A stretch of DNA of 64,000 bases from Pseudomonadota bacterium. GTDB taxonomy: Bacteria > Pseudomonadota > Gammaproteobacteria > Acidiferrobacterales > Acidiferrobacteraceae. Where the stretch lies: the NCBI GenBank assembly GCA_021795715.1, contig JAJYPD010000007.1, forward strand, positions 8,956-72,955, read 5' to 3'. This document shows, piece after piece, positions 1-64,000 of the stretch. Within the stretch, counting starts at the first letter, position 1, and every line of letters begins with the position of its first letter. The position numbers and the translations under genes were made by a program. The notes under the pieces were generated by a model. The model was not told the origin of the DNA. It saw only the letters and a list, made by a program, of their open reading frames with translations, and searched no databases.

Positions 1-918
1 CTTGTCGCCATCGCCATGTGGTTTGCGAGCGGTTTTTATGTCGTGCCGGAAGGCAGCCGCGCGGTTTTGCTGACGCTGGGTCGCGAAGTGCGCGAAGTGG
101 GTCCCGGCGGGCACTGGCATTGGCCGCGGCCGCTGGGCAACGCCCGTGTCGTCAGCGTCACGCGCATCCATGTCGTGACCATAGGCTACGGACCCGATCA
201 GAATCTCGTTTCCAGCAATGCCGCCGCGCCCCCCGAAGGAACCGTGCTGACCGCGGATCAGGGGCTCATTCATGTGCAGTTCGCCGTCCAGTACCGCGTG
301 CGCAATGCGGGCGAATATCTTTTTGCCGTCGACCATCCGCGGCAGACGATCGCCGAGGCGGGGATGGCAGCCATGCGCGAAGAGGTGGCGCGATCGGCGC
401 TGAGCGCCGTCGAGACACACGGGCAACGCGCGGTGGCGCGGGCCGCCCAGGACATTCTGCAACAGACCCTGGACCTGTATCACGCCGGCGTCCAGGTGAT
501 CGGAATCCGGATTCAGAAAGTGGTGCCACCGCAGGTGGTGAGATCGGCCTTCGAGCGGGTTCTGAAAGCCCGCCAGGATCGGGACCGCCTGATCAGCGAG
601 GCGCAATCGTATGCCAATGGCATTCTGCCCAAGGCGCAAGGCGAGGCCATCAGCGAGATCGACGAGGCGCAAGGGTACGCAGACAAGGTCATTGCCCGGG
701 CGCGCGGCCGCACGCAACGCTTCACGGCCCTGGCAGACGCCTATGCCAGGGCGCCGCTTATCACACGTCAGCGCCTCTTCATTGACGGCACGGGGCGCGT
801 GCTGCGCCATGCCCGCAAGGTGCTCGTGACGACCAAGGCGCCGGTGGTCGTGCATGTGCGGACCACAGGGCAGAGCACGCCGCCGGCACCCGGCGTTTCT
901 GCAGAGGCCAAACCATGA
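1..918 (+). CDS. hflK: HflK, SPFH/band-7 modulator of FtsH (5' end cut by window edge)
   Basis: Frame 1 is open from base 1 (LVAIA precedes the first Met). TM-proximal segment GFYVVPEGSRAVLLTLG, then SPFH core and HflK-like QSYANGILPKAQGEA. Stop overlaps the hflC start (ATGA at 915-918). Confidence 0.85.
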   Translation, partial: LVAIAMWFASGFYVVPEGSRAVLLTLGREVREVGPGGHWHWPRPLGNARVVSVTRIHVVTIGYGPDQNLVSSNAAAPPEGTVLTADQGLIHVQFAVQYRVRNAGEYLFAVDHPRQTIAEAGMAAMREEVARSALSAVETHGQRAVARAAQDILQQTLDLYHAGVQVIGIRIQKVVPPQVVRSAFERVLKARQDRDRLISEAQSYANGILPKAQGEAISEIDEAQGYADKVIARARGRTQRFTALADAYARAPLITRQRLFIDGTGRVLRHARKVLVTTKAPVVVHVRTTGQSTPPAPGVSAEAKP

Positions 919-1775
919 CCCGGCGCGTGCACCATGCGGTGGTGGCGCTGGCGGCCGTCATCCTCCTCGTTGCCCTGAATGCCACGCTCTACACGGTGCG
1001 GGAGGGCCAGGTGGCCGTGGTGACGCGCTTTGGACGGGTAATCCAAGGTGGCGTCAGCCCGGGCCTGCACGGCAAAATCCCGTTTGCAGACAGTGTCCAT
1101 ATTTTCGATGGGCGGCTGCGGACACTGCTGGTGACGGGCAAGGCGGTGCTGACCCGGGGCAAGCGGCGCGTGAAGGTCGATACTTACGTGAAATGGCGCA
1201 TCGCCGACGCGCGGCGATATCTGGCGGCCGTGGGTGGCGAACGCCGTGTGGCTGAAGAGCGGCTGCAGGAAGTCGTGGCGAGCGCACTGCGCAATGCCTT
1301 CGGCGGCAAAAGCCTGCAGGCGGCTGCGGCGGGCCAGGGCCACCGGCTCGTGGCAACGGTCGACCGGGATGTCGCCGACTACGGCATTCGTGTGGTGGAC
1401 GTGCGGCTGGTGCGTATTGGCCTCAGCGGCGGCATGATCAGCACCCTGGACAAAAAGATGGAAGGGGCACAAATCGCGCAAGCCCAGAAGATCACTGCGC
1501 AGGCGATGGAAGACGCAGAAGCCATACGCGCGCAGGCCGACCAGAAGCGGGCCGCGGTTTTGGCGGATGCTTATGTGAAGGCCGAAAAGATCCGGGGTGC
1601 CGCCGATGCCGAAGCCACCACGCTCTATGCGGCGGCGTACGGACGTCATCCGCACTTCTTCGTGTTCTATCGCAGCCTGCGGGCCTACGAGAAGGGCTTC
1701 GCCAACGCTCATACGGTTCTCATTCTGGGCCCGGACAGCGATCTTCTGCGCTATCTGCCGATCGCCGGACGCTGA
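915..1775 (+). CDS. hflC: HflC, SPFH/band-7 modulator of FtsH
   Basis: N-terminal TM then LYTVREGQVAVVTRFGRV and a band-7 core. Sits directly after hflK, the conserved pairing. Confidence 0.85.
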   Translation: MTRRVHHAVVALAAVILLVALNATLYTVREGQVAVVTRFGRVIQGGVSPGLHGKIPFADSVHIFDGRLRTLLVTGKAVLTRGKRRVKVDTYVKWRIADARRYLAAVGGERRVAEERLQEVVASALRNAFGGKSLQAAAAGQGHRLVATVDRDVADYGIRVVDVRLVRIGLSGGMISTLDKKMEGAQIAQAQKITAQAMEDAEAIRAQADQKRAAVLADAYVKAEKIRGAADAEATTLYAAAYGRHPHFFVFYRSLRAYEKGFANAHTVLILGPDSDLLRYLPIAGR

Positions 1776-1813
1776 CTACCCATGCATGCTGCCCATCGGG
1801 AGGAAAAAAACGC

Positions 1814-4307
<2,494 letters not shown>

Positions 4308-4321
4308 GAGGGAACGTCGGG

Positions 4322-4408
4322 TGGTACCGAGGAGAGGACTTGAACCTCCACGGGGTCACCCCCACTAACACCTGAAGCTAGCGCGTCTACCAATTCCGCC
4401 ACCCCGGC
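4322..4408 (-). tRNA. tRNA-Leu (anticodon CAG)
   Basis: Reverse complement reads GCCGGGGTGGCGGAATTGGTAGACGCGCTAGCTTCAGGTGTTAGTGGGGGTGACCCCGTGGAGGTTCAAGTCCTCTCCTCGGTACCA. It has a D-arm, anticodon stem CTAGC/GTTAG with loop TTCAGGT, a long variable arm, a GGTTCAAGTCC T-loop and an encoded CCA. Confidence 0.9.
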
Positions 4409-4444
4409 CCGGCGTTCCAAGGCCGCGCACTTTACCGAGAATAC

Positions 4445-6682
4445 ATGACGATGTCAACGCACAATGAATCAGGTGAATTTGTCGATCCGATGGCTGCACG
4501 CGAAGCCCAGACCTACGAGTTCCCCGTACCGAGCCGCGAAGCGGTCCTTGCTTATTTGGGTGCACAGGCCGAGCCCGTGCCCCTCCGCCAGCTTCTCGAG
4601 GCATTGCGGGTATCCGGGGAACGGGACATCGAGTCCTTCGGTCGCCGGTTGCGCGCCATGGAGCGGGACGGCCAGATCCTGAAGAACCGTCGCGGACGCT
4701 ATGGTCTCGTGCAGCGCATGGATCTGATTCCCGGCCGCATCATCGGGCATCCGGACGGTTTTGGTTTTTTGTCGCGCGACGAGGAAAACGAGGATCTGTT
4801 CATCCCGCCAAGCGAGATGCGCAAGGTCATGCACGGGGATCGCGTGATGGCACGCATCGCGGAAATCGATGCCCGGGGGCGTGCTGAGTGCGTCATCGTC
4901 GAAGTGCTCGAGCGCGGCCAGCAGTATGTCGTCGGACGCTACAGCGAGGAGCGTGGTCTGCGGTTCATAACGCCCGACGAGCGCCGGATCGCACGGGACA
5001 TCATGGTCGCCGAGGGCCATGAGGGAGGCGCGCGGCCGGGGCAGATCGTGGTCTGCGAGATCCTGGAGCAGCCAACCTTTCGCACGCCGCCGATCGGCCG
5101 CGTCACCGAGGTGCTCGGGGACCGGGCCGCCCCGGGCATGGAGATCGAGATCGCCGTGCGCAAGTTCGGGTTGCCGCATGTGTTTCCGGAGCCTGTGAGT
5201 GCGGAGATCAGCGGCCTGCGGACGAGCGTCATGGCTGAGGACTGGGCCGGCCGCGAAGATTTGCGCGCCGTGAGTCTCGTCACCATCGACGGCGAGGACG
5301 CCCGCGATTTCGATGACGCCGTGTTCTGTGCGTGCGAAGCACGGGGCTGGCGGCTGCTGGTCGCCATTGCGGACGTGGCCCACTACGTGAAGTCCGCCAC
5401 TGCGCTCGACGCGGAAGCGCTCGAACGCGGTAATTCCGTGTATTTTCCGAAATCCGTCATCCCCATGCTGCCCGAAGTGCTGTCGAACGGGTTGTGTTCG
5501 CTGAATCCCGAGGTCGACCGGCTGTGCATGGCCTGCGAAATGCACATCGGGGACGATGGGGAGATCCATGATTACCGCTTCTTCGAAGCCGTCATGCGGT
5601 CCCAGGCCCGGTTGACCTATACGGAAGTCGCGGCGATTCTTGCCGGGGACGAGGCGCTGGCGCGACAGCGTGCCGCCGTGCTGCCGGTGCTCGCCGAACT
5701 TCATGCCCTCTACAAGACGCTCCATGCGACCCGGGTCAGGCGGGGCTCCGTGGACTTCGAATTGCCGGAGACACGCATCGTGTTCGATGCCAATCGCAAG
5801 ATCGAACGCATCGAGCCCGTCATCCGCAATGATGCGCACCGGCTGATCGAAGAATGCATGCTGGCTGCCAACGTCTGCGCGGCCCGGTTCCTGGTGGAGC
5901 AAGGCATGCCCGCGCTGTTTCGTGTCCACGCAGGCCCGACCGCCCAGAAGCTAAACGATTTGCGCACCGTGCTCTTTGAGCTCGGATTGACTTTAGGGGG
6001 CGGAGAAAAACCGACAGCGCGCGACTATGCCCGGCTTCTCGCGGAACTGCCGGAGGGGCCTGAAGGGCGGCTGATCCAGACCATGTTGCTGCGCAGCCTG
6101 AGTCAGGCGGTCTATAGCCACGAGAACATCGGGCATTTTGCGCTCGGCTATGAACATTATGCGCATTTCACATCGCCGATCCGCCGCTATCCCGACCTGA
6201 TCGTGCACCGGGCCCTGAAAGCGCTCCTGCGCGGCAGCCCGAAACCGGATGCGGCCGCCATGCGCGCCTTGGGCGAGCATTGCTCGTTTGCCGAGCGGCG
6301 CGCCGATGAGGCCACGCGCGATGTGGTCCGCTGGCTCAAGGCCGAGTTCATGCAGGAGCGCATCGGTGAGGAGTTCGAAGGTGTCGTGAGCGGTGTCACC
6401 GCTTTTGGCCTGTTCGTCGAGCTCGCCCAGATCTATGTGGACGGCCTTGTGCACATCTCTGTTCTTGGTAACGATTACTTCCATTTCGATCCGAGCCGCC
6501 ACCTGATCGCCGGCGAGCGCACGGGACAGCAGTATCGTCTGGGGGATTGCGTGCGCGTACGCCTGCTGCGCGTCGATCTCGACGAAGTCAAACTCGATTT
6601 CGAGCTTGTCGAGAGCCAGGCGGCACCGCCTGCCACCACCCGGTCCACGCGCAACCGGCGGCGGCGCACCCGCCGTGCCTAA
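4445..6682 (+). CDS. rnr: Ribonuclease R (VacB)
   Basis: 745 aa. Cold-shock-like N-domains, RNB catalytic core (DGEDARDFDDAV, HFALGYEHYAHFTSPIRRYPDL), S1 domain and a basic C-terminal tail. Confidence 0.9.
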   Translation: MTMSTHNESGEFVDPMAAREAQTYEFPVPSREAVLAYLGAQAEPVPLRQLLEALRVSGERDIESFGRRLRAMERDGQILKNRRGRYGLVQRMDLIPGRIIGHPDGFGFLSRDEENEDLFIPPSEMRKVMHGDRVMARIAEIDARGRAECVIVEVLERGQQYVVGRYSEERGLRFITPDERRIARDIMVAEGHEGGARPGQIVVCEILEQPTFRTPPIGRVTEVLGDRAAPGMEIEIAVRKFGLPHVFPEPVSAEISGLRTSVMAEDWAGREDLRAVSLVTIDGEDARDFDDAVFCACEARGWRLLVAIADVAHYVKSATALDAEALERGNSVYFPKSVIPMLPEVLSNGLCSLNPEVDRLCMACEMHIGDDGEIHDYRFFEAVMRSQARLTYTEVAAILAGDEALARQRAAVLPVLAELHALYKTLHATRVRRGSVDFELPETRIVFDANRKIERIEPVIRNDAHRLIEECMLAANVCAARFLVEQGMPALFRVHAGPTAQKLNDLRTVLFELGLTLGGGEKPTARDYARLLAELPEGPEGRLIQTMLLRSLSQAVYSHENIGHFALGYEHYAHFTSPIRRYPDLIVHRALKALLRGSPKPDAAAMRALGEHCSFAERRADEATRDVVRWLKAEFMQERIGEEFEGVVSGVTAFGLFVELAQIYVDGLVHISVLGNDYFHFDPSRHLIAGERTGQQYRLGDCVRVRLLRVDLDEVKLDFELVESQAAPPATTRSTRNRRRRTRRA

Positions 6683-7451
6683 GCAGGATGCCTGCGATCT
6701 CGTAGCCGGTGTGCACGCGGTGCTGGCCGCTTTGCAGGAGGCGCCGGCGACCATCGACGGGGTTTGGATCGATCGCGACCGCCGGGATGACCGGATATCC
6801 GCCATCGTGGGTGCCGCCCGCGCCGGCGCCGTGGCTGTCCACCGGGTGCCCAAGACCGCCCTGGACCGCCTTGCCGCAGGCGTTGTGCACCAGGGCGTGA
6901 TCGCACGCCGCCGGGCACAGGCGCGGCCATCGGAAACGGATTTGCTGGCGCTCGTGGCCGCGGTGCCGCGCCCCCTTTTGCTGATCCTCGATGGTGTGCA
7001 CGACCCCCACAATCTGGGCGCCTGTCTGCGCACGGCGGAGGCCGCTGGCGCCCAGGCGGTGGTGATGCCCCGCCACGCGCGCGCACCCTTGTCGGCGGTG
7101 GCGGCGCGTGCCGCCTGTGGCGCAGCGGAGCGCCTGCCGGTCTTCGAGGTGGCCAACCTCGCGCGCACGCTCGACCTTCTGAAGGAGGCGGGCGTCTGGC
7201 TGATGGGGGCGAGTGCCGATGCCCCGGTGAGCCTCCATGAGGCCGATATCCCGCAGGCGGTCGCATTCGTGCTCGGCGGGGAGGGCGCCGGACTGCGGCG
7301 GCTGACGCGCATCTCCTGCGACTTCTTGGTGCGCATTCCCATGCACGGACAGGCCGAAAGTCTGAACGTGTCGGTGGCAGCCGCCCTGTGCCTGTACGAG
7401 GCGGTCCGCAGCCGCAGTGCCGAAATTGCGTTGGCGGCGCGGAAGCCCTAG
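6675..7451 (+). CDS. rlmB: 23S rRNA (guanosine-2'-O)-methyltransferase RlmB (SpoU/TrmH family)
   Basis: SpoU motifs NLGACLRTAEAAGA, GGEGAGLRRL and ESLNVSVAAALCLYE. The track ORF starts at a TTG at 6606, inside rnr. The in-frame GTG at 6675 gives an N-terminus aligned with the RlmB consensus (GVHAVLAAL); exact start uncertain. Confidence 0.8.
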   Translation: MPKQDACDLVAGVHAVLAALQEAPATIDGVWIDRDRRDDRISAIVGAARAGAVAVHRVPKTALDRLAAGVVHQGVIARRRAQARPSETDLLALVAAVPRPLLLILDGVHDPHNLGACLRTAEAAGAQAVVMPRHARAPLSAVAARAACGAAERLPVFEVANLARTLDLLKEAGVWLMGASADAPVSLHEADIPQAVAFVLGGEGAGLRRLTRISCDFLVRIPMHGQAESLNVSVAAALCLYEAVRSRSAEIALAARKP

Positions 7452-7513
7452 AATAGGCCCGCTTCCTTGCCTTCGGCAGCGGGTCGAAGGCTTTACAGCC
7501 ATAAGGGGCTATG

Positions 7514-7909
7514 ATGCGTCATTACGAGATCGTTTTTTTGGTCCACCCGGACCAGAGTGAACAGGTTCCCGCCATGATCGATCGTTACCGGTCGATCATC
7601 GAGGGCGGCAAGGGCCTCATCCATCGCCTCGAGGACTGGGGCCGCCGGCAGCTCGCCTATCCCATCAACAAGGTTCACAAGGCGCATTACGTGCTGATGA
7701 ACGTCGAGTGCGATCCGGCCGTCTTGCAGGAACTCGAAACCGCCTTCCGCTTCAGCGATGCCGTGATCCGCACGCTGACGCTCGTGCGCAAGGAGGCGGT
7801 GACCGCCCCCTCGCCGTTGGCGAAAGAAAACCAGGACAACGCCAAGGCGCCCCGTCCGCGCGCTGATGAGGAAGGGATCGAGCGGGAAGCCGCCGATGCC
7901 GCACCATAA
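7514..7909 (+). CDS. rpsF: 30S ribosomal protein S6
   Basis: [25 protein letters not shown] is near-identical to the canonical S6 N-terminus; acidic C-terminal tail. Confidence 0.95.
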
Positions 7910-7923
7910 CCATGGGGGACTCC

Positions 7924-8151
7924 ATGTCTCGTTTTTTCCGTCGTAAGAAATTCTGCCGTTTCACCGCCGAAGGCGTTGTCGAGATCGACTATAAGGATCT
8001 TGCCACCTTGAAGGCGTACATCACCGAAACGGGCAAGATCATTCCGAGCCGCAATACCGGGACACATGCCCGTTACCAGCGGCAGCTCGCGCGCGCGGTG
8101 AAGCTTGCCCGCCATCTGGCGCTTCTGCCCTACAGCGACGCTCACGATTAA
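7924..8151 (+). CDS. rpsR: 30S ribosomal protein S18
   Basis: [43 protein letters not shown] matches S18. Start taken at the second Met of the track ORF. Confidence 0.95.
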
Positions 8152-8163
8152 TAAGGCGACGTT

Positions 8164-8613
8164 ATGCAAATCATTCTTCTGGAAAAGGTCCGCAATCTGG
8201 GCGATCTGGGCGACGAGGTGTCGGTGAAGCCCGGCTTCGGGCGCAATTTTCTCATCCCGCGCGGCAAGGCCGTGCGGGCCACGCCGGAAAACAAGGCCAA
8301 GTTCGAGGCGCAACGCGCCGAGCTGGAGCGCCAGCAGCAAGAAGCCCTGAATCAGGCCAGGGCGCGCGCCGAGCAGGTTGCCGGAGCGACCGTGCAGATC
8401 GTGCGCAAGGCCGGTGACGAGGGCAAGCTCTTTGGTTCGGTCGGTACCGCCGATATCGCCAGTGCAGTGGCGGCGGCCGGCTTCCAGGTGGCCAAGTCGG
8501 AAATTCAGCTGCCCAACGGGCCGCTCAAGGAAATTGGGGATCACGAATTGCACGTGAGCCTGCATCCTGAGGTGTCCGTCAACATCATCGTCTCGGTGGT
8601 CGGCGAGAGTTGA
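8164..8613 (+). CDS. rplI: 50S ribosomal protein L9
   Basis: [36 protein letters not shown] is the canonical L9 N-domain. Confidence 0.95.
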
Positions 8614-8635
8614 GGGAGGGGGCCCGCGGGCCTTC

Positions 8636-10027
8636 ATGATGGAAAAAGGCGCAGGCCTGTCAGCGGCACGGGATACGGCGGAGGCGCGGTTGCGGCTTGC
8701 GCCGCAATCGCGTGAGGCCGAGCAGGCCGTGCTGGGGGGGCTGTTGCTCGATGCGCGGGCCTGGGACCGCATCGCAGACCGTCTCACGGTCGAGGATTTT
8801 TACCGCCGCGAGCATCAGCTGCTGTTCCGGGCGGTCGCGCACCTGAATGCCAACGCGCGTCCGGTGGATGTGGTCACGGTGGCCGAGCAGCTCGGTGACG
8901 AGGACCTCGCGTTTATCGGCGGTCTCGACTACCTGGCCGCCCTGGCGGAAAACACGCCCAGTGCGGCCAATATCAGCGCCTACGCCGATATCGTCCGCGA
9001 GCGGGCCTTGATCCGCCGGTTGATCGACACCGTAAACGAAATCGGCGACAAGGCGTATCGGCCCGATGGCCGTTCGGCCGCCGAACTGCTCGATTATGCC
9101 GAACGCGCGGTGTTTGCCATCACCGAGGTGGGCAACCGCAGTGGCGGCTTCCGGCCCCTGAAGTCGCTCCTTACGGCGGCCGTCGATCGCATCGACGCGC
9201 TGTTCCGGTCCAATTCCACGATCACCGGCGTACCCACGGGATTTGACGACCTAGATAGCATGACGTCAGGGCTGCAACCCGGTGATCTCGTGGTGATCGC
9301 CGGGCGGCCCTCCATGGGCAAGACTGCTTTCGCCCTGAATATGGCCGAGCACGCGGCGGTCGGGGCCAAGGCGCCGGTGGCCATTTTCAGTCTCGAAATG
9401 CCGGGCGAGCAGCTCGCCATGCGTCTTATGTCGTCGCTTGGGCGCATCAACGCGCAGCGTCTGCGCACCGGCAAACTGCACGACGAGGACTGGCCGCGCC
9501 TGACATCGGCGGTCGGTATGCTGGCGGAGGCGCCCGTGTTCATTGATGACACGCCGGCGCTGACGCCGCTGGAACTGCGCGCGCGCAGCCGCCGGCTCAT
9601 GCGCGAGCATGGCCTGGGCCTCGTGATCGTCGATTATCTGCAGCTCATGCAATCAAGTGAGAGCACGGAAAACCGCGCCACCGAGATTTCCGCCATCACC
9701 CGCGCCCTGAAAAGCCTGGCAAAGGAGCTGCATGTGCCGGTGATTGCCCTGTCGCAGCTCAATCGCGCCCTCGAGCAGCGGCCCAACAAGCGGCCGGTGA
9801 TGTCGGATCTCCGTGAGTCCGGTGCCATTGAACAGGATGCCGACGTGATCCTGTTCATTTACCGCGATGAAGTCTACAACCCCGAAAGCGAAGACAAGGG
9901 CACGGCGGAAATCATCATCGGCAAGCAGCGTAACGGCCCCATCGGACAGGTGCGGCTCACCTATCTTGGCGAATACACGCGTTTTGAGAATTTCGCCCCC
10001 GCAGCCTATGCGGGACCCTATGCATGA
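8636..10027 (+). CDS. dnaB: Replicative DNA helicase DnaB
   Basis: PQSREAEQAVLGGLLLD N-domain, Walker A GRPSMGKTAFALN, SLEM, and QLSRxxEQR-like ALSQLNRALEQR. Confidence 0.95.
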   Translation: MMEKGAGLSAARDTAEARLRLAPQSREAEQAVLGGLLLDARAWDRIADRLTVEDFYRREHQLLFRAVAHLNANARPVDVVTVAEQLGDEDLAFIGGLDYLAALAENTPSAANISAYADIVRERALIRRLIDTVNEIGDKAYRPDGRSAAELLDYAERAVFAITEVGNRSGGFRPLKSLLTAAVDRIDALFRSNSTITGVPTGFDDLDSMTSGLQPGDLVVIAGRPSMGKTAFALNMAEHAAVGAKAPVAIFSLEMPGEQLAMRLMSSLGRINAQRLRTGKLHDEDWPRLTSAVGMLAEAPVFIDDTPALTPLELRARSRRLMREHGLGLVIVDYLQLMQSSESTENRATEISAITRALKSLAKELHVPVIALSQLNRALEQRPNKRPVMSDLRESGAIEQDADVILFIYRDEVYNPESEDKGTAEIIIGKQRNGPIGQVRLTYLGEYTRFENFAPAAYAGPYA

Positions 10028-11094
10028 GGCCGGCCTGCGCAATTCTCGATGCGGCGGCGTTGCGCGCCAATCTCGCGGTCGTGAAGCGGCGCGCCCCCCA
10101 TGCCCGGGTCATGGCGGTGGCCAAGGCAAATGGCTACGGGCATGGACTCGTCTTTGTCGCCCGGGCGCTCCGGGGCGTTGATGCCTTCGGGGTTGCGAGC
10201 CTTGAAGAGGGGCTGGAACTGCGGGAGGCAGGGATCTGCGAAGGCATCTGCCTGCTCGAAGGGTTTTTTGATCCCGGTGAGATCGGCGCATTGATCCGGT
10301 TTGGTCTTACACCGGTCCTGCATGAGGATTATCAGATCGAGGCGCTGGAAGCCTGCCATCTGGAGGGGCCGCTTGATGTCTGGATCAAGATCGACACCGG
10401 CATGCATCGTCTCGGATTTCCTCCCGGCCGGCTGCCCGAGATCGTGGCCCGCCTTCGTCGCATCCGGCTCATCCGGCAGGCCGGGGTGATGTCCCACCTG
10501 GCGGCTGCCGATGATCAGACTTCACCGGCGACAAAACGACAGATAACCGTCATGACGGACGCGTGCGGCGGGCTTGTCAAGAAAAGTCTGGCCAACTCGG
10601 CGGGCATTTTGTGCTGGCCGGAAAGTCATGGTGACTGGGTACGGCCGGGGTTGATGCTCTATGGGGCGTCCCCGCTGCCCGGCCAGACGGGGAGTGAGCT
10701 CGGGCTTTCCCCGGTGATGACTCTGAAAAGCCGCCTGATCAGCGTGCGGACACGCGATGCGGGAGACACCCTCGGTTATGGCGGAACCTACTGCTGTCCC
10801 GAGGAGATGCCGGTGGGCGTGGCTGCGATCGGTTATGGCGACGGCTACCCTCGGGAACTGGCGCCCGGCACGCCCGTGCGGATCCACGATCGCCTGGCAC
10901 CCATCATCGGCCGGGTGTCGATGGATATGTTGAGCATCGATCTGCGTGGTATCCCGGGGGTGCGGGTTGGGGACGAAGTCGTTTTGTGGGGGAAGGGATT
11001 GCCGGTCGAACGCATCGCCGAAGCGGCCGGCACCATCCCCTACACGCTGCTTTGCGGCTTGACGCAGCGCCTGCCAAGACGCGAGGCGCCGTGA
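10024..11094 (+). CDS. alr: Alanine racemase
   Basis: PLP-lysine motif VAKANGYGHG and C-terminal beta-domain. ATGA overlap with the dnaB stop. Confidence 0.9.
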   Translation: MRPACAILDAAALRANLAVVKRRAPHARVMAVAKANGYGHGLVFVARALRGVDAFGVASLEEGLELREAGICEGICLLEGFFDPGEIGALIRFGLTPVLHEDYQIEALEACHLEGPLDVWIKIDTGMHRLGFPPGRLPEIVARLRRIRLIRQAGVMSHLAAADDQTSPATKRQITVMTDACGGLVKKSLANSAGILCWPESHGDWVRPGLMLYGASPLPGQTGSELGLSPVMTLKSRLISVRTRDAGDTLGYGGTYCCPEEMPVGVAAIGYGDGYPRELAPGTPVRIHDRLAPIIGRVSMDMLSIDLRGIPGVRVGDEVVLWGKGLPVERIAEAAGTIPYTLLCGLTQRLPRREAP

Positions 11095-12437
11095 AAGGGC
11101 CGCGGATCCGCTACGTCTGCCAGGAATGCGGGGCGCAGGCATCCCAGTGGGCGGGACGCTGTGACGCCTGTGGCGCATGGAACACGCTGTCGGAGGTCGC
11201 CGCCGGTGATCACGCGCCGGCGGTCGCGAAACAGGCGATCGCGCTTGCGGATGTCGCGTGTGAGACGCTCGTTCGTTTCGCGACCGGCCTGTCGGAGCTC
11301 GACCGCGTCTTGGGGGGCGGCGTGGTGCCCGGATCGGTAATCCTGATTGGCGGTGATCCCGGTATCGGTAAATCGACCATCCTGATCCAGGCGCTCGCGA
11401 ATATGCATGCGCAGGTGCGTGGCCTCTATGTAACCGGCGAGGAATCCGCCGCGCAGGTTGCGGCGCGGGCGCAGCGGCTGGGGCTCGATGCCCCGCGCCT
11501 CAAACTGCTGGCGGAAACGAATGTGGATGCCATTATCGCCTGCAGCCGTGTGGAGCAGCCCCGTATCCTCGTGATCGACTCCATCCAGACCGTATTCCTG
11601 CCGACGCTGCCGTCGGCGCCAGGCAGCGTCAGTCAGGTGCGCGAATCGGCGGCCCGGCTCGTGCGTTTTGCCAAGGATACCAATACCGCCCTCTTTTTGG
11701 TCGGCCACGTCACCAAGGAAGGGCAGCTTGCCGGACCGCGCGTGCTCGAGCACATGGTTGATGCGGTTTTGTATTTCGAAGGCGATAGCGGCAGTCGATT
11801 CCGTCTGATCCGTGCGATCAAGAATCGCTTTGGTGCGGTCAACGAACTGGGCGTGTTCGTTATGACCGAAAGCGGTCTGCGGGAGGTCGCCAATCCTTCG
11901 GCGCTCTTTTTGCGGTCGGGCGCTGACACCGTGTCTGGCAGCGTGGTACTTGCCACCCAGGAAGGCACACGGCCACTGCTTGTGGAAGTGCAGGCCTTGA
12001 TCGACGAGAGTGTGGGCGCCAATCCGCGCCGCGTCGCTTTGGGACTCGACGGTCAGCGCCTGGGTATGCTGCTTGCCCTGCTGCACCGGCACGGCGGCCA
12101 TGCCACCTATCGGCAGGACGTGTTCGTGAACGTGGCCGGCGGCATTCGTGTCAGCGAAACCGCCGCCGATCTTGCGGTTGTTCTCGCCTGCGCCTCAAGC
12201 CTTCTGGACAAGCCCTTGGGCAAGGATCTGGTGGTGTTTGGCGAAATTGGACTGGCCGGCGAGATGCGGCCGGTCCCGCGCGGCCAGGAGCGGCTGCGCG
12301 AGGCCGCCAAGCTTGGTTTTCAGCGCGCGATCGTGCCCCGCGCCAATCTGCCCAAGCGGGGGACCGACGTGGGTCTGAGCGTCACCGGCATCAACGGCGT
12401 CAGCGAGGCGTTGCGCCTGATTCGCGAAGAACACTGA
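11091..12437 (+). CDS. radA: DNA repair protein RadA/Sms
   Basis: Zn-finger CQECGAQASQWAGRCDACGAWNT, Walker A GGDPGIGKST, KNRFG motif and Lon-like C-domain. Likely GTG start at 11091 overlapping the alr stop (GTGA); the track ORF from 10986 is an upstream extension inside alr. Confidence 0.9.
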   Translation: MKGPRIRYVCQECGAQASQWAGRCDACGAWNTLSEVAAGDHAPAVAKQAIALADVACETLVRFATGLSELDRVLGGGVVPGSVILIGGDPGIGKSTILIQALANMHAQVRGLYVTGEESAAQVAARAQRLGLDAPRLKLLAETNVDAIIACSRVEQPRILVIDSIQTVFLPTLPSAPGSVSQVRESAARLVRFAKDTNTALFLVGHVTKEGQLAGPRVLEHMVDAVLYFEGDSGSRFRLIRAIKNRFGAVNELGVFVMTESGLREVANPSALFLRSGADTVSGSVVLATQEGTRPLLVEVQALIDESVGANPRRVALGLDGQRLGMLLALLHRHGGHATYRQDVFVNVAGGIRVSETAADLAVVLACASSLLDKPLGKDLVVFGEIGLAGEMRPVPRGQERLREAAKLGFQRAIVPRANLPKRGTDVGLSVTGINGVSEALRLIREEH

Positions 12438-12447
12438 CCGGCTGCCT

Positions 12448-13317
12448 TCAGCGGCCGGGCCGGATCGGATGGGTCCGCCGCAACAGCGAGGTCGCGGCCA
12501 CGTTGGTCAACAGCACCAGCAGGATGACCAGAAAGGCCGCGGCGAAGGCGAGTGCATGGGCCGAGCGGTAGGGCTGGTTGATGAAGCTCCAGATGACGTA
12601 GGTCAGGTAGCCGATCGGTTCGTGAATGAGCCGCCCGCTCCAGAGGAAATTCGACCATCCTGCCGTGTAGATGAGGGGTGCGGTCTCACCGAGCGAAATG
12701 GCCATCGCAAGCAGCGCGCCGGTCAGAATGCCCGGAAGGGCAAGCGGCAAGGCGATGCGCGTGATCACGGTGAATTCGCGCAGTCCCAAAGCGTAGCCGG
12801 CTTCGCGCAGATTGTTCGGCACCTGCGAGAAGGCGATCTCTGTAAAGCGCGCGATGTAGGGCACGACCATGATGGCGAGGGTGATCGAGCCTGCCAGCAT
12901 GGAGAACTGCCAGCCCATGCCGATGACCAGCGTGACGTAGCTGAAGTAGCCAAGCACGATGGACGGCACCCCGGTCAGCACGTCATCCAGGAAACGCACC
13001 AGGCGTCCGAAACGGCCACGCCCGAATTCCGACAGATGGATGCCGGCCAGGACACCCACCGGCACCGCGATCAGCAAGGCGCCCGCCACCAGCACGAGTG
13101 TCCCGGTAATGGCGTTTAGCAGGCCCCCCGAGATGCCGTTGGTGACTTCGGTGAACAGCTTGAACGACAACGCGGAAAATCCCTTGGCAAGGACCGTGTA
13201 CAGAATATCGAGCAAAGGCACGGCGACGATGACAAACGCAAAACCCGCCAGAATCCAGTTGATGCCGGACATCACCCGCCGGCGGGTGATGCGGGATGGC
13301 TTAAAGGGACGAGACAT
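12448..13317 (-). CDS. pstA: Phosphate ABC transporter permease PstA
   Basis: 6-TM BPD-transporter permease with EAGYALG-type EAA loop (REAGYALGLREFTVI). Follows pstC. Confidence 0.9.
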   Translation of the reverse strand: MSRPFKPSRITRRRVMSGINWILAGFAFVIVAVPLLDILYTVLAKGFSALSFKLFTEVTNGISGGLLNAITGTLVLVAGALLIAVPVGVLAGIHLSEFGRGRFGRLVRFLDDVLTGVPSIVLGYFSYVTLVIGMGWQFSMLAGSITLAIMVVPYIARFTEIAFSQVPNNLREAGYALGLREFTVITRIALPLALPGILTGALLAMAISLGETAPLIYTAGWSNFLWSGRLIHEPIGYLTYVIWSFINQPYRSAHALAFAAAFLVILLVLLTNVAATSLLRRTHPIRPGR

Positions 13318-14269
13318 GGCGTGATGAACCGGTCAGGAAACGGGCCAGCATGTTGGTGATGACCGCGATGATGAACAGAATCAGGGCGATTTCCGCCAAG
13401 GATCGTACCGCCATTCCGGTGGGATCCTGCAGGGCGCTGTCCAACTGCGAAACGATAAACGAGGCCATCGTCGTGACCGGACTGTAGATATTGTTCGGAA
13501 AGTAGTTGAGGGCGCCACCGCTGACCATCAGCACGGCCATGGTTTCGCCAAGGGCGCGTCCGAGACCGAGGATGCAGGCGCCGATGATATTGCTGCGCAC
13601 CATCGGCAGCATGGCGCGCCTGACCACCTCGAAATGCGTCGCACCGAGCGCATAGGCGGCTTCCTTGGTTTCCGCCGGAACCCGCGCAAGTCCGTCGCGA
13701 ACGGTCGCGGCGATGATCGGCACCACCATCAACGCCAGCACGAGCGAGGCGGCGAGCAGGCCGTAGCCGCTGCCGATTGAACCGCCAAAGAACGGGATGA
13801 TCCGGCCAAGCGAACCACGCAGGGCAGGCCCGATGTCGCGGGCGATGAGCGGGGTGAGCACCGAATAGCCCCACAGTCCGTAGACGACGCTGGGTACGGC
13901 CGCCAGCAATTCCACGATGAACGACAACACGGGGCGCAGGCGCGCATTCAGGCCCTCCGCGAGAAAGATCGCGACGCCGAGGCTGACCGGGATGGCGATC
14001 GCCAGCGCGATCGCGGACGTCGACAGCGTGCCGACTATGAAAACGAGAATGCCGTAGTTGGCGCCGATGGGCACCTGTTGGCCATGACGCTCGACGGGGT
14101 TGGCGTACAGATTACCGAGACTCCAGGTGTGTCCGCCAAGAAAACCGAGGCCGTTGAAACGGATGGCCGGCCACGAGTAGTGGGCCAGAAACACAAAAAT
14201 GGCCACAAGGGCCAGGGGGATGAGGCTCGTTGCCAGCAGGAGCACCATCCGGAATGGTCGTAACGTCAT
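13301..14269 (-). CDS. pstC: Phosphate ABC transporter permease PstC
   Basis: Permease with EAA loop KEAAYALGATHFEVV. Met at 14269 is preceded by GAGGG; the track ORF extends to 14326. Confidence 0.9.
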   Translation of the reverse strand: MTLRPFRMVLLLATSLIPLALVAIFVFLAHYSWPAIRFNGLGFLGGHTWSLGNLYANPVERHGQQVPIGANYGILVFIVGTLSTSAIALAIAIPVSLGVAIFLAEGLNARLRPVLSFIVELLAAVPSVVYGLWGYSVLTPLIARDIGPALRGSLGRIIPFFGGSIGSGYGLLAASLVLALMVVPIIAATVRDGLARVPAETKEAAYALGATHFEVVRRAMLPMVRSNIIGACILGLGRALGETMAVLMVSGGALNYFPNNIYSPVTTMASFIVSQLDSALQDPTGMAVRSLAEIALILFIIAVITNMLARFLTGSSRHVSSL

Positions 14270-14329
14270 GCACCCTCTAAGCCGTAAAGGATGCCAGGCA
14301 CGCTCCCTGTGCCCGGACAATCCCACCCA

Positions 14330-15412
14330 TCAGTGAATCTTTGCGATCTGCTCGCGGCTCAGCGCGGAGATGCGTGGCGGCAAGGCGATGAAGCGGACGC
14401 GCTTTAGGAAGCGCGGCGCATTGCCACCTTCGAGACTGACCGTCCAGTTCAGAAAGTCGCGCAAAGCCGTCGCTGTCGCGCCGTCGGCCTGACGGGCGTT
14501 GACCATCGCGTACTCATAATTGATGATCGGATACGACTGCTTGCCCGGGGCAAACACGAGACTGATACGTTCGTCGCGCGGTGTCTTTGCCACCAGCTGC
14601 TGCGCCGCTGGTTCGACCGTACGCGGCGTCGGCAGCAGGAATTGGCCGGCCCGGTTCTCGATCATTGCCGTACCCAGATGTGCGCGTTCGACCTCGCGGG
14701 TGAAGCTCACGCCGATGTAGGCGATGGAGTAGGGGGTCTGCGACGTGGCCTGTACCATGCCCGGATTGCCGATCGCGCCCAGGCCGCCCTGCACCGCGGG
14801 CCAGCTGATGGTCGTGCCATAGCCTACGCGATCATTCCACGTCGGCGTCGAGAACGACAGGTACTGGCTGAAGATGAACGTATCGCCCGAACCGTCAGTA
14901 CGGTGAATCGGGGTGATGGTGTGCGCAGGCAGACGCACGCCCGGGTTCAACCGCGCGATGGCGGGGTTGTTCCAGTCACGAATCTGGCCGTCGTAGATGC
15001 CGGCGAGCACGGGTCCGTTCAGCTTCAGGTGGATATTGTTCAGGCCGGGGACGTTGTAGTTGATGGTCTGCGCCGAAATCGCCAGCGGGATATTCAGAAT
15101 GTCCGGATTCTGCTTGACCTGCATGTCGCTCATGTAGGCGTCCGAAGCGCCGATCTGTGCCACGCCGGAGATGGCTTCGGCGATGCCCGTGCCGCTGCCC
15201 GTGCCCTGCGTATTGATGCGGACGTTCGACCGGATGTGGTGATAGACCGGTACCCACAGATTAAAGAGCGGATAGAGCAGGGTTGAACCCGTCTCCATGA
15301 TGTTGATGGTCTTTGCAACGGCGACCGACCCGGCCCCGAACGTCCCGGCTGTGGCGATCAGCGCCGCCGCCATGGTGGTCCGGAGTCCTTGTGTCAGACA
15401 GAACTTTTGCAT
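14330..15412 (-). CDS. pstS: Phosphate-binding protein PstS
   Basis: Signal peptide, then ETGSTLLYPL, TQGTGSGTGI and ASDAYM phosphate-binding-fold motifs. Confidence 0.9.
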   Translation of the reverse strand: MQKFCLTQGLRTTMAAALIATAGTFGAGSVAVAKTINIMETGSTLLYPLFNLWVPVYHHIRSNVRINTQGTGSGTGIAEAISGVAQIGASDAYMSDMQVKQNPDILNIPLAISAQTINYNVPGLNNIHLKLNGPVLAGIYDGQIRDWNNPAIARLNPGVRLPAHTITPIHRTDGSGDTFIFSQYLSFSTPTWNDRVGYGTTISWPAVQGGLGAIGNPGMVQATSQTPYSIAYIGVSFTREVERAHLGTAMIENRAGQFLLPTPRTVEPAAQQLVAKTPRDERISLVFAPGKQSYPIINYEYAMVNARQADGATATALRDFLNWTVSLEGGNAPRFLKRVRFIALPPRISALSREQIAKIH

Positions 15413-15458
15413 GTCTACCCTCAGATGTGTTGGCCAGCCCGCAGGCTAAGGCCTCCAT

Positions 15459-15476
15459 ATGTCAGTATCGTGACAG
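15459..15476 (-). promoter_or_regulatory. Pho box (PhoB binding site) upstream of pstS
   Basis: Minus strand reads CTGTCAC-GATA-CTGACAT, i.e. 7-4-7 direct repeats matching the CTGTCAT-N4-CTGTCAY consensus. It lies 47-64 nt upstream of the pstS ATG. Confidence 0.55.
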
Positions 15477-15518
15477 TTCAGCCCGTGACCGCGAGTGTAA
15501 CCCATTCGACCGCCCGCG

Positions 15519-16589
15519 TCAGGTCCGCAGGAGGGGGATCCGCGTCGCCATTGCGCCACGCAATCCGGTCGTCCGCAGTCCCGCCAGGCCCCCCGGCGCC
15601 CGCCGCGCGACCATCGACAGGGCGGCCAGTGCGCCCAAGCCCGCTGCCGCGAGCATCATACTCCGATGTCGTGTCGTCCACACCTGGGGGCTGCGGCTTA
15701 AGGCCTTTTCATCGAAAGGTCCATGGGCGCCGTGATCACCTTTGACCGGTTTCCACAGATTTTCGGGTTGATTGGGGTCAACAAGTTCCCGGGTCTGCTG
15801 GATCCGGTAGCCCTTGCGGGCGAGGTAGCGATCGACGATTGCAGGCAGCAGCTTGTTGGCCAACACCGCAAATACCGTGGTGGCCCCGACTTCGATTTCG
15901 CGGCGGTCGTGACTTGCCGCCCAGACAACCGTTTCGGCAGCCGCCTCCGGCTGGTAGATGGGGGGCACGGGCCGGGCCTTGTGCGACATGCGGTTCCTGG
16001 TCCAGACAAATTGCGGGGTGTTCATCGCCGGCATCTGCACCATCGTGACGCGCACGCGGCTTTTGTCGTGGAGCAGTTCCGTGCGCAGCGATTCCGTGAA
16101 GGCAAGGAGGGCCTGTTTGGCCGCGCAGTAGGCCGCTTGCAGGGGAATACCGCGATAGGCGAGCGCTGAGCCCACCTGGATGATGGTGCCCCGATCGCGC
16201 GGCACCATGCGGCGCAGCGCCGCCATGGTGCCATAGACCGCCCCGAGGTACGTCACGTCGGTGACGCGCTTGATTTCGTCTGGCCGCATGCGCATGACCG
16301 GCGCGAACATCGAGGCCATGGCGTTATTGACCCAGACGGTGATGGGGCCGAATTCGCGTTCGACGGTGTCGGCTGCGGCCTCGAGCTGTTGGGCGTCGGC
16401 GACGTCAACCGGCACGGCGATAGCCCGTCCGCCGAGCGACTCGACCTCGCGTTTGGCCGCCTCGAGGCCCTCGTGCCCCCGCGCCAGCAGGCCGATATCG
16501 GCACCCTGGCGGGCGAAGGCGCGCGCGACGGCGCGGCCATGCCCGGCACTGGCACCGGTGATCACCACAACAGGACGTGAATGGGTCAT
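15519..16589 (-). CDS. Short-chain dehydrogenase/reductase (SDR) with about 100-aa C-terminal extension ending in a hydrophobic segment
   Basis: TGASAGHGRA (TGxxxGxG), NNAM, and catalytic S...YCAAK (YxxxK). Met at 16589 is preceded by AGGAGG; the upstream 42 codons of the track ORF look non-coding. Confidence 0.8.
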   Translation of the reverse strand: MTHSRPVVVITGASAGHGRAVARAFARQGADIGLLARGHEGLEAAKREVESLGGRAIAVPVDVADAQQLEAAADTVEREFGPITVWVNNAMASMFAPVMRMRPDEIKRVTDVTYLGAVYGTMAALRRMVPRDRGTIIQVGSALAYRGIPLQAAYCAAKQALLAFTESLRTELLHDKSRVRVTMVQMPAMNTPQFVWTRNRMSHKARPVPPIYQPEAAAETVVWAASHDRREIEVGATTVFAVLANKLLPAIVDRYLARKGYRIQQTRELVDPNQPENLWKPVKGDHGAHGPFDEKALSRSPQVWTTRHRSMMLAAAGLGALAALSMVARRAPGGLAGLRTTGLRGAMATRIPLLRT

Positions 16590-16942
16590 AACGCCTCCTG
16601 AAAAGCCGTTGGTCTTGCGTGGGGGATAAGGATACGGTGGCAGTCTCCTATGGGCCGGCGGCAGGCAGTCCCCGCACCGGCGGCTTTGCATGACGCCACC
16701 ACCGCAAACGATCACGGCGTGGGCACCCAGGTCATCTGCAACCTGCGATTCCCCGCACAGCGTGCGATCCTAGCCTGATTCGCCCGCGGCATTGATCCGG
16801 CGAAAGCAGCAAGGTGGCGCACGCGACGGCGGACACTGGCGGCACCCCGATGGGGGATGCGGCGGGGCCGATGCCGCTTTGCACGTTGCGCAGGCGCAAG
16901 CGCGCAGTTTAGAGTGCGGCTGTTCGGTGGCCAGGGCGTGGG

Positions 16943-18109
16943 ATGATGGGATCCGGGAGCAGGAAGGCAGGCACAACGCACGGGGACTTCGATCGTCCGC
17001 TGCCAAGAGAAGGGACCGGCAGCGTCAAGTGGGATCGTTATCGCGACACCGGCATCATTCCACTTTGGGTCGCCGATATGGATTTTGCAGCGCCAGAACC
17101 GGTCGTCGCGGCAATCAGGGCGCGGCTTCAGCATCCCGTGTTTGGTTACACCAATGCCCCCGAGGGACTGGTTGAGGCGGTCTGCGCCCATGTCGCGAAA
17201 AGCACAGGTTGGTCGATCCGCCGGGAGTGGATCGTCTGGCTCCCGGGGCTTGTGAGCGGCCTGAACATCGCTGCGCGGGCGACGGGAGAGCCAGGCGACG
17301 CCGTGATCACGGCCACCCCGGTTTATCCCCCATTTTTGAGTGCGCCTGCACTCTCGCAACGGGAGCTCATCACAGTTCCACTCAGCCGCCAGGATGACGG
17401 CCGCTATGAGTGGGACTGGGACCGGCTCAATGCCGCCGTGACCCCGCGCACGCGGCTGCTCTTGCTGTGCAATCCGCACAATCCCGTGGGCCGCGTATGG
17501 ACCGGCGAGGAATTGCGCCATCTGGCGCATTGGAGCGAGCGGTATGGCATTGCCATCTGCAGCGACGAAATCCACGCCGGCCTCGTGCTGGACACCGGCG
17601 TGCGCCATCTCCCGATCGCCATGCAGCACCCCGAACTCGCCGAGCGCAGCATCACGCTGATGGCACCCAGCAAGACTTTCAACATACCCGGTCTTGGTTT
17701 TTCGTTTGCGGTGATTCCGGGTGAATCGCTGCGGCGGCGATTCCGGGAGACGATGAAAGGGATCGTTCCGGACATCAACGTCTTCGGCTACGTGGCGGCA
17801 CTGGCCGCCTACACGCAGGGGGAACCGTGGCGGCAGTCGCTCCTTGACTATCTGCGGGGTAATCGCGCGCGCCTGATGGAGGTTATCGCGCATCATCCGC
17901 TTCTGGCCGGCACACACCCCGAGGCCACCTATCTGGCGTGGGTCGATGCGCGCGCCCTGGGCGAGAATCCGCAGAAGATCTTCGAGAAGGCAGGGCTTGG
18001 CCCGTCGGATGGCCGTGACTTCGGGGCCCCGGGCTTTGTCCGTATCAATTACGGTTGCCGCCGGGCTTTGTTGGAGGAAGTCCTTGAACGGCTTGCGACG
18101 ATCCGCTAG
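16943..18109 (+). CDS. PLP-dependent C-S lyase / aminotransferase class I-II (PatB/MalY type cystathionine beta-lyase)
   Basis: REGTGSVKWDRY, WVADMDFAAPEPV, NPHNPVGRVW, and SKTFNIPGLG (PLP lysine) are characteristic of MalY/PatB. Confidence 0.8.
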   Translation: MMGSGSRKAGTTHGDFDRPLPREGTGSVKWDRYRDTGIIPLWVADMDFAAPEPVVAAIRARLQHPVFGYTNAPEGLVEAVCAHVAKSTGWSIRREWIVWLPGLVSGLNIAARATGEPGDAVITATPVYPPFLSAPALSQRELITVPLSRQDDGRYEWDWDRLNAAVTPRTRLLLLCNPHNPVGRVWTGEELRHLAHWSERYGIAICSDEIHAGLVLDTGVRHLPIAMQHPELAERSITLMAPSKTFNIPGLGFSFAVIPGESLRRRFRETMKGIVPDINVFGYVAALAAYTQGEPWRQSLLDYLRGNRARLMEVIAHHPLLAGTHPEATYLAWVDARALGENPQKIFEKAGLGPSDGRDFGAPGFVRINYGCRRALLEEVLERLATIR

Positions 18110-18151
18110 GCCCGCGCAGGCGCGCCCGCCCAACGCGACTGCGGGGCCGCG

Positions 18152-18802
18152 TCAGGCGCGCGCGGCGTCGAGCCGTGCCAGTAGCGCCTTGGCACGGTCG
18201 CGCCCGACGGCGAAGGCCTCTTCGACCGGTACAATCTCCACACCCGGATGCGTAGCCGCCCAGCTTTCGCCGGCCGCCTGCGAGGCGAAGAAGTGAACGT
18301 GGCAGCAGAAGGCCTGACGGATATCGGATGTTGCCCGGGGAAGGATCAGGGATACGGCCGCTGCAGCCGGTTGGATGTCGCGCACCGTCTCGGGTGTCAC
18401 GGTCAGGGAGACCGGCGCACTGGTCGCCGGGCAACGCGACGCGACTCTTGCGCTCTGGCCGATCAGCGCGGGGAAAAACAGGGTGTCAAAGGCGCACCAG
18501 GTGTAGAGATGCCGCCCGCCGACGGAAAATCCATGCACCGTCTCGCGCTGTGTCAGTCCGTAACCGACGATGTTGCCGTCGCCATCGCGCTCGACAGCCG
18601 CCACATCGGCAAGCAGCTCTGCCACGTGTTCGGCGGTCGATCCGAGCGCCTGCGCAAGGGCGGCCGGCGCGACCGGACGCCCCTGGGCCAGCTGGCGCAG
18701 CAAGACCACAAAAGGTTTGGTGAAGTCTGCGGATCGTTCGGTGGTCGTCAACCGGGAGATGAGTTCATCCGTGCAGCGGATCACGCGGTCTCGCTGGCGC
18801 AT
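18152..18802 (-). CDS. merB: Organomercurial lyase MerB homologue
   Basis: [17 protein letters not shown] (Cys96/Asp99 equivalents), [14 protein letters not shown] (Cys117 equivalent) and [12 protein letters not shown] (Cys159 equivalent) align with remembered plasmid MerB sequence. Confidence 0.85.
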
Positions 18803-18818
18803 CAGCGGTCCGCCTGGG

Positions 18819-19394
18819 TCATACGACCGGCATGCCTTCGTTTTCCAGCATGCGCACGAGACGAATCAACGGCAAACCGATGAGCGTTGTCGGGTCATCG
18901 CCTTCGAAGCGCTCAAGCAGGGCGATACCCAGACCCTCGGATTTGACGCTGCCGGCGCAATCGTAAGGCTGTTCCCGTTCCAGATAGCGCTCGATGCAGG
19001 CCTCGGACAGGGTCCGGAAGGCCACTCCGAATCGTTCGACCGTGGTCTGCAGGCTGCCGGTGCGGGTGTTCAGGACCGCAAGTCCCGTATAGAGCTGCGC
19101 AGTCTTGCCGGAGATCGCCATGAGCTGCCGTTTTGCCTCGGCAAAGTCGCCGGATTTGCCAACGATCTCGCCGTTGTAGTCGGCGACCTGATCCGAACCG
19201 ATCACGAGCGCATCGTCGCAGCCTGCGCCGCCTGCCCGCGCCTTACTGATGGCCAGACGCAAGGCAAGATCGGGCGGCGCCTCGCGCGGCAGGGCGCTTT
19301 CATCGACGTGGGGCGCGCGTACCTCGAAGGGGATGCCGAGCCGCCCCAACAATTCCCGCCGGTACCGCGATCCGGAAGCCAGAATGAGCCGCAT
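18819..19394 (-). CDS. maf: Maf-family nucleoside triphosphate pyrophosphatase (YceF-like)
   Basis: [21 protein letters not shown] and GAYGIQ-like GSVKSEGLG motifs. ATG at 19394 overlaps the pycB stop (TGATG). Confidence 0.85.
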
Positions 19395-21229
19395 CAACCG
19401 ATCTCGACCAAGGCCTCGTCCGGAACGACACTGTCCCCTTTTTTGACGTGGATGGCCTTGACGGTGCCTTTGATGGGGGCGGGTACCTCGTTTTCCATCT
19501 TCATGGCCTCGATGACCAGAACGGCGTCACCGGCATTGACCGTTGCCCCCAGCTGCACGACGACGTCCACGACCGTACCCGGCATGGCGCTCGTCACGTC
19601 GCCGGGTTTGCGGGCCTTGGGCCGTTCGCCGGGCTTGGTCGCCGCCGTCGTGCCCGCCACGGTCTCCGTGCCCACGGTGGGCACGATTCCGATGGTCTCG
19701 ACCATGATTTCCTCGGGCATGCCGTCGACATAGACGTAGAACGGCCGCCGCTCCTCGTTCTTGTGACCGGCGCCCCGGATCTTGATGTTGTAGGTCTCAC
19801 CGTGCATGGTGACATTGAAGTCGGTCGGCGCAAGATAACAGGGCGCAGATTGCGCCTCGGCCGGCGGCAGCAGATCCTCCGGATGCAGGGTACCTGTGCG
19901 CCGCTCATCCAGAAACGTCCGGCCGATTTCCGGAAACATGGCGTATGTCAGCACATCTTCTTCCGATTTCGCCAGATCGCCGATCTCGCGGCGCAAGCGC
20001 GTCATTTCCGGTTTCAGGTCATCCGCCGGCCGGTGGGTGATGACAGATTCGTTGCCGATCGCAAGGCGGCGCAGGCGTTCATCGACCGCGCCCGGCGGCT
20101 TGCCATAACGGCCCTGCAGATAAAGTTTCACCTCGTTGGTGATGTTCTTGTAGCGCTGCCCGGTGAGGACGTTGAAGACCGCCTGGGTGCCGACAATCTG
20201 TGAAGTCGGCGTCACGAGCGGCGGATAGCCGAGGTCGGCGCGCACGCGCGGGATCTCCGCCAGCACTTCATCCATGCGGTTTAGCGCACCCTGTTCCTTC
20301 AGCTGGTTGGCGAGGTTGGAGATCATGCCGCCCGGCACCTGGTTGACGTGGACGCGCGTGTCGACGCCCGTGTGCTCGCTCTCGAACTGGTGGTAACGCT
20401 TTCTGACCTCGCGGAAGTAGCCATTGACCCGTTCGAGGCGGTCGATATCAAGACCCGTGTCGTGCGCCGTTCCGCGCAAGGCCACGACCAGACTTTCGGT
20501 GGGCGGGTGACTGGTGCCGTTGCCAAACGAAGACAGCGCGGTATCGATCATGTAGCAGCCGGCTTCGATTGCCTTCCACTGACACACGGCGGCAAGGCCT
20601 GATGTCGCATGCGAATGCAGGTGCAGTGGAATGTTCACCGCCTTGACCAGCGCCTTGACCAGCGCGCTCGTCCGCGGTGGCGTCAACAGGCCCGCCATGT
20701 CCTTGATCGCGATCGTATGGCAGCCCATGGCCTCCAGTTCGCGCGCCATTTCCACATAGGCCGGAATGCTGTGCACCGGGCTGGTCGTATAGCAGATCGT
20801 GCCTTCGGCATGCTTGCCCGCCGCGATCGTGGCCTCGATAGCAACGCGCAGGTTGCGCATGTCGTTCATGGCGTCGAAGATACGGAACACGTCGACGCCG
20901 TTGGCGGCGGCGCGTTCGACGAAGGCGCGTACCACATCGTCTGAATAGTGCCGGTAGCCGAGCAGGTTCTGGCCGCGCAGCAGCATCTGCAACCGCGTGT
21001 TGGGAAGGGCGGCTTTCAGTGCGCGCAGACGCTCCCATGGGTCTTCTTTCAAAAAACGCAGGCAGGCGTCGAAGGTCGCGCCACCCCAGGCTTCGAGCGA
21101 CCAATACCCGATGGCATCGAGGTCGGGACAGGCAGGCAGCATGTCTTCAGTGCGCATGCGCGTCGCAATCAGTGACTGATGGGCGTCACGCAGGATGACA
21201 TCGGTGATCAAGACGCGATTTTTCGGCAC
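19394..21229 (-). CDS. pycB: Carboxyltransferase plus biotin-carrier subunit (pyruvate carboxylase subunit B / oxaloacetate decarboxylase alpha type)
   Basis: HMGL-like TIM barrel ITDVILRDAHQSL...HLHSHATSG. C-terminal biotinyl domain with the EAMKMENE biotin-lysine motif. GTG start. Confidence 0.8.
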   Translation of the reverse strand: MPKNRVLITDVILRDAHQSLIATRMRTEDMLPACPDLDAIGYWSLEAWGGATFDACLRFLKEDPWERLRALKAALPNTRLQMLLRGQNLLGYRHYSDDVVRAFVERAAANGVDVFRIFDAMNDMRNLRVAIEATIAAGKHAEGTICYTTSPVHSIPAYVEMARELEAMGCHTIAIKDMAGLLTPPRTSALVKALVKAVNIPLHLHSHATSGLAAVCQWKAIEAGCYMIDTALSSFGNGTSHPPTESLVVALRGTAHDTGLDIDRLERVNGYFREVRKRYHQFESEHTGVDTRVHVNQVPGGMISNLANQLKEQGALNRMDEVLAEIPRVRADLGYPPLVTPTSQIVGTQAVFNVLTGQRYKNITNEVKLYLQGRYGKPPGAVDERLRRLAIGNESVITHRPADDLKPEMTRLRREIGDLAKSEEDVLTYAMFPEIGRTFLDERRTGTLHPEDLLPPAEAQSAPCYLAPTDFNVTMHGETYNIKIRGAGHKNEERRPFYVYVDGMPEEIMVETIGIVPTVGTETVAGTTAATKPGERPKARKPGDVTSAMPGTVVDVVVQLGATVNAGDAVLVIEAMKMENEVPAPIKGTVKAIHVKKGDSVVPDEALVEIG

Positions 21230-21319
21230 GGTCTACCTGTTTGTTGTCTGATGCGAAGGCGGAATTATACCCATTCTCCCGGGCGCTGTCGTCAGTGCGG
21301 CCGCGCCCGGGTGCGCCGT

Positions 21320-22750
21320 CTACAAGCCATGATGGGCGGCGATCGCGGCGGCGATCGCGGCAGCCAGGTGCGACGTCGGCCGCCGCGCCGAATAGTTGAT
21401 GAGCTCCGGATGCTGCTCGACGAACCCGGTGTCGAATTGTGCGGCGCGGAACTCCGGCGTCTTCAGGATTTCCAGGTGATAGGGGATGGTCGTCTTGACC
21501 CCCGACACACCCATGTCGAGCAGCGCCCGCCGTCCCCGCGCCAGGGCCTTTTCCCAGCTGAGCGCCCAAATGGTCAGCTTGGCGCACATCGAGTCATAAT
21601 AGGGCGGAAACTCGTAACCGGTGTAGATGGCCGCATCGGTTCGCACCCCCGGTCCGCCCGGCGAGTAGTAGCGGGTGATGCGCCCGAAATTGGGCAGGAA
21701 GTCGTTTTTCGGATCCTCGGCGTTGATGCGGAACTGCACCGCAAAACCGCGCCGCTGAACCTCCTCCTGCGCGAACGACAACGGCTTGCCGCCTGCGATC
21801 AGAATCTGTTCCTGTACGATGTCGATGCCGGTGATCTGTTCGGTCACCGTATGTTCCACCTGAAGTCTGGTGTTCATCTCCATGAAATAAAAGTTATTTT
21901 TCTGGTCAAACAGGAACTCGACCGTGCCGGCGTTTTCATAGCCCACGGTCTTGGCCGCCATGACCGCCAGCTGACAGACCTGTGCGCGCTGTTCTTCCGT
22001 CAGCTGGGGTGACGGCGCGATCTCCAGCAGCTTTTGATGACGCCGCTGGATGGAACAGTCGCGCTCGAACAGGTGGACGATGTTGCCGAACCGGTCGCCG
22101 AGGATCTGGACTTCGATGTGCCGGGGATTGAGTACGCATTTCTCGATGAAGACCTCGGCCGCCCCAAAGGCCTTCGTCGCCTCCGACACGACCCGGTCGT
22201 ATTGGCGTCTCAGATCCTCTTCGGAATCGCATCGACGGATGCCGCGCCCACCTCCACCCGAAGTCGCCTTGAGCATGACCGGATACCCGATGTCACGCGC
22301 GATGCGAACGGCGGTATCAAGTTCATAGACGTTGCCATTACTGCCGGGTACCACGGGAATGCCGGCCGCCATCACGGCCTCGCGGGCCAGGGTTTTGTCG
22401 CCCATGCGGCGGATGACTTCCGGCGAGGGTCCAATGAAGATGAGGCCGCGGCGCGCGCAGATTTCGGCGAGCTCGGGATTTTCCGACAGGAACCCGTACC
22501 CGGGATGGACCGCGTCACAGCCTGCGCTCACGGCGACGCTGGCGATGCGGTGGGCATTCAAATAACCGCCCACGGGGTCCGGGCCGAGATTGTAGGCCTC
22601 GCTCGCTTTCTTGACGTGCAGGGCGTGACGGTCGGCATCGGTATAGACGGCTACCGACTGGATGCCGAGCTCGGCGCATGCGCGCACAATGCGGACCGCG
22701 ATTTCACCGCGGTTTGCTACAAGAATCTTTTTGATCACTCCCGACTCCAC
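21320..22750 (-). CDS. pycA: Biotin carboxylase subunit (pyruvate carboxylase subunit A type)
   Basis: KILVANRGEIAVRI, ATP-grasp GGGGRGIR and MEMNTRLQVEH. GTG start; an alternative GTG lies 12 nt downstream. Confidence 0.8.
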   Translation of the reverse strand: MESGVIKKILVANRGEIAVRIVRACAELGIQSVAVYTDADRHALHVKKASEAYNLGPDPVGGYLNAHRIASVAVSAGCDAVHPGYGFLSENPELAEICARRGLIFIGPSPEVIRRMGDKTLAREAVMAAGIPVVPGSNGNVYELDTAVRIARDIGYPVMLKATSGGGGRGIRRCDSEEDLRRQYDRVVSEATKAFGAAEVFIEKCVLNPRHIEVQILGDRFGNIVHLFERDCSIQRRHQKLLEIAPSPQLTEEQRAQVCQLAVMAAKTVGYENAGTVEFLFDQKNNFYFMEMNTRLQVEHTVTEQITGIDIVQEQILIAGGKPLSFAQEEVQRRGFAVQFRINAEDPKNDFLPNFGRITRYYSPGGPGVRTDAAIYTGYEFPPYYDSMCAKLTIWALSWEKALARGRRALLDMGVSGVKTTIPYHLEILKTPEFRAAQFDTGFVEQHPELINYSARRPTSHLAAAIAAAIAAHHGL

Positions 22751-22815
22751 GGCCTGGTTGATGCGGCGAGGCCATTGTAAGGCTTCCGGCGCCTGTGTTC
22801 ACCCCCGGCGCGCTT

Positions 22816-22844
22816 TTGACAGCCATGAGCGGCGTCTATATCAT
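22816..22844 (+). promoter_or_regulatory. Candidate sigma70 promoter TTGACA-N17-TATCAT immediately upstream of yceD
   Basis: TTGACA at 22816-21 and TATCAT at 22839-44. The yceD ATG (22850) sits 6 nt after the -10. Confidence 0.3.
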
Positions 22845-22849
22845 GGCGC

Positions 22850-23350
22850 ATGCTTTTTGACCCCCTGGCCAAGGCCCTGGATCCTCAGCGCCTGGCGGAG
22901 AGCGAAGCGCGGTTCGAAGGCCGGATCGTGCTGCCGGCAGAGCGCCTGGCCGAGCTGGTGGAGGAAACGCCGGCGGACGTCTGGGTACGTCTCGCGTTCG
23001 ACTGGGGTCCGCAGCACCGTCCGCGGGTGCGCGGCGAGGTCCGGGCGGAAGCGGCCTGTCTGTGCCAGCGCTGCCAGGAGCCGCTGCGTTGCGTGTTGCA
23101 AAGCAGCTGGGAGCTGATATTCGCGGCCTCGGATGAGCAGGCGCGTAGTCTGGGCGAGGAAGGGCTGGACTGTCATCATGAGACGGGGCCCTTGAACCTG
23201 GCGGCGATGATCGAGGACGAACTGATGCTGGCGCTGCCGATGGCGCCGCGTCACGAACCGGCCTGCGCGCCACTGGCGTGCGCGGGCCAGGCGCCGCATC
23301 CGTTTGCGGCACTGAAAGAATTGTTTGCCCGTGACGGGCACAATAAGTAA
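22850..23350 (+). CDS. yceD: YceD/DUF177 (23S rRNA accumulation protein)
   Basis: Aligns with E. coli YceD (LDPQRLAESEARFEG; CxRCxxP...). Conserved position upstream of rpmF-plsX. Confidence 0.8.
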   Translation: MLFDPLAKALDPQRLAESEARFEGRIVLPAERLAELVEETPADVWVRLAFDWGPQHRPRVRGEVRAEAACLCQRCQEPLRCVLQSSWELIFAASDEQARSLGEEGLDCHHETGPLNLAAMIEDELMLALPMAPRHEPACAPLACAGQAPHPFAALKELFARDGHNK

Positions 23351-23368
23351 AAGACTGAGGACCGTGTA

Positions 23369-23548
23369 ATGGCAGTACAAAAGAGCCGAAAGACCCCCTC
23401 CAAGCGTGGCATGCGCCGTTCGCACGATGCCTTGTCGAAACCCACCCTGTCTATCGAACCGACCAGCGGCGAAACACATCGCCGCCATCATATCAGCGCC
23501 GACGGCTATTATCGGGGCCGCAAGGTTCTCGATACCAAGGCGGACTAG
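23369..23548 (+). CDS. rpmF: 50S ribosomal protein L32
   Basis: 59-aa ORF, too short for the track: [22 protein letters not shown]..., the canonical L32 N-terminus. Confidence 0.9.
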
Positions 23549-23566
23549 ACTCAAACCGGAGCGATA

Positions 23567-24586
23567 GTGACTACCACCATCGCCCTCGATGCCATGGGGG
23601 GTGATCATGGGCCGCGCGTGACGGTCCCGGCGGCGCTCGCGTTTCTGCGCGGCAACCAGGATGGGCGGCTCGTGCTCGTCGGGCAGCCGGAACCCCTGGA
23701 AGCGGAATTGCGGCGCCTCGGCGCGCGATGGGATGACCGCCTGCAGCTGCAGGCGGCCACCGAGGTCGTGCGCATGGATGAGCCCCCGGCACAGGCGTTA
23801 CGCTCAAAGCGCGATTCATCGATGCGCGTGGCGGTCACGCTCGTCCGTGACGGCGTCGCCGATGCCTGCGTGAGCGCCGGCAACACCGGCGCGCTCATGG
23901 CCGTCGCCCATTTCGTCCTAAAAACCCTCCCGGGGATCGATCGTCCGGCGATCATGGCGGCGCTGCCGACCATGCGCGACCATGTCCATCTTCTCGACCT
24001 GGGTGCGAACGTCGAATGCACGGCCGAACACCTGCGCCAGTTTGCGGTGATGGGCGCGATCGTCGTGTCGGCGGTGGAGGGGCGTGCGCGGCCCTCCGTC
24101 GGCCTGCTCAACATCGGCAGCGAAGACATCAAGGGCACCGAAGTGATCAAGGCGGCGGCCGCCCTGCTGCAGGAATCGAACCTGAATTACGTGGGTTTCG
24201 TCGAAGGTGACGGCATCTACACCGGCAACACCGACATCATCATCTGTGATGGTTTCGTGGGCAACATCGCCCTGAAAACGAGTGAAGGACTGGCGCAAAT
24301 GATCTCTCACCTGATGCGGCGCGAATTCGAACGCAACGTCGCCACCCGTCTGGCGGGTCTTGTCGCCATGCCCATCCTGAAGGCCTTTCGGCGGCGGGTC
24401 GACCCCCGCCGCTACAACGGGGCAACCCTGGTCGGTCTGAACGGTGTCGTCGTGAAGAGTCACGGGGGTGCCGATGTCCTGGGGCTGCGCAACGCTTTAC
24501 AGGTGGCCCTGTCGGAAGGACGCAAGAAGGTGCCGGCGCTGATCCGGCGGGAACTCGAGCCGGCCCCGGAACGGGGGCTTGCGTGA
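23567..24586 (+). CDS. plsX: Phosphate acyltransferase PlsX
   Basis: [22 protein letters not shown] and [14 protein letters not shown] motifs. Confidence 0.95.
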
Positions 24587-25551
24587 CCTACGCGCGTATT
24601 CTGGGAACCGGCAGTTATCTGCCCGAGAAGGTCGTCACAAACGACGATCTGGCCCAAATCGTCGACACTTCGCATGAGTGGATCTACAGCCGGACAGGCA
24701 TCCGCGAGCGGCGCATCGCCGCCGAGGGACAGACGACATGCGATCTGGCTGAACAGGCGTCACGGGCGGCGCTGGCGGCGGCCGGCTGCGAGGCGGGCGA
24801 CATCGATCTCATCATCGTCGCCACAACCACGCCCGACCGCATTTTTCCGAGCACGGCCTGTCTGCTCCAAGAGCGGCTCGGCAATCGTGGGGCGCCGGCA
24901 TTCGATGTCCAGGCGGTCTGTACGGGCTTCATCTATGCCCTTGCCACCGCCGAAAAATTCCTGCGCAGCGGCAGCGCGCAGCGGGCGCTCGTGGTTGGAG
25001 CCGAAACCATGTCCCGCATTGTCGACTGGAATGACCGCTCGACCTGCGTGCTCTTTGGTGACGGCGCCGGAGCGGTGGTGGTGGGGATGGACGAGGAGTT
25101 CGGCATCATTTCTTCGCATCTGCACGCCGACGGCACCTACAAGGATCTGCTGACGGTCGCAGGCGGCGTGTCAGAGCACCCCGAAATCCTGCGTAACGGG
25201 GGTGCGCACATCCTGATGCGCGGCAACGAGGTGTTCCGCATGGCGGTGACGACGCTGGACAACATCGTCGAGGAAGCCCTCGCAGCGAGCGGCCTGGATC
25301 GCAAAGATGTGCAATGGCTTGTCCCTCACCAGGCGAACACGCGCATCATCGGTGCCACGGCCAAGCGTCTCGGCATGTCCATGGATCAGGTGATCGTAAC
25401 CGTCGATCGTCATGGCAATACGTCGGGCGCATCGATTCCGCTGGCCTTTGATGTCGCCGTCCGCGACGGCCGCATCCGGCGCGGTGACACCGTGCTGATG
25501 GAAGGGTTTGGCGGCGGTTTTACGTGGGGTTCGATTCTTCTTCGGTACTGA
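24583..25551 (+). CDS. fabH: 3-oxoacyl-ACP synthase III
   Basis: [18 protein letters not shown], active-site Cys in [15 protein letters not shown], HQANxRI and GFGGGFTWG. Confidence 0.95.
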
Positions 25552-25573
25552 TGGCGTGAGAGGAGTATAGGGC

Positions 25574-26506
25574 ATGGACAAGGCGGCAACGGCCTTCCTG
25601 TTTCCGGGACAGGGATCACAGGCGGTTGGCATGCTGGGCGCTCTGGCAGAACAGTATGAAAGCGTACGCCAGATCTTCGAGGAGGCCAGCGAAGCGCTCG
25701 GTTACGACCTGTGGAAGGTCAGCCAGGAAGGACCGGAGCAGCGGCTAAACCAGACCGAAATCACGCAGCCGGTGCTGCTCGCGGCTGATGTGGCGTGCTA
25801 CCGGGTCTGGCGGTCAGCCGGGGGTCCTGCGCCCGGATGGATGGCCGGCCACAGTCTCGGCGAATATGCCGCCCTGGTGTGCGCCGGTGCCGTGACCTTG
25901 CGTGACGGCGCAGTCCTCGTCGCGCAGCGCGGCAAGCTCATGCAGGAGGCCGTGCCCGCCGGGCAAGGGGCCATGGCCGCCATTCTCGGCCTTGACGACG
26001 AGGCGGTCGTGCGGCTGTGCACCGAACAGGCCGGCGGCGACGTGCTGGCTGCGGTCAATTACAACGCGCCGGGCCAGGTGGTCATCGCCGGCACGAAAGG
26101 CGCGGTCGATCGCGCCATGGCGGCCGCCCGCGGCGCCGGTGCGAAACGTGCGCTGGCGCTTGCGGTGAGCGCGCCGTCGCACTGCGCCCTGATGAAGGGC
26201 GCCGCCGAGGAGCTGGGCGCTTATCTTGCGCGGATCACCATCCGTACGCCCTCCATTCCGGTCATCCACAACGCAAGCGTGACCGCGGAGACGGATCCGG
26301 ACAAGATTCGGTCCGCCCTCGTAAAACAGTTATACTCTCCCGTGCGCTGGGTCGAAACGGTGCGCTTTCTGGCCGGCCAGGGCGTACAGCAATTTTACGA
26401 GTGCGGGCCGGGAAAAGTGCTGTGCGGATTGAACAAGCGCATCGTCGATTTTCCCTGTACACCGCTTGGCGCACCCGAGGACATGACCCAGGCGCTCGAG
26501 GCATGA
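25574..26506 (+). CDS. fabD: Malonyl CoA-ACP transacylase
   Basis: FLFPGQGSQAVGM and GHSLGEY active site. Confidence 0.95.
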   Translation: MDKAATAFLFPGQGSQAVGMLGALAEQYESVRQIFEEASEALGYDLWKVSQEGPEQRLNQTEITQPVLLAADVACYRVWRSAGGPAPGWMAGHSLGEYAALVCAGAVTLRDGAVLVAQRGKLMQEAVPAGQGAMAAILGLDDEAVVRLCTEQAGGDVLAAVNYNAPGQVVIAGTKGAVDRAMAAARGAGAKRALALAVSAPSHCALMKGAAEELGAYLARITIRTPSIPVIHNASVTAETDPDKIRSALVKQLYSPVRWVETVRFLAGQGVQQFYECGPGKVLCGLNKRIVDFPCTPLGAPEDMTQALEA

Positions 26507-26519
26507 GGACTGAACAGGC

Positions 26520-27266
26520 ATGACGGAACTGGCAAACCAAGTGGCGCTGGTCACCGGCGCTAGCCGCGGCATAGGGGCCGCCTGCGCGATCGCGCTCGCC
26601 CGGGCGGGCGCGCAGGTCATCGGCACGGCCACGTCGGCCGCCGGCGTCACGGCGATCGATTCCCTTTTCGCCGAACACAAGCTCGCCGGGCGGGGGATGG
26701 TTCTTGATCTCGCCAGTGCCGCGTCCATCGACGAATTGCTGGATACGCTGGGGAAAAACGGCCAGTGGCCGACCATTCTCGTCAATAACGCAGGTATCAC
26801 GCGCGACAATCTCGCGCTGCGCATGCGGGACGAGGATTGGGATGCGGTCATCGCCACCAATCTGACCGGTGTATTCCGGTTGACGCGCGGTTGCCTGCGG
26901 GCCATGACCAAGGCGCGCAAAGGCCGCATAATCAACATCAGTTCCGTTGTGGGCGCGATCGGCAATGGCGGGCAGGCCAACTATGCGGCCACCAAGGCCG
27001 GATTGGTCGCCTTCGGCAAATCGCTGGCGCGGGAACTCGGCGGTCGCAACATCACCGTCAACGCGGTCGCACCGGGTTTCATCGACACCGATATGACGCG
27101 CGCCCTGACCGAACAGCAGCGCAACGGGCTTCTCGGGCAGATCCCGCTTGAGCGTTTCGGTACGCCGGCCGACATCGCCCACGCCGTGACCTTTCTTGCA
27201 TCGCCGGCCGCAGACTACATTACCGGCGCGACTTTGCATGTAAATGGCGGTATGTTTATGAACTGA
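26520..27266 (+). CDS. fabG: 3-oxoacyl-ACP reductase
   Basis: TGASRGIG, NNAGITRD, S...YAATKAG, and HVNGGMFM C-terminus. Confidence 0.95.
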   Translation: MTELANQVALVTGASRGIGAACAIALARAGAQVIGTATSAAGVTAIDSLFAEHKLAGRGMVLDLASAASIDELLDTLGKNGQWPTILVNNAGITRDNLALRMRDEDWDAVIATNLTGVFRLTRGCLRAMTKARKGRIINISSVVGAIGNGGQANYAATKAGLVAFGKSLARELGGRNITVNAVAPGFIDTDMTRALTEQQRNGLLGQIPLERFGTPADIAHAVTFLASPAADYITGATLHVNGGMFMN

Positions 27267-27390
27267 GGATCGCCCGTAGACCGCGGCTTCCCGCAAGATC
27301 AAAGAAAAGGAAAGTAGACTTTCCGGGCCGGTGTATGGTAACTATGCGCCGCCCGAAAAAGGCACACAACGACTGTCTGGAGGATTGAAC

Positions 27391-27630
27391 ATGAGCAGTA
27401 TCGAAGAGCGCGTCAAAAAGATCGTCATCGAGCAGCTGGGTGTCAGTGAGAACGAAGTCACCAACGACGCCTCGTTTGTCGATGATCTTGGCGCCGATTC
27501 GCTCGACACCGTCGAACTGGTAATGGCCCTCGAAGAGGAGTTCGATTGCGAAATCTCGGACGATGAGGCTGAGAAGATCACGACGGTGAAGCAGGCCGTC
27601 GATTACATCAGCTCCCACGCCGCCAACTAG
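27391..27630 (+). CDS. acpP: Acyl carrier protein
   Basis: [18 protein letters not shown]...[20 protein letters not shown] (phosphopantetheine Ser). The track ORF has a 20-codon spurious extension. Confidence 0.95.
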
Positions 27631-27677
27631 ACAATCCAGGGCATGCGCACGGGATGGAGCCGGAGAAGGGGGTTGGT

Positions 27678-28919
27678 GTGAGTGACAGGAGAGTGGTCGT
27701 TACGGGACTTGGTGCCATCACGCCCCTTGGCCTTTCCGTCACCGAAAACTGGCAGGGCATCATGGCCGGCAAGAGCGGCATCGGTCCTGTCACGCAGTTC
27801 GACGCAACCGGATTTCCATCAACCATCGCGGGGGAGGTGCGGGGGTTCGATCCCAGCCTCTACGTCTCGGAAAAAGAGGCCCGGAAGATGGACCGCTTCA
27901 TCCAGCTCGGGCTTGCCGCGGGTGTCGAGGCGATCAAGGATGCCGGATTCGAGGTGACTGAGAAAAACGCGGATCGCATCGGTGTCGTCATAGGCTCCGG
28001 CATCGGCGGAGTGCGCACGATCGAGGAGACGGCGCGGCAGTACTTCGAAAAAGGCCAGCGCCGGATCTCCCCTTTCTATATCCCGATGAGCATCATCAAC
28101 ATGATATCCGGGAACCTGTCCATCCTGTATGGACTGAAGGGTCCCAATCTGTCGATGGTGACGGCCTGTGCAACATCCACCCACGCCATCGGCGAGGCAG
28201 GCCGCATCATCGAGTATGGGGATGCCGACATCATGGTCGCAGGGGGTGCCGAAGCGGCGGTGACCCCGACGTCGATGGCCGGTTTCGGGAACGCGAAGGC
28301 CCTGAGCGGACGCAACAACGAACCCGAGAAGGCGAGCCGTCCGTGGGACAAGGATCGCGATGGTTTCGTGTTGAGCGAAGGCGGCGCGGTGGTGGTGTTG
28401 GAGGAGCTCAATCACGCCAAGGCCCGCGGCGCGCGCATTTACGCCGAACTGGTCGGTTTTGGCATGAGCGGCGACGCCTACCACATGACCAGTCCGCCGG
28501 AAGACGGCGAGGGGGCCGCGCGCTGCATGGAGCGAGCCCTGCACAATGCGCGCGCCAATGCCGAGGAGATCGCCTACATCAACGCGCATGGCACGTCCAC
28601 GCCGCTTGGGGACAAGGCGGAGACGCGCGCCATCAAGCGGGTCTTCGGGGACACGGCAAGCCGCATCGCCGTCAGTTCGACGAAATCCATGACCGGCCAT
28701 CTGCTGGGGGCGGCGGGCGCCATCGAGGCGATCTACACCACCTTGGCCATCTATCACCAGGTCGCACCACCCACCATCAATCTCGATACGCCGGATGAGG
28801 ATTGCGATCTGGACTACGTGCCGCACACGGCACGGCCCATGGAGATCCCGCTGGCGCTGTCGAATTCGTTTGGTTTCGGTGGCACCAACGGAACGATCGT
28901 GCTGCGCCGGTTTCGATGA
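27678..28919 (+). CDS. fabF: 3-oxoacyl-ACP synthase II
   Basis: RRVVVTGLG, active-site ACATSTHAIG, HGTSTPLGD and NSFGFGGTN. GTG at 27678 fits the FabF N-terminus; the track starts at 27654. Confidence 0.9.
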   Translation: MSDRRVVVTGLGAITPLGLSVTENWQGIMAGKSGIGPVTQFDATGFPSTIAGEVRGFDPSLYVSEKEARKMDRFIQLGLAAGVEAIKDAGFEVTEKNADRIGVVIGSGIGGVRTIEETARQYFEKGQRRISPFYIPMSIINMISGNLSILYGLKGPNLSMVTACATSTHAIGEAGRIIEYGDADIMVAGGAEAAVTPTSMAGFGNAKALSGRNNEPEKASRPWDKDRDGFVLSEGGAVVVLEELNHAKARGARIYAELVGFGMSGDAYHMTSPPEDGEGAARCMERALHNARANAEEIAYINAHGTSTPLGDKAETRAIKRVFGDTASRIAVSSTKSMTGHLLGAAGAIEAIYTTLAIYHQVAPPTINLDTPDEDCDLDYVPHTARPMEIPLALSNSFGFGGTNGTIVLRRFR

Positions 28920-28925
28920 ACGGGC

Positions 28926-30236
28926 ATGGCCGGTGGCACCGTAGTCCGGCCGTGCCGAGCGGGTGCTAGGCAGCTTCTTGCGCTCCATGCGGCGGATCCG
29001 TCACAGTTTCCCCATCTTCTCGTAAGCGGTGGAAGCGGGGGACGTTTCGATGTCCTCTTTGCGTCCCCCGATCCGCCGCGCCTGTTGCCGCCGGACGCCT
29101 CACCCGCGCAGACGGCGGCATTCTTTGCCGACATCGAACGGCGCATCGGGGAGCCCGAGCCGTCAGTGGATGCGCTGCCTTTCACGCGGGGAGATTTTGT
29201 CTATTTCGGGTATGAGCTTGCCGGGCGGTTCGAGCCACGGCTCGATTTGCCCGCCCCGTCGTTGCCGCTTGCCTTCGCGCAATATTGCCACGCCGCCATC
29301 GTCCATGATCGCGCGCGTCAAAAGACGGTTGTCTGTGCGCAGAGTGAGGGTCTTGCGCGCACGCTTGCTGCGCGGGTGGAAGGGGCGGGCGGGCTGGCGC
29401 CTGCCGCTTTCACCTTGCGCGGCATCGAGGAAGAGGATCCGGCGCGCTATGTGAGCGGTATCGCGCGCATCCAGGATTACATCCGGGCCGGCGATGTCTT
29501 CCAGGTGAATCTCTCGCGCGGCTATGCGGCCGAAGTCCCGGAAGGCCTGACTCCGGCCCAAATCATGGCGGCGCTCACGACCGCCAATCCGGCGCCCTTT
29601 GCGGCGCTTGCAACGCTTGGCGAGGCGGCCATCATCAGTGCGTCGCCTGAGCGTCTCGTCGAAGTGCGAGGACGGACGATCCGCACCTGTCCCATCGCCG
29701 GTACGGCGCCACGCCTGGCAGGCGAAGATGACGCAGCGGTCTGCAGGGAACTGCGCAGCCACCCCAAAGAACGGGCCGAACATATCATGCTGGTGGACCT
29801 CGAGCGCAATGACATCGGCCGCATCTGCATGCCCGGGACCGTACGGGTACCGTCGTTGATGCGGGTCGAATCCTACGCGACGGTTCATCATCTGGTTTCG
29901 ACCGTCGAAGGAACGCTGCGCACGGACGCGTCCCTTTACGGGATTTTGCGCAGCCTGTTTCCGGGTGGCAGTATCACCGGCTGCCCGAAAGTGCGCTGCA
30001 TGGAGATTCTTGCGCAACTCGAGGGCAGACCCAGAGAGGCCTATACGGGCAGTCTCGGGTACATCAATCAGCAGGGTGACATGGAACTCAATATCCTGAT
30101 CCGAACGGCGGTACTTCACGCCGGTAATCTGGTCTGGCGTGTCGGCGGCGGCATCGTGGCGGACTCCGATCCGGGGCGCGAACTGGCGGAAACGCGCGCC
30201 AAGGCCGCGGGCCTTCTGCAAGCATTTGGCGCATGA
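28926..30236 (+). CDS. pabB: Aminodeoxychorismate synthase component I (chorismate-binding enzyme)
   Basis: Chorismate-binding core: FQVNLSR, SPERLV, LFPGGSITGCPKVRCMEI and GGGIVADSDP. Adjacent to pabC. Confidence 0.8.
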   Translation: MAGGTVVRPCRAGARQLLALHAADPSQFPHLLVSGGSGGRFDVLFASPDPPRLLPPDASPAQTAAFFADIERRIGEPEPSVDALPFTRGDFVYFGYELAGRFEPRLDLPAPSLPLAFAQYCHAAIVHDRARQKTVVCAQSEGLARTLAARVEGAGGLAPAAFTLRGIEEEDPARYVSGIARIQDYIRAGDVFQVNLSRGYAAEVPEGLTPAQIMAALTTANPAPFAALATLGEAAIISASPERLVEVRGRTIRTCPIAGTAPRLAGEDDAAVCRELRSHPKERAEHIMLVDLERNDIGRICMPGTVRVPSLMRVESYATVHHLVSTVEGTLRTDASLYGILRSLFPGGSITGCPKVRCMEILAQLEGRPREAYTGSLGYINQQGDMELNILIRTAVLHAGNLVWRVGGGIVADSDPGRELAETRAKAAGLLQAFGA

Positions 30237-31063
30237 AAAGCGAAGGCGAGAGCATCGTCAACGGATATCCCGCAGACGCCCTTGCCATCGGCAATCGCGG
30301 TCTGCACTATGGTGATGGCCTGTTCGAAACTCTGGCCGCCGTAGAGGGGAGACCGCTGCTTTGGGACCGGCACTGGCAGCGGTTGGCGGAAGGGTGTGAG
30401 CAGCTCGGTCTGGCCGCGCCTCCCGCCGATGCGGTCCGTGCGGCGATCGCGCAGCTTTCCGGCAAGGAACGCTTTTGCGCGGTCAAGATCATGGTGACGC
30501 GCGCGGCGCACGGCCGGGGATATCGCCCGTCTGGCCGCGCAATCGACTGGATTGTCAGTGCCTATCCATGGGAACCGCCGGCGGAAGAACGGCGCACAGG
30601 CGTGCTGGCGGTCTGGTGCCGGCTGCGCCTGGCGGCTCCGAACGCCTGTGCGGGCATGAAGACACTCAATCGCCTGGAGCAGGTGCTCGCCCAACGGGAA
30701 TGGGATCCGCCCGTTCGCGAGGGGCTCATGCAAGATCCGCAGGGCTTTGTGATCGAGGGAACGATGAGCAATATCTTTGTCACCGAAACCGGCCGCCTGG
30801 CGACGCCGCCGCTTACCGACTGCGGAATCGCCGGTGTCATGCGGGCCGCCGTCATCGACGCCGCCTTGGAACACGCGATTCCCGTCTGCATCGAGCCGCT
30901 TACGCGCGCGCGCATCGAGCAGGCAGACGAGCTGTTTCTGACCAATTCGCTGATCGGTATCTGGCCGGTACGCAATCTCGCGGGCCATGCCTTTGCGGTG
31001 GGACCGTTAAGCCGGAGACTTCTGGCCATTTTGCGGGAACGAGGCGATGCGGCGTTTTCTTAG
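30233..31063 (+). CDS. pabC: Aminodeoxychorismate lyase (class IV aminotransferase fold)
   Basis: RGLHYGDGLFETL, MKTLNRLEQV (PLP Lys) and FLTNSLIGIWPV. Overlaps pabB (ATGA) and precedes mltG as in E. coli. Confidence 0.75.
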   Translation: MKSEGESIVNGYPADALAIGNRGLHYGDGLFETLAAVEGRPLLWDRHWQRLAEGCEQLGLAAPPADAVRAAIAQLSGKERFCAVKIMVTRAAHGRGYRPSGRAIDWIVSAYPWEPPAEERRTGVLAVWCRLRLAAPNACAGMKTLNRLEQVLAQREWDPPVREGLMQDPQGFVIEGTMSNIFVTETGRLATPPLTDCGIAGVMRAAVIDAALEHAIPVCIEPLTRARIEQADELFLTNSLIGIWPVRNLAGHAFAVGPLSRRLLAILRERGDAAFS

Positions 31064-32027
31064 TGGTGTGATCGCCGCGGTGATGCTCGCGGCAGCGGCC
31101 ATCTTCGCCTACGCGCAGTGGCCCCTTCATCCCGGGCCGCATACGTACCATCTGCGGCCCGGAACGACGATGCGCGCCTTCGCAGACGATCTGCGGCGCC
31201 AGCACGTCATCGACGCGGTGGACCCCTTTCTGCTCCTGGCCCACCTGGCTGGCGAAAGCAACGCCCTGCAGGCCGGCAGCTACCGTCTCGACAACCCGAC
31301 CAGTGTGTGGGCCATCCTGCAACAAGTGGTCGATGGCCGGGTGGTGCAATATCCGGTTACGCTCGTGCCCGGCTGGACCTTTCAGCAAGTCCGGCAGGCG
31401 CTACACTGTCCCCACCTGAGGGACAATATCGCCGGTCTGCCGGATCACGCGGTCATGGCAAAGCTCGGGCATCCCCGCGCAAGCGCGCAGGGTGCCTTCT
31501 TCCCTGACACCTACTTTTATACAAGCTCCGCCACGGCCACATCGATTCTGCGGCGCGCGTATCGGCGCATGCACGCGCTGCTCGTCGCGGACTGGCGGGG
31601 GAGGGCGGCCGGCTTGCCGATCGCCAATCCGAAGCAGGCCCTCATCCTGGCGTCCCTGGTCGAGCGCGAAACCGCCAAGGATGGAGAGCGGCGCAAGATC
31701 GCCGGGGTCTTTGTCAACCGCCTGCGCCTGCACATGCCGCTGCAGACCGATCCGACGGTGATTTTTGGGTTGGGACCCCGTTATCACGGCGTGCTGACCG
31801 CAGGTGATTTGGCGTTCAAAAGCCCGTACAATACGTACCTTCATGTCGGCTTGCCACCGACACCGATCGCGCTTCCAAGCGCACGCGCGCTCTATGCGGC
31901 CATGCACCCCCTGAAGACCCGCGCGCTATACTTTGTGGCAACGGGTCTTGGCGGGCACGTGTTTTCCGCGACCCTGCAGCAGCAGGATCAGGAAATCATC
32001 AAATACGAGCTACACGGTCACCCATAA
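31047..32027 (+). CDS. mltG: Endolytic murein transglycosylase MltG (YceG)
   Basis: N-terminal TM and YceG motifs ILASLVERET, LQTDPTVIFG and SPYNTYLHVGLPPTPI. Confidence 0.85.
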   Translation: MRRFLSGVIAAVMLAAAAIFAYAQWPLHPGPHTYHLRPGTTMRAFADDLRRQHVIDAVDPFLLLAHLAGESNALQAGSYRLDNPTSVWAILQQVVDGRVVQYPVTLVPGWTFQQVRQALHCPHLRDNIAGLPDHAVMAKLGHPRASAQGAFFPDTYFYTSSATATSILRRAYRRMHALLVADWRGRAAGLPIANPKQALILASLVERETAKDGERRKIAGVFVNRLRLHMPLQTDPTVIFGLGPRYHGVLTAGDLAFKSPYNTYLHVGLPPTPIALPSARALYAAMHPLKTRALYFVATGLGGHVFSATLQQQDQEIIKYELHGHP

Positions 32028-32030
32028 TCC

Positions 32031-32627
32031 ATGTTCATAACGCTCGAAGGCATAGACGGAAGCGGCAAAACAACGCAGATCGCGACACTCGCCAAGCGAT
32101 TGAGGGCGCAGGGACACGATGTCGTTTTGACGCGCGAGCCGGGCGGCACGGCGGTCGGCGAGAGACTGCGCACGGTGCTTTTGGAAAGTGCCGATATGCA
32201 GCCTCGCACCGAGCTGCTGCTGATGTTTGCGGCGCGGCTCGAAAATCTGGCACAGATCGTCCTGCCGGCCCTTGCACTCGGCAGGATTGTCTTGTGTGAC
32301 CGCTATCTGGACGCGACCTACGCCTATCAGGGGTATGGGCGCCGCCTGCCGTTGCCTCTCATCGACGAGCTGGTCCGGTCGCTCGCGGTGCCGCAACCGG
32401 ATCTGACGCTGCTGCTGGATCTGCCGCCGGAAACGGCGCTGGCGCGGCGTTGCGATCGCCGCATCGATCGCATCGAGGCGGCCGATCCTGCATTCTTCAA
32501 GCGTGTCCGTCAGGGCTATCTGGCGCGCGCGGAGGCGGCGCCTGAGCGCATCGTGGTGGTCGATGGGGCGCGCGCCTTCCATTATGTCGAAGAGGCGCTC
32601 ATCCATGCCGTCCTCGCCCGCCTGTGA
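32031..32627 (+). CDS. tmk: Thymidylate kinase
   Basis: P-loop FITLEGIDGSGKTTQ, TREPGGT and DRYxxAT. Confidence 0.9.
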   Translation: MFITLEGIDGSGKTTQIATLAKRLRAQGHDVVLTREPGGTAVGERLRTVLLESADMQPRTELLLMFAARLENLAQIVLPALALGRIVLCDRYLDATYAYQGYGRRLPLPLIDELVRSLAVPQPDLTLLLDLPPETALARRCDRRIDRIEAADPAFFKRVRQGYLARAEAAPERIVVVDGARAFHYVEEALIHAVLARL

Positions 32628-33576
32628 GATCTTGCCCTGGCATCAGGACCTGTGGGGTGTCCTCGCGGCAAGCCCGCGCCTAGGCCACGCCTTGCTGCTG
32701 GCGGGCCCGGCGGGCGTGGGAAAAACACGTTTCGCCGACGCGCTCGGCCGCCATCTGTTGTGTGCAACGGGGTCCGCCTGCGGTCAATGCCGCTCGTGCC
32801 ACCTCCTCACCGTCGCCAATCATCCGGATCTGGTCCGCTGTGCCCCGGCACCCGGGAAGACGGAAATCCCGATCGATGACGTGCGCGAACTGACGGCGTT
32901 CCTGACGCTGACATCCCACCTCGGGCGCGGCCGGGTGGCCATCATTGAAGAGGCTGAACGGTTGAGCCGCGCGGCCGCCAATGCGCTTCTGAAGAGCCTC
33001 GAGGAGCCCCCCCTGGGTGCCCACCTGCTGCTCATCAGCCATGCGCCCGAGCGGTTGCTGCCGACGGTGCGGTCTCGTTGTCAGCGCGTGAATTTTCCAG
33101 TGCCTGCCTGGGAGGAGGGTCTTACCTACCTGCAGTCGGTCGGCTGTCCGCAGCCTGTGGCCGCGCTGACCTTGGCCGGCGGCGCGCCGCTGCGTGCCGC
33201 GGCCCTCACGGCGGCCGATCTGCAAATGGGGGAAGATCTCCTGAAGGCGCTGGAAGATGTCCGTTCTGGCCGGCTCGATGCGCTGGCGGCGGCGGAGGTG
33301 TGGCACAAGATCGACGGCCACAAGGCCTTTGCGGTCCTGACAGCGCTTTTGGCGCGCGCCATACAACGTACGGTCCCAGTTCCTTCCGGGGATCGGCCGG
33401 ATCCGCTGGCAGACAGGTTGCAGACGCTCGTGGTTGGTCTAGACTTGAGGCAGATCTTCGGCTTGTGGGATAAAATTCTTGACCATCGTGGACTGCTGGA
33501 TGCCCCGCTCGACCGTCGCCTCGTTTGGGACGAAGTGTTTCTGGTGTGGCAACACATGAGCCACCAAACGGCATGA
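32605..33576 (+). CDS. holB: DNA polymerase III delta-prime subunit
   Basis: PWHQDLW, AAA-like GPAGVGKT, and Zn module CGQCRSCHL. Start taken at the Met giving a normal HolB N-terminus; the track starts at 32503 inside tmk. Confidence 0.8.
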   Translation: MPSSPACEILPWHQDLWGVLAASPRLGHALLLAGPAGVGKTRFADALGRHLLCATGSACGQCRSCHLLTVANHPDLVRCAPAPGKTEIPIDDVRELTAFLTLTSHLGRGRVAIIEEAERLSRAAANALLKSLEEPPLGAHLLLISHAPERLLPTVRSRCQRVNFPVPAWEEGLTYLQSVGCPQPVAALTLAGGAPLRAAALTAADLQMGEDLLKALEDVRSGRLDALAAAEVWHKIDGHKAFAVLTALLARAIQRTVPVPSGDRPDPLADRLQTLVVGLDLRQIFGLWDKILDHRGLLDAPLDRRLVWDEVFLVWQHMSHQTA

Positions 33577-33941
33577 GCGAGAACCAATCCGCCCCCAAGG
33601 GAGTGGCGCGCCCGGGCGTCCTGTCTTTGGTGATCAAGGACCGCAATGCCCTGTACGCAGCCTATATGCCGTTCCTGAAGGGTGGCGGCCTGTTCATTCC
33701 GAGCAATAAACCCTACCGGCTCGGCGATGAGGTTTTCATGCTGCTTACCCTCATGGACAGCAAGGAAAAGATCCCCGTCGCCGGTCATGTCGTCTGGGTC
33801 ACGCCCCTGGATGCACCGCGTGGCCGGGCGCCGGGTATCGGCATCCAGTTCAGCGCGAAAGATTCCGGAGTCGCGCGGGCCCGGATCGAGAATCTGCTCA
33901 TCGGTCAATTGCAATCGGATCGGCCTACCCATACGATGTAG
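33573..33941 (+). CDS. pilZ: PilZ-domain protein (type IV pilus assembly PilZ type)
   Basis: GVLSLVIKDRNALYAAYMPFLKGGGLFIP...VVWVTP matches the holB-linked PilZ of pseudomonads and xanthomonads. ATGA overlap with the holB stop. Confidence 0.75.
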   Translation: MSENQSAPKGVARPGVLSLVIKDRNALYAAYMPFLKGGGLFIPSNKPYRLGDEVFMLLTLMDSKEKIPVAGHVVWVTPLDAPRGRAPGIGIQFSAKDSGVARARIENLLIGQLQSDRPTHTM

Positions 33942-33944
33942 GGC

Positions 33945-34724
33945 ATGCCGTTTGTTGATTCGCATTGCCATATCCATCTTCCCCCCCTCGTTGCCGATAC
34001 GGCCCGCCTGATCCAGCGCGCACGCGAGCAGGATGTGCAGCATATGCTCTGCGTCAGCGTGAGCTTGCGGGATACACCGGCGATCGATGCCATAGTCGCC
34101 GCGCATGACAACGTATTTGCCTCGGTCGGCGTCCACCCGGATGAGCCGGCACCCGATGCGCTCTACGATGAGGTCGTGCAGCTTGGGCGCCGTGAACGGA
34201 TCGTCGCGGTAGGGGAGACCGGGCTCGACTACTACAGGCTCACCGGTCCTGCAAGCGCGCAGCAGGAGGCGTTCCGCCAGCAGATCGCCGCCGCCCGGGC
34301 CTTGTCAAAGCCGCTTATCATCCACACACGGGAGGCGGCGGAAGACACACTGCGTATCCTTAAGGAAGAGAAGGCTTCGGAGGTGGGCGGGGTGATGCAT
34401 TGCTTCACCGAGACCGAGGCCGTCGCCCGTGCCGCTTTGGAGCTCAATTTCCTGATTTCGTTTTCCGGCATCGTGACTTTCAAGAATGCGCAGGCGCTGC
34501 GCGACGTGGCCGCGATCGTGCCGCCAGACCGGCTCCTGATCGAAACGGACGCCCCTTATCTGGCGCCCGTCCCCCACCGGGGACAGCCCAATGAGCCGGC
34601 CTATGTGCCCTTGGTGGCGCAATGTCTGGCCGATATCCACCACATATCACCCGCCCGCATCGGCGAACAGACGACCGCCAATTTCTTTGCGCTTTTTCGC
34701 GCCGCCCGCCCGACTGCGGCCTAG
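33945..34724 (+). CDS. TatD-family metal-dependent hydrolase (YcfH)
   Basis: DSHCHI metal site, GETGLDY, IIHTR, ETDAPYL. Confidence 0.85.
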   Translation: MPFVDSHCHIHLPPLVADTARLIQRAREQDVQHMLCVSVSLRDTPAIDAIVAAHDNVFASVGVHPDEPAPDALYDEVVQLGRRERIVAVGETGLDYYRLTGPASAQQEAFRQQIAAARALSKPLIIHTREAAEDTLRILKEEKASEVGGVMHCFTETEAVARAALELNFLISFSGIVTFKNAQALRDVAAIVPPDRLLIETDAPYLAPVPHRGQPNEPAYVPLVAQCLADIHHISPARIGEQTTANFFALFRAARPTAA

Positions 34725-34751
34725 CGCCGCCTTCTCCAACTGACTGATTAC

Positions 34752-34828
34752 ATGGATACTTCATATATCCCTTATATCCCCTAATGGATAGTTGTGCGAC
34801 CGGAACCCTATCCCCTCAGGGGCATAGG
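34752..34828 (+). promoter_or_regulatory. Heptamer array (TATCCCY / TATCCAT) and imperfect palindrome in the dsrA upstream region; candidate operator cluster
   Basis: ATGGATA 34752-58, TATCCCT 34766-72, TATCCCC 34775-81 and ATGGATA 34784-90, the last two forming a 7-2-7 inverted repeat. Palindrome CCTATCCCC-TCA-GGGGCATAGG at 34807-28. Local GC drop. Confidence 0.45.
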
Positions 34829-34889
34829 CGTTTGCCGGGCACTTCCTTACTCTCGTCCCCATGCCCTAGGCCTTGCATAAGGAGTGGCG

Positions 34890-36158
34890 ATGAAAGAAGT
34901 GAAGAAGATGCCAGCAACGCCCATGCTCGATAAACTCGAGAGTGGCCCCTGGCCGAGTTTCGTATCAGGACTGAAGCGGCTCGCAAAGGATAACGACAAG
35001 TCCTACGCGCCGATGATGAAAGATTTGCTGGGCCAGTTGGAGTATTCCTACGAAACCCGCAAAGGCTACTGGAAAGGCGGCACCGTCGGCGTGCTCGGTT
35101 ACGGCGGCGGCATCATCCCGCGGTTTTCCGAAGTGGCAGACCAGTTCCCCGAATCGGCGGAATTTCACACACTCCGCATCATGCCTGCACCGGGCATGCA
35201 TTACACCACCGAAGTCCTGCGCAAATTCTGTGACATCTGGGAGGAATTCGGTTCCGGCCTGGTCGCCCTGCATGGACAAAGCGGCGACATTATGTTTCAG
35301 GGTTGCACGACCAAGAATGTCCAGCCCGCCTTCGACGCATTCAATGAAATGGGATTTGACCTGGGCGGCGCGGGTCCGGCCCTGCGCACTTCCATGTCGT
35401 GCGTCGGACATGCCCGCTGCGAGCATTCGTGCTATGACGAACAGCGCGCCCATCGGGTGATCATCAACGAGTTCCTCGATGAACTGCACCGTCCGGCCAT
35501 GCCGTACAAGTTCAAGTTCAAGTTTTCCGGCTGCCCCAACGATTGCACGAGTTCGATCCAGCGTTCCGATTTCGCGATCATCGGCACGTGGCGCGACAAC
35601 ATGAAGGTTGATCAGGCGGAAGTGAAGGCGTTCGTCGCCAAGAAAGGGCGCGCCTATGTCATCGACAACGTCATCACGCGCTGCCCGACACACAGCCTGC
35701 GCCTGAAGGATGACGACACGCTCGATGTCGACAACCGCAACTGCGTGCGCTGCATGCACTGCATCAACGTCATGACCAAGGCGTTGTCGCCTGGTGATGA
35801 CCGCGGCGCCACCATTCTCCTGGGCGGCAAGCGCACCCTGAAGGTGGGTGATCTCATGGGCACCGTGATGATGCCGTTTCTGCCGCTGAACACAGACGAG
35901 GACTTCGAAAACCTCGTTGATATCGCGCGGCGGACCATGGAGTTTTTCATGGATAACGCGCTTGAGCATGAACGGACCGGTGAAATGATCGAGCGTATCG
36001 GTTTGACGACCGTGCTCGAGGGCATCGGTCTGCCGCTTGACCCCAACATGATTGCGCATCCGCGCACCAATCCCTACGTCCGCATGGACGAATGGGACGA
36101 CGAGGTGGCCAAGCAGAAAGCCAGCAAGGCGGAACATAAGAACGGGGGGCAGTCATGA
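34890..36158 (+). CDS. dsrA: Reverse-type dissimilatory sulfite reductase alpha subunit
   Basis: ATPMLDKLESGPWPSFVSG N-terminus as in Allochromatium DsrA. Siroheme/FeS Cys cluster SCVGHARCEHSC and ferredoxin insert CVRCMHCINV. AAGGAG lies 5 nt before the ATG at 34890. Confidence 0.95.
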   Translation: MKEVKKMPATPMLDKLESGPWPSFVSGLKRLAKDNDKSYAPMMKDLLGQLEYSYETRKGYWKGGTVGVLGYGGGIIPRFSEVADQFPESAEFHTLRIMPAPGMHYTTEVLRKFCDIWEEFGSGLVALHGQSGDIMFQGCTTKNVQPAFDAFNEMGFDLGGAGPALRTSMSCVGHARCEHSCYDEQRAHRVIINEFLDELHRPAMPYKFKFKFSGCPNDCTSSIQRSDFAIIGTWRDNMKVDQAEVKAFVAKKGRAYVIDNVITRCPTHSLRLKDDDTLDVDNRNCVRCMHCINVMTKALSPGDDRGATILLGGKRTLKVGDLMGTVMMPFLPLNTDEDFENLVDIARRTMEFFMDNALEHERTGEMIERIGLTTVLEGIGLPLDPNMIAHPRTNPYVRMDEWDDEVAKQKASKAEHKNGGQS

Positions 36159-37222
36159 GCGTACGCAAACCGGTGGAATGCGGGGTTCCCGAAGCGGGCC
36201 CCTACATGCACCCAGTCATGAAGAAGAACTACGGGGCATGGAAGTGGCATGAGCGTCCGCGTCCCGGTGTTTTGCACCATGTTGCCAAGGGCGGTGACGA
36301 GCTCTGGACGGTGCGCGCCGGTACGCAGCGCCAGATGGACGTCGGCACGATCCGCACACTGTGCGACATCGCCGATCGTTATGCCGACGGGTATGTGCGC
36401 TTCACGACGCGCAACAACATCGAATTCATGGTGGCCAAGGAGTCGCAGGTGGCTCCGCTGATCAAGGCCCTGCAGGCGGCTGGGTTCCCTGTGGGCGGCA
36501 CCGGCAACTCGATTTCCATGATCTCGCATACGCAAGGCTGGCTGCATTGCGACATACCGGGCACTGACGCCTCTGGCGTGGTCAAGGCATTGATGGATGA
36601 GCTGCATGAGGAGTTCATCAACGAGCGCCTGCCCAACCGGTTGCGCATCTCCACCTCCTGTTGCGAAATCAACTGCGGTGGTCAGGCGGACATCGCCATC
36701 AACATCCAGCATACAAAGCCCCCGCGCATCAATCACGATCAGGTCGCAAACGTCTGCGAGCGCCCAAGCGTCATTGCCCGTTGCCCGGTTGCGGCCATCC
36801 GCCCGGCGATGGTGAACGGCAAGCCGTCTCTGGAAGTCGACGAACGCAAGTGTGTCTGCTGCGGCGCGTGCTTCCCGCCATGCCCGCCGATGATGATCAA
36901 CGATCCGGAACACTCCAAACTGGCGATCTGGGTGGGCGGCAAGCACTCCAACGCGCGCAGCAAGCCTTCGTTTCACAAGCTCGTCGTCGCCAATCTGCCG
37001 AACAACCCGCCGCGCTGGCCCGAGGTGGCGGCCGTCGTCAAGCGCATCATCCATGCGTACAAGGATGGTGCCCATGACTGGGAGCGTATGGGCGAATGGA
37101 TTGAGCGGATTGGTTGGCCGCGGTTCTTTGAACTCGTGGATCTGCCGTTTACCAAGTTCCATGTCGACAACTGGCGTGGCGGGCGGTTGAGCCTGAACGC
37201 GTCGACCTACGTTCGCTTCTAG
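36155..37222 (+). CDS. dsrB: Reverse-type dissimilatory sulfite reductase beta subunit
   Basis: Sulfite reductase fold, Cys clusters STSCCEINCGG and CVCCGACFPPCP. ATGA overlap with dsrA. Confidence 0.95.
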   Translation: MSVRKPVECGVPEAGPYMHPVMKKNYGAWKWHERPRPGVLHHVAKGGDELWTVRAGTQRQMDVGTIRTLCDIADRYADGYVRFTTRNNIEFMVAKESQVAPLIKALQAAGFPVGGTGNSISMISHTQGWLHCDIPGTDASGVVKALMDELHEEFINERLPNRLRISTSCCEINCGGQADIAINIQHTKPPRINHDQVANVCERPSVIARCPVAAIRPAMVNGKPSLEVDERKCVCCGACFPPCPPMMINDPEHSKLAIWVGGKHSNARSKPSFHKLVVANLPNNPPRWPEVAAVVKRIIHAYKDGAHDWERMGEWIERIGWPRFFELVDLPFTKFHVDNWRGGRLSLNASTYVRF

Positions 37223-37236
37223 TCTAGGAACAGGCC

Positions 37237-37596
37237 ATGAAAATCGGCATCTTGGTCAATGAAGGCCCTTACCAGCATCAGGCGGCAGACAGCGCGTACC
37301 AGTTCGCCGTCGCCGCCCTGAAGGCGGGCCATCAAGTGCAAAGGATCTTCTTCTATCACGATGGCGTGCACAATGCGTCGTCCCTGACCGAGCCGCCGCG
37401 GGATGACCGCCAGATCGTGCAACGCTGGTCGCAGCTTGCCGAGGAGCACAAGGTGGACCTGGTCGTGTGCATCGCCGCGGCGCTGCGCCGGGGTATCCGC
37501 GAGCAGAATCTCGCGCCGGGTTTTCGCATATCCGGCCTCGGACAGCTGGTCGAGTCGGGTATCCAGGCGGACCGCCTGGTGGTATTTGGCGATTAG
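37237..37596 (+). CDS. dsrE: Sulfurtransferase DsrE
   Basis: NEGPYQHQAADSAYQFA...FRISGLGQLVESGIQADRLVVFGD is near-colinear with A. vinosum DsrE. Confidence 0.9.
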   Translation: MKIGILVNEGPYQHQAADSAYQFAVAALKAGHQVQRIFFYHDGVHNASSLTEPPRDDRQIVQRWSQLAEEHKVDLVVCIAAALRRGIREQNLAPGFRISGLGQLVESGIQADRLVVFGD

Positions 37597-37605
37597 GGGG
37601 CCGCG

Positions 37606-37995
37606 ATGAGCATGGAAGAAGGAGAAACAACCGGGGTCGTCAAGCGGTTTCTGTTCGTCAACCGCAAGGCGCCCTACGGAACGATTTACGCACTGGAGGC
37701 GCTCGAGGTGGTTCTGATCACCGCGGCTTTCGATCAGGACGTAAGCCTCGCGTTCCTTGATGATGGCGTCTACCAGCTCCTGAAGACGGCGGATCCGACC
37801 GGCATCGGCATGAAAAATTTCGCGCCGACCTACCGGGCCCTCGACGATTACGACATCACGAAGCTGTTCGTGGAACGGGAATCTCTCGAGGAGCGCGGAT
37901 TACCAGAGGACAACTTCGTCGTACCGGTGACGGTCATCAGTCGGGCGGAAATGGCCGACATGATGGCGGCCCAGGACGTCGTACTGTCATTTTAA
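37606..37995 (+). CDS. dsrF: Sulfurtransferase DsrF
   Basis: DsrE/F/H fold (FLFVNRKAPYGTIYALEALEV), second gene of the EFH triplet. Confidence 0.9.
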   Translation: MSMEEGETTGVVKRFLFVNRKAPYGTIYALEALEVVLITAAFDQDVSLAFLDDGVYQLLKTADPTGIGMKNFAPTYRALDDYDITKLFVERESLEERGLPEDNFVVPVTVISRAEMADMMAAQDVVLSF

Positions 37996-38006
37996 AAGGG
38001 GACGAC

Positions 38007-38309
38007 ATGCTGCATACCGTCAACAAATCACCGCTACAAAGCCGGACGCTCGAGCAATGTCTTGCCCATGTCCGGCCGGGCGGGGCCGTATTACTGATTG
38101 AAGACGCCGTTTACGCGGCGACGGCACGCACGGCGGCCGGAGCGCAAATCGAGAAGAGCGTCGCGCAGTTTCCCGTGTACGTACTGGAACCCGACCTGAA
38201 GGCGCGCGGTATAGCCAGCAAGGACGTGGTCAAGGGCGTGACGGCAGTCGATTACGCCGGTTTCGTGAAGCTCGTGACAGAGCACGACGCCGTGCAAGCG
38301 TGGCTCTAG
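38007..38309 (+). CDS. dsrH: Sulfurtransferase DsrH
   Basis: MLHTVNKSP... 100 aa, the TusB/DsrH family position. Confidence 0.9.
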   Translation: MLHTVNKSPLQSRTLEQCLAHVRPGGAVLLIEDAVYAATARTAAGAQIEKSVAQFPVYVLEPDLKARGIASKDVVKGVTAVDYAGFVKLVTEHDAVQAWL

Positions 38310-38343
38310 GGTCGCAGACATTCAGGGTGAACAGGAGAGTACC

Positions 38344-38676
38344 ATGGCATACGAAGTGAACGGACAGAGCGTGACGGCAGACGAAGAGGGTTACATTGTC
38401 AATTTGGCCGAATGGAGCGAGCCGCTTGCCAACGTCATCGCGCAAAGTGAAGGCCTTGAGCTGACGTCCAACCACTGGGAAGTGATCAACTTCCTGCGTG
38501 AATACTACGGTGAATTCCAGATCGCGCCCGCGATCCGGGTGCTGACCAAGGCCATTGGCAAGAAGCTTGGTCCGGACAAGGGCAACAACAAGTATCTCTA
38601 CGACCTGTTCCCCTACGGTCCGGCCAAGCAGGCCTGCAAAATCGCCGGGCTGCCCAAGCCCACGGGGTGTATCTAA
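38344..38676 (+). CDS. dsrC: DsrC sulfur-carrier protein
   Basis: TusE/DsrC fold. C-terminal arm ...KQACKIAGLPKPTGCI has both conserved cysteines (penultimate Cys, and Cys 11 residues upstream). Confidence 0.95.
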   Translation: MAYEVNGQSVTADEEGYIVNLAEWSEPLANVIAQSEGLELTSNHWEVINFLREYYGEFQIAPAIRVLTKAIGKKLGPDKGNNKYLYDLFPYGPAKQACKIAGLPKPTGCI

Positions 38677-38705
38677 CAGCGGATCCCGGAGGCGGAGGCG
38701 GAATC

Positions 38706-39473
38706 ATGGCGACATGGACCATAGCGTATGCAGTGTTGTTGTACCTCGCGGCGATCGTTCTGGTCGGAGGGCTTTGCTACCGCATAGCACTCTACGCCAT
38801 GACAAAGGCCCCGCTCCGGATTCCCACCATGCCTGCGCCCCGGACACGTTCCGGCGTCGCCGTGCGCATGGCGGGCGAAGTGGGGCTCTTTACCAGCCTC
38901 TTTCGCGGCGACAAATGGGCTTGGATCTGGAGCTATCTCTTTCACGTCAGCCTTCTCCTCGTGCTGCTTCAGCACCTGCGCTATGTGTTCGTGAGCGTCC
39001 CCACGTGGGTGGTGTGGGAGTCGCCGTTTGGCAGTTACGCGGGGGCGGTGCTCGTCGTCTCCCTCATCGGACTGTTTGGGCGGCGGCTGATTAATGCGCG
39101 CGTGCGGTTCCTGTCTGGACCGTCGGACTATCTGATGCTGGTCTTGCTGTTTGCCATCGGTGTGACGGGCGCGATGATGCGCTTTGTCAGCCGCGTGAAC
39201 ATCGTCGGCTTCAAGGCGTTCATTCTTGGTCTCATGTACATGCATCTCCATCCGCTTCCGGATGACACGCTCATTCTGGTGCATGTCGGTCTCGTGGCCC
39301 TGCTCATGCTGGTGCTGCCCTTTAGCAAACTGCTGCATGCGCCAGGCGTCCTTTTCAGTCCGACCCGTAATCAGGTGGACAATGCGCGCCACGAGGCGCA
39401 GACACCGCGTGATCAGACCGCGCGCGGTGCCCGCGTTGGAGCAGAGCCCGTCGGTCAGGATGGTGCCCTATGA
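38706..39473 (+). CDS. dsrM: DsrM, NarI-like dihaem b membrane subunit
   Basis: 5 predicted TM helices with conserved His. Start at MATWTIAY; the track ORF begins 13 codons earlier, inside dsrC. Confidence 0.9.
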   Translation: MATWTIAYAVLLYLAAIVLVGGLCYRIALYAMTKAPLRIPTMPAPRTRSGVAVRMAGEVGLFTSLFRGDKWAWIWSYLFHVSLLLVLLQHLRYVFVSVPTWVVWESPFGSYAGAVLVVSLIGLFGRRLINARVRFLSGPSDYLMLVLLFAIGVTGAMMRFVSRVNIVGFKAFILGLMYMHLHPLPDDTLILVHVGLVALLMLVLPFSKLLHAPGVLFSPTRNQVDNARHEAQTPRDQTARGARVGAEPVGQDGAL

Positions 39474-40960
39474 GCGATATCACCGTACCAGCGCTTGGCG
39501 AATATGTGGAGACCCCCGAGCCGCGCGCCGGAGTGACAAAAGACATCCATACCTTCAAGGCAGGTCCCGAGCACCAGCGCGCGCTGGGATTCCCGGAAAG
39601 CCTGGTGGATGGCTGGCAGGAGAAGGCCATCCGCCGCCTGGGTGAACTGCTCGATACGCAGCGTGGACTGCGTGTCTACATGGATTCGTGCGTCAAGTGC
39701 GGCGCGTGCACGGACAAGTGCCATTATTTTCTGGGTACGGGCGAGGCCAACAATATGCCGGCGGCGCGCGCGGATCTGCTGCGCAAAGTGTACCGGCGGT
39801 ACTTCACGTGGCCCGGAAAATGGTTTCCCAAGCTTGTGGGTGCCACCGATCTGACGCCGGAAGTCCTCGATTCCTGGTACACGTACTTCCATCAATGCTC
39901 GCAGTGCCGGCGCTGCTCGGTGTTTTGTCCCTACGGGATTGACACCGCCGAGGTGTCCATGGCGGCGCGCGAGATCATGGACAGCATTGGCGTAGGCACA
40001 AAGTACACCAACGAGATTCTCGGCAAGGTTCACAAGGTCGGCAACAATCTCGGTCTTCCGGAGCCGGCACTGCGCAATACCCTCGAAGGTCTGGAGGAGG
40101 ACGTCAAGGACAGCACGGGCGTTGACGTGCGCTTCCCGGTGGACGTCGAGGGCGCCGAGGTGCTTCTCATCACGCCATCGGCCGACTTTTTTGCCGAACC
40201 GCACATCGACGGATTGATCGGTTATGCCAAGGTGTTCCACCAGGCGGGCATCAGCTGGACACTCAGCACGCACGCCTCGGAGGCGGCCAACTTCGCGATG
40301 TTCATCGGCAGCCATGAACAGATGCGCAAGGTGGCGATACGTATACGCGAAGCGGCGATTGCGCTCAAGGTCAAGCGGATTGTCGTGGGGGAATGCGGTC
40401 ACGCGTGGCGGGTCGCCTATTCCTTCTGGAACACCCTCATTGGGCCTTTTGACTTTCTGGATCCGCGCTACCCGCAGCCGCAGCATATCTGCGAGGTGAC
40501 GGAGGATCTCATCGGCCGGGGCGCCCTGAAGCTCGATCCGAGCGCGAACGACGAACGCGTCGTCACCTTCCACGATTCGTGCAACGTGGCACGCGCCACG
40601 CGCATGGGCGGCCGTCCGGGCGGCCAGTTCGAGGTTCCACGTTCCGTCATCCGGTCTGTCTGCAAGAATTTCGTGGAGATGAGCCCTGAGACAACGGGAG
40701 ACAGGACGTTTTGTTGCGGAGGCGGCGGCGGACTTTTGACCGACGACCTTCTGGAACTGCGCGTCAAAGGCGCGCTGCCGCGGATGCAGGCGCTGGATGC
40801 GGTCGTGAAGGAAAAGAAGGTCACGCATATGGCCGCGATCTGTGCCATATGCAAGAGCCAGTTTACGAAGGTACTGCCTTATTACGGCTTGGACCGCGAG
40901 ATGATCATCAGTGTGCATCAACTTGTGGGTGACGCCATCGTATTGGGCGCAAAAGAATAG
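39470..40960 (+). CDS. dsrK: DsrK, HdrD-like FeS catalytic subunit
   Basis: CVKCGACTDKC and CSQCRRCSVFCP ferredoxin motifs. CCG domain FCCGGGGG. Confidence 0.95.
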   Translation: MSDITVPALGEYVETPEPRAGVTKDIHTFKAGPEHQRALGFPESLVDGWQEKAIRRLGELLDTQRGLRVYMDSCVKCGACTDKCHYFLGTGEANNMPAARADLLRKVYRRYFTWPGKWFPKLVGATDLTPEVLDSWYTYFHQCSQCRRCSVFCPYGIDTAEVSMAAREIMDSIGVGTKYTNEILGKVHKVGNNLGLPEPALRNTLEGLEEDVKDSTGVDVRFPVDVEGAEVLLITPSADFFAEPHIDGLIGYAKVFHQAGISWTLSTHASEAANFAMFIGSHEQMRKVAIRIREAAIALKVKRIVVGECGHAWRVAYSFWNTLIGPFDFLDPRYPQPQHICEVTEDLIGRGALKLDPSANDERVVTFHDSCNVARATRMGGRPGGQFEVPRSVIRSVCKNFVEMSPETTGDRTFCCGGGGGLLTDDLLELRVKGALPRMQALDAVVKEKKVTHMAAICAICKSQFTKVLPYYGLDREMIISVHQLVGDAIVLGAKE

Positions 40961-40981
40961 CGGGCACAGAAGGGGATCAGA

Positions 40982-42892
40982 ATGACAGTAGGAAAACAGC
41001 AAGGGGAGACGACGGGTCGCACGTTCCGGCGGTACCAGGACGGCGAGGCGGAATTCGATTCGTTCCAGGAGCAGATCTTCAAGGCTGGCTGGTCGCACAA
41101 GTGCCCGGTGTACGTACAGCGCACGCCGGCCTGCCAGGGTCAGTGTCCGGCTGGCGAGGACATCCGGGGATGGCTTGACGTGGTACGCGGTCTCGACAAG
41201 CCGCCGACAGGCGTCACATGGCAGGAACATGCCTTCCGGCGTCTGACGCGCGCCAATCCGTTCCCGGGCGTCATGGGCTACGTGTGCCCGGCGCCATGCG
41301 AAGAAGGCTGCAATCGCCGCGCCGTGGAGGACTTCGTCGGCATCAATGCGGTCGAGCAGTTCGTGGGCGAAGCGGCCATCAAGGGTCAATACGGTTTCAA
41401 GAAACCCGAGAAGGAAACCGGCAAGCGGGTCGCGATCATCGGCGGGGGTGTGGCGGGGCTTGCGGCGGCCTACCAGTTGCGGTTGCGCGGCCACGGCTGC
41501 ACGATTTTCGAGTCGCGCGCAGAGCTGGGCGGCATGTTGCGCTACGGACTGCCCAATTACCGGACGCCGCCTGCGGTCGTCCAGGGGGAAATCCAGCGCA
41601 TTCTCGATATGGGTGTTGAAGTGCACACCAATACCCGGATCGGTGTGGATATCAAGATCGATGATCTGGACCGCGATTTCGATGCGGTCTTCTGGGCCAT
41701 CGGCACCCAAAACGGGCGCATACCGAATATTCCCGGCGCCAATGCGCCCAACTGTGTGGGCGGTATCGAATTTTTGCGCCAGTTCAACGACGGCAAGCTG
41801 CCTTCGGTTCCGGGGCGCATCGTGGTCATCGGCGGCGGCGACACCTCCATCGACGTGACGACGGTGGCGCGCAAGCTGGGCGGCTTTAGCGGCATCGATG
41901 GGGAAGGAAAGCCGTTGACCTACACGGCGGACATGGTCACATCGGCGGCGGCGCACAGCGGTCAGAAGGTCACTCTGACCTCGACGCTGCCGCTCGACCG
42001 GATGCGTGCATCGGCGCGTGAAGTGGCGGATGCGCGGTCGCTCGAAGTCGAGATCCTGGGCGGCCTCATGCCGCTGTCTGTGACCTGCAACGCAAAAGGG
42101 GTTGCGGTGGGCGTGCGTTTCGCGCCGTGCCATCACGGCGCCGACGGCCACCGTGTGCGCATCGAAGGTGACGAGATCGAGATTCCGGCGGACCTGGTCG
42201 TGTTCGCGATCGGCCAGTACGCCGATATGACGGGCCTTGAGAGTCTGGATAACGGACGCCAGGCGATCTCGGCGGGTCCGGCCTTGGAGGTTATCGGCCG
42301 TCCGCGCCATTTTGTCGGCGGGGACGTCATTGCCCCCCATCTTCTGGCGACGGCGATCGGTCATGCCGCGGCGGCGGCCGAGAGTATCGACGCGCTGCTG
42401 CGCGGCGAAACCCCCGCACGGCGGCCGCGGATCGACAAGCGCCATTACGACATCCGTGAAGGGCTGGTCGAGAATGCCAAACCCGTCAATGGCGTCGTGA
42501 CGAGCCGGACTTTTGTGCACAACTTTGAAAACCGCTCGACGCAGGAGGTCATCAAGGCGGACAGTCTGTTCCTGGGCCACTTCGAAACGACTCCACGGAT
42601 CCATCGGGAGGAGAGACGGCTGGCCGATCTGTTTGCCCGCGGCGGGGAACGCATCATGCCGCTGACCGAGGAACAGGCGGTCAAAGAGGCCAAGCGCTGC
42701 ATGAGCTGCGGTCTCTGTCTGGAGTGCGACAATTGCATGGTGTTTTGCCCGCAGGCGGCCGTCAGTAAGGTCCCGCGCGACCAGCATGCAATTGGCTACT
42801 ACGTGACGACCGACTATAAGCGCTGCATCGGATGCCACATCTGCCAGGACGTCTGTCCTGCGGGGTACATCCAGATGGGCTTGGGCGAATGA
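40982..42892 (+). CDS. dsrL: DsrL, NAD(P)H:acceptor oxidoreductase (GltD-like flavoprotein with C-terminal ferredoxin domain)
   Basis: N-terminal FeS Cys motifs, dinucleotide folds IIGGGVAGLAAAY and VVIGGGDTSIDV. C-terminal CMSCGLCLECDNC and CIGCHICQDVCP. Confidence 0.9.
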   Translation: MTVGKQQGETTGRTFRRYQDGEAEFDSFQEQIFKAGWSHKCPVYVQRTPACQGQCPAGEDIRGWLDVVRGLDKPPTGVTWQEHAFRRLTRANPFPGVMGYVCPAPCEEGCNRRAVEDFVGINAVEQFVGEAAIKGQYGFKKPEKETGKRVAIIGGGVAGLAAAYQLRLRGHGCTIFESRAELGGMLRYGLPNYRTPPAVVQGEIQRILDMGVEVHTNTRIGVDIKIDDLDRDFDAVFWAIGTQNGRIPNIPGANAPNCVGGIEFLRQFNDGKLPSVPGRIVVIGGGDTSIDVTTVARKLGGFSGIDGEGKPLTYTADMVTSAAAHSGQKVTLTSTLPLDRMRASAREVADARSLEVEILGGLMPLSVTCNAKGVAVGVRFAPCHHGADGHRVRIEGDEIEIPADLVVFAIGQYADMTGLESLDNGRQAISAGPALEVIGRPRHFVGGDVIAPHLLATAIGHAAAAAESIDALLRGETPARRPRIDKRHYDIREGLVENAKPVNGVVTSRTFVHNFENRSTQEVIKADSLFLGHFETTPRIHREERRLADLFARGGERIMPLTEEQAVKEAKRCMSCGLCLECDNCMVFCPQAAVSKVPRDQHAIGYYVTTDYKRCIGCHICQDVCPAGYIQMGLGE

Positions 42893-42893
42893 G

Positions 42894-43373
42894 ATGAAGA
42901 CCCGGGCGCTCGTCATCGCGGGATTGTCGGTTCTGATCTTCTTTGGTGCGATCTGGGCGGACCATCGCGGCACCGTACCGGTGCCGCTCGTTCCGACCGC
43001 ACAGGGTCACTGTGTCCTGCCGACGGCGCTCATGCGCCGCGAGCACATGATGCTGCTGCGCCAGGTGCGCGAGCAGATTGTGCGGGACGACAAGAATGAT
43101 CGCACCGACCGTCTGACCAACTGCATTGCCTGCCATGTGCAGACCAATAGCGCGGGGGCACCGATCCCAATCAATCAGCGCGGACAGTTTTGTGCCGCCT
43201 GCCACACGTATGTCGGGGTGCATCTCGACTGCTTCGCCTGCCACGCGACAGTGCCGCAAAAGGCGGTTTCGATCGCAAATCTCATGGGCACCAAGGGAGA
43301 ACAGGCGGCGTATTCGATTCCGCGGGTGATCCTTCAGAATGCGCCCGCATCGCTTTCAAGGGGGCATTCATGA
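42894..43373 (+). CDS. dsrJ: DsrJ, periplasmic trihaem cytochrome c
   Basis: Signal anchor plus three CxxCH sites (CIACH, CAACH, CFACH). Confidence 0.9.
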   Translation: MKTRALVIAGLSVLIFFGAIWADHRGTVPVPLVPTAQGHCVLPTALMRREHMMLLRQVREQIVRDDKNDRTDRLTNCIACHVQTNSAGAPIPINQRGQFCAACHTYVGVHLDCFACHATVPQKAVSIANLMGTKGEQAAYSIPRVILQNAPASLSRGHS

Positions 43374-44134
43374 CCGGTGATCGGACAGATCTCGTGAGTG
43401 ACGCCGCGCCCGAAGAGGGACACGACCCCTCACGGCGCCGGCTGTTTGCGCTGGCAGGTGGCGCGGTCGCGGCGGTGCTGACGCCGGGTGTGACGCTGTT
43501 TGCGCGCACGCTGACGGTCGGATCGGGCAAAACGCCGGTGCGCTACGGTCTGCTTATCGACAGCACCCGGTGCACGCAGGGCTGTGATGCCTGCGTCACG
43601 GCCTGCCAGGATTACAACGGTCTGTCAAAGAAGATCACGCCCGATACGGCGCAGTGGATCCGCAAGGTAACGGTCACGGATCCGCAGACGGGCCTGACCC
43701 GCAGCTTTCCTGTCATGTGCCAGCATTGTGCGCAGGCGACGTGCGTAGATGTGTGCCCAACCGGCGCATCGTATCGACGGCCGGATGGGATCGTGCTTGT
43801 CGACAAGCACCGCTGTATCGGCTGCCGTTACTGTCTCATGGCCTGCCCGTACAAGGCGCGTTCGTTCGTCGGACGGGTGGTGAAAGATCAAAAGCCATGG
43901 GCGCCACGCGGAAAAGGCACTGCAGAAGCATGTACGATGTGCGTCGAACGGGTCATGGACGGAAAGGCGCCGGCCTGCGTGACCGCCTGCGCCGAGAGGG
44001 GCAAGAAGGCGATGGTGTTTGGCAATCTGCATGATCCGAAAAGCGAGATTGCGCAAAAACTTGCGCAGTTTCCGACAACCACCATACGCGCCGATCTGGG
44101 CCTTGAGCCCGGCGTGCATTACCGCGGCATTTAG
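43370..44134 (+). CDS. dsrO: DsrO, periplasmic FeS ferredoxin-like subunit
   Basis: Tat motif SRRRLFALAGG. Cys clusters CTQGCDACVTAC, CQHCAQATCVDVCP, CIGCRYCLMACP and CTMCVERV. ATGA overlap with dsrJ; the track ORF from 43190 is an upstream extension. Confidence 0.9.
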   Translation: MTGDRTDLVSDAAPEEGHDPSRRRLFALAGGAVAAVLTPGVTLFARTLTVGSGKTPVRYGLLIDSTRCTQGCDACVTACQDYNGLSKKITPDTAQWIRKVTVTDPQTGLTRSFPVMCQHCAQATCVDVCPTGASYRRPDGIVLVDKHRCIGCRYCLMACPYKARSFVGRVVKDQKPWAPRGKGTAEACTMCVERVMDGKAPACVTACAERGKKAMVFGNLHDPKSEIAQKLAQFPTTTIRADLGLEPGVHYRGI

Positions 44135-44154
44135 ACGTCTTTCTGGGAGACCCT

Positions 44155-45396
44155 ATGGCAACCATGCACTACAGAGAGATCCCGGGCCGAAGCTTCCTCT
44201 ACTGGGCGGGACTGGCGGTGTGCGCCCTGCTGACCGTGGCCGGCGTGGGGGCCGGGCTTTATATGCGGGCCGAGGGGCACCATGTCACCGGGATGAATCA
44301 GCAGATCGTGTGGGGCATCGAGCATGTGTTCGCTGTCTTCCTGATCGTCGCGGCCTCGGGGGCCCTGAATGTGGCCTCCATCGCCTCGGTTTTCGGACGC
44401 ACGATCTACAAACCCCTGTCGCGGCTGTCGGGATTGCTGGCCATCGCGCTGCTAATCGGCGGCCTGTGGGATCTGGTCTTGGATCTTGGGCGTCCAGGAC
44501 ATGTGCTGGACGCCATCATCTACGGCAACTTCCGGTCGATCTTTGCATGGAACATGTACCTGTACGCCGGCTTTTTGCTGATTACGGGTTTTTACCTTTG
44601 GTTCATGATGGAGCGGCGCCTCAACCGATACAGCCACGCGATGGGCGTCACTGCATTTCTGTGGCGGTTGACGCTGACCACCGGCACGGGTTCGATCTTT
44701 GGTTTCCTGGTGTCGCGCAGCGCCTACGATACGGCGCTTCTGGCACCGATGTTCATCATCATGTCGTTTGCCTACGGGCTGGCGACGTTCCTGCTTATCC
44801 TGATCGGCGGTTTTCGCGCCCTGGCCCGGCCGGTCGGGGAGCGCATTCGGGGCCGCCTGAAGATTCTGTTGACCGTGTTCGTGGCAGCGGTGCTGTATTT
44901 TGCGGTTGTCTATAACCTGACCAATCTCTACATGCCCGGCCAGCGCGCGTTCGAGGGATTCGTGCTGCTTCATGGTGGTGTTTACACGATGCTTTTCTGG
45001 GTCGGGCAGATCCTGATCGGCGGCGTGTTCCCGCTCGTATTGCTGCTTGGCAAGAAAGGGGCGAGCGCCAGAACTTTGGTCATGGCAAGCGTGGCCGTGC
45101 TGATTGGCGGTCTCGCACAAGTCTACATCATCATCGTAGGGGCTCAGGCCTATCCGCAGCAGCTGTTTCCGGGAATGATCGTGCACAGTTCCTTCTACGA
45201 CGGGGTTGTCAACCCGTACATCCCGGGATGGCCCGAGACGACGCTCGCTGTGAGCGGTGTGGGATTAGTCGGGCTGATCGTCTTGCTGGCGGTGCGGGTG
45301 CTGCCCTTCCTGCCGCTCAGTCTCGCCGATGAGGTCACGGACGTGCACGGACATGATCAGACGGTGACCGCTGCCGGTGCTGCCGCAACGCCATGA
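44155..45396 (+). CDS. dsrP: DsrP, NrfD/PsrC-like integral membrane subunit
   Basis: About 10 TM helices, polysulfide-reductase NrfD-like. Position after dsrO. Confidence 0.9.
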   Translation: MATMHYREIPGRSFLYWAGLAVCALLTVAGVGAGLYMRAEGHHVTGMNQQIVWGIEHVFAVFLIVAASGALNVASIASVFGRTIYKPLSRLSGLLAIALLIGGLWDLVLDLGRPGHVLDAIIYGNFRSIFAWNMYLYAGFLLITGFYLWFMMERRLNRYSHAMGVTAFLWRLTLTTGTGSIFGFLVSRSAYDTALLAPMFIIMSFAYGLATFLLILIGGFRALARPVGERIRGRLKILLTVFVAAVLYFAVVYNLTNLYMPGQRAFEGFVLLHGGVYTMLFWVGQILIGGVFPLVLLLGKKGASARTLVMASVAVLIGGLAQVYIIIVGAQAYPQQLFPGMIVHSSFYDGVVNPYIPGWPETTLAVSGVGLVGLIVLLAVRVLPFLPLSLADEVTDVHGHDQTVTAAGAAATP

Positions 45397-46844
45397 TGCG
45401 CCGCGTCTACATATCGGCCGCTCATAAGTCGTCTGGAAAGACGACTGTCTCGATCGGTCTGTGTGCGGCGCTAAAGGAGCGCGGCCTGCGGGTGCAGCCC
45501 TTCAAGAAGGGGCCCGACTTCATCGATCCGCTCTGGCTTACCCAGGCGGCCGGGCGTGCCTGTCACAATCTCGACTTCCACACCATGAGCATCGCCGAGA
45601 TCCGCGATTGCTTCGCCATGGCCTCGCAGGATGCTGATATCGCCGTCATCGAAGGCAACAAGGGGCTGTTCGACGGCGTGGCACTCGACGGCAGCAACAG
45701 CAACGCCGCGCTTGCGCGGCATTTAGCGGCCCCGGTGGTGCTCGTCATCAACGCCCAGGGCATCAATCGGGGTATCGCGCCGCTTGTCATCGGCTATCGG
45801 CATTTCGATCCGGATCTGCCCGTGGCCGGTATCATCTTGAACCGTGTCGGAGGCGCGCGCCACGAGGCCAAACTGCGGGCCGTCCTGAAGGCTTTTACCG
45901 ATGTGCCGGTTCTCGGCGCCCTCTGGGATTCGGCGTCCGTGTCGATTACGGAACGTCATCTGGGCTTGATTCCAAGCGGCGAGCACGACGAAGCGGCATC
46001 TGCGGTGGAACGACTTTCGCGGGTCATCCAGGATCATGTCGATGTGGATGCCATTGCCCACATCGAGCCCGGTGAACGGCCTGTTTCGGTGACAGCGCGC
46101 CCGCGCAGGCGCGCGGTGGACTTGCGGATCGGTGTCCCGCGCGACGCCGCATTCAGCTTCTATTATCCGGGTGACCTGGAGGCGCTGGCGGCAGGCGGCG
46201 CCGAACTCGTATTTTTCGATACACTAAAGGACAAGCGCCTGCCCGAGGTCGACGGCCTCTTCATCGGTGGCGGCTTTCCTGAGACACAGGCGGGGGCGCT
46301 TGCCGCAAACAGCGGCATGCGCCGCGCCATCCGCGCGGCTATAGAGGAGGGTCTGCCCGTCTACGCCGAGTGCGGCGGCCTCATGTATCTCTGCCGGACT
46401 CTTTCGTGGCGCGGGGCGACCTACCCGATGGTCGGCGCGCTGGCTGCGGATGCGCAGATGGAAGAAAAGCCCATCGGTCATGGCTATGTGAATTTGCAGC
46501 CAACCGCCGCGCATCCGTGGTGGCCGGGGGGACCGGTGACGGGACGTGCGGTCGTGCCGGCCCATGAATTTCACTATTCGCATCTTGTCGATGTGGCTGC
46601 GGACACGGTGTACGCCTACAAGGTCACACGGGGGCACGGGATAGACGGCCAGAACGATGGCATCGTCTACAAGAACGTCCTGGCCGGCTATGCCCATCTG
46701 CGCGATGTACAGGCGTCGCCTTGGACGGGCCGTTTTCTGGATTTCGTGCGCAACCGCCGTCCAGCGGCAGGGATCTTGGCGGACGCATCCTGTTGTTGCT
46801 GCGCGCCCTCGATGGCCGGAGCGCCTTGTGACGCGCGCTCATGA
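45393..46844 (+). CDS. dsrN: DsrN, CobB/CbiA-like amidotransferase (siroheme amidase)
   Basis: P-loop AAHKSSGKTTVSIGL and GATase-like YAECGGLMYL with active Cys. ATGA overlap with dsrP. Unusual C-terminal tail containing CCCC. Confidence 0.85.
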   Translation: MMRRVYISAAHKSSGKTTVSIGLCAALKERGLRVQPFKKGPDFIDPLWLTQAAGRACHNLDFHTMSIAEIRDCFAMASQDADIAVIEGNKGLFDGVALDGSNSNAALARHLAAPVVLVINAQGINRGIAPLVIGYRHFDPDLPVAGIILNRVGGARHEAKLRAVLKAFTDVPVLGALWDSASVSITERHLGLIPSGEHDEAASAVERLSRVIQDHVDVDAIAHIEPGERPVSVTARPRRRAVDLRIGVPRDAAFSFYYPGDLEALAAGGAELVFFDTLKDKRLPEVDGLFIGGGFPETQAGALAANSGMRRAIRAAIEEGLPVYAECGGLMYLCRTLSWRGATYPMVGALAADAQMEEKPIGHGYVNLQPTAAHPWWPGGPVTGRAVVPAHEFHYSHLVDVAADTVYAYKVTRGHGIDGQNDGIVYKNVLAGYAHLRDVQASPWTGRFLDFVRNRRPAAGILADASCCCCAPSMAGAPCDARS

Positions 46845-48258
46845 CGTCGCGGTCATTGGTTGCGGGGCCGGCGGATACAAGGCGGCGATAACCGCCGCAC
46901 AGCATGGCGCCCGTGTGGTGGTCATCGAGCGCGAGCAGGTCGGCGGTGCCTGCCTGAACCGGGCGTGTGTGCCAAAGAAGGCGCTTGCGCACATCGCCAG
47001 TCTGATTCTCCAAACCCAAACGCTTACCGGTCACGGCCTGACAGGCCGGGTGAGCGGCGATCTGGCTGCCGCCATCGCCTTCAAAAATCAGGTTGTCGAC
47101 GAATTGCGGCGCGGGCTGCCTCTGCGATTGAAGCCGCTGGCCGTGGAGACCATCATCGGCGAAGCGCGCATGGCCGGTCCCAATCACATCCTCGTCGAAA
47201 CGGCGGAGGGGAAGCGGCGCATCGAGGCGCGATCCATCATCATCGCGACCGGCGCCGCGCCACGCGCGCTCGCCGGTTGCGCCGTGGATCACGACCGCAT
47301 CGTCAACGCCGACAGCTTCATTCCGACCCTGGCCGCACCGCTTGGTGACGTTCTGTGTGTTGGCGGGGGCGCGCTGGGTGTCGAGGCGGCCTTCTTCCTG
47401 CATCAGTTCGGAGGCCGTGTCACGATCGTTGAGGAAAAGGGGCGCCTTCTTGACCTGCCGGCGATTCCCGAGCGGGCTTCGAATCTGCTTGAACGCAGCC
47501 TGACAAGCCTTGGCGTCACCGTCTGCACGCAACAGACGGTTCGTTCGGCCCGGGCCACACATGAGGGCGTTTGTGTCGAATTCGCCGATGGGCGTGTGTC
47601 CAGCTTTGCGCGCGTTCTGGTCGCGGTAGGGCGCCAACCGCGTCCCGATGATCTGGGGCTCGATGATCTTGGCATTGAACGGGATGCCAACGGATTCATC
47701 GTCACGAACGAGTTCCTGCAAACGAATATTCCGGGTCTTTTCGCCGTAGGTGACGTCAAGGGCGGACCCATGACCGCGGCGGCGGCTCTTCACGATGGCC
47801 GCGTGGCCGGAGAAAATGCCACACAGGGTGCCGTGCGCCAGAGAAATTATCATCAGGTGCCGCTTGTCGTGGATTCCGTTCTGCCCATCGCCGCCATGGG
47901 CCTGTCGGAGGAACTGGCGGAATCCGCTGGATTCACTCCAGACACGGTCTACATCCCTTTGCGCGCATCAGTCAAGGCGCGCGCCTACAATGACGCCACC
48001 GGGTTCATCGAGATCGTCCATGACCAGGAAACTGGCCAGATGCTGGGTGGCTGTATTGTGGGTGCAGGCGCCGATGAATTGATCCACATCATCGCGCTGG
48101 CCTGCCGCTCGAAACGAGGCCTTTGGTCCCTCACGGATCTTGATTATGGCCACCCGTCATGGAGCGAGGATGTCGGGACCGCGCTGGAACCCTATATCCG
48201 GACGTTGACACAGACGGCCGACACCGTGTTTAGGCCCGGCATTTATGCGGCAGATTAA
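46828..48258 (+). CDS. Class-I pyridine nucleotide-disulfide oxidoreductase (dihydrolipoamide dehydrogenase-like)
   Basis: VAVIGCGAGGYKAA FAD fold, redox disulfide GGACLNRACVPKK (CxxxxC), second Rossmann VGGGALGVEAAFFLHQFGGRVTIVEE (acidic end, NADH-like), and C-terminal His-Glu dyad YGHPSWSE. GTG at 46828 is preceded by GGAG and overlaps dsrN by 17 nt. Confidence 0.8.
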   Translation: MTRAHDVAVIGCGAGGYKAAITAAQHGARVVVIEREQVGGACLNRACVPKKALAHIASLILQTQTLTGHGLTGRVSGDLAAAIAFKNQVVDELRRGLPLRLKPLAVETIIGEARMAGPNHILVETAEGKRRIEARSIIIATGAAPRALAGCAVDHDRIVNADSFIPTLAAPLGDVLCVGGGALGVEAAFFLHQFGGRVTIVEEKGRLLDLPAIPERASNLLERSLTSLGVTVCTQQTVRSARATHEGVCVEFADGRVSSFARVLVAVGRQPRPDDLGLDDLGIERDANGFIVTNEFLQTNIPGLFAVGDVKGGPMTAAAALHDGRVAGENATQGAVRQRNYHQVPLVVDSVLPIAAMGLSEELAESAGFTPDTVYIPLRASVKARAYNDATGFIEIVHDQETGQMLGGCIVGAGADELIHIIALACRSKRGLWSLTDLDYGHPSWSEDVGTALEPYIRTLTQTADTVFRPGIYAAD

Positions 48259-48291
48259 AGGGCAGGAGAGGGCGCTCATCCCGCAGGCGAT

Positions 48292-48311
48292 GTTCGTATA
48301 TAGTATCGAAC
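48292..48311 (+). promoter_or_regulatory. AT-cored palindrome GTTCG-TATATAGTAT-CGAAC between the disulfide reductase and sensor kinase genes
   Basis: 5-bp arms flank a -10-like TATATAGTAT core in an otherwise GC-rich 88-nt gap. Confidence 0.3.
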
Positions 48312-48346
48312 AGAGTGTTTCTGCGGCCAGCCGGCCCGAGGCCCCT

Positions 48347-49975
48347 ATGGAAAGACAGTACGTTGGGAAAACGCCGTTGTGGCAGCAATGGTGGAATGAC
48401 TGGCGGTCCCGGCCGGCGGATGGCTGGCGGCGCAAATATCGCCCGTGGCTGGTGGGGGCGGCACCGGTCGGTCTCATGGTGCTTCTCCTCGCGGCCGTCA
48501 TCGCCGAAGGGGCCGACGATGGGCACGGACCCCATGCGATGCTGTTTCATGGGCTGGCGCTGGCCGTCTTGCTGCTGGCCCTGATCGGTACCGCCGGCAT
48601 CTGGGTCGTTACATTCCGTTCATTGCTGACGCCGCTTTATCACCTGCGCACATGGGCGGCGCGGGTACGCGCGGGCAATTTGTCCGTGCGCATCCCGGCC
48701 TCCGTCGCCGATGGGGAATTCGCCAAGCTCGCCGCCGACGTAAACAGTGTAAGCGAGATTTTGAGCAACCTGTCCGCCGAGCGCTCCTCGCTGCCCTACC
48801 GGCCAATGACCGCGCGCTGGCTCGAGATCCTAAATGACATCACCGCGGGCATTGCCAGTTCCCAGGATCTGGATGAACTGCTCCCGCGCTTTCTGTATAC
48901 GCTCTGGAACGCCAACGAAATCCGGGCCGGCATGGTGCGCCTGGCAACCGATGACGGCCACCTCCGTCTCATGGCCAGCATCGGTCTGCCCGACGAGATT
49001 GTCGCAAAAGAACGGCGTATTCCGCTTGATTGCTGCCTGTGCGGGCACGCGGTCGGTCAGACGGCGCTGAGCATCGGATCCGATATTCATACCTGTTGCG
49101 AATCCTGGGGCCAATCGCCTTTTTCGGGCGAGGATCTGGTGCTGCTCGCCGTGCCTCTGCGCTGCGAGGGCCGGACGGTCGGTATCTACAATCTGTTCAT
49201 GCCCCGGACCCGCATCGTCGGCCACAATGATGTCTCGGATCTGCTCCTTGGCCTTGGCCGCCATCTGGGCGCAGCCATCGAAAAGATGCGCCTGCAGGAT
49301 GAACGGCGTCAGCTGTCTTTGCTGCAGGAACGCATGACCATCGCGCACGAGCTGCACGACTCGCTCGCGCAGACGCTCGCTGGGCTGCGCATCCAGGCGC
49401 AGGTTCTCCGCGAGACCCTGGCCCAGGATGAGCATCCGGGCGTACGCAGTGAATTTGACCGGCTGAGCGCGGGTCTCGAAGTGGCCCACAGGGAAGTGCG
49501 CGACCTGATCCGCAACTGGCGGGCCGTGGGGGCCGAAGGCGGTTTGATGCCGGCGCTCGATGCCACGATCACCCGTTTTCAGGCGGAAACCGGGATTCCG
49601 GTGTTCGTGCAGAAGGATTGGCACGGCGTTTTGCCGGCCAGTTACCAGACACACGTGTTACGCGTGATCCAGGAGGCTCTAAGCAATGTGCGCAAGCATG
49701 CCCATGCACAGACGGTGCGGGTTTTGCTGGCGAGCGAAGCGGACGGTTTGTATCGGGTTCTGATAGAGGATGATGGGGAGGGCGCCGTGCCAGGCGAGGA
49801 AAGGGACGACCAGGAAGAACACTTTGGACAGGCCATCATGCGCGAACGCGCGCGCGCCATGGGCGGCGAATTGCGCGTTGAACGGGAAATAGGCGAAGGG
49901 ACGCAAGTCCTTCTCACCTTCCGGAACCCGGCGGTTTCGCTGTCCCGGGCGAATTATCCGGTGGCGGCTTCATGA
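48347..49975 (+). CDS. NarX/NarQ-type sensor histidine kinase (2 TM - HAMP - GAF - HisKA_3 - HATPase_c)
   Basis: Two TM helices with about a 13-aa outer loop, HAMP (LRTWAARVRAGNLSVRIP), GAF region with CCLCGH...HTCCESW, H-box IAHELHDSLAQTL, and HATPase IQEALSNVRKHA...DDGEG. Start at 48347 (GAGG upstream); 48290 is an alternative. Confidence 0.8.
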   Translation: MERQYVGKTPLWQQWWNDWRSRPADGWRRKYRPWLVGAAPVGLMVLLLAAVIAEGADDGHGPHAMLFHGLALAVLLLALIGTAGIWVVTFRSLLTPLYHLRTWAARVRAGNLSVRIPASVADGEFAKLAADVNSVSEILSNLSAERSSLPYRPMTARWLEILNDITAGIASSQDLDELLPRFLYTLWNANEIRAGMVRLATDDGHLRLMASIGLPDEIVAKERRIPLDCCLCGHAVGQTALSIGSDIHTCCESWGQSPFSGEDLVLLAVPLRCEGRTVGIYNLFMPRTRIVGHNDVSDLLLGLGRHLGAAIEKMRLQDERRQLSLLQERMTIAHELHDSLAQTLAGLRIQAQVLRETLAQDEHPGVRSEFDRLSAGLEVAHREVRDLIRNWRAVGAEGGLMPALDATITRFQAETGIPVFVQKDWHGVLPASYQTHVLRVIQEALSNVRKHAHAQTVRVLLASEADGLYRVLIEDDGEGAVPGEERDDQEEHFGQAIMRERARAMGGELRVEREIGEGTQVLLTFRNPAVSLSRANYPVAAS

Positions 49976-50616
49976 GGGTCATGCTGATCGATGATCACGC
50001 GCTTTTTCGCAGTGGACTTGAGCATTTGCTTGTCCGGCGCGGGATCGATGTGGTGGCTACGACCAGCGACGGGGAGCAGGCGCTGGCCCTGATCCAGGAG
50101 ACGCGCCCCCATGTGGTGCTCCTGGATATCCGCATGCCGAAACTCGGCGGCATCGAGACCTTGCGGCGACTGCGTGCCGGAGGCGTCACCGTGCCGATCG
50201 TGATGTTGACAACGAGCAGCGACGAGGCCGATCTCGTGTCTTCCCTCCATCATGGCGCACAAGGCTATCTGCTAAAGGACATGGAGCCAGACGGCCTGGT
50301 CGCCGCGCTGGCGCAGATCGAGACCGGGGAGATGATCGTTGCCCCGGAATTTGCGCCCGTACTGGCCCGCTTCATCCAGAGCGGGCCGGAGGCCATGAAA
50401 GCTTCCCACGCCTTTAGCGATCTCACACCGCGGGAGCTGGAGATCCTCGGGCATCTGGGGGACGGGCAGAGCAACAAGGTCATCGCCCGTTCGCTTGGCA
50501 TCTCCGAGGGAACGGTCAAGCTCCACGTCAAGGCCATTCTGCGCAAACTCAAGCTGAGCTCGCGCGTACAGGCCGCGGTGCGTTCGGTCGAGGAAGGATT
50601 TGGCCGGAAGAACTGA
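49972..50616 (+). CDS. NarL/FixJ-family response regulator (REC + LuxR-type HTH)
   Basis: MLIDDH...VVLLDIRMP receiver. LTPRELEILGHLGDGQSNKVIARSLGISEGTVKLHVKAILRKL HTH. ATGA overlap with the kinase gene. Confidence 0.9.
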   Translation: MRVMLIDDHALFRSGLEHLLVRRGIDVVATTSDGEQALALIQETRPHVVLLDIRMPKLGGIETLRRLRAGGVTVPIVMLTTSSDEADLVSSLHHGAQGYLLKDMEPDGLVAALAQIETGEMIVAPEFAPVLARFIQSGPEAMKASHAFSDLTPRELEILGHLGDGQSNKVIARSLGISEGTVKLHVKAILRKLKLSSRVQAAVRSVEEGFGRKN

Positions 50617-50649
50617 CAGCCCGTCCGCCCAAGGGGCGGATGGGCTGTC
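50615..50649. terminator. GC-rich hairpin between convergent response-regulator and cysG genes
   Basis: GACAGCCC-G-TCCGCCC-AAGG-GGCGGA-T-GGGCTGTC fills almost the whole 36-nt convergent gap. There is no U-tract, so it is a non-canonical terminator or RNA-stability element. Confidence 0.45.
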
Positions 50650-50652
50650 ACC

Positions 50653-52065
50653 TTAGCCGGCGGCCCGTAATGCCGAGGCGGAAGCGTGCGTCCGGCCGGC
50701 CCAGCGGTCATGCAGCCGCACGACTTCGCCGATAATGACGAGGGTGGGCGGCGTAATGGATTGGCGGCTCACGACGTCGGGCAAGTCGCTCAACGTGCTC
50801 GTCAGCACCCGCTGCTGCGGGGTCGTACCGCGTTCGACCAATGCGGCGGGGGTTGTGGGCGGCAGGCCATGCCGGATGAGTTCGCGGCTGATCGTTGCAA
50901 CCGCCGCCACGCCCATGTAGAACACCAGCGTTTGATGGGGTTGCGCCAGGGCGGCCCAGTTCACGGACGATCCGTCGTTCTGGCAGTGGCCGGCGACGAA
51001 TACGCAGGACTGCGCATACTCCCGGTGGGTCAATGGCAGGTCACCGTACGCGGCGCAGCCCAGTGCGGCTGTGATGCCAGGGACAACCTGGAACGGAATG
51101 CCGGCTTCCACCAGGGTGTCGATTTCCTCGCCCCCCCGACCGAAAACAAAGGGATCGCCACCCTTGAGGCGTACGACCCGCTTGCCGGCGGCCGCCAGGT
51201 CGACCAGCAACTGGTTGATGTTTTCCTGCGGAACCGCATGACGGCCAGCGCTCTTGCCTACGTCGATGCGCTCTGCGTCCTTGCGGCACAGTGCGAGGAT
51301 CGGGGGGGCGACCAGGCGGTCATAAACGATCACATCGGCTTCCTGCATGAGGCGCAAGGCGCGCAGCGTCAGAAGATCGGGATCACCGGGCCCGGCGCCG
51401 ACAAGCGACACGAGTCCCAAGGTATCGTCGGCGCGCGGAGAGGCGAGCTCCTGGGCGAAAAGGCCCTCGGCCTCCTCGGTACGGCCGCCGAGCAGAAGTT
51501 CGGCAACGGGGCCCTGCAGGATGCGCTCCCAGAACCGCCGCCGCGCATCGGGTCGGGGAATATGCTGGCGCACCTGGGTCCGCCGCCGTGCCATGAAATG
51601 GGCCAGCTGCCCGTAGGCCGAGCCGATCATCGTTTCGAGGCGCACCCGCAGAAGGCGCGCCAAAACAGGCGAGGCGCCGCCGCTCGAAACGGCGACAAGC
51701 ACCGGGGAGCGGTCGATGATCGACGGCATGATGAAAGTGCACAGCGCAGGGTGGTCCACCACGTTGACCGGAATGTGGGCCGCGGTCGCGGCCTCCGAGA
51801 CGTGCTTGTTGACCCGGCCATTGCTCGTCGCCGCGATCACGATCCGCGCGCCTGCCACATCCAGGGGATCGAATGATCGTGCCACATGCGCGATTCCGCC
51901 CGCTTCCTTCAGTGCAGAAAGCCCCGCGCATAGCTCAGGCGCGATGACCGTCACCTGCGCGCCCGCTTCTCTCAGAATGCGGATCTTGCGCAAGGCCACT
52001 TCACCGCCCCCAACGACCACGGCGTGGGCCCCATGCATGTTGAGAAAGATGGGTAAATGGTTCAT
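50653..52065 (-). CDS. cysG: Siroheme synthase CysG (precorrin-2 dehydrogenase/ferrochelatase + SUMT)
   Basis: N-terminal NAD fold VVVGGGEVALRK. C-terminal methyltransferase LVGAGPGDPDLLTLRAL, RLKGGDPFVFGRGGEE. Confidence 0.9.
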   Translation of the reverse strand: MNHLPIFLNMHGAHAVVVGGGEVALRKIRILREAGAQVTVIAPELCAGLSALKEAGGIAHVARSFDPLDVAGARIVIAATSNGRVNKHVSEAATAAHIPVNVVDHPALCTFIMPSIIDRSPVLVAVSSGGASPVLARLLRVRLETMIGSAYGQLAHFMARRRTQVRQHIPRPDARRRFWERILQGPVAELLLGGRTEEAEGLFAQELASPRADDTLGLVSLVGAGPGDPDLLTLRALRLMQEADVIVYDRLVAPPILALCRKDAERIDVGKSAGRHAVPQENINQLLVDLAAAGKRVVRLKGGDPFVFGRGGEEIDTLVEAGIPFQVVPGITAALGCAAYGDLPLTHREYAQSCVFVAGHCQNDGSSVNWAALAQPHQTLVFYMGVAAVATISRELIRHGLPPTTPAALVERGTTPQQRVLTSTLSDLPDVVSRQSITPPTLVIIGEVVRLHDRWAGRTHASASALRAAG

Positions 52066-52121
52066 AGGCGCCCCACTTCAGAATGAGTTCATACTGAACA
52101 CCCAACGGCACAACGAAAACA

Positions 52122-52137
52122 TATCCCTGTGGGGATA
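52122..52137 (-). promoter_or_regulatory. 7-2-7 inverted heptamer pair TATCCCT-GT-GGGGATA upstream of cysG
   Basis: 57-72 nt upstream of the cysG ATG. Same heptamer family as the dsrA upstream array. Confidence 0.45.
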
Positions 52138-52176
52138 GGGGGCGCACGCAGTCCATGCAATGCCGCGCGCAGACGG

Positions 52177-52214
52177 CACCGGACACCCGTTTCACCGGCG
52201 CCGGGTGTCCGGTG
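52177..52214 (-). terminator. Perfect 13-bp-stem hairpin downstream of the EamA transporter gene
   Basis: CACCGGACACCCG-N12-CGGGTGTCCGGTG starts 39 nt after the EamA stop. No U-tract. Confidence 0.4.
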
Positions 52215-52252
52215 CGGGGGCAAAGTCCCGGATCGCGCAGGGGAATCGGCGG

Positions 52253-53305
52253 TCAGTGATCGTGATCATGGTGGGCGTCAGGGAAATGCGGGTGGGAGTG
52301 GGACAGGGGTTCGTGGACATGCCAATGGGTGTGCCGCATACCAGGCACAACAGGAAGGGCGTGCGTGTGCTGATGGTGGATGTCATGGGTGTGCTCGTGC
52401 TCATGGGCAAGCGCTGTGTGTGTATGGACATGTTCGTGGTGCTCAGACAACTGCAACCAGACACCAAAACCCATGAGTGCGGCGGCAAACAGCAAGACCG
52501 GCGTGACCGGTTCCCCCAGGATCACCGCCGCGACGGCACCAAGAAAAGGCGCCGTCGCGAAGTAGCCGCCTGCCCGTGCTGCACCCAGGTGCCGCAAGCC
52601 CAAAACGAAGAAGACGAGGCTCACCCCATAGGCGAAGAAACCGAGCAGCAACGCGGCGCCCACATCGCGCCAGGCCGGCAGGACGGCGCCGGCGGCCAGC
52701 GCCAAGAGGAGATTTATGGATCCGGCCGCGAGCCCCTTTACGGACGCAAGCCAGGCGGCGTCGAGCAAAGACACCTTGCGCGTGAAGTTGTTGTCGAGCG
52801 CCCACGCCAGACACGCGCCCAGGACTGCCATGGCCGGCCAGGATGTAACGGCCTGTACCCCGTGCAGGCGCCCTCCCAGCAGGATGGCCCCCGCCACGAT
52901 CGCAGACAGGCCGGCGACAATGCGCCGATCGACGTGTTCGCCGAATACCGCCCACGCCAGCGCCGCCGTCATCGGGGTTTCCGTGTTCAATAGCAGGGAG
53001 GCATTGGCGGCCGGCAGATGGGCCAAACCCACCATCAACAGCAGCGGTCCGATCACGCCGCCTGTCGTGATCGCTGCCAGCAGCCAGGGCCAGTCGCGCC
53101 TGGGCACATGTACCGCTCCTGCGCGGACTATCCGGCGGTAGACAATAAGACCCGTGCCGGAACCGAGATAAAGCAGGCCGGCGACGACACCTGCGTCCGC
53201 GTGGTGCAGCAGGATCTTCGCAAGCGGCATGCTTACGCCAAAGAGCAGTGCACTGGCAAGAACCGCGCCGGCACCGCGCCGGCGCAATCCATCCCATCCT
53301 CTCAT
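52253..53305 (-). CDS. DMT/EamA-family transporter with histidine-rich C-terminal tail
   Basis: 10-TM, two-EamA-repeat hydrophobic profile. The last 65 aa contain 24 His (HHEHVHTHTALAHEHEHTHDIHHQHTH...HSHPHFPDAHHDHDH). Confidence 0.8.
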   Translation of the reverse strand: MRGWDGLRRRGAGAVLASALLFGVSMPLAKILLHHADAGVVAGLLYLGSGTGLIVYRRIVRAGAVHVPRRDWPWLLAAITTGGVIGPLLLMVGLAHLPAANASLLLNTETPMTAALAWAVFGEHVDRRIVAGLSAIVAGAILLGGRLHGVQAVTSWPAMAVLGACLAWALDNNFTRKVSLLDAAWLASVKGLAAGSINLLLALAAGAVLPAWRDVGAALLLGFFAYGVSLVFFVLGLRHLGAARAGGYFATAPFLGAVAAVILGEPVTPVLLFAAALMGFGVWLQLSEHHEHVHTHTALAHEHEHTHDIHHQHTHALPVVPGMRHTHWHVHEPLSHSHPHFPDAHHDHDH

Positions 53306-53510
53306 CGTGTCGTCTCCTCTTCAGGGGAGGCCGTAGGGGAGGCCGTTTGTAAAGACGCTATCCCGGATGCGCCCCCCGGGCATTCTGGTGGCACCGCAAT
53401 CCGGGGTGTGCCGGCAGGTTCCCTGGGGGAGGGCGGCCTAAACGCCCTGGTTGTCCCTGACGCGGCCTTTGGAAATCCCTGAGAATTGCTTACGCCCGGC
53501 CGCCTTTGCG

Positions 53511-54695
53511 TCACCTGTCGTACGCCGCCACCACCGTCACCGAGAGTCCGGCGCCCGCGATCCCGGCACCCGCGAGGAAGGCCGCCGATGGACCGATCGT
53601 CTGCCACAGATAGCCTGCCCCCACGCTAGCCGCGAGCATGGTAAGACCGCTCACAAAACTGAAGACGCCAAATGCGGTGCCGCGAAGCGTATCGGAGGTG
53701 CTGTCCGCGATCAGCGCGGCCAGCAAGCCCTGCGTCAAGCCCATGTGCAAACCCCAAAGTGCCACCCCAGCCATAATGGCCCCAATGTGGTCTCCGAAGG
53801 CAAGGATCAGATCGGCCGCAATCAGGGCGCCAAAACCTGCACGCAACATAATGCGCCGGTCTATGCGGTCGGCAAGCACACCGGCGAGATAAGCCGAAGC
53901 CGAATACACGATGTTCATGACGATCAGGACGGCCGGCATGAGCGCCGTTGCAAGGCCTACATTGTGCGCCCGCAGCACCAGAAAAGCCTCGCTGAAGCGG
54001 GCGAGCATCAGGATGCCTCCCACGCCCGCCACCGACCAGAAGCGGCTTCCCAGACTACCGGCGACCGACCATCGGATGGGGGTGCGCCGATCCCTTGCCG
54101 CCGCGTGTTTCGCGGGTTCCTTGACGAACAGGGCGAGGGTGGTGACGCAGGCGAGGGCGGGCAGTGCGGCCACCCAGAATACGAGCCGGAAATTGTCGTG
54201 GAAGCGTTCCATCAGCACGAGCGCTATGATCGGTCCGGCAAAGGCACCGACGGAATCCAGGGATTGCCGCAGACCGTAGGCGGTACCCCGTTGCGCCTCC
54301 GGAGTCAGATCGGCAACGAGCGCATCGCGCGGCGCGCCACGGATGCCCTTGGCGAGCCGGTCGGAGACCCGTGCGGCAAAGACCCAGCCCGGATTGGGCG
54401 CAATGGCAAATAGCGGCTTGGAGAAAAGCGCAAGACCATAACCGAAGAGCGCAAACGGTTTGCGCCGCCCCAATCGGTCGCTCGCCCATCCCGAGAACAG
54501 CTTGGAGACGGGTGTGACCGCATCACCCAGCCCCTCGATCAGGCCGACCAGCGTGGGGCTGGCACCCAGGACCCCGACCAGGAATACCGGCAACAGGCTA
54601 TGGATCATCTCCGAGGACATGTCCATGAAGAGACTGACGAAACCAAGCGCCCATACGCCGCGCGGCAGGGCGGACCCCCGCTTAGACGGGGGCAT
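53511..54695 (-). CDS. MFS transporter
   Basis: 12-TM profile and MFS loop motif GWASDRLGRRKP. Confidence 0.8.
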   Translation of the reverse strand: MPPSKRGSALPRGVWALGFVSLFMDMSSEMIHSLLPVFLVGVLGASPTLVGLIEGLGDAVTPVSKLFSGWASDRLGRRKPFALFGYGLALFSKPLFAIAPNPGWVFAARVSDRLAKGIRGAPRDALVADLTPEAQRGTAYGLRQSLDSVGAFAGPIIALVLMERFHDNFRLVFWVAALPALACVTTLALFVKEPAKHAAARDRRTPIRWSVAGSLGSRFWSVAGVGGILMLARFSEAFLVLRAHNVGLATALMPAVLIVMNIVYSASAYLAGVLADRIDRRIMLRAGFGALIAADLILAFGDHIGAIMAGVALWGLHMGLTQGLLAALIADSTSDTLRGTAFGVFSFVSGLTMLAASVGAGYLWQTIGPSAAFLAGAGIAGAGLSVTVVAAYDR

Positions 54696-54773
54696 CGGGT
54701 GTGAGCCCTGCGGCAGCCATCATCCATCGTCCTGGTGGGGGTGGGGGAGTCATTGGCAGAGTTCGCCGCCGGT

Positions 54774-55721
54774 TCACGCGGCCCGTAGCCTGTGGCGGCG
54801 GTAAATGAGGAAAATCACGGTCAGCAGCGCACCCCCGACCCCCACTGCGACCGGATAGCCGTATCCCGGTTTGTGCATGAGGATGGCAAGCAGGCCTATG
54901 GCGATGGCCGGTGGAACATGGAGCCTTGCCGTCTTGAGGATGGCAATGCTTCCGATCATGATGCCGATCGCGGCCAGCGGGCCGGTTCCAAGCCAGAGCC
55001 GGAAAAACAATCCACATGCAGCGGTCAGGATACATATCGACAGCAAAAGCCCCGGTCTTTCTGTCCACGGACAGATATCGGCATGCGCGAACATCTCAAA
55101 GCCCGTCACCACAAGGGGCGGTACGAGGATGGCGCGCCACCCCGTGACCTGCGCCAACAGTGCACAGGCAACCACAAACCCGAAAAAAAAGGGCACCCAG
55201 CCATAGCCTGACGGTGCGCGCTCGATGATATCCGAGATCCTGTCCGCCGCGGTGGGCGCCGGCAGCCCCCCGTGCACCCTGAACCAGCGGCGGTACGCAA
55301 AAGCCGCCAGTGCAAGCGTCGCGGTACCCGCCCAAATCGATGGTGGATACCACCATGACCGGATGTCGAATACGACCGGCAACAGCCCGGCGGAGATGGC
55401 GGGCGCAATGGGTGACCTCAGGGCGGCCACGACGCCGATACCGATTGCCGTCCCCAAACTTACCGAAAGCACACCATAGTGCATGTGCTGCGCGATCCAG
55501 ACACCCGGAACCGCCGTTGCCAGCGGCGTGAAAACCAGCAGAACCGGCGCGCTCGCCCAGCGCCCGGCTGGGTGCTCGAAGATGTCGTGAGCAAGCGCCC
55601 CGAGCTCTGGAAACAGAATGTAGGCAAGGCCTGTCGACAAAGCGGCCTGGGCAATGGCCGCAATGTAGCCTGCGGCCACGAGGCCGCTCAACGATGAGCG
55701 GAGGTATGCCGTGTTTTTCAT
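54774..55721 (-). CDS. Polytopic membrane protein, internally duplicated, HPP-family-like
   Basis: About 8 TM. The two halves share ILFPELGAL / ILVPPLVV and SPIAPAISAGLL / HVPPAIAIGLL segments, the latter resembling the HPP motif. Family assignment is tentative. Confidence 0.55.
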   Translation of the reverse strand: MKNTAYLRSSLSGLVAAGYIAAIAQAALSTGLAYILFPELGALAHDIFEHPAGRWASAPVLLVFTPLATAVPGVWIAQHMHYGVLSVSLGTAIGIGVVAALRSPIAPAISAGLLPVVFDIRSWWYPPSIWAGTATLALAAFAYRRWFRVHGGLPAPTAADRISDIIERAPSGYGWVPFFFGFVVACALLAQVTGWRAILVPPLVVTGFEMFAHADICPWTERPGLLLSICILTAACGLFFRLWLGTGPLAAIGIMIGSIAILKTARLHVPPAIAIGLLAILMHKPGYGYPVAVGVGGALLTVIFLIYRRHRLRAA

Positions 55722-55768
55722 GCTGGCCGCCGGTTGATGAAGGGCCAGATTACCATCAGGGGGGCCTT

Positions 55769-55797
55769 TTGTGCGCCCGCATCATAGATCGTATAAT
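55769..55797 (+). promoter_or_regulatory. Candidate promoter: TTGTGC-N17-TATAAT in AT-rich island
   Basis: Consensus -10 TATAAT at 55792-97 with a weak -35 TTGTGC at 55769-74. Confidence 0.35.
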
Positions 55798-55804
55798 GTA
55801 TATT

Positions 55805-55930
55805 ATGTTAAATCATGACTGTATGCAGGCGCTGATTCCCGGTGAGATGATTTGTCCAAATCCCTCCATGAATCCAGGGGTTGGCATACCTTGTTATTGG
55901 TGTTTCTGTAAAGTTGGCACCTGCGGGTGA
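55805..55930 (+). CDS. Hypothetical 41-aa cysteine-rich peptide (speculative)
   Basis: MLNHDCMQALIPGEMICPNPSMNPGVGIPCYWCFCKVGTCG, 6 Cys. The ATG lies 7 nt after the TATAAT (possible leaderless mRNA). No SD, and TGT-biased Cys codons atypical of this genome. In frame with the track ORF 55694-55930. Confidence 0.25.
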   Translation: MLNHDCMQALIPGEMICPNPSMNPGVGIPCYWCFCKVGTCG

Positions 55931-56017
55931 GGAGTTGTGTTTGTGCCCAAATCCGGCGAGGTGCACGAGCCGCCCTGCCCACTCTTGAGCTGTGTACGGC
56001 AATGGCTTACCGTGAGT

Positions 56018-56031
56018 CACGCACGTGCGTG
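56018..56031. promoter_or_regulatory. Perfect 14-bp palindrome CACGCACGTGCGTG upstream of the DUF2892 gene
   Basis: Self-complementary 14-mer 42-55 nt upstream of the ATG at 56073. Confidence 0.3.
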
Positions 56032-56072
56032 CGCGTGCCTAAAACCTAAAAAACGAAAAGGAGAACCTGGAG

Positions 56073-56276
56073 ATGACGGTCAATGAGGGAGTACTGGATC
56101 GCGGCATTCGTGTCGTAGTCGGGGTCGTTCTGATCGCTTTGGCGGTGACGCACCGCTGGGCGCCGTGGGGCTGGATCGGCGTATTGCCCCTGATCTCGGG
56201 GCTGACAGGGTTTTGCGGGCTGTACCAGGTTTTTGGCATAAAGACCTGTCCGATGCGCCAGAATAAGAGCAGCTAG
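56073..56276 (+). CDS. DUF2892 (YgaP-like) small membrane protein
   Basis: DRGIRVVVGVVLIALAV...GWIGVLPLISGLTGFCGLYQVFGI is the typical two-helix DUF2892 pattern. GGAG lies 8 nt upstream. Confidence 0.75.
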   Translation: MTVNEGVLDRGIRVVVGVVLIALAVTHRWAPWGWIGVLPLISGLTGFCGLYQVFGIKTCPMRQNKSS

Positions 56277-56352
56277 GCAGTTCGCCTGGGGTCGGGAAGC
56301 CGGGCCTGGGCGTGAGGGAATTGGGGGGCGGGAAAGGCCGACACCGGCGGGA

Positions 56353-56387
56353 AAGTGGCGCTGAGGCCGTCGCCCCCCACTTTTTTT
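56353..56387 (+). terminator. Rho-independent terminator candidate after the DUF2892 gene
   Basis: AAGTGGCG...CGCCCCCCACTT stem followed by TTTTTTT (56381-87). Confidence 0.55.
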
Positions 56388-56716
56388 GCAGGCGGTGTGC
56401 GAAGCTTGGAGTCGGTAGGGGCAACGGGCGGACGGGAAGCGGCGTGCCGGGCATTCGCCAAGTGGTGCATGGCCACGGACACGCACGGGGTTTGTGCGGC
56501 GTTTGAACCTGAAGAAAGTATGCGAAGGCATTGAAAAGACGGATGTAAAGAAGAGCGCAACCTTCAAGTGAGACTTTACGTGAAGACGGCCGGCCGCGCC
56601 TGCCTCGGGACTTGCATTGCCAGATCAGCCGTTGTGCATTTAGGCTACGGAAATTCCCCGCTTCAGGAGCGCAGGCAGTGACACAGTCTTCGGCATCCAC
56701 GCGTAGTGATTTTCAG

Positions 56717-57127
56717 ATGCGGCTACACGGCCGCTTTAGCAACGTCCTCACCTGGGATCAGTTGGCGGCTCTCTGGAGCGTGGTGCGCAGCCGCGCCGAG
56801 GGGTGGTACATCTACGCCATTGGCGAGGCGCCGCCCAACGAGCCGGCAACCCCGGCTGTGCTCGACCGGTTCGTGCTGGAGATGGATGTTTTGCTGCGAC
56901 GCGAACATCGGGAGGATTATTGTGGCATCGTCTATGCCGATGACCGCAGCGAGCCCACTTTTATCAAGATTTTTGATCCCCATAATCTCGGTAGTTCCTG
57001 TGGATCCTCTGGGGCGATCACCCTGCCTGGGTGGTTGTTGACGCGCATGCCGCCCGAGCCGTTGCAGGACACGCGGTTGCTTCCGGAAAGCCGCAAGCGC
57101 TGGTGGCGTTCTCTCATCGGGCGCTGA
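56717..57127 (+). CDS. Hypothetical protein (136 aa), first gene of the copper operon
   Basis: No family recognised. Stops 25 nt before copA. Start chosen at MRLHGRF; the track ORF begins at 56612. Confidence 0.55.
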   Translation: MRLHGRFSNVLTWDQLAALWSVVRSRAEGWYIYAIGEAPPNEPATPAVLDRFVLEMDVLLRREHREDYCGIVYADDRSEPTFIKIFDPHNLGSSCGSSGAITLPGWLLTRMPPEPLQDTRLLPESRKRWWRSLIGR

Positions 57128-57152
57128 AAATCACCCGACAGTTCGGGGGTAG

Positions 57153-59627
57153 GTGGTGGCGAGTATTGAAATTGGCATTGAGGGTATGACCTGCGCCAGT
57201 TGCACGGCGCGGGTCGAGCGCGGCCTGAAGCGGGTTGCCGGCGTCAGCAGCGCCACTGTGAATCTGGCGACCGAACGCGCCCATGTCGAGTTCGCCTCCC
57301 CCGCCACCGTCAAGGATCTGCTCGAATCCGTGAGACAAAGCGGTTATGTCCCGATCACCGAGACCGTGGTTCTGGCGGTCGAGGGTATGACCTGCGCAAG
57401 CTGTGTTGCGCGTATCGAGCGGGCGCTACGCGCCCTTCCGGGCGTGACCGATGTCTACATCAATCTGGCAACCGAAGAGGCGCGCGTGAGCTACCTGCCG
57501 CCCCTGGTGGACGTGCCGGATTTCGTCCGGGCCATTACAGCGGCCGGCTATGCCGCGAGCCCCCTTCCCTCCGCCGCCGAAAAGGATCGCCAGCGTGACA
57601 GCGCGCGCAGGCGGCTTGGTGTCGATGTATGGATCGCGGTGGGGCTTACCATTCCCGTGTTCGTGATCGCCATGGGCGGCGCGTTCGTGCCGGCTTTTTC
57701 CGCGGCCCTCAAGAGTGTGGCGCCCTGGCAAGGATTCTGGGACATGTGTCAGTGGCTGCTGGCGTCAGTGGTCTTGTTCGTACCGGGTCGGCGTTTCTTC
57801 CGGCCGGGCTTCATCGCCTATCGGCACGGCAGTCCGGACATGAACAGTCTGGTCATGACGGGCACGGGTGCGGCTTATCTTTACAGCACGGTCGTCACCT
57901 TTTTGCCGTTTTGGGTGCCGGCGGTCGATCGGCACACCTATTTCGATTCGGCGGCGGTCGTGATCACCGTCATCCTGATAGGCAAATATCTCGAGGAGCG
58001 CGCCAAAGGGCGGGCCGGTGAGGCGATGCGCCACCTGCTCAAGCTGCAGGCGCCGGATGCGCACCGAGTGGGGGCAAACGGAGAAGAGACGGTCGCGATC
58101 GGGACAGTGTCTGTCAACGATCGTCTGGCCATCTATCCCGGAGAACGCATTCCGGCTGATGGCGTCGTGGAAGAGGGTGCGAGCGAGGTCGACGAATCCA
58201 TGCTCACGGGCGAACCGCTTCCGGTGGCAAAGCATGTTGGTGATGATGTGGTCGGCGGCACCATCAATCATCATGGCCGTCTGATCGTGCGCGTCAAGCA
58301 TGCGGGCCGCGATAGCGTGCTTGCGCGTATCGTCCAGCTGGTGGAATCGGCGCAAGGCAGCAAGCTGCCCATCCAGGGCCTTGCGGATCGCGTGGTGCGT
58401 ATTTTCACGCCGGTGGTTCTGGCCATCGCGATCATCACGTTTACCCTGTGGTGGCTTCTGGGCGCCCCCCCTGCCCTCACGACTGCGCTCGTCAGCGCCG
58501 TAGCCGTGCTTGTGGTGGCCTGTCCTTGCGCCATGGGCCTGGCAACGCCGGCCGCGATCATGGTCGGCAGCGGCCGCGCCGCGGAACTTGGTGTGCTCTT
58601 CCGGGAGGGCGTATCACTGGAAACCTTGAGTCATGTCGACACTGTTGCGTTCGACAAGACCGGGACATTGACGATCGGTCGACCGCAGGTGGTTGCGACC
58701 GAACCGTCGGCTGAGGCGAACACGATCCTCATGTGGGCCGCAGCTGTCGAGCAGGCCAGCGAACACCCCCTGGGTCAGGCGATCGTGGCCCATGCCCGCG
58801 GTATCGGGCTTGCGATCCCGCCGGTGCACGATGCGGCGGCACAACCCGGAGCGGGCATGACCGGACGTGTCGACCACGTGCCGGTGGTGGCCGGGACGGC
58901 CGAATTGCTGGAGGGGCACGGATTTGGCGTGGCACCATGGCGGGCGCAAGCGCGCGCTCTCGAGCACGCCGGGCATACCGTGATCTATGTCGGTCGGGGT
59001 GATACCGTCTTGGGTCTCGTCGCGTTGGCTGATGTGGTGCGGCCGGAGGCCCGGCAAACCGTCGAATCCCTGCAGCACCTGGGTCTGCGGGTCGGCATGA
59101 TCACGGGGGATAACCGGAATACGGCCGAGGCGGTCGGTAAAAGTCTCGGTGTCGATTGGATCGAGGCCCAAGTGAAGCCGGATGGCAAAGCGGCGCTGAT
59201 TGCCGCAATGCAGAAACAAGGTCGACGCGTGGCGTTTGTTGGCGATGGCATCAATGATGCCCCGGCGCTCGCGCAGTCGGATGTGGGGCTTGCCATCGGC
59301 TCAGGCACGGACATTGCCATGGAGGCTGCGGCTGTGGTCCTAAACCGCCGTCATCTGAGCGCGGTCGTCGACGCGGTGCGTCTGTCACGGCGCACGATGC
59401 GCGTGATTCGCGGCAACCTGTTCTGGGCGTTTTTTTACAATATCACACTGATTCCGCTGGCAGCCGGAGTATTCTACGCGGATTTCGGGTTGCGCCTGAA
59501 TCCCATGCTGGCGGGTGCCGCGATGGGATTGTCGAGCGTGTTCGTGGTCGGCAACAGTCTGCGTTTGCGGCGGCTGATGCCAAGCGTTCAGGACCGGGTG
59601 GGCGCCCACGCGCATCCCGCGTCGTGA
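57153..59627 (+). CDS. copA: Copper-translocating P1B-type ATPase
   Basis: Two N-terminal HMA domains (GMTCASC twice), TGEP, CPC in [20 protein letters not shown], and [10 protein letters not shown]. Confidence 0.95.
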
Positions 59628-59665
59628 CAGGATTTGTCGCAGACACTCAGATGGAGAGTAGCAGC

Positions 59666-59872
59666 ATGGCCAATACAGTGACATTGTCGGTGACCGGGAT
59701 GACATGCAACCACTGCGTGGCGGCGGTGACACGCGCCCTGAAGGCGGTTCCCGGGGTGACCGCAGCGGATGTGAGTCTCGAGAAGAAACAGGCGGTAATC
59801 CAGGGCCAGGCCGATGTCGGCGTACTGATTGCGGCCGTGAAGGAAGAAGGTTACGAAGCCAAAAGGATGTGA
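59666..59872 (+). CDS. copZ: CopZ-like heavy-metal-associated copper chaperone
   Basis: VTLSVTGMTCNHCVAAVTRAL HMA fold. GGAGAG lies 7 nt upstream of the ATG at 59666. Confidence 0.85.
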   Translation: MANTVTLSVTGMTCNHCVAAVTRALKAVPGVTAADVSLEKKQAVIQGQADVGVLIAAVKEEGYEAKRM

Positions 59873-60114
59873 AGCGCCTTCAGTTGTATGTGAGCCCCGG
59901 GTGCCCGGATTGCGCGGCACTCAAATCCTGGCTGACTGCCCGTGCGATTCTCTGGGAAGAGCATGATCTCAGCCAGCCTGGGGTTGCGGACGACGCGAAG
60001 CGGCGGTTGGGCGTACGAGTGGCCCCGATTACCGTCATCGGCGAACATGTCCTGTACGGAACCTTTGCCGAGCAGTTGCCCCGCCTCAAGGCCCTGCTGA
60101 CGACGAAAGATTGA
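59869..60114 (+). CDS. Glutaredoxin/NrdH-like thioredoxin-fold protein (CPDC active site)
   Basis: VKRLQLYVSPGCPDCAALKSWL...VAPITVIGEHVLYG matches the Grx fold, with the cis-Pro region VAPIT. GTG start overlaps the copZ stop (ATGTGA). The upstream part of track ORF 59704-60114 is the copZ alternate frame. Confidence 0.7.
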   Translation: MKRLQLYVSPGCPDCAALKSWLTARAILWEEHDLSQPGVADDAKRRLGVRVAPITVIGEHVLYGTFAEQLPRLKALLTTKD

Positions 60115-60125
60115 GGTTGCAGTAG

Positions 60126-61385
60126 GTGTTCGGAGGTACGGTGCTGCGTCCGCGTCGTCTGTTGTTCAGGTCGCCTGTGCTTTCCCGGCGCGAGGCGCGT
60201 TATCTTGTCATGATCCGCGGCGCGCGCAGCATCGGTCAGGGCGCACTCGCGGTGGATTTTGCCCTCTATCTGCATGCGCTCCATTGGACGGCGCCGCAGA
60301 TTGGCGCGCTTTTTATGGTCGCCCTGCTCGTTTCGGCCCTTGGCGCCCTGATCATTGGTCCTTTGTCCGACAACCGCGGACGCAAGCGTTTCCTGATCGG
60401 TTACGAAATCGTCCAGGTGGCGGCGAGTCTCCTTGCGCTCGCCAGCAGTTCACCGCTGGCGTTGATCGTGGCGGCCATCGCCGGCGGCTTCGGGCATGGC
60501 TTGAATGGCGGTGCCGGGCCGTTTGCCCCGGTCGAACTCGCGTGGTTGTCGACCACTGCCGAAGCCAAGGATCGGGCGGCCTTGTACAGTATTAATACGG
60601 CGGCGGGTTTTTCCGGCATGGCACTTGGTTCCGTGCTCGCGAGTCTTCCTCATTTCTTTGCGATGATCCTTAGTGGGGCAACGAGTTACAGGCCTCTTTT
60701 CGTGTTGGTTCTTATAAGTGCGCTGGTCGGACTGATCCTGCTTGCGCGCCTTCCCGAGCCGACGCGGGAGACAGAGAGCGATACAGATCAGGGTGAGAGT
60801 CACAGCGTGACCCGTACCGAGAACCGGAAGCTGCTTCAGCTTTTGGGGGTCAATGCCTTGAATGGACTTGGTATCGGACTTCTTGGGCCGATGATGGCCT
60901 ATTGGTTTGCGATCCGGTTCCATCACGGGCCTCTTAGCATCGGTCCGGTGATGGGTCTTGCCCTCGTGGTGACGGCTGCCACCTCGCTCATGGTGGGCCG
61001 CCTCACCCATCGGTTCGGTGTCATGCGCTCCATTCTGACCATGCGCTATCTGGGCCTGGTGGTACTGGTGCTGTTGCCGCTCATGCCGACATTCGGGATG
61101 GCAGCCTGTCTCTACATTCTGCGCTCAGCCTTGAATCGAGGCACGGTGGGGGCGCGGCAGGCGCTCAACATCGGTATTGTGCGGGCTCATCGTCGGGGGC
61201 TGGCCGCGAGCCTCAGCAATGCGTCCACACAAGTGCCGCGCGCGCTCGGGCCGGTGGTTGCGGGACTGCTCTATCATGCCGGTTTCCTGACCCTCCCTTT
61301 CTTTATCGCCGGCGGTTTTCAGGCGGCCTATCTGGTCGCCTATGGCCGCCTGTTTGCCGATCATCCCGCAGCACCCGCGTCCTGA
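60126..61385 (+). CDS. MFS transporter
   Basis: 12-TM profile and GPLSDNRGRKRF MFS loop motif. GTG start 11 nt after the Grx-like stop. Confidence 0.75.
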   Translation: MFGGTVLRPRRLLFRSPVLSRREARYLVMIRGARSIGQGALAVDFALYLHALHWTAPQIGALFMVALLVSALGALIIGPLSDNRGRKRFLIGYEIVQVAASLLALASSSPLALIVAAIAGGFGHGLNGGAGPFAPVELAWLSTTAEAKDRAALYSINTAAGFSGMALGSVLASLPHFFAMILSGATSYRPLFVLVLISALVGLILLARLPEPTRETESDTDQGESHSVTRTENRKLLQLLGVNALNGLGIGLLGPMMAYWFAIRFHHGPLSIGPVMGLALVVTAATSLMVGRLTHRFGVMRSILTMRYLGLVVLVLLPLMPTFGMAACLYILRSALNRGTVGARQALNIGIVRAHRRGLAASLSNASTQVPRALGPVVAGLLYHAGFLTLPFFIAGGFQAAYLVAYGRLFADHPAAPAS

Positions 61386-61518
61386 GGAGGCGGCATGTGC
61401 CTTGGCGGCTCCGGGCGGGCTGAACGGAAAATCCTGGGCCGGGATGGCGGGAAACGCCTCGCGAGGGCCGAGGCGGACATCGGGGACGGGGATCTTCGCA
61501 AAATAGAAGGAGGGGCAT

Positions 61519-62907
61519 ATGGAAATGCGGTTTTTCGGCGCCGCCGGCGGGGTCACGGGATCTTGTCACTTTCTGGCTGCTGCGGGCAAAAAAATCCTGG
61601 TGGATTGCGGGATGTTTCAAGGGGAACACAACCTCGACGAGGAAAACCGGGCCGAATTCGGTTTTGACCCGGGCAGCATCGATGTGCTGCTGTTGACTCA
61701 TGCGCACCTTGATCACTGTGGGCGCATCCCCCTTCTGGTCAAGCGGGGTTTCCGGGGGGAAATCATCACCACGGCCGCCACCCGGGAGCTTGCGCGGCTC
61801 GTGCTGCTCGACGCCGCAGGCCTGGCGATGGAAGAAGCACGGCGGGCCGCCCGCTATCGGCAGCGCCGTGGCGCCGAACCGGAGGAGCCTCTTTATGAAA
61901 TTACCGACGTTCTCGACAGCATGGACCGCTTCGGGCGGGTGGCGCGCTATGGAGAACCTCTTGCGGTCGCGCCAGGCATTGCGGCGACTTTCGGTGACGC
62001 AGGGCATATTCTCGGGTCTGCTTGGATCCTGATCGAGGCGCGCGAGAACGACCATGCGCGGCGCATCCTCTATTCCGGTGATCTCGGCAACCGCGGCAAG
62101 CCCATCATCAACCCCCCTACTCCCGCTCCGCAGGCCGATGTCGTGGTCATGGAAACCACGTATGGAGACCGGCTGCACAAGGCTCCGGGTCCGTCCGTGC
62201 AGGAACTTGCCGAAGCGATCACCGCCACGCTAGACCGCAATGGCAATGCCATCATCCCTACCTTCGCACTGGAACGTGCACAGGATCTTCTCTACTACCT
62301 GAGGGAGTTGACGGAAAAGCATGCGCTGCCCGTCAACCTGCCTGTTTTTCTTGATTCGCCCATGGCGATCTCGGCGACGAAGATTTTTCGCCGCCATCCG
62401 GAGTGTTTCAACAACGAGACCCGTCACGACTTTTCCAACGGCCGGGATCCTTTCGCGCTGCGTAATCTGCATTTCACACGCGAGTCGAGTGAATCCATGG
62501 CACTAAACCAGATCAAAAGTGGTGCCGTGATCATGGCCGGTTCCGGCATGGCGACCGGAGGACGCGTCACGCACCACCTGAGACACAATCTCTGGCGGAC
62601 CGATAGCAGCATCATTTTCGTGGGCTACGCAGCCCAAGGGACCCTTGCGCGGCGCATTATTGACGGAGCCACGAAAGTGCGGCTTTTTGGTGAGGACGTG
62701 AGCGTCAAGGCGCACATCCATACCATCGGTGGTTTTTCGGCGCACGCCGATCATGATGAACTGCTGGCGTGGTACGGCACGCACAGACCCGAACATACCT
62801 TTCTGGTCCACGGCGAGGAGAGCGGCCGCCGGGGAGTTGGCAAGATCCTGGAGGGTCGCGGATTGAAGGTGCACATACCGTTCATCGGCGACCGCTTTCC
62901 GCTCTGA
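61519..62907 (+). CDS. MBL-fold beta-CASP family hydrolase (RNA-metabolising metallo-beta-lactamase)
   Basis: GSCHFL..., HxHxDH as THAHLDHCG, ETTYGDR, and C-terminal beta-CASP/RMMBL region GGFSAHADHDEL. Confidence 0.85.
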   Translation: MEMRFFGAAGGVTGSCHFLAAAGKKILVDCGMFQGEHNLDEENRAEFGFDPGSIDVLLLTHAHLDHCGRIPLLVKRGFRGEIITTAATRELARLVLLDAAGLAMEEARRAARYRQRRGAEPEEPLYEITDVLDSMDRFGRVARYGEPLAVAPGIAATFGDAGHILGSAWILIEARENDHARRILYSGDLGNRGKPIINPPTPAPQADVVVMETTYGDRLHKAPGPSVQELAEAITATLDRNGNAIIPTFALERAQDLLYYLRELTEKHALPVNLPVFLDSPMAISATKIFRRHPECFNNETRHDFSNGRDPFALRNLHFTRESSESMALNQIKSGAVIMAGSGMATGGRVTHHLRHNLWRTDSSIIFVGYAAQGTLARRIIDGATKVRLFGEDVSVKAHIHTIGGFSAHADHDELLAWYGTHRPEHTFLVHGEESGRRGVGKILEGRGLKVHIPFIGDRFPL

Positions 62908-63154
62908 AGGCACGAGGAAGTCCGGAGTGGATCCTGAAGTCTTTGCGCCGTGGAGCTTGGCCGTCGTATACAATTCAATACAGTTGCGTACTCGGCGTAC
63001 GACACCCGGACATGCGATATTCGGCATGGGCAGACCGCATCCCTGTCTCGGGGGTGCCCGGCCGTGATGGGGGGGTTTGTTGACACCGGCCCGGGGTGGA
63101 GAAATGATTGAGGCCGGCAAGAGGTATAAACAGGACAGGTAGGGAGATCTTCAC

Positions 63155-63916
63155 ATGAGTCGGCGTATTGTCGCTGTTGTGGCCATGATTTGCGCGCTGT
63201 GGGGTCTTTCGTGGCGTCCGGCGCAGGCATATGTCGGGATATCGATCAGAATGGGCGCGCCGGGATTTCTGTTGTCGTTCGGCCAGAACCTGAATGCTTT
63301 CTATGCGCCGCGGTACAGTACCTATGTGTACATCGACAACGGCCTGTACTACCGCTGGGTGGACGATGGATGGGTTTACTCGCGGATGGTGGAAGGTCCC
63401 TGGTGGCCGTTGGCGCCTGCGGTGTATCTGCCGCCCCTGCTCGCCTATGGGCCGCCGCCCCCGATCGTGGTGTATCGCCCCTACTTTGCGTGGTGGCGGG
63501 CGCGCGTGGCACCATGGTATGCACAGATGCACCCTATCTGGTGGATGCGGCACCGCGGGTTTGTGGCGCATTATGGACTGTGGCGAACACGCATCATTCC
63601 TTTCTACCAAGACCATCCTGGCATTCTCTGGCGCAGGCCCGTGGGCCGCGTGATTTTTACGCGCCCCTTCGTGCAGCGCCAAATGTGGTGGTATACGCTC
63701 CATCATCCGGAGTTTGCAGAACACCACCAGCTCCTGCGCCAGCGCGCGATGCGTTATGCCCGCTTTCATCCCGGTTTTGTCCGGCGCGGGCCATTCATGC
63801 CCGCACGACGCGACCAGCGCTTCAGAGCCGACGAGCCGCGTTTCCGCGGGCGTCCCGATGGAGCGCATGAAGGGTTCCGTGATCGGCGGGATTGGCGCGG
63901 GCGCGGCCGGCACTAG
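63155..63916 (+). CDS. Secreted hypothetical protein, Trp/Arg/Pro-rich, strongly basic
   Basis: Signal peptide MSRRIVAVVAMICALWGLSWRPAQA|YV, then W/Y/R-rich sequence with an Arg-rich tail. No family recognised. Confidence 0.55.
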   Translation: MSRRIVAVVAMICALWGLSWRPAQAYVGISIRMGAPGFLLSFGQNLNAFYAPRYSTYVYIDNGLYYRWVDDGWVYSRMVEGPWWPLAPAVYLPPLLAYGPPPPIVVYRPYFAWWRARVAPWYAQMHPIWWMRHRGFVAHYGLWRTRIIPFYQDHPGILWRRPVGRVIFTRPFVQRQMWWYTLHHPEFAEHHQLLRQRAMRYARFHPGFVRRGPFMPARRDQRFRADEPRFRGRPDGAHEGFRDRRDWRGRGRH

Positions 63917-64000
63917 GCGCGGCCGACGCCGTCACGGGATCTGTGCAGTGCGGGGAGGATTTTGGATCATTTAGGGCCGCACCATGCGCGGGGGGCGGAT

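What the first reader, a model, noticed from the sequence alone, without database searches (positions are those of the whole stretch)
34752..34828. Dense array of TATCC(C/A)Y heptamers, including a 7-2-7 inverted pair, upstream of dsrA
In the 165-nt tatD-dsrA spacer the GC content drops and one heptamer family recurs four times within 39 bp. The copies are ATGGATA (34752-58, TATCCAT on the other strand), TATCCCT (34766-72), TATCCCC (34775-81) and ATGGATA (34784-90). TATATCCCT and TATATCCCC are tandem 9-bp repeats. TATCCCC-TA-ATGGATA (34775-90) is a 7-2-7 inverted repeat, the geometry of high-affinity NarL sites (consensus heptamer TACYYMT). Sixteen bp further on is the imperfect palindrome CCTATCCCC-TCA-GGGGCATAGG (34807-28), 62-83 nt before the dsrA ATG. 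A NarL-family regulator is encoded at the other end of the operon.
Basis: seen in the sequence. Interest (0 to 1): 0.65.

Follow-up and report, generated by a model that had tools for sequence, protein, structure and literature searches.

The report
Regulator binding sites before dsrA
The repeated heptamers upstream of the sulfur-oxidation gene dsrA are real, conserved docking sites of the NarL type, almost certainly for the response regulator encoded at the end of the same operon, which also appears to control the gene that makes the enzyme's sirohaem cofactor.

Summary
Its core is far beyond chance and conserved. The conserved module is two 7-2-7 inverted heptamer pairs. Box 1 is 34775-34790 (TATCCCC-TA-ATGGATA). 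They sit exactly 34 nt apart in every relative. They are followed in fixed register by weak -35-like and -10-like hexamers (TAGGCG-17 nt-TACTCT).

A third site, TATCCCT-GT-GGGGATA (52122-52137), lies upstream of the divergent sirohaem synthase gene cysG, next to the regulator gene. With a PWM built only from other genomes, these three are the window's top hits (18.7-21.7 bits; next best 12.2).

The same sites occur upstream of dsrA in all dsr loci that carry the linked kinase and regulator, including cultured Inmirania thermothiophila. They are absent from 12 of 12 loci without the pair.

The regulator is 44% identical to E. coli NarL and keeps its base-contacting lysines. The kinase lacks NarX's periplasmic nitrate sensor and has a Cys-bearing GAF domain, so this is NarL-like in mechanism but is not NarXL.

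The two upstream heptamers (34752-58, 34766-72) are lineage-specific.

Binding, transcription start and signal are untested.

The parts
34752..34758 (-). Accessory heptamer TATCCAT (ATGGATA on + strand); lineage-specific
   Evidence: Present. Only a weak counterpart (TTGGATG) in the 92%-relative L001 and none in L003/L005/L006/L036.
34764..34781 (+). 9-bp tandem duplication TATATCCCT/TATATCCCC. Its first unit creates the accessory heptamer TATCCCT (34766-72); its second unit carries the left half of Box 1.
   Evidence: the repeat finder family D3. The duplication is absent from L001 and all other relatives.
34775..34790 (.). Box 1: 7-2-7 inverted heptamer pair TATCCCC-TA-ATGGATA. Distal operator, centre about -77.5 relative to the inferred transcription start.
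   Evidence: 18.9 bits with the leave-window-out PWM. Orthologous sites: L001 TATCTCCTAATGGATA, L005 TACCCCCAAAGAGGTA, L006 TATCCCCTTGGAGATA, L036 TACCCCTTAGGGGATA, L059 TATCTCCTCGGGGATA, L066 TATCCCGAACGGGATA. Column identity 0.83 against 0.62 in the flanks.
34791..34808 (.). 18-nt spacer of fixed length but free sequence between Box 1 and Box 2
   Evidence: The start-to-start distance is 34 nt in the window, L001, L003, L005, L006, L036, L059 and L066. Column identity 0.62.
34809..34824 (.). Proximal operator abutting the -35-like hexamer, centre about -43.5.
   Evidence: 18.7 bits. L036 TACCCCTTGAGGGGCA and L066 TACCCCTTCGGGGGCA are one or two mismatches from the crystallised NarL site TACCCCTAAAGGGGTA. 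Column identity 0.91.
34825..34830 (+). -35-like hexamer TAGGCG (inferred)
   Evidence: Column identity 0.94. Pattern T-N-G-N-C-G kept in the 6 aligned genomes; Inmirania has TGGTCT in the same register. Too weak for the consensus scan, as expected for an activator-dependent promoter.
34848..34853 (+). -10-like hexamer TACTCT (inferred), 17 nt after TAGGCG
   Evidence: The TA..CT pattern is invariant in 6 genomes, identity 0.94, with gap-free spacing. Inmirania has TATCGT in the same register. No experimental transcription start.
34879..34892 (+). Shine-Dalgarno AAGGAG and dsrA start codon ATG (34890)
   Evidence: CATAAGGAGTGGCRATG is conserved in all relatives.
34890..46844 (+). Controlled operon dsrABEFHCMKLJOPN (dsrA 34890-36158, dsrB 36155-37222 ... 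dsrN 45393-46844)
   Evidence: ORFs; Pfam for dsrN; the same gene order annotated in L065, L066 and L068.
48245..49975 (+). Sensor histidine kinase (probable start ATG 48347): two TM helices with a ~12-15-residue loop, HAMP, Cys-bearing GAF, HisKA_3, HATPase
   Evidence: Pfam. Sequence. Conserved C-x-C...C in the GAF domain of 8 + 5 orthologues. Only the transmitter resembles NarX. No PDB match to NarX/NarQ sensor domains.
49972..50616 (+). NarL-family response regulator (REC + GerE HTH), the proposed binder of the sites
   Evidence: Pfam. NarL model 217 bits against a cut-off of 250. 44% identical to E. coli NarL with recognition helix VKLHVK against VKVHVK. The helix is invariant in all dsr-linked orthologues.
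50653..52065 (-). cysG, sirohaem synthase; second predicted target
   Evidence: NCBIfam CysG equivalog 632 bits against a cut-off of 400. Same position next to the regulator in L004, L005, L006, L036 and L065.
52122..52137 (.). cysG operator: 7-2-7 pair TATCCCT-GT-GGGGATA, 57-72 nt upstream of the cysG ATG, centre about -45 relative to a candidate -10 (CAGTAT, + strand 52091-52096)
   Evidence: Best hit in the window, 21.7 bits. Conserved in L006 TATCCCCGTTGGGATA, L036 TATCCCAGTAGGGGTA and L005 TACCTCGGTGGGGGTA. It is the only strongly conserved block of that intergenic region.

Best explanation
The heptamers are operator sites of a small, conserved regulon controlled by the two-component system at the 3' end of the dsr operon (kinase 48245-49975, NarL-family regulator 49972-50616). 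Shown by sequence and comparison: two 7-2-7 inverted heptamer pairs (Box 1 34775-90, Box 2 34809-24) in a fixed 34-nt register upstream of dsrA. A third 7-2-7 pair (52122-37) lies upstream of the sirohaem synthase gene cysG. All three are conserved, occur only where the kinase/regulator pair is present, and match the sites that E. coli NarL binds as a dimer. Inferred mechanism: the kinase has no periplasmic domain, so it senses a membrane or cytoplasmic cue through its HAMP and Cys-bearing GAF module and phosphorylates the regulator. The freed GerE domains dimerise on each 7-2-7 site. The dimer on Box 2 is centred near -43.5 and abuts a poor -35 (TAGGCG-17 nt-TACTCT). It recruits RNA polymerase in the way NarL does at napF and yeaR, and the dimer on Box 1 (about -77.5) assists. 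The same regulator switches on cysG from a site near -45, so that the sirohaem cofactor is made together with the sirohaem enzyme DsrAB. The two extra upstream heptamers in this genome (34752-58, 34766-72) are recent, non-conserved additions that may add low-affinity binding.
For: Chance is excluded. The three sites are the top three PWM hits in 64 kb using a PWM trained on other genomes only (21.7, 18.9 and 18.7 bits against 12.2 for the next hit; 0 of 100 simulations reached 18.68). In 586 kb of window plus loci, scores of at least 13/14 occurred only at dsrA and cysG upstream sites, apart from one other position. Footprint: Box 1 0.83, Box 2 0.91, -35-like 0.94 and -10-like 0.94 column identity, against 0.59-0.62 for the spacers, with no gaps. 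The cysG site is the only strongly conserved block of its intergenic region in 4 genomes. Co-occurrence: 4 of 4 independent kinase/regulator-positive loci (L007, L059, L066 Inmirania thermothiophila, L068) have a site of at least 17 bits within 500 nt upstream of dsrA. None of 12 negative loci does (maximum 7.5 bits), Fisher p = 5.5e-4. A second dsrAB copy without the pair in the same MAG has no site (L067). The linkage survives rearrangement: a compact dsrA-dsrB-kinase-regulator locus has one 20.6-bit site upstream of dsrA. Regulator: 44% identical to E. coli NarL, K188 and K192 kept, V189 to L, and the recognition helix is invariant across all dsr-linked orthologues. NarL prefers 7-2-7 sites and binds them as a dimer. 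The crystallised site is TACCCCTAAAGGGGTA, and the activating sites at napF and yeaR lie at -40 to -49 and -38 to -47 (PMC4549865; PMC2718512). In L068 the tool finds TTGACC-18-TAGACT just downstream of the second box.
Against: No binding, transcription-start or expression data exist for any of these organisms. The -35/-10 assignment in the window rests on conservation only and fails the consensus scan. In L007 and L068 the boxes sit at about -55 and -87 relative to a better promoter, so the geometry is not uniform. In L005 the left half of Box 2 is degenerate. The heptamers also fit the consensus of genuine NarL/NarP, so another family member encoded elsewhere in the genome could bind them. 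Only a 64-kb window and flanks of at most 22 kb were searched, so the size of the regulon is unknown. The sensed signal is pure inference.
Confidence: 0.75

Rival explanations
1. The sites are real NarL-type operators but act negatively. The regulator binds Box 2 over the -35 region (and the cysG site likewise) and represses dsr and cysG until the signal is removed.
For: Box 2 directly abuts or overlaps the inferred -35 hexamer. E. coli NarL represses frdA through a 7-2-7 site near the transcription start (PMC4549865).
Against: The inferred -35 and -10 hexamers are poor (3 of 6 each; no hit), which is typical of activator-dependent promoters. In L007 and L068 the boxes lie upstream of the promoter (about -55 and -87), which are activator positions. 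NarL activates napF and yeaR from sites centred at about -44.
Confidence: 0.15
2. The sites are bound by a different NarL/NarP-type regulator encoded elsewhere in the genome (for example a true nitrate/nitrite-responsive NarL). In that case dsr and cysG would be tied to nitrate availability, and the adjacent regulator would have other targets.
For: The heptamers fit the E. coli NarL sites (TACCCCT-type). Thousands of gammaproteobacterial regulators 58-64% identical to this one are labelled NarL. E. coli nirB, whose operon ends in cysG (own knowledge), has a NarL/NarP 7-2-7 site.
Against: Strict co-occurrence of the sites with the dsr-linked pair (4/4 against 0/12). The compact dsrAB-kinase-regulator locus has a single strong site. 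At least part of the 58-64% plateau is itself dsr-linked (L063, L066, L068). The recognition helix is identical wherever the motif is found. No nar or nir genes lie next to the pair in the window.
Confidence: 0.08
3. The repeats are not protein-binding sites. They would instead be a chance product of a low-GC spacer, a terminator or hairpin of the upstream gene tatD, or a structured 5' leader RNA.
For: Box 2 is palindromic and could fold. A further inverted repeat GGGCATAGG/CCCATGCCC exists at 34820-28 / 34858-66.
Against: No terminator-like site and no Rfam match. The gene upstream of dsrA differs between genomes while the boxes stay with dsrA. Substitutions follow the heptamer consensus rather than base pairing: in L036 TACCCCT-TG-AGGGGCA improves the NarL match. 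The same motif recurs upstream of cysG on the other strand. Chance is excluded.
Confidence: 0.02

Closest known systems
E. coli NarL/NarP 7-2-7 operator sites (heptamer TACYYMT; e.g. napF, yeaR, nirB, fdnG, frdA)
   Same: Two inverted heptamers separated by 2 bp. The sequences are nearly identical to the crystallised high-affinity NarL site TACCCCT-AA-AGGGGTA (L036 TACCCCT-TA-GGGGATA; window TATCCCC-TA-ATGGATA). The inferred position near -44 matches napF and yeaR. Extra single heptamers nearby, as at many NarL promoters. The regulator is of the same family, with the same base-contacting lysines.
   Different: Position 3 of the heptamer is mostly T here rather than C. The targets are sulfur-oxidation genes (dsr) and cysG, not nitrate or nitrite respiration genes. 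Two 7-2-7 sites sit in a fixed 34-nt register, which is not a described NarL arrangement as far as I know.
NarX-NarL / NarQ-NarP nitrate-nitrite two-component systems
   Same: HisKA_3-type kinase and REC-GerE regulator encoded side by side. The kinase transmitter is 35% identical to NarX and the regulator 44% identical to NarL.
   Different: The kinase has no periplasmic P-box domain (only about 12-15 residues between its two TM helices) and no similarity to NarX residues 1-340. It carries a GAF domain with an invariant C-x-C...C. The regulator scores below the NarL equivalog cut-off. The pair is embedded in dsr operons.
E. coli nirBDC-cysG operon under NarL/NarP control (own knowledge for the operon structure; nirB 7-2-7 site in PMC2718512)
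   Same: A NarL-type regulator couples expression of a sirohaem-dependent reductase of the sulfite/nitrite reductase family with the sirohaem synthase gene.
   Different: In E. coli, cysG is co-transcribed with nirB. Here cysG is a separate, divergent gene with its own operator, and the enzyme is reverse DsrAB.
Known regulators of bacterial sulfur oxidation: ArsR-type SoxR/sHdrR of Hyphomicrobium denitrificans (PMC10451225, PMC12423496); the sigma-54 two-component system next to sox genes in Thioalkalivibrio (PMC6382920); the dsr regulation study in Allochromatium vinosum (Grimm et al. 2010, cited in PMC3397948)
   Same: Transcriptional control of sulfur-oxidation genes, and possible use of cysteines for sensing.
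   Different: Different protein families, DNA motifs and target pathways (sox, sHdr). None is a NarL-family system attached to dsr. In 7 full-text searches I found no description of this pair or motif.

Membership tests
NarL/NarP-type 7-2-7 operator | Two heptamers in inverted orientation separated by exactly 2 bp | tested here: met
   34775-90, 34809-24 and 52122-37. The same geometry holds at all orthologous sites.
NarL/NarP-type 7-2-7 operator | Heptamers match the NarL consensus (TACYYMT from own knowledge; crystallised site TACCCCTAAAGGGGTA from PMC4549865) | tested here: met
   The conserved window heptamers match 5-6 of 7, with T for C at position 3 (TATCCCT 6/7; TATCCCC 5/7). Relatives have perfect heptamers (L036 TACCCCT; L005 AGAGGTA = TACCTCT) at the same positions.
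NarL/NarP-type 7-2-7 operator | Bound by a dimer of the phosphorylated regulator's GerE domains | not testable with these tools
   Needs EMSA, footprinting or DAP-seq.
NarL/NarP-type 7-2-7 operator | The cognate regulator keeps NarL's base-contacting residues of helix alpha-9 (K188, V189, K192; residue roles from own knowledge of Maris et al. 2002) | tested here: met
   VKLHVK against VKVHVK: both lysines identical, V189 to L. Invariant in all dsr-linked orthologues.
NarX-NarL nitrate/nitrite system (orthology) | Regulator reaches the curated NarL equivalog score | tested here: not met
   NF007935 217.2 bits against a cut-off of 250.
NarX-NarL nitrate/nitrite system (orthology) | Kinase has the periplasmic nitrate-binding (P-box) sensor domain between TM1 and TM2 | tested here: not met
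   Only about 12-15 residues separate the two hydrophobic segments. NarX/NarQ models and BLASTP align only the transmitter. No PDB hit to NarX/NarQ sensor structures.
NarX-NarL nitrate/nitrite system (orthology) | Genomic association with nitrate/nitrite respiration genes | tested here: not met
   The pair follows dsrN in all loci examined. Downstream window genes are cysG, generic MFS transporters and a Cu-ATPase, not narK or nirB.
Two-component system (HisKA_3 kinase + NarL/FixJ-family regulator) | Kinase with DHp (HisKA_3) and HATPase_c; regulator with receiver and GerE HTH; adjacent genes | tested here: met
   Pfam hits. The genes overlap by 4 nt (48245-49975 / 49972-50616).

The most novel reading that the evidence does not exclude
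A dedicated two-component switch is the master regulator of reverse-Dsr sulfur oxidation in a wide range of gammaproteobacterial sulfur oxidizers (the Acidiferrobacter clade, Inmirania and other Ectothiorhodospiraceae-like lineages). Its kinase has no external sensor and reads the cell's internal sulfur or redox state, for example sulfane sulfur, sulfite or an Fe-S/metal centre, through the invariant C-x-C...C of its GAF domain. Its NarL-like regulator then co-induces the dsr operon and sirohaem synthesis from 7-2-7 operators. This would be the first defined sensor-to-promoter pathway for the dsr genes of sulfur oxidizers.
Probability: 0.35. Interest if true: 0.7.

Novelty: new member of a known kind. 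Interest (0 to 1): 0.58.

Why it matters
How sulfur-oxidizing bacteria switch on the reverse dissimilatory sulfite reductase pathway is poorly understood. I found no defined operator and no dedicated regulator for dsr in chemolithotrophic sulfur oxidizers in the searchable literature. This work gives a concrete, testable cis-element with a consensus near TAYCCCY-NN-RGGGRTA, two copies 34 nt apart. It also gives a named candidate regulator and kinase, and a predicted second target (cysG) that makes physiological sense because it couples cofactor supply to enzyme synthesis. Finally, it identifies a cultured organism (Inmirania thermothiophila) in which the prediction can be tested. It also shows how a NarL-type DNA-binding module has been reused with a different sensor for sulfur rather than nitrate metabolism. 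That is a warning against annotating such regulators as 'nitrate/nitrite response regulator NarL'.

Tried and rejected
1. **Sigma-54 promoter reading of GGCATAGGCGTTTGC.** The GG-to-GC spacing is one base too long, and the TTGC part is not conserved (L003, L005, L006, L036 differ).

2. **Intrinsic terminator of tatD or an RNA element.** There is no terminator-like site and no Rfam hit at E <= 1. The upstream gene differs between genomes.

3. **Change of regulator specificity as the cause of T versus C at heptamer position 3.** L005 and L036 use TAC, the window and L006 use TAT. This is rejected because the recognition helix is identical in all orthologues.

4. **Genuine NarXL next to a nitrate/nitrite assimilation cluster.** I suspected the MFS gene at 53511-54695, the HPP gene at 54774-55721 and the 824-aa ORF at 57153-59627. 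NCBIfam shows generic MFS transporters and a copper P-type ATPase, not NarK or NirB.

5. **Reading Box 2 as 7-3-8 or 7-4-7.** The 7-2-7 frame fits best once L036 and L066 are included.

6. **Consensus sigma-70 scan of the window spacer and of Inmirania.** It found nothing, so the promoter hexamers are inferred from conservation only.

7. **Literature searches for a described dsr-linked two-component system.** Nothing relevant.

8. **Technical and redundant items.** L035 proved identical to L006, and L065 is the same species as L005. They were not counted as independent.

Full report
**1. The observation**

- ATGGATA at 34752-58.
- TATCCCT at 34766-72.
- TATCCCC at 34775-81.
- ATGGATA at 34784-90.
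- The tandem 9-mers TATATCCCT/TATATCCCC at 34764-81.
- The 7-2-7 arrangement TATCCCC-TA-ATGGATA at 34775-90.
- The imperfect palindrome CCTATCCCC-TCA-GGGGCATAGG at 34807-28.

The palindrome lies 62-83 nt before the dsrA ATG at 34890. That ATG is preceded by AAGGAG at 34879-84. A fifth TATCCCC (34809-15) lies inside the palindrome. The repeat finder returns the same relations and adds that TATCCCCTAATGG and TATCCCCTCAGGG are direct repeats 34 nt apart. GC content drops to 0.50-0.54 in the spacer.

- tatD at 33945-34724.
- dsrA and dsrB, followed by dsrEFHCMKLJOPN.
- A dihydrolipoyl-dehydrogenase-like flavoprotein.
- A HisKA_3 histidine kinase at 48245-49975.
- A REC-GerE response regulator at 49972-50616.

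**2. More than chance**

TATCCMY occurs 21 times in the window against 12.3 +/- 3.3 expected. Five copies lie within 64 bp here.

That scan also showed a close pair at 52122-52137. It is a perfect 7-2-7 palindrome, TATCCCT-GT-GGGGATA. It lies 57-72 nt upstream of the divergent sirohaem synthase gene cysG (50653-52065, minus strand; CysG equivalog 632 bits). cysG sits immediately after the regulator gene.

Scoring all 16-mers against TATCCCY-NN-RGGGATA, only 34775, 34809 and 52122 reach at least 12 of 14. I then built a PWM only from orthologous sites in other genomes. The window's three best hits are these three positions (21.7, 18.9 and 18.7 bits). The fourth hit scores 12.2, and none of 100 first-order Markov simulations of 64 kb reached 18.68 bits.

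**3. Conservation**

DsrL was used as the anchor so that 10-kb flanks reach both intergenic regions. It retrieved Acidiferrobacter-like genomes with 72-92% DsrL identity. These share the order dsrN-(flavoprotein)-kinase-regulator-cysG(-).

Upstream of dsrA, six independent genomes show the following (window, L001, L003, L005, L006, L036):
- Box 1 as a 7-2-7 pair: TATCTCC-TA-ATGGATA, TACCCCC-AA-AGAGGTA, TATCCCC-TT-GGAGATA and TACCCCT-TA-GGGGATA. It is cut by the contig end in L003.
- An 18-nt spacer of free sequence.
- Box 2: TATCCCC-TC-AGGGGCA and the variant TACCCCT-TG-AGGGGCA. The left half is degenerate in L005.

After Box 2, with no gaps, come TAGGCG, 17 nt, TA..CT, and the conserved CATAAGGAGTGGCRATG.

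Column identity in alignment A1:

| Block | Column identity |
|---|---|
| Box 1 | 0.83 |
| Box 2 | 0.91 |
| -35-like hexamer | 0.94 |
| -10-like hexamer | 0.94 |
| SD region | 0.92 |
| The two spacers | 0.59-0.62 |

Upstream of cysG, the block C-TAYCCCN-AC-NGRGRTA-TG is the only strongly conserved stretch in four genomes.

The two upstream heptamers of the window (34752-58, 34766-72) have only weak counterparts in the 92% relative L001 and none elsewhere. One of them was created by the 9-bp tandem duplication, which no relative shares.

**4. Link to the regulator**

Homologues of the regulator fall into two groups. One is an Acidiferrobacter clade at 70% identity or more. The other is a large plateau at 58-64%, much of it labelled 'NarL' by automatic annotation.

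Gene contexts are telling:
- **72% homologue (L059).** It sits in a compact dsrA-dsrB-kinase-regulator locus. The only strong PWM hit of that locus (TATCTCCTCGGGGATA, 20.6 bits) is upstream of dsrA, with a weaker box 34 nt later.
- **70% homologue (L061).** It is an orphan in the same neighbourhood. dsrAB and the kinase have been lost, and no strong site remains.
- **Plateau members.** They close the dsr operons of an Ectothiorhodospiraceae MAG (L063), of cultured Inmirania thermothiophila (L066) and of another gammaproteobacterial MAG (L068).

In Inmirania the two best hits in 22 kb are TATCCCGAACGGGATA and TACCCCTTCGGGGGCA. They are 34 nt apart upstream of dsrA. TGGTCT-17 nt-TATCGT follows in the same register as the window's TAGGCG-17-TACTCT.

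L068 and L007 each have two strong sites upstream of dsrA. L068 has a further site upstream of the kinase gene.

A second dsrAB-dsrL copy in the same MAG as L068 (L067) lacks the pair and has no site. Alphaproteobacterial dsr loci also lack the pair and have no site.

In total, 4 of 4 independent pair-positive loci have a strong site, against 0 of 12 pair-negative loci (maximum 7.5 bits). Fisher p = 5.5e-4.

**5. What the proteins are**

The regulator is 44% identical to E. coli NarL over its whole length. Its recognition helix reads V-K-L-H-V-K against NarL's V187-K188-V189-H190-V191-K192. The helix DGTVKLHVKAILRKL is invariant in every dsr-linked orthologue. That agrees with a single motif being used throughout. 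It also excludes a specificity change as the reason for T or C at heptamer position 3.

The regulator scores 217 bits on the NarL equivalog model, below the cut-off of 250.

The kinase matches NarX and NarQ only in its transmitter (35% identity, residues 279-525). It has two hydrophobic segments separated by about 12-15 residues, so it has no periplasmic sensor. After these come a HAMP domain and a GAF domain with an invariant C-x-C...C. It finds no NarX or NarQ sensor structure in the PDB.

The system therefore works like NarL at the DNA end, but it is not the nitrate sensor NarXL.

**6. Comparison with what is known**

NarL prefers inverted heptamers separated by 2 bp and binds them as a dimer. 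The crystallised high-affinity site is TACCCCTAAAGGGGTA. The activating 7-2-7 sites at napF and yeaR lie at -40 to -49 and -38 to -47. NarL can also use single heptamers (PMC4549865; PMC2718512).

The sites here are one to four substitutions away from that site.

If TACTCT (34848-53) is the -10 hexamer, Box 2 is centred near -43.5 and Box 1 near -77.5. The cysG site is centred near -45, relative to CAGTAT (+ strand 52091-96). These positions point to activation.

In L068 the consensus scan finds TTGACC-18-TAGACT eleven nt after the second box. That places the boxes at about -55 and -87, which are again activator positions.

None of the transcription starts is mapped.

Co-control of a sirohaem enzyme and cysG recalls the E. 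coli nirBDC-cysG operon (own knowledge for the operon structure).

**7. Rivals and novelty**

- **Repression instead of activation.** It remains possible (0.15).
- **Binding by another NarL paralogue.** The co-occurrence data make it unlikely (0.08).
- **Terminator, RNA element or chance.** These are effectively excluded.

Full-text searches found no description of a dsr-linked NarL-type system or of this motif. Known sulfur-oxidation regulators belong to other families.

I therefore classify the finding as a new member of a known kind. It is a NarL-family regulator with classical 7-2-7 operators. It is attached to a new sensor and to a new regulon (dsr plus cysG), and it is conserved across several gammaproteobacterial lineages.

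It is well supported by comparative evidence. Binding, promoter mapping and signal identification all still need experiments.

Noticed in passing
window 46657-48258: A dihydrolipoyl-dehydrogenase-like flavoprotein (TIGR01350 347 bits, below the cut-off of 409) is wedged between dsrN and the kinase. It is present in L002-L004, L006 and L036 but absent in L005/L065, Inmirania (L066) and L068. Its role in the dsr operon is unknown.
   Followed up: partly
window 50266-50281 (inside the regulator gene): TATCTGCTAAAGGACA is a weak 7-2-7-like sequence (9.4 bits). It recurs at the same place in the orthologous genes (L003 15586, L004 10671, L006 19292, L059 10295, L066 18137, L068 16512). It is probably a coding constraint, but it could be an internal low-affinity site.
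   Followed up: partly
L068 14459-14474: TATCCCGTCGGGGAGA (13.8 bits) lies in the dsrN-kinase intergenic gap of this MAG, which suggests autoregulation of the kinase/regulator genes there. The window has no such gap or site.
   Followed up: no
L063 3200-3830 (also L064): The dsrO-dsrP gap of an Ectothiorhodospiraceae MAG holds a ~290-bp tandem duplication full of GGACTRA microsatellite. Each copy carries AATACCCTCTGGGGCATAAAGG, which resembles Box 2.
   Followed up: no
L059/L060 and L061/L062: Two Acidiferrobacter-type genomes share a neighbourhood (Proton_antipo_M, CRCB, DUF190, CRCB, ERCC4). In one, a compact dsrA-dsrB-kinase-regulator unit is inserted. In the other, only the regulator and a 73-codon kinase remnant remain.
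   Followed up: partly
L066 2413-3323 and L068 755-1696: A Cas6-family gene (PF09559) and a DUF6967 gene lie divergently upstream of dsrA in both Inmirania thermothiophila and an unrelated gammaproteobacterial MAG. This is an odd conserved neighbour for a dsr operon.
   Followed up: no
window 34820-34828 / 34858-34866, and 34871-34882: An inverted repeat GGGCATAGG / CCCATGCCC joins the right edge of Box 2 with the region after the -10-like hexamer. It is kept in L001, L003 and L036 but not in L005 or L006. The short palindrome CCTTGCATAAGG overlaps the Shine-Dalgarno sequence. Either could affect the leader RNA.
   Followed up: no
L067 7485-11953: The MAG GCA_054681815.1 carries a second, stand-alone dsrA-dsrB-dsrL set (63% DsrA identity) besides its full dsr operon (L068). 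The second set has neither the two-component genes nor the operator motif.
   Followed up: partly
window 57153-59627: A copper-exporting P-type ATPase with two N-terminal CopZ-like domains, followed by a glutaredoxin-like ORF (59704-60114). Unrelated to the finding.
   Followed up: no

What the first reader, a model, noticed from the sequence alone, without database searches (positions are those of the whole stretch)
46828..48258. Flavoprotein disulfide reductase appended to the 3' end of the dsr operon in place of dsrR/dsrS
Directly after dsrN, overlapping it by 17 nt (GGAG-N6-GTG start), lies a 476-aa class-I pyridine nucleotide-disulfide oxidoreductase. It has an intact redox disulfide (GGACLNRACVPKK), an NADH-type second Rossmann fold (VTIVEE) and the C-terminal His-Glu dyad (HPSWSE). 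The described dsr loci I know (Allochromatium dsrABEFHCMKLJOPNRS, Thiobacillus, Chlorobi variants) do not carry such an enzyme at this position. The Dsr pathway runs on protein and low-molecular-weight persulfides and on the DsrC trisulfide/disulfide. A co-transcribed NADH-dependent disulfide reductase could recycle a thiol carrier (a glutathione-amide-type cofactor or a lipoyl/persulfide carrier) or give a second NADH link besides DsrL. This function is inference only.
Basis: partly seen in the sequence, partly recalled or inferred. Interest (0 to 1): 0.7.

Follow-up and report, generated by a model that had tools for sequence, protein, structure and literature searches.

The report
E3-like flavoenzyme ending dsr operons
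A gene for a lipoamide-dehydrogenase-like flavoenzyme is the last gene of the sulfur-oxidation (dsr) operon here and in dozens of other sulfur-oxidising bacteria; it appears to be an overlooked, probably NAD-linked part of that pathway, and its substrate is unknown.

Summary
A 476-aa ORF (46828..48258, GTG start, GGAG-N6) overlaps dsrN by 17 nt. It encodes an intact class-I flavoprotein disulfide reductase with the CLNRAC redox disulfide, an NAD-type VTIVEE motif and the HPSWSE His-Glu dyad.

It is not a one-off. In 72 of 74 species-level genomes with enough upstream DNA, orthologues lie directly after dsrMKLJOPN(-dsrR) on the same strand. Hosts include Acidiferrobacterales, Chromatiales, Ectothiorhodospiraceae, Sulfuricella, Sulfuriferula and Sulfurimicrobium.

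It is not a housekeeping E3:
- The family is a discrete clade with 43-100% identity inside and at most 39% to anything else.
- Bit scores drop from 551 to 267 outside the family.
- It is monophyletic in 99 of 100 bootstraps.
- It scores below NCBI's lipoamide-DH cutoff and is 30% identical to E. coli Lpd.
- It has its own signature: C409, C426, W433, W445 and a C-terminal FRPGIYA tail.

It evolves in step with the Dsr proteins and under purifying selection. In most genomes it follows dsrR rather than replacing it.

No paper in the searchable library mentions it; dsr clusters are described as ending at dsrR or dsrS.

Function is inferred only. It is most likely an NAD(H)-coupled dithiol/disulfide oxidoreductase serving the cytoplasmic Dsr sulfur relay. 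This is a new variant of a known enzyme kind and an undescribed conserved dsr accessory gene.

The parts
34884..46844 (+). Oxidative dsr operon dsrABEFHCMKLJOPN: dsrA 34884-36158, dsrB 36155-37222, dsrE 37237-37596, dsrF 37606-37995, dsrH 38007-38309, dsrC 38344-38676, dsrM 38667-39473, dsrK 39470-40960, dsrL 40982-42892, dsrJ 42894-43373, dsrO ~43370-44134, dsrP 44155-45396, dsrN 45393-46844
   Evidence: NCBIfam hits. DsrC has CysB and CysA. Housekeeping genes (tatD, holB, tmk) lie upstream of dsrA.
46818..46830 (+). Shine-Dalgarno GGAG, 6-nt spacer and GTG start, all inside the 3' end of dsrN (17-nt overlap, 46828-46844)
   Evidence: Read from the sequence. The same 17-nt overlap was called by the source annotation in Acidiferrobacter sp. 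contigs L002 and L003.
46828..48258 (+). The E3-like flavoprotein disulfide oxidoreductase, called 'LPDL' in this report (476 aa; identical to NCBI MDA8389728.1)
46858..46875 (+). FAD-binding GxGxxG (G11-G16, GCGAGG)
   Evidence: invariant in the family
46951..46968 (+). Redox-active disulfide C42-L-N-R-A-C47
   Evidence: Cys in 84 of 85 family members (1 gap) and in all 46 outgroup proteins
47362..47436 (+). NAD(H)-binding Rossmann motif GGGALGVE...VTIVEE, with acidic E202 at the end of beta-2
   Evidence: E or D at position 202 in 75 of 85 family members; T-R-G in an Acidiferrobacter subclade
48151..48168 (+). His-Glu dyad in the family-specific context H442-P-S-W445-S446-E447 (family consensus HPSWCE)
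   Evidence: H and E in 85 of 85, W445 in 77 of 85, Cys at 446 in 57 of 85
48229..48258 (+). Family-specific C-terminal extension F-R-P-G-I-Y-A-A-D, absent from E3, GR and RclA
   Evidence: present in 21-22 of 23 family sequences and gapped in 43-44 of 46 nearest non-family proteins
48245..49975 (+). NarX/NarQ-type histidine kinase: 2 TM helices, HAMP, Cys-bearing GAF, HisKA_3. The ORF starts at 48245 (14-nt overlap with the flavoprotein gene). The true start is probably ATG 48348, judged from homologue length.
49972..50616 (+). NarL-type response regulator, overlapping the kinase gene by 4 nt
50653..52065 (-). cysG siroheme synthase, convergent here. In Betaproteobacteria it lies directly downstream of the flavoprotein gene on the same strand.

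Best explanation
The gene encodes a functional, cytoplasmic, homodimeric FAD enzyme of the lipoamide-dehydrogenase (E3) type. It moves two electrons between NAD(H) and a dithiol/disulfide through FAD, the C42/C47 disulfide and the H442'-E447' acid-base pair of the partner subunit. It is the last gene of the oxidative dsr operon, translated in coupling with dsrN here and with dsrR in most relatives. It belongs to a discrete orthologous family that travels with dsr clusters of chemolithotrophic Beta- and Gammaproteobacteria.

My committed reading is that it is a dedicated accessory enzyme of rDsr sulfur oxidation. It connects the NAD+/NADH pool with a protein-bound cysteine pair, or a per- or trisulfide, of the cytoplasmic sulfur relay. 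The two-cysteine C-terminal arm of DsrC is the most likely partner. The enzyme would either keep that arm reduced or draw electrons from it onto NAD+.

Shown: the gene, its catalytic residues, the conserved synteny, a separate clade, co-evolution with Dsr proteins and purifying selection. Inferred: co-transcription, direction of catalysis and the identity of the substrate.
For: Catalytic equipment is complete and conserved in all 85 family members: C42, C47, E186, H442, E447.

The fold is E3-like: AF2 gives pLDDT 82, and Foldseek gives TM 0.85-0.90 to Thermus, human and E. coli E3.

Operon membership:
- 17-nt overlap with dsrN and an internal SD; the same overlap occurs in Acidiferrobacter.
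- dsrR ends about 28 nt before the first aligned codon in 58 loci and overlaps the start in L090.
- In 16 loci cysG follows within 300 bp on the same strand, so the gene is internal to a co-directional run of genes.
- The simple scan found no terminator-like site at the dsrN junction or just after the flavoprotein gene's stop; the nearest same-strand hit lies inside the gene at 48125-48139.

Synteny: 72 of 74 genomes, plus L001 and three metagenome contigs.

Discrete family: in 1.84 billion representatives, scores fall from 590 and 551 bits to 267 or less. NJ monophyly is 99 of 100. Identity is 43-100% within the family and at most 38.6% outside it.

Co-inheritance: pairwise distances correlate with DsrN, L, O, P and K at r = 0.75-0.89, as high as Dsr proteins among themselves.

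Selection: dN/dS is 0.01-0.22.

Specialisation: family-specific residues sit around the dyad (W445; C446 in 67%; W433, C409, C426; a C-terminal FRPGIYA tail), which points to a substrate site unlike that of E3.

Precedent: an E3 is proposed to reoxidise a dithiol and make NADH in the other cytoplasmic sulfur-oxidation pathway, sHdr-LbpA, and a DLDH gene is linked to hdr clusters in archaea (PMC6067878).
Against: - There are no expression, biochemical or genetic data.
- Current rDsr models, which I recall from memory, need no such enzyme: DsrL already links rDsrAB to NAD(P), and DsrMKJOP handles DsrC.
- By published description, Allochromatium vinosum runs the pathway with dsrA-S only.
- Three Sulfuriferula-like MAGs keep a 91%-identical copy outside any dsr context, still under purifying selection. 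The function is therefore not strictly tied to adjacency with dsr, and possibly not to Dsr at all.
- The extra active-site Cys446 is a Ser in the window protein.
- The monomer AF2 model is unreliable for residues 429-476, exactly the family-specific part.
- Nothing here identifies DsrC as the partner.
Confidence: 0.5

Rival explanations
1. It is a true dihydrolipoyl dehydrogenase dedicated to a lipoylated sulfur-oxidation protein encoded elsewhere (an LbpA or GcvH-like protein). It would reoxidise dihydrolipoyl groups and make NADH, as proposed for the sHdr-LbpA pathway.
For: - The nearest relatives by sequence and fold are all E3s.
- The E3 role in sHdr-LbpA sulfur oxidation has been proposed, with no dedicated bacterial gene known (PMC6067878).
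- Some dsr organisms also carry hdr-like genes (PMC3072093; PMC13469137).
- Sulfuriferula-like MAGs keep the gene without adjacent dsr.
Against: - No lipoyl-domain or LbpA gene occurs in the conserved neighbourhood of 84 loci or in the 64-kb window.
- The gene sits with dsr, not with hdr.
- The TIGR01350 score is below the equivalog cutoff.
- Residues next to the catalytic His differ from the E3 consensus (HPSW[C/S]E versus HPTLSE), and there is an extra C-terminal tail.
Confidence: 0.2
2. It is a reductase for a low-molecular-weight thiol disulfide or persulfide. It would keep a perthiol sulfur carrier reduced, giving the 'reductive activation' of stored or external sulfur and its import into the cytoplasm.
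For: - The perthiolic carrier and its reductive activation are postulated, but the enzymes are unknown (PMC3368242).
- The NADH-dependent glutathione amide reductase of Chromatiaceae is a precedent within the same superfamily (PDB 2r9z hit, 157 bits).
- An extra Cys next to the dyad in 67% of members could carry sulfane sulfur.
Against: - It is not in the GR/GAR clade: 26% identity to Gor, NCBIfam GR 213 bits against a cutoff of 480, and the GAR hit is weaker than the E3 hits.
- No thiol-biosynthesis genes are linked to it.
- Cys446 is not conserved in the window protein.
Confidence: 0.12
3. It is the redox partner of the neighbouring two-component system. It would set or reset the thiol (or Fe-S) state of the Cys-bearing GAF domain of the histidine kinase, so that dsr expression follows the NADH/NAD+ or sulfane-sulfur status.
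For: - The kinase lies immediately downstream on the same strand in 26 of 60 loci and within 8 kb in 45 of 60.
- The kinase has no periplasmic domain and carries a conserved CxC/CxxC-x17-C triad in its GAF domain.
Against: - In Betaproteobacteria the kinase and regulator are on the opposite strand, beyond cysG.
- About a quarter of the loci show no kinase nearby.
- E3-type enzymes are metabolic catalysts, and I know of no precedent as kinase reductases.
Confidence: 0.08
4. It is an ordinary housekeeping E3 (for PDH, OGDH or glycine cleavage) that merely hitch-hikes at the end of a mobile dsr cluster.
For: E3-like fold and chemistry; generic database names such as 'dihydrolipoyl dehydrogenase family protein'.
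Against: - It forms a discrete clade far from E. coli Lpd (30% identity) and below the TIGR01350 cutoff.
- No E1, E2 or GcvH gene is nearby.
- It has been retained in the same position across two proteobacterial classes.
- It has family-specific active-site residues.
Confidence: 0.05

Closest known systems
Dihydrolipoyl (lipoamide) dehydrogenase, E3 of the 2-oxoacid dehydrogenase and glycine-cleavage complexes (e.g. Thermus thermophilus 2eq6/2yqu, E. coli Lpd)
   Same: Same fold (TM 0.85-0.90). Same FAD and NAD domains, CxxxxC disulfide, His-Glu dyad and acidic NAD-specificity residue. It is the best HMM and PDB match.
   Different: 30-35% identity. Below the TIGR01350 cutoff (347 versus 408.8). 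A separate clade. HPSW[C/S]E instead of HPTLSE. Family-only C409, C426, W433 and a C-terminal FRPGIYA tail. Encoded in dsr operons and not next to E1, E2 or H-protein genes.
DLDH gene linked to hdr-like sulfur-oxidation clusters in Sulfolobales, and the proposed E3 step of the sHdr-LbpA pathway (Liu et al. 2014, PMC4175335; Cao et al. 2018, PMC6067878)
   Same: An E3-type enzyme genetically tied to a cytoplasmic sulfane-sulfur-to-sulfite module in lithotrophs. The proposed role is NAD+ reduction from a dithiol, which spares reverse electron flow.
   Different: That case concerns the Hdr-like pathway, archaea and a lipoylated LbpA partner. This one concerns the rDsr pathway and bacteria, and no lipoyl protein is in the neighbourhood. 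Sequence relatedness between the two was not tested.
Glutathione amide reductase of purple sulfur bacteria (PDB 2r9z/2rab) and glutathione reductase
   Same: Class-I FDRs. GAR uses NADH and occurs in sulfur oxidisers (PDB hit).
   Different: Weaker match than E3 (157 versus 233 bits). 26% identity to E. coli Gor. NCBIfam GR scores are far below their cutoffs.
DsrL, the NAD(P)H:acceptor oxidoreductase of the same operon
   Same: A flavoprotein that links Dsr sulfur oxidation to pyridine nucleotides and is encoded in the same operon.
   Different: DsrL is a GltD-like iron-sulfur flavoprotein with no redox-active disulfide. Every locus examined has both genes, so the new enzyme adds to DsrL and does not replace it.
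MerA mercuric reductase
   Same: Second-best NCBIfam hit (245 bits). Class-I FDR with active-site contributions from the C-terminal part of the partner subunit.
   Different: Far below the cutoff (454). No C-terminal Cys-Cys pair and no N-terminal metal-binding domain.

Membership tests
Class-I flavoprotein disulfide reductases (pyridine nucleotide-disulfide oxidoreductases) | FAD Rossmann GxGxxG, an NAD(P) Rossmann domain and a C-terminal dimerisation domain | tested here: met
   Pfam PF07992 (1.6e-56), PF00070 and PF02852; the AF2 model matches E3 structures at TM 0.85-0.90
Class-I flavoprotein disulfide reductases (pyridine nucleotide-disulfide oxidoreductases) | Redox-active CxxxxC in the FAD domain and a His-Glu dyad near the C-terminus | tested here: met
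   C42/C47 and H442/E447 are present and conserved across 85 family members
Dihydrolipoyl dehydrogenase (E3, TIGR01350 equivalog) | Score at or above the curated equivalog cutoff | tested here: not met
   347.4 bits against a cutoff of 408.8; all other NCBIfam E3 models are also below their cutoffs
Dihydrolipoyl dehydrogenase (E3, TIGR01350 equivalog) | Genomic or functional association with a lipoylated partner (E2, GcvH, LbpA) | tested here: not met
   No lipoyl-domain gene among the conserved neighbours in 84 loci. In the window the only Pfam Biotin_lipoyl-type domain is the biotin-carrier domain of a carboxylase about 26 kb away. Partners encoded elsewhere in the genomes could not be checked.
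Dihydrolipoyl dehydrogenase (E3, TIGR01350 equivalog) | NAD+-dependent oxidation of dihydrolipoamide | not testable with these tools
   Needs an enzyme assay
Dihydrolipoyl dehydrogenase (E3, TIGR01350 equivalog) | Groups within the clade of characterised E3s | tested here: inconclusive
   The nearest relatives are E3-like, but the family is a separate, long-stemmed clade (99/100). It is at most 38.6% identical to the 46 closest representatives and 30% to E. coli Lpd. The tree was NJ only, with few characterised references.
Glutathione / glutathione-amide reductase | Membership of the GR clade and scores above the GR model cutoffs | tested here: not met
   NF004776 213 bits against 480; TIGR01424 186 against 606; 26% identity to E. 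coli Gor; the GAR 2r9z hit is weaker than the E3 hits
MerA | C-terminal Cys pair, and a score above the cutoff | tested here: not met
   245 bits against 454; the C-terminus is ...FRPGIYAAD with no cysteines
dsr operon component (oxidative type) | Same strand and tight or overlapping spacing with dsr genes | tested here: met
   17-nt overlap with dsrN; the same overlap in L002 and L003; dsrR-to-gene spacing of about 10-30 nt or an overlap
dsr operon component (oxidative type) | Conserved linkage across taxa and co-evolution with Dsr proteins | tested here: met
   72 of 74 genomes; 3 of 3 extra metagenome contigs; distance correlations of 0.75-0.89
dsr operon component (oxidative type) | Co-transcription with dsr, induction by reduced sulfur, and a sulfur-oxidation phenotype on deletion | not testable with these tools
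   No transcript or genetic data were available; the literature library holds no mention of the gene

The most novel reading that the evidence does not exclude
The enzyme is a soluble, NAD+-reducing dithiol/persulfide oxidase for DsrC or another relay protein. For example, it could form the DsrC trisulfide or disulfide with NAD+ as acceptor. Chemolithoautotrophs would then have a second direct NADH-yielding step besides DsrL, and a partial bypass of the quinone-linked DsrMKJOP step. This would change the electron balance of the rDsr pathway.
Probability: 0.12. Interest if true: 0.85.

Novelty: new variant of a known kind. Interest (0 to 1): 0.62.

Why it matters
The rDsr pathway is the main cytoplasmic route from stored sulfur to sulfite in many environmentally dominant sulfur oxidisers. 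Its gene set is treated as settled (dsrABEFHCMKLJOPN, plus R and S).

A further gene is conserved at the operon's end across Acidiferrobacterales, Chromatiales-like Gammaproteobacteria and sulfur-oxidising Betaproteobacteria. It encodes a complete NAD(H)-disulfide oxidoreductase. This implies a pathway step or maintenance reaction that current models omit.

It gives concrete candidates for open questions:
- How sulfur is 'reductively activated' and carried.
- How DsrC's cysteines are cycled.
- How much NADH lithoautotrophs obtain without reverse electron flow.

It is also a simple genomic marker for a subtype of oxidative dsr clusters, and a soluble, easily expressed protein that can be assayed directly.

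Tried and rejected
- **Longer ORF from ATG 46657 (533 aa).** Rejected, because homologues start at the GTG-equivalent position.
- **Paralogue or dsrR elsewhere in the window.** None was found by tblastn. The other 476-aa ORF (21320-22750, minus strand) is a biotin carboxylase.
- **Recent insertion.** GC content matches the flanks.
- **Lipoyl, LbpA or thiol-biosynthesis partner in the neighbourhood.** Clustering all unassigned ORFs of 85 loci gave only DsrR, DsrC/E/F/H, a Glycos_transf_3-like gene, a rhodanese, a Peptidase_S24 gene and TetR.
- **Viral carriage as an auxiliary metabolic gene.** None in IMG/VR.
- **Literature.** Ten full-text searches and nine papers gave no mention of an E3-like gene in dsr clusters. 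These included dsr evolution and synteny studies, Acidiferrobacteraceae and Thioalkalivibrio genome papers, and a 2026 study of oxidative dsr operons. A guessed search for Thiobacillus denitrificans locus tags found nothing. The library holds only open-licence papers, so absence is not proof.
- **AF2 model.** The monomer model from a 21-sequence alignment is good for residues 1-428 but poor (pLDDT below 50) for 429-476. I could not place C409, C426, W445 or the C-terminal tail relative to the active site.
- **First tree script.** It timed out and was rerun with a faster distance routine.


Full report
**What is in the sequence**

The window carries a complete oxidative-type dsr operon on the + strand. 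It comprises dsrA (34884-36158), dsrB, dsrE, F, H, C, M, K, L, J, O, P and dsrN (45393-46844).
- The genes are identified by NCBIfam equivalog models.
- DsrC has both C-terminal cysteines.
- Housekeeping genes (fabF, pabBC, mltG, tmk, holB, tatD) precede dsrA.

The ORF of the finding runs from GTG 46828 to TAA 48258 and encodes 476 aa.
- GGAG lies at 46818-46821, six bases before the GTG.
- The dsrN stop (TGA 46842-46844) lies inside the new gene, giving a 17-nt overlap.
- The mechanical ORF extends up to ATG 46657. Homologues are 474-498 aa and align from residue 1-6, so the GTG is the credible start.
- GC content does not differ from the flanks.

**What kind of protein it is**

- Pfam finds the three domains of class-I pyridine nucleotide-disulfide oxidoreductases.
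- The best NCBIfam model is lipoamide dehydrogenase TIGR01350 at 347 bits, below its curated cutoff of 408.8. MerA, LpdA-type quinone reductase, transhydrogenase, glutathione reductase and RclA models score 185-245 bits, far below their cutoffs.
- The best solved-structure sequences are E3s, led by Thermus 2eq6 at 233 bits. Glutathione amide reductase 2r9z scores 157 bits.
- An AlphaFold model (pLDDT 82, pTM 0.80) superposes on E3 structures with TM 0.85-0.90 at 30-35% identity. Residues 429-476 are modelled poorly in the monomer.

**A discrete family, not a housekeeping E3**

A search of 5.8 billion proteins returned a series of full-length homologues. One is identical (NCBI MDA8389728.1, a Gammaproteobacteria MAG). 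Others are 85-89% identical, Acidiferrobacter proteins are 57-68% identical, and a large set lies at 45-55% identity. All carry only generic names.

In the exhaustive HMMER scan of 1.84 billion 50%-identity representatives, the family collapses to two full-length representatives (590 and 551 bits) plus three partial sequences. Scores then fall abruptly to 267-214 bits for generic E3-like proteins of 30-39% identity.

A neighbour-joining tree was built from 23 family members, the 46 nearest outsiders and E. coli Lpd, Gor, SthA and RclA.
- The family is monophyletic in 99 of 100 bootstraps.
- Identity is 43-100% inside the family and at most 38.6% to outsiders.
- Identity of the window protein to E. 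coli Lpd, Gor, SthA and RclA is 30%, 26%, 25% and 29%.

Across 85 family sequences the catalytic C42, C47, E186, H442 and E447 are conserved. The family also has its own signature:
- C409 in 85 of 85 members.
- C426 in 78 of 85.
- W433 in 85 of 85.
- H322 in 77 of 85.
- W445 in 77 of 85.
- A Cys at 446, next to the catalytic Glu, in 57 of 85. The window protein has Ser here.
- A C-terminal extension F-R-P-G-I-Y-A that E3, GR, RclA and SthA lack.

The acidic residue that marks NAD(H) preference (E202) is present in 75 of 85 members, including the window protein. An Acidiferrobacter subclade has T-R-G instead, which looks NADP-like.

**Linkage with dsr**

One scan of 185,579 species-representative genomes with family-specific peptide patterns gave 121 relatives, of which the best 80 were kept. 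I mapped the window's Dsr proteins onto these and four earlier loci by tblastn.

- Of 74 loci with at least 2 kb of upstream DNA, 72 have dsrN directly upstream on the same strand, preceded by dsrMKLJOP.
- The hosts are Acidiferrobacter/Acidiferrobacterales, Chromatiales, Thiohalomonadales, Ectothiorhodospiraceae bacterium 2226, and the Betaproteobacteria Sulfuricella, Sulfuriferula (including two isolates), Sulfurimicrobium, Sulfurirhabdus and Hydrogenophilales MAGs.
- Three further metagenome contigs chosen from the protein hits show the same order.
- In 58 loci a dsrR gene (IscA-like, PF01521) sits between dsrN and the flavoprotein gene. It ends about 28 nt before the first aligned codon and overlaps the start in L090.
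- The Acidiferrobacter-like lineage, which includes the window, lacks dsrR at this place. The window has no dsrR anywhere in its 64 kb.

Two arrangements occur downstream.
- In Gammaproteobacteria a NarX-type kinase and NarL-type regulator follow on the same strand, with cysG convergent. The window has this arrangement.
- In Betaproteobacteria cysG follows within 300 bp on the same strand, and the kinase and regulator lie beyond it on the other strand.

Pairwise distances of the flavoprotein correlate with those of DsrN, L, O, P and K at r = 0.75-0.89. Dsr proteins correlate among themselves at 0.78-0.88. dN/dS is 0.01-0.22. The gene is therefore a stable, selected passenger of the cluster.

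The exceptions are three Sulfuriferula-like MAGs (L067, L079, L081).
- Their copies are 91% identical to the dsr-linked Sulfuriferula gene.
- In L067 and L081 the gene lies among unrelated genes. L079 has too little upstream DNA to tell.
- L067 still has a 73-aa dsrR remnant upstream.
- The copies remain under purifying selection.

**Is it known?**

Ten full-text searches and nine papers were checked. They included:
- The Allochromatium, Thioalkalivibrio sulfidophilus and Sulfurifustis/Sulfuricaulis genome papers.
- The DsrL paper.
- Two large dsr evolution and synteny studies.
- A 2026 study of oxidative dsr operons in Acidiferrobacterales and Burkholderiales.

All describe the cluster as dsrABEFHCMKLJOPN(R)(S), and none mentions an E3-like gene.

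The closest published idea concerns the other cytoplasmic pathway. Cao et al. 2018 propose that an E3 reoxidises dihydrolipoyl-LbpA in the sHdr system and thereby makes NADH. They note a DLDH gene linked to hdr clusters in archaea but none in bacterial hdr clusters (PMC6067878). The library covers open-licence papers only, so prior mention elsewhere cannot be excluded.

**How it most likely works**

*Shown:* an intact E3-type catalytic apparatus, a cytoplasmic protein whose FAD fold starts at residue 5, operon position with translational coupling, and conservation with the dsr cluster.

*Inferred:* it exchanges electrons between NAD(H) and a dithiol/disulfide that belongs to the Dsr sulfur relay.

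I consider DsrC's two-cysteine arm the most likely partner. It is the only obligate dithiol/disulfide (or trisulfide) carrier encoded in every one of these clusters. The altered residues around the His-Glu dyad and the extra C-terminal tail also argue for a substrate other than a lipoyl-lysine arm. The direction is open. The enzyme could rescue oxidised relay cysteines with NADH, or harvest electrons onto NAD+. The second option would benefit lithoautotrophs in the way proposed for sHdr-LbpA.

*Rivals:*
- A dedicated E3 for a lipoylated sulfur-oxidation protein encoded elsewhere. The dsr-unlinked Sulfuriferula copies and the co-occurrence of hdr-like genes in some dsr organisms favour this.
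- A reductase for a low-molecular-weight perthiol carrier.
- A redox partner of the adjacent Cys-bearing GAF kinase.
- Plain housekeeping E3, which is the least likely.

None can be settled without expression data, genetics or enzymology.

**Verdict**

It defines an undescribed, widely conserved accessory gene of oxidative dsr clusters and a new subfamily of E3-like flavoprotein disulfide oxidoreductases. Function is inferred only. Interest is moderate to high for sulfur-metabolism specialists.

Noticed in passing
window 48245..49975 (probable true start 48348); homologues in 51 loci: The NarX-type histidine kinase next to the flavoprotein gene has no periplasmic sensor: two TM helices are joined by a loop of about 12 aa. 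Its cytoplasmic GAF domain carries a conserved cysteine triad. C278 is present in 98% and C296 in 96%. C276 occurs in 97% of same-strand (Gamma-type) kinases and C275 in 100% of opposite-strand (Beta-type) kinases, giving CxC/CxxC-x17-C. It is a candidate thiol-, persulfide- or Fe-S-based regulator of dsr.
   Followed up: partly
L033:9600-9959, L068:9605-9973 and 25 other loci (dsrR directly upstream of the flavoprotein gene): 27 of 61 DsrR homologues, mostly from Betaproteobacteria, end in a Gly/Ser/Cys-rich tail with 3-4 cysteines (e.g. ...GGGGGCGGCGGGCH). The others have no Cys there. A flexible poly-Cys tail encoded right before a disulfide reductase gene may be a substrate or sulfur carrier.
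   Followed up: partly
L067:9977-11452, L081:5264-6739, L079:67-1506: Sulfuriferula-like MAGs carry a copy that is 91% identical to the dsr-linked Sulfuriferula gene. In L067 and L081 it lies in a non-dsr context (UvrD helicase, cupredoxin plus FTR1 permease, aldo-keto reductase). L079 has too little upstream DNA to tell. L067 keeps a 73-aa dsrR remnant upstream. dN/dS is 0.05-0.08, so the gene is still selected.
   Followed up: partly
L068:7118-8116, L037:2648-3649 and 13 other loci: In 15 loci a 333-aa protein with Glycos_trans_3N/Glycos_transf_3 domains (the anthranilate/nucleoside phosphoribosyltransferase fold) is inserted between dsrP and dsrN.
   Followed up: no
L001:13904-14401, L015:13882-14370, L091:8963-9433 and 8 other Gamma-type loci: A single-domain rhodanese of about 160 aa follows the response regulator on the same strand. 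It is absent from the window.
   Followed up: no
Family alignment, window residues 198-206 (nt 47419-47445): The pyridine-nucleotide specificity motif differs within the family. It is V-E-[QRKE] in most members, which is NAD-like. It is [AV]-T-R-G in the Acidiferrobacter sp. subclade (L002-L004, L006, L010-L013), which looks NADP-like.
   Followed up: partly
window 18152..18802 (-): A MerB alkylmercury lyase gene (PF03243, 3.7e-36) lies about 28 kb upstream. No merA is visible in the window.
   Followed up: no
window 19394..22750 (-): A two-subunit biotin-dependent carboxylase, probably pyruvate or oxaloacetate type. One subunit has HMGL-like, PYC_OADA and biotinyl domains (611 aa) and the other is a biotin carboxylase (476 aa). 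The latter is the only other 476-aa ORF in the window and is unrelated to the finding.
   Followed up: yes
L089:7796-10785: On one metagenome contig the flavoprotein gene is followed a few genes later by a TauD-family dioxygenase, a Cas6-like protein and an extra dsrC copy.
   Followed up: no

What the first reader, a model, noticed from the sequence alone, without database searches (positions are those of the whole stretch)
48347..50616. NarX/NarL-type two-component system with a cysteine-studded GAF sensor between dsr and cysG
The kinase has two TM helices joined by only about 13 residues (AEGADDGHGPHAM), then HAMP, a GAF-like domain, HisKA_3 and HATPase. There is no periplasmic nitrate-binding P-box domain, so it is not a classical NarX. 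The GAF region carries unusual vicinal cysteines, RIPLDCCLCGH...DIHTCCESW, plus PLRCEG. That makes a redox-, persulfide- or metal/FeS-responsive cytoplasmic sensor plausible. The pair sits 88 nt downstream of the dsr-linked disulfide reductase and converges on cysG. Heptamers resembling NarL sites lie upstream of dsrA and cysG (separate findings). It is a candidate dedicated regulator of Dsr sulfur oxidation; no such regulator is established to my knowledge.
Basis: partly seen in the sequence, partly recalled or inferred. Interest (0 to 1): 0.6.

Follow-up and report, generated by a model that had tools for sequence, protein, structure and literature searches.

The report
Two-component regulator of dsr sulfur oxidation
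A sensor kinase and DNA-binding regulator related to the nitrate system NarX/NarL, but without its nitrate-sensing part, travel with the sulfur-oxidation (dsr) genes in about a hundred bacterial genera. A matching binding site sits in front of dsrA only where the pair is present, so this is probably the missing switch for that pathway.

Summary
Window 48347-49975 encodes a 542-aa kinase with a two-helix membrane hairpin (loop of 13 residues or fewer), HAMP, GAF, HisKA_3 and HATPase_c. Window 49972-50616 encodes a REC+GerE regulator, 43% identical to E. coli NarL.

The pair belongs to a distinct clade, sister to P-box NarX. Of 401 sampled Gammaproteobacteria, 103 have both the kinase and dsrB, 15 only the kinase, 18 only dsrB. 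In 57 of 63 same-contig cases the two lie within 16 kb, usually as dsr...N-(dsrR or an E3-like gene)-kinase-regulator.

A 16-bp NarL-type palindrome, TAYCCC-N4-GGGRTA, lies 110-310 nt upstream of dsrA:
- 27 of 37 dsr clusters linked to the pair;
- 6 of 7 Chromatiaceae/Sedimenticolaceae-type genomes where the pair is unlinked (7 of 7 with one mismatch);
- 0 of 10 dsr genomes without the pair;
- 0 of 8 second dsr copies.

In this genome the same palindrome also precedes cysG.

The cysteine claim holds only in part. C230, C232 and C250 are conserved; C229 and C251 are clade-specific; C273 is nearly private. The CxCG motif is also in classical NarX, and 19 of 78 clade members lack the triad. About 12 members have no membrane part, so the signal is probably cytoplasmic; what it is remains unknown. 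I found no description of this system in the searchable literature.

The parts
48347..49975 (+). Sensor histidine kinase, 542 aa: membrane hairpin, HAMP, GAF, HisKA_3, HATPase_c. Member of the dsr-associated sister clade of NarX.
   Evidence: ORF; RBS and start; Pfam domains; NCBIfam NarQ 165 bits and NarX 141 bits, far below the cutoffs of 553 and 578; tree.
48443..48616 (+). Two membrane helices (about residues 33-58 and 62-90) joined by a loop of 3-13 residues. No periplasmic P-box domain.
   Evidence: AlphaFold2 helices. Hydropathy scan of 118 homologues: helices about 10 aa apart in this clade against about 150 aa apart in classical NarX.
48617..48757 (+). HAMP linker (residues 91-137).
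   Evidence: Pfam PF00672, 23.7 bits against a cutoff of 25; helical in the model.
48863..49282 (+). GAF domain (residues 173-312), the probable cytoplasmic sensor.
   Evidence: Pfam GAF_2, 31.6 bits. AlphaFold2 of the domain alone: pLDDT 84.5, pTM 0.83. Foldseek TM 0.74-0.78 to the Nlh2, PtsP and NifA GAF domains and 0.72 to fRMsr.
49031..49099 (+). Cysteine cluster C229-C230-L-C232-G-H ... C250-C251, in the lid segment between strands 3 and 4 of the GAF fold. C230, C232 and C250 are the conserved triad.
   Evidence: Conservation counts; secondary-structure placement.
49328..49924 (+). HisKA_3 dimerisation and phosphoacceptor domain (H337 in the ELHD box) and HATPase_c (N447, DxGxG). All catalytic boxes are invariant.
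   Evidence: Pfam; invariant columns.
49972..50616 (+). NarL-type response regulator, 214 aa (REC + GerE helix-turn-helix). Start overlaps the kinase stop (ATGA).
   Evidence: Pfam; NCBIfam NarL 217 bits against a cutoff of 250; 43% identity to E. coli NarL with the recognition helix TVKxHVK kept.
34775..34790 (.). Site P1 upstream of dsrA: TATCCCCTAATGGATA, a NarL-type 7-2-7 palindrome. Predicted binding site of the regulator.
   Evidence: Equivalent site in 27 of 37 linked dsr clusters and in 0 of 18 clusters without the pair or in second copies.
34809..34824 (.). Site P2 upstream of dsrA: TATCCCCTCAGGGGCA, 34 nt after the start of P1. Probably overlaps the -35 region.
   Evidence: one mismatch. 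A conserved half-site yAyCCCAT lies 33-34 nt from the P1 start in relatives, followed by a TAGACT-like -10 at +72 to +74 in 17 of 22.
52122..52137 (.). Same palindrome (TATCCCCACAGGGATA on the minus strand), 57-72 nt upstream of cysG.
   Evidence: One of only 5 exact TAYCC-N6-GGRTA sites in the 2.1-Mb genome. Conserved upstream of cysG only in L072, which is in the same family.
34884..46844 (+). dsrABEFHCMKLJOPN, the predicted target operon.
   Evidence: ORFs; DsrN as a CobB-type amidase; tblastn synteny with 120 loci.
46828..48258 (+). E3-like flavoprotein disulfide reductase between dsrN and the kinase (start uncertain). It takes the place that dsrR holds in most relatives.
   Evidence: Pfam Pyr_redox_2 and Pyr_redox_dim. 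Found at this position in 8 of the first 40 loci. DsrR holds the position in 36 loci.
50653..52065 (-). cysG sirohaem synthase, convergent with the regulator. Probable second target in this lineage.
   Evidence: NCBIfam CysG 632 bits; cysG lies near the pair in 26 related loci.

Best explanation
This is a two-component system of NarX/NarL ancestry that has lost the periplasmic nitrate-binding domain and has become the pathway-specific transcriptional switch of the oxidative dsr operon.

Proposed mechanism, step by step:
1. The kinase is tethered to the membrane by a bare two-helix hairpin. In some lineages it is fully soluble.
2. It reads a cytoplasmic signal through its GAF domain. The most likely sensing element is the conserved C230-x-C232 ... 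C250 triad in the pocket-forming lid of that domain.
3. It autophosphorylates on H337 and passes the phosphate to D51 of the regulator.
4. The phosphorylated regulator binds as dimers to NarL-like 7-2-7 palindromes. One is centred near -77 and one overlaps the -35 region of the dsrA promoter.
5. This activates dsrABEFHCMKLJOPN. Because the two regulatory genes lie at the 3' end of the same gene string, they probably activate themselves as well.
6. In the Acidiferrobacter-like family the same site upstream of cysG couples sirohaem supply to DsrAB synthesis.

Shown here by computation: domain architecture, clade membership, co-occurrence and synteny with dsr, and co-variation of the operator with the regulator.

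Inferred: activation rather than repression, autoregulation, and the signal. My guess for the signal is a thiol-reactive sulfur or redox cue such as persulfide/polysulfide, sulfite or the redox state of the pool, about 35%. A bound metal or FeS cofactor is about 20%.
For: Architecture.

Clade: in the tree all dsr-type kinases (82 rows) separate from 39 P-box NarX proteins, SH-aLRT 87-94. Identity of the partner regulator to the window's is bimodal: 53-83% in the dsr clade, 33-49% in classical NarXL.

Co-occurrence in 401 genomes of 321 genera: kinase (200 bits or more) and dsrB both present in 103, kinase only 15, dsrB only 18, neither 265; Fisher p about 2e-59. In 57 of 63 same-contig cases the two are less than 16 kb apart.

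Synteny: dsrN lies directly upstream in 46 of about 76 loci.

Operator: TAYCCC-N4-GGGRTA upstream of dsrA is present in 18 of 23 plus 9 of 14 linked clusters, 4 of 10 genomes with an unlinked pair, and 6 of 7 (7 of 7 with one mismatch) Chromatiaceae/Sedimenticolaceae-type genomes including Thiocapsa sp. KS1. It is present in 0 of 10 dsr genomes without the pair and 0 of 8 second dsr copies.

Rarity of the site: 7 sites in 1.45 Mb of flanking DNA, of which 2 are at dsrA and 1 at cysG. Own genome: 5 sites, 2 of them at dsrA and cysG.

Fixed geometry: P1, then a half-site at +33/34, then a TAGACT-like -10 at +72 to +74, in 17 of 22.

Regulator: the recognition helix matches NarL.

Cytoplasmic sensing: about 12 clade members lack the membrane helices and HAMP.

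Not a nitrate sensor: orthologues at 70-97% identity to the Thiocapsa kinase occur across purple sulfur bacteria. The A. vinosum genome paper notes a NarX/NarL pair in an organism without nitrate reduction genes (PMC3368242).
Against:
- The statistics are not corrected for phylogeny.
- 10 of 37 linked clusters lack an exact palindrome; three carry the near variant TATCCCTTTTGGGAGGGGTA.
- P2 does not score above shuffled sequence under the strict consensus. Only its position is conserved.
- The sigma-70 consensus scan finds no promoter upstream of dsrA in the window.
- The cysteine triad is absent from 19 of 78 clade members, several of them still dsr-linked, and it is shared with nitrate-sensing NarX. 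It therefore cannot by itself specify a sulfur signal.
- The cysG palindrome also looks like a weak hairpin followed by a T-run, downstream of the EamA gene.
Confidence: 0.7

Rival explanations
1. It is still a nitrate/nitrite (or other oxyanion) sensor. The GAF domain binds the anion in the cytoplasm, as the GAF protein NreA does, and the pair tunes dsr expression to the availability of the electron acceptor.
For: Closest characterised relatives are NarX/NarQ and NarL. Many hosts are denitrifying sulfur oxidisers such as Thiohalomonas denitrificans and Sedimenticola. Automated annotation calls the family NarX. That NreA is a nitrate-binding GAF is my own knowledge plus PMC9918477.
Against: There is no P-box domain. 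No nar/nir genes appear among the conserved neighbours. The family is universal in purple sulfur bacteria. A. vinosum is reported to have such a pair but no nitrate reduction genes. NreA is not among the 50 best structural matches listed for the GAF model.
Confidence: 0.1
2. The cysteines are structural (for example a zinc site) or a leftover. The real input comes from a partner protein or from the membrane: the rhodanese encoded after the regulator in most relatives, a DsrC-like protein, DsrR, or the DsrMKJOP/quinone system acting through the hairpin and the conserved N-terminal W-x2-PPA-x-GWRRK motif.
For: The triad is lost in 19 of 78 members while the dsr linkage persists. A rhodanese gene directly follows the regulator in 39 loci, DsrR precedes the kinase in 36, and a DsrC-like gene precedes the soluble kinases of betaproteobacterial type. 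The N-terminal motif is conserved.
Against: The triad is near-invariant over most of the clade at 40% identity and sits in the ligand-pocket lid of the GAF fold. Soluble members lack both the hairpin and the N-terminal motif. The window genome has no rhodanese at this locus.
Confidence: 0.2
3. The pair mainly controls sirohaem or cofactor supply (cysG), or some unrelated regulon, and its position beside dsr is only a matter of gene order.
For: cysG is convergent here with a perfect palindrome upstream, and cysG lies within a few kb of the pair in 26 loci.
Against: The palindrome upstream of cysG occurs only in the window and L072. The dsrA site persists even where the pair is unlinked from dsr and is absent where the pair is absent.
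Confidence: 0.05

Closest known systems
E. coli NarX-NarL (and NarQ-NarP) nitrate/nitrite two-component systems
   Same: HAMP, a GAF-like central module with a cysteine cluster, a HisKA_3 kinase core, a REC+GerE regulator (43% identity to NarL), and 7-2-7 inverted heptamers (TAYCCCW here; the NarL consensus TACYYMT is from my own knowledge).
   Different: No periplasmic P-box domain (loop of 13 aa or fewer against about 110-150 aa). Separate clade. Scores far below the NCBIfam cutoffs. Neighbours and predicted targets are dsr and cysG, not nar/nap/nir/frd. Some members are soluble.
NreB-NreC of Bacillus licheniformis (sulfide-responsive, controls sqr-pdo; PMC9918477) and of Staphylococcus carnosus (oxygen sensor with a [4Fe-4S] PAS domain)
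   Same: A cytoplasmic sensor domain fused to a HisKA_3 kinase, with a NarL-family regulator. The Bacillus system switches on sulfur-oxidation genes in response to sulfide.
   Different: The sensor domain there is PAS, not GAF. The cysteine pattern is different or absent. The target is sqr-pdo in Firmicutes, not dsr.
ArcB (quinone-responsive kinase of E. coli)
   Same: A membrane anchor of two helices with a very short outside loop, and signal read in the cytoplasm by redox-active cysteines (from my own knowledge). This is a functional analogy only.
   Different: ArcB has a PAS domain, a HisKA core and a hybrid phosphorelay, with an OmpR-type partner. It is not homologous in the sensor part.
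DosS/DevS GAF-A (haem-based redox, gas and H2S sensor of Mycobacterium)
   Same: A GAF domain feeding a HisKA_3 kinase with a NarL-family partner. It is among the best sequence matches to solved GAF structures, E 1.4e-5.
   Different: The haem-ligating histidine (my reading of the alignment) has no conserved counterpart here. There is no cysteine triad, no membrane hairpin and no HAMP.
Two-component regulators of other sulfur-oxidation pathways: RsrS-RsrR in Acidithiobacillus caldus (PMC5093147) and SulRS in Campylobacterota (PMC12936845); TspS-TspR from my own knowledge
   Same: Each is a pathway-specific two-component system encoded beside its sulfur-oxidation genes.
   Different: They control tetrathionate or Sox genes, belong to other kinase and regulator families (my own knowledge; not checked here), and none is tied to dsr.

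Membership tests
NarX / NarQ nitrate-nitrite sensor kinases (NCBIfam NF007896, NF008184) | Whole-protein score at or above the curated equivalog cutoff | tested here: not met
   NarX 140.6 bits against 578; NarQ 165.4 bits against 553. Only residues 297-528 match.
NarX / NarQ nitrate-nitrite sensor kinases (NCBIfam NF007896, NF008184) | Periplasmic four-helix P-box ligand domain between the two membrane helices | tested here: not met
   The loop is 3-13 residues. Clade members have helices about 10 aa apart; classical NarX has them about 150 aa apart.
NarX / NarQ nitrate-nitrite sensor kinases (NCBIfam NF007896, NF008184) | HAMP, GAF-like central module with a cysteine cluster, HisKA_3 and HATPase_c | tested here: met
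   Pfam. CxCG is shared with 41 of 42 P-box NarX proteins and aligns beside E. coli C313/C316.
NarX / NarQ nitrate-nitrite sensor kinases (NCBIfam NF007896, NF008184) | Encoded with, and controlling, nitrate or nitrite respiration genes | tested here: not met
   Conserved neighbours are dsrN, dsrR, rhodanese and cysG; no nar/nir cluster is among the 16 most frequent neighbour families. The predicted operator lies at dsrA.
NarL response regulator (NCBIfam NF007935) | Score at or above the curated cutoff | tested here: not met
   217.2 bits against 250.
NarL response regulator (NCBIfam NF007935) | REC domain with acceptor Asp plus GerE/LuxR helix-turn-helix with the NarL-type recognition helix | tested here: met
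   Pfam. Global alignment gives 43% identity; LLD(I/L)xMP and TVKxHVK are conserved.
NarL response regulator (NCBIfam NF007935) | Binds inverted heptamers in 7-2-7 arrangement | tested here: inconclusive
   Such sites co-vary with the regulator upstream of dsrA. Binding itself was not, and could not be, tested.
GAF domain (Pfam PF13185) | Profile match above the gathering score, and the GAF fold | tested here: met
   31.6 bits against 28.6. Foldseek TM 0.74-0.78 to solved GAF domains.
NreB-type [4Fe-4S] PAS oxygen sensor | PAS domain with four cluster-ligating cysteines | tested here: not met
   No PAS match. Only three cysteines are conserved, and they lie in a GAF fold.
DosS/DevS-type haem GAF sensor | Haem bound through a conserved histidine in the GAF pocket | tested here: inconclusive
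   The profile matches the DevS GAF at E 1.4e-5, but the region aligned to the DevS PPYHPP segment has no conserved His. Cofactor content cannot be tested with these tools.

The most novel reading that the evidence does not exclude
This family is the long-missing master switch of the oxidative Dsr pathway in gamma- and betaproteobacterial sulfur oxidisers, including purple sulfur bacteria and SUP05-type and symbiont lineages. It senses intracellular sulfane sulfur (persulfide or polysulfide) or sulfite directly, through a cysteine triad in a GAF domain. That would be a sensing chemistry not described for GAF domains. It would also give a function to the unexplained 'cysteine cluster' of NarX.
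Probability: 0.25. Interest if true: 0.8.

Novelty: new variant of a known kind. Interest (0 to 1): 0.66.

Why it matters
The dsr pathway is the main route by which free-living and symbiotic sulfur bacteria oxidise stored sulfur. It is widely used as a marker in ocean, sediment and symbiosis studies. To my knowledge only promoter mapping and DsrC/DsrR/DsrS effects in Allochromatium vinosum are known about how it is switched on, and the searchable literature names no dedicated transcription factor.

This analysis supplies three things:
- a specific candidate pair, present in about 85% of sampled dsr-bearing Gammaproteobacteria;
- a defined 16-bp operator with fixed promoter geometry;
- a tractable group in which to test it, because close orthologues exist across Chromatiaceae such as Thiocapsa and Allochromatium palmeri, and Thiocapsa sp. 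KS1 carries the operator.

It also corrects a systematic mis-annotation, since these proteins are labelled nitrate/nitrite sensor NarX. It shows that where a genome has two dsr clusters, only one carries the operator.

Tried and rejected
- Foldseek with the full-length model returned only generic kinase cores such as DesK, WalK and LOV kinases, and said nothing about the sensor.
- Foldseek and the PDB profile search with the GAF domain confirmed the fold but found no solved GAF with the same cysteine arrangement.
- Model coordinates are not exposed to the Python box, so cysteine-cysteine distances could not be measured.
- The sigma-70 and terminator scan found no promoter upstream of dsrA or of the kinase.
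- Scoring P2 against the strict palindrome consensus was no better than shuffled sequence. I kept only its positional conservation.
- Seven literature searches found no description of a dsr-linked two-component system.
- The supplementary transcriptome table of PMC11267869 lists Alvin_1057/1058 with ratios of 1.2-1.45, which is uninformative. Orthology of Alvin_1057 to this family was not shown directly.
- A chance explanation is rejected. By hand calculation an exact TAYCC-N6-GGRTA is expected about 1.5e-3 times per 400 nt, and only 7 occur in 1.45 Mb of flanks.
Full report
**What is there.** The window carries dsrABEFHCMKLJOPN (34884-46844), an E3-like flavoprotein gene (to 48258), an 88-nt gap, and then two translationally coupled genes. 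The first (48347-49975; GAGG 7 nt before the ATG) encodes a 542-aa histidine kinase. Pfam finds HAMP (residues 91-137, 23.7 bits, just under the cutoff), GAF_2 (173-312), HisKA_3 (328-393) and HATPase_c (434-526). The second (49972-50616; ATGA overlap with the kinase stop) encodes a REC+GerE regulator. cysG converges 36 nt downstream. AlphaFold2 with 80 homologues (mean pLDDT 80.5) gives helices 33-58 and 62-108. The two membrane helices are therefore joined by a loop of only 3-13 residues and there is no periplasmic domain. All catalytic boxes are invariant across homologues: H337 in ELHD, N447 and DxGxG.

**Relation to NarX/NarL.** NCBIfam places both proteins nearest to NarQ/NarX and NarL, but far below the equivalog cutoffs: 165 against 553, 141 against 578, and 217 against 250 bits. 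The regulator is 43% identical to E. coli NarL and keeps the recognition helix TVKxHVK. I took 118 homologous kinases with their neighbourhoods from the species-representative genomes and from named GenBank contigs. They fall into two groups.
- In one group the adjacent regulator is 53-83% identical to the window's. The membrane helices are about 10 residues apart, or absent altogether.
- In the other group (Burkholderiales and Rhodocyclales) the regulator is 33-49% identical. The helices are about 150 residues apart, which is the classical P-box NarX arrangement.

A maximum-likelihood tree separates the two groups, 82 against 39 rows, with SH-aLRT 87-94. So this is a sister clade of NarX, not a NarX.

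**The cysteines.** Among 119 homologues, C230, C232 and C250 are near-invariant down to 40% identity. C229 and C251, which create the 'vicinal' pairs, are confined to the Acidiferrobacter-like clade. C273 is Tyr almost everywhere else. The CxCG motif is not peculiar to this clade. It is present in 41 of 42 P-box NarX proteins. It aligns next to C313/C316 of the E. coli NarX cysteine cluster, a feature used in the literature to tell NarX from NarQ (PMC3519889, PMC1805755). To my knowledge its function is unexplained. Within the dsr-type clade 59 of 78 members have the full triad. The other 19, from about ten lineages and several still dsr-linked, lack at least one of the three cysteines. The GAF domain modelled alone (pLDDT 84.5, pTM 0.83) matches solved GAF domains at TM 0.74-0.78: Nlh2, PtsP and NifA, and at 0.72 the cysteine-using enzyme fRMsr. 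The triad lies in the helix-loop segment between strands 3 and 4 that forms the ligand-pocket lid in GAF domains. No solved GAF has the same cysteine pattern. I could not read model coordinates, so I do not know whether the three thiols lie close together.

**Link to dsr: distribution and gene order.** In a sample of 401 Gammaproteobacteria genomes from 321 genera, the kinase (200 bits or more) and DsrB (E at most 1e-60) occur as follows.

| Kinase | DsrB | Genomes |
|---|---|---|
| present | present | 103 |
| present | absent | 15 |
| absent | present | 18 |
| absent | absent | 265 |

The odds ratio is about 100 and Fisher p about 2e-59, uncorrected for phylogeny. Most of the 15 kinase-only genomes are fragmented or incomplete. 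Where both genes are on one contig they are less than 16 kb apart in 57 of 63 cases. tblastn with the window's proteins shows the usual order dsr...MKLJOPN-(dsrR or E3-like)-kinase-regulator. Clustering of neighbour ORFs gives these counts out of about 76 loci:
- dsrN upstream in 46;
- an IscA-like DsrR between dsrN and the kinase in 36;
- a rhodanese directly after the regulator in 39;
- cysG nearby in 26.

No nar or nir genes appear among the conserved neighbours. Named hosts include Thiohalomonas denitrificans, Ectothiorhodospiraceae, Thiolinea, Cocleimonas, Ca. Thiodiazotropha, Sedimenticola, Thiocapsa and beta-type sulfur oxidisers.

**Link to dsr: the operator.** Upstream of dsrA in the window lie TATCCCCTAATGGATA (34775-34790) and, 34 nt further on, TATCCCCTCAGGGGCA. 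Upstream of cysG lies TATCCCCACAGGGATA. The 2.1-Mb genome has only five exact TAYCC-N6-GGRTA sites, and these include the dsrA and cysG sites. I fetched dsrA upstream regions from many genomes and counted exact palindromes 110-310 nt before dsrA.

| dsr cluster type | With exact palindrome |
|---|---|
| Linked to the pair | 18 of 23 and 9 of 14 (27 of 37); three more carry TATCCCTTTTGGGAGGGGTA |
| Pair present but unlinked, first set | 4 of 10 |
| Chromatiaceae/Sedimenticolaceae-type subclade, pair always unlinked | 6 of 7 (7 of 7 with one mismatch), including Thiocapsa sp. KS1 |
| dsr genomes without the pair | 0 of 10 |
| Second dsr cluster in genomes with two | 0 of 8 |

Within one family (f11) the two genomes with the pair have the site and the one without the pair does not. 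In 1.45 Mb of DNA flanking the kinases the pattern occurs only 7 times. Two of these are the only dsrA upstream regions included in that DNA, and one is at cysG. When the regions are aligned on the palindrome, a conserved half-site yAyCCCAT appears 33-34 nt downstream of its start. A TAGACT-like hexamer appears at +72 to +74 in 17 of 22 regions. If that hexamer is the -10 element, the two sites are centred near -77 and -44, a geometry typical of activators. This last step is inference. The cysG site is conserved only in the window's own family (window and L072). It also resembles a weak hairpin with a T-run after the EamA gene.

**Where the signal is read.** About twelve clade members have no membrane helices and no HAMP. 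These include the beta-type ones, which are preceded by a DsrC-like gene lacking the C-terminal cysteine, and small-genome lineages. Input through the periplasm or the membrane cannot be general, so the GAF domain, or a cytoplasmic partner, must receive the signal. Close orthologues occur throughout the purple sulfur bacteria: Thiocapsa, Thiocystis, Thiorhodococcus, Allochromatium palmeri, Marichromatium, Caldichromatium and Chromatium weissei. The A. vinosum genome paper remarks on a NarX/NarL pair (Alvin_1057/1058) in an organism without nitrate reduction genes. I did not verify that this pair is the orthologue. Both points argue against nitrate as the signal.

**Best explanation and its limits.** I conclude, at about 0.7 to 0.8, that this is the pathway-specific two-component regulator of the oxidative dsr operon. 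I also conclude that its regulator binds the dsrA palindromes and, in this lineage, the cysG palindrome. The nature of the signal is open:
- a thiol-based response of the cysteine triad to sulfane sulfur, sulfite or redox state is my first guess, about 35%;
- a metal or FeS cofactor, about 20%;
- a partner-delivered signal through the rhodanese, the DsrC-like protein or DsrR, about 20%;
- nitrate or another anion, about 10%.

The repeated loss of the triad and its presence in nitrate-sensing NarX both warn against treating the cysteines as the sulfur-specific element.

**Novelty.** Seven full-text searches found two-component regulators for tetrathionate, Sox and sqr-pdo pathways but none for dsr. 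Database names for these proteins are 'NarX' or 'histidine kinase'. Earlier notes of this scan on the same genome had flagged the heptamers. I re-derived and extended that evidence independently. I class the system as a new variant of a known kind: a NarX/NarL-lineage system without the nitrate-sensing domain, rewired to dsr.

Noticed in passing
L083, L085 (12170-12640), L091, L043, L045 and about 35 other related loci; own genome G000:C1:81113-81475: A 156-aa single-domain rhodanese (PF00581, active-site CRSGxRS) is encoded directly after the regulator in 39 of about 76 related loci. That makes kinase-regulator-rhodanese a conserved trio. The window lacks it at this position; the best homologue (45% identity) is on another contig.
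   Followed up: partly
L098 6469-6783, L099 815-1153, L105 9128-9466, L108 9082-9420, L106 9400-9738: In beta-type and some gamma loci the kinase is soluble (no membrane helices, no HAMP). It is preceded by a DsrC-family gene (PF04358). The beta-type ones (L098, L099, L105, L108) keep the inner cysteine but lack the C-terminal one (ending ...RAWSTG); L106 has no cysteine in that region. dsrR then follows in L098, L099, L105 and L108.
   Followed up: partly
Second dsr copies L194-L199, L213, L220 against the copies with the site (e.g. L159, L200, L212, L219): Genomes with two dsr clusters carry the palindrome upstream of only one dsrA: 0 of 8 second copies have it. This suggests the two clusters are regulated differently.
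   Followed up: partly
L037:1453 and L065:3724: Two further perfect palindromes (TATCCCCATCGGGGTA and TACCCCTATAGGGGTA) lie in the divergent gap between a gene that looks like anthranilate phosphoribosyltransferase (TrpD) and a gene that looks like a Sel1-repeat protein. In L037 the next ORF carries a Walker-A (P-loop) motif. These calls are by eye, not from a domain search. The genes may be further regulon members.
   Followed up: no
window 48401-48439 (kinase residues 19-31): A cytoplasmic N-terminal motif, W-x2-PPA-x-GWRRK, just before the first membrane helix is conserved across membrane-bound clade members. It may be an interaction or topology signal.
   Followed up: no
window 52122-52137, minus strand: The cysG palindrome is followed by TGTTTTCGTT and is scored as a terminator-like hairpin downstream of the EamA gene. 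It could serve as both operator and weak terminator.
   Followed up: no
window 48292-48311: GTTCGTATATAGTATCGAAC, an AT-cored inverted repeat in the 88-nt gap before the kinase gene. It is not of the NarL type. It may be an internal promoter or operator, but the consensus scan found no promoter there.
   Followed up: partly
L046 (G397:C1:1467001-1487000): In this locus dsrP and dsrN precede the kinase, but no dsrO, J, L, K or M is detected upstream, and no dsrB was found in that genome (72% complete). The cluster may be truncated or rearranged.
   Followed up: no
L067 (G324:C11): One clade member, whose regulator is 60% identical to the window's, appears to have membrane helices about 135 residues apart. 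It may be an intermediate that keeps a periplasmic domain.
   Followed up: no
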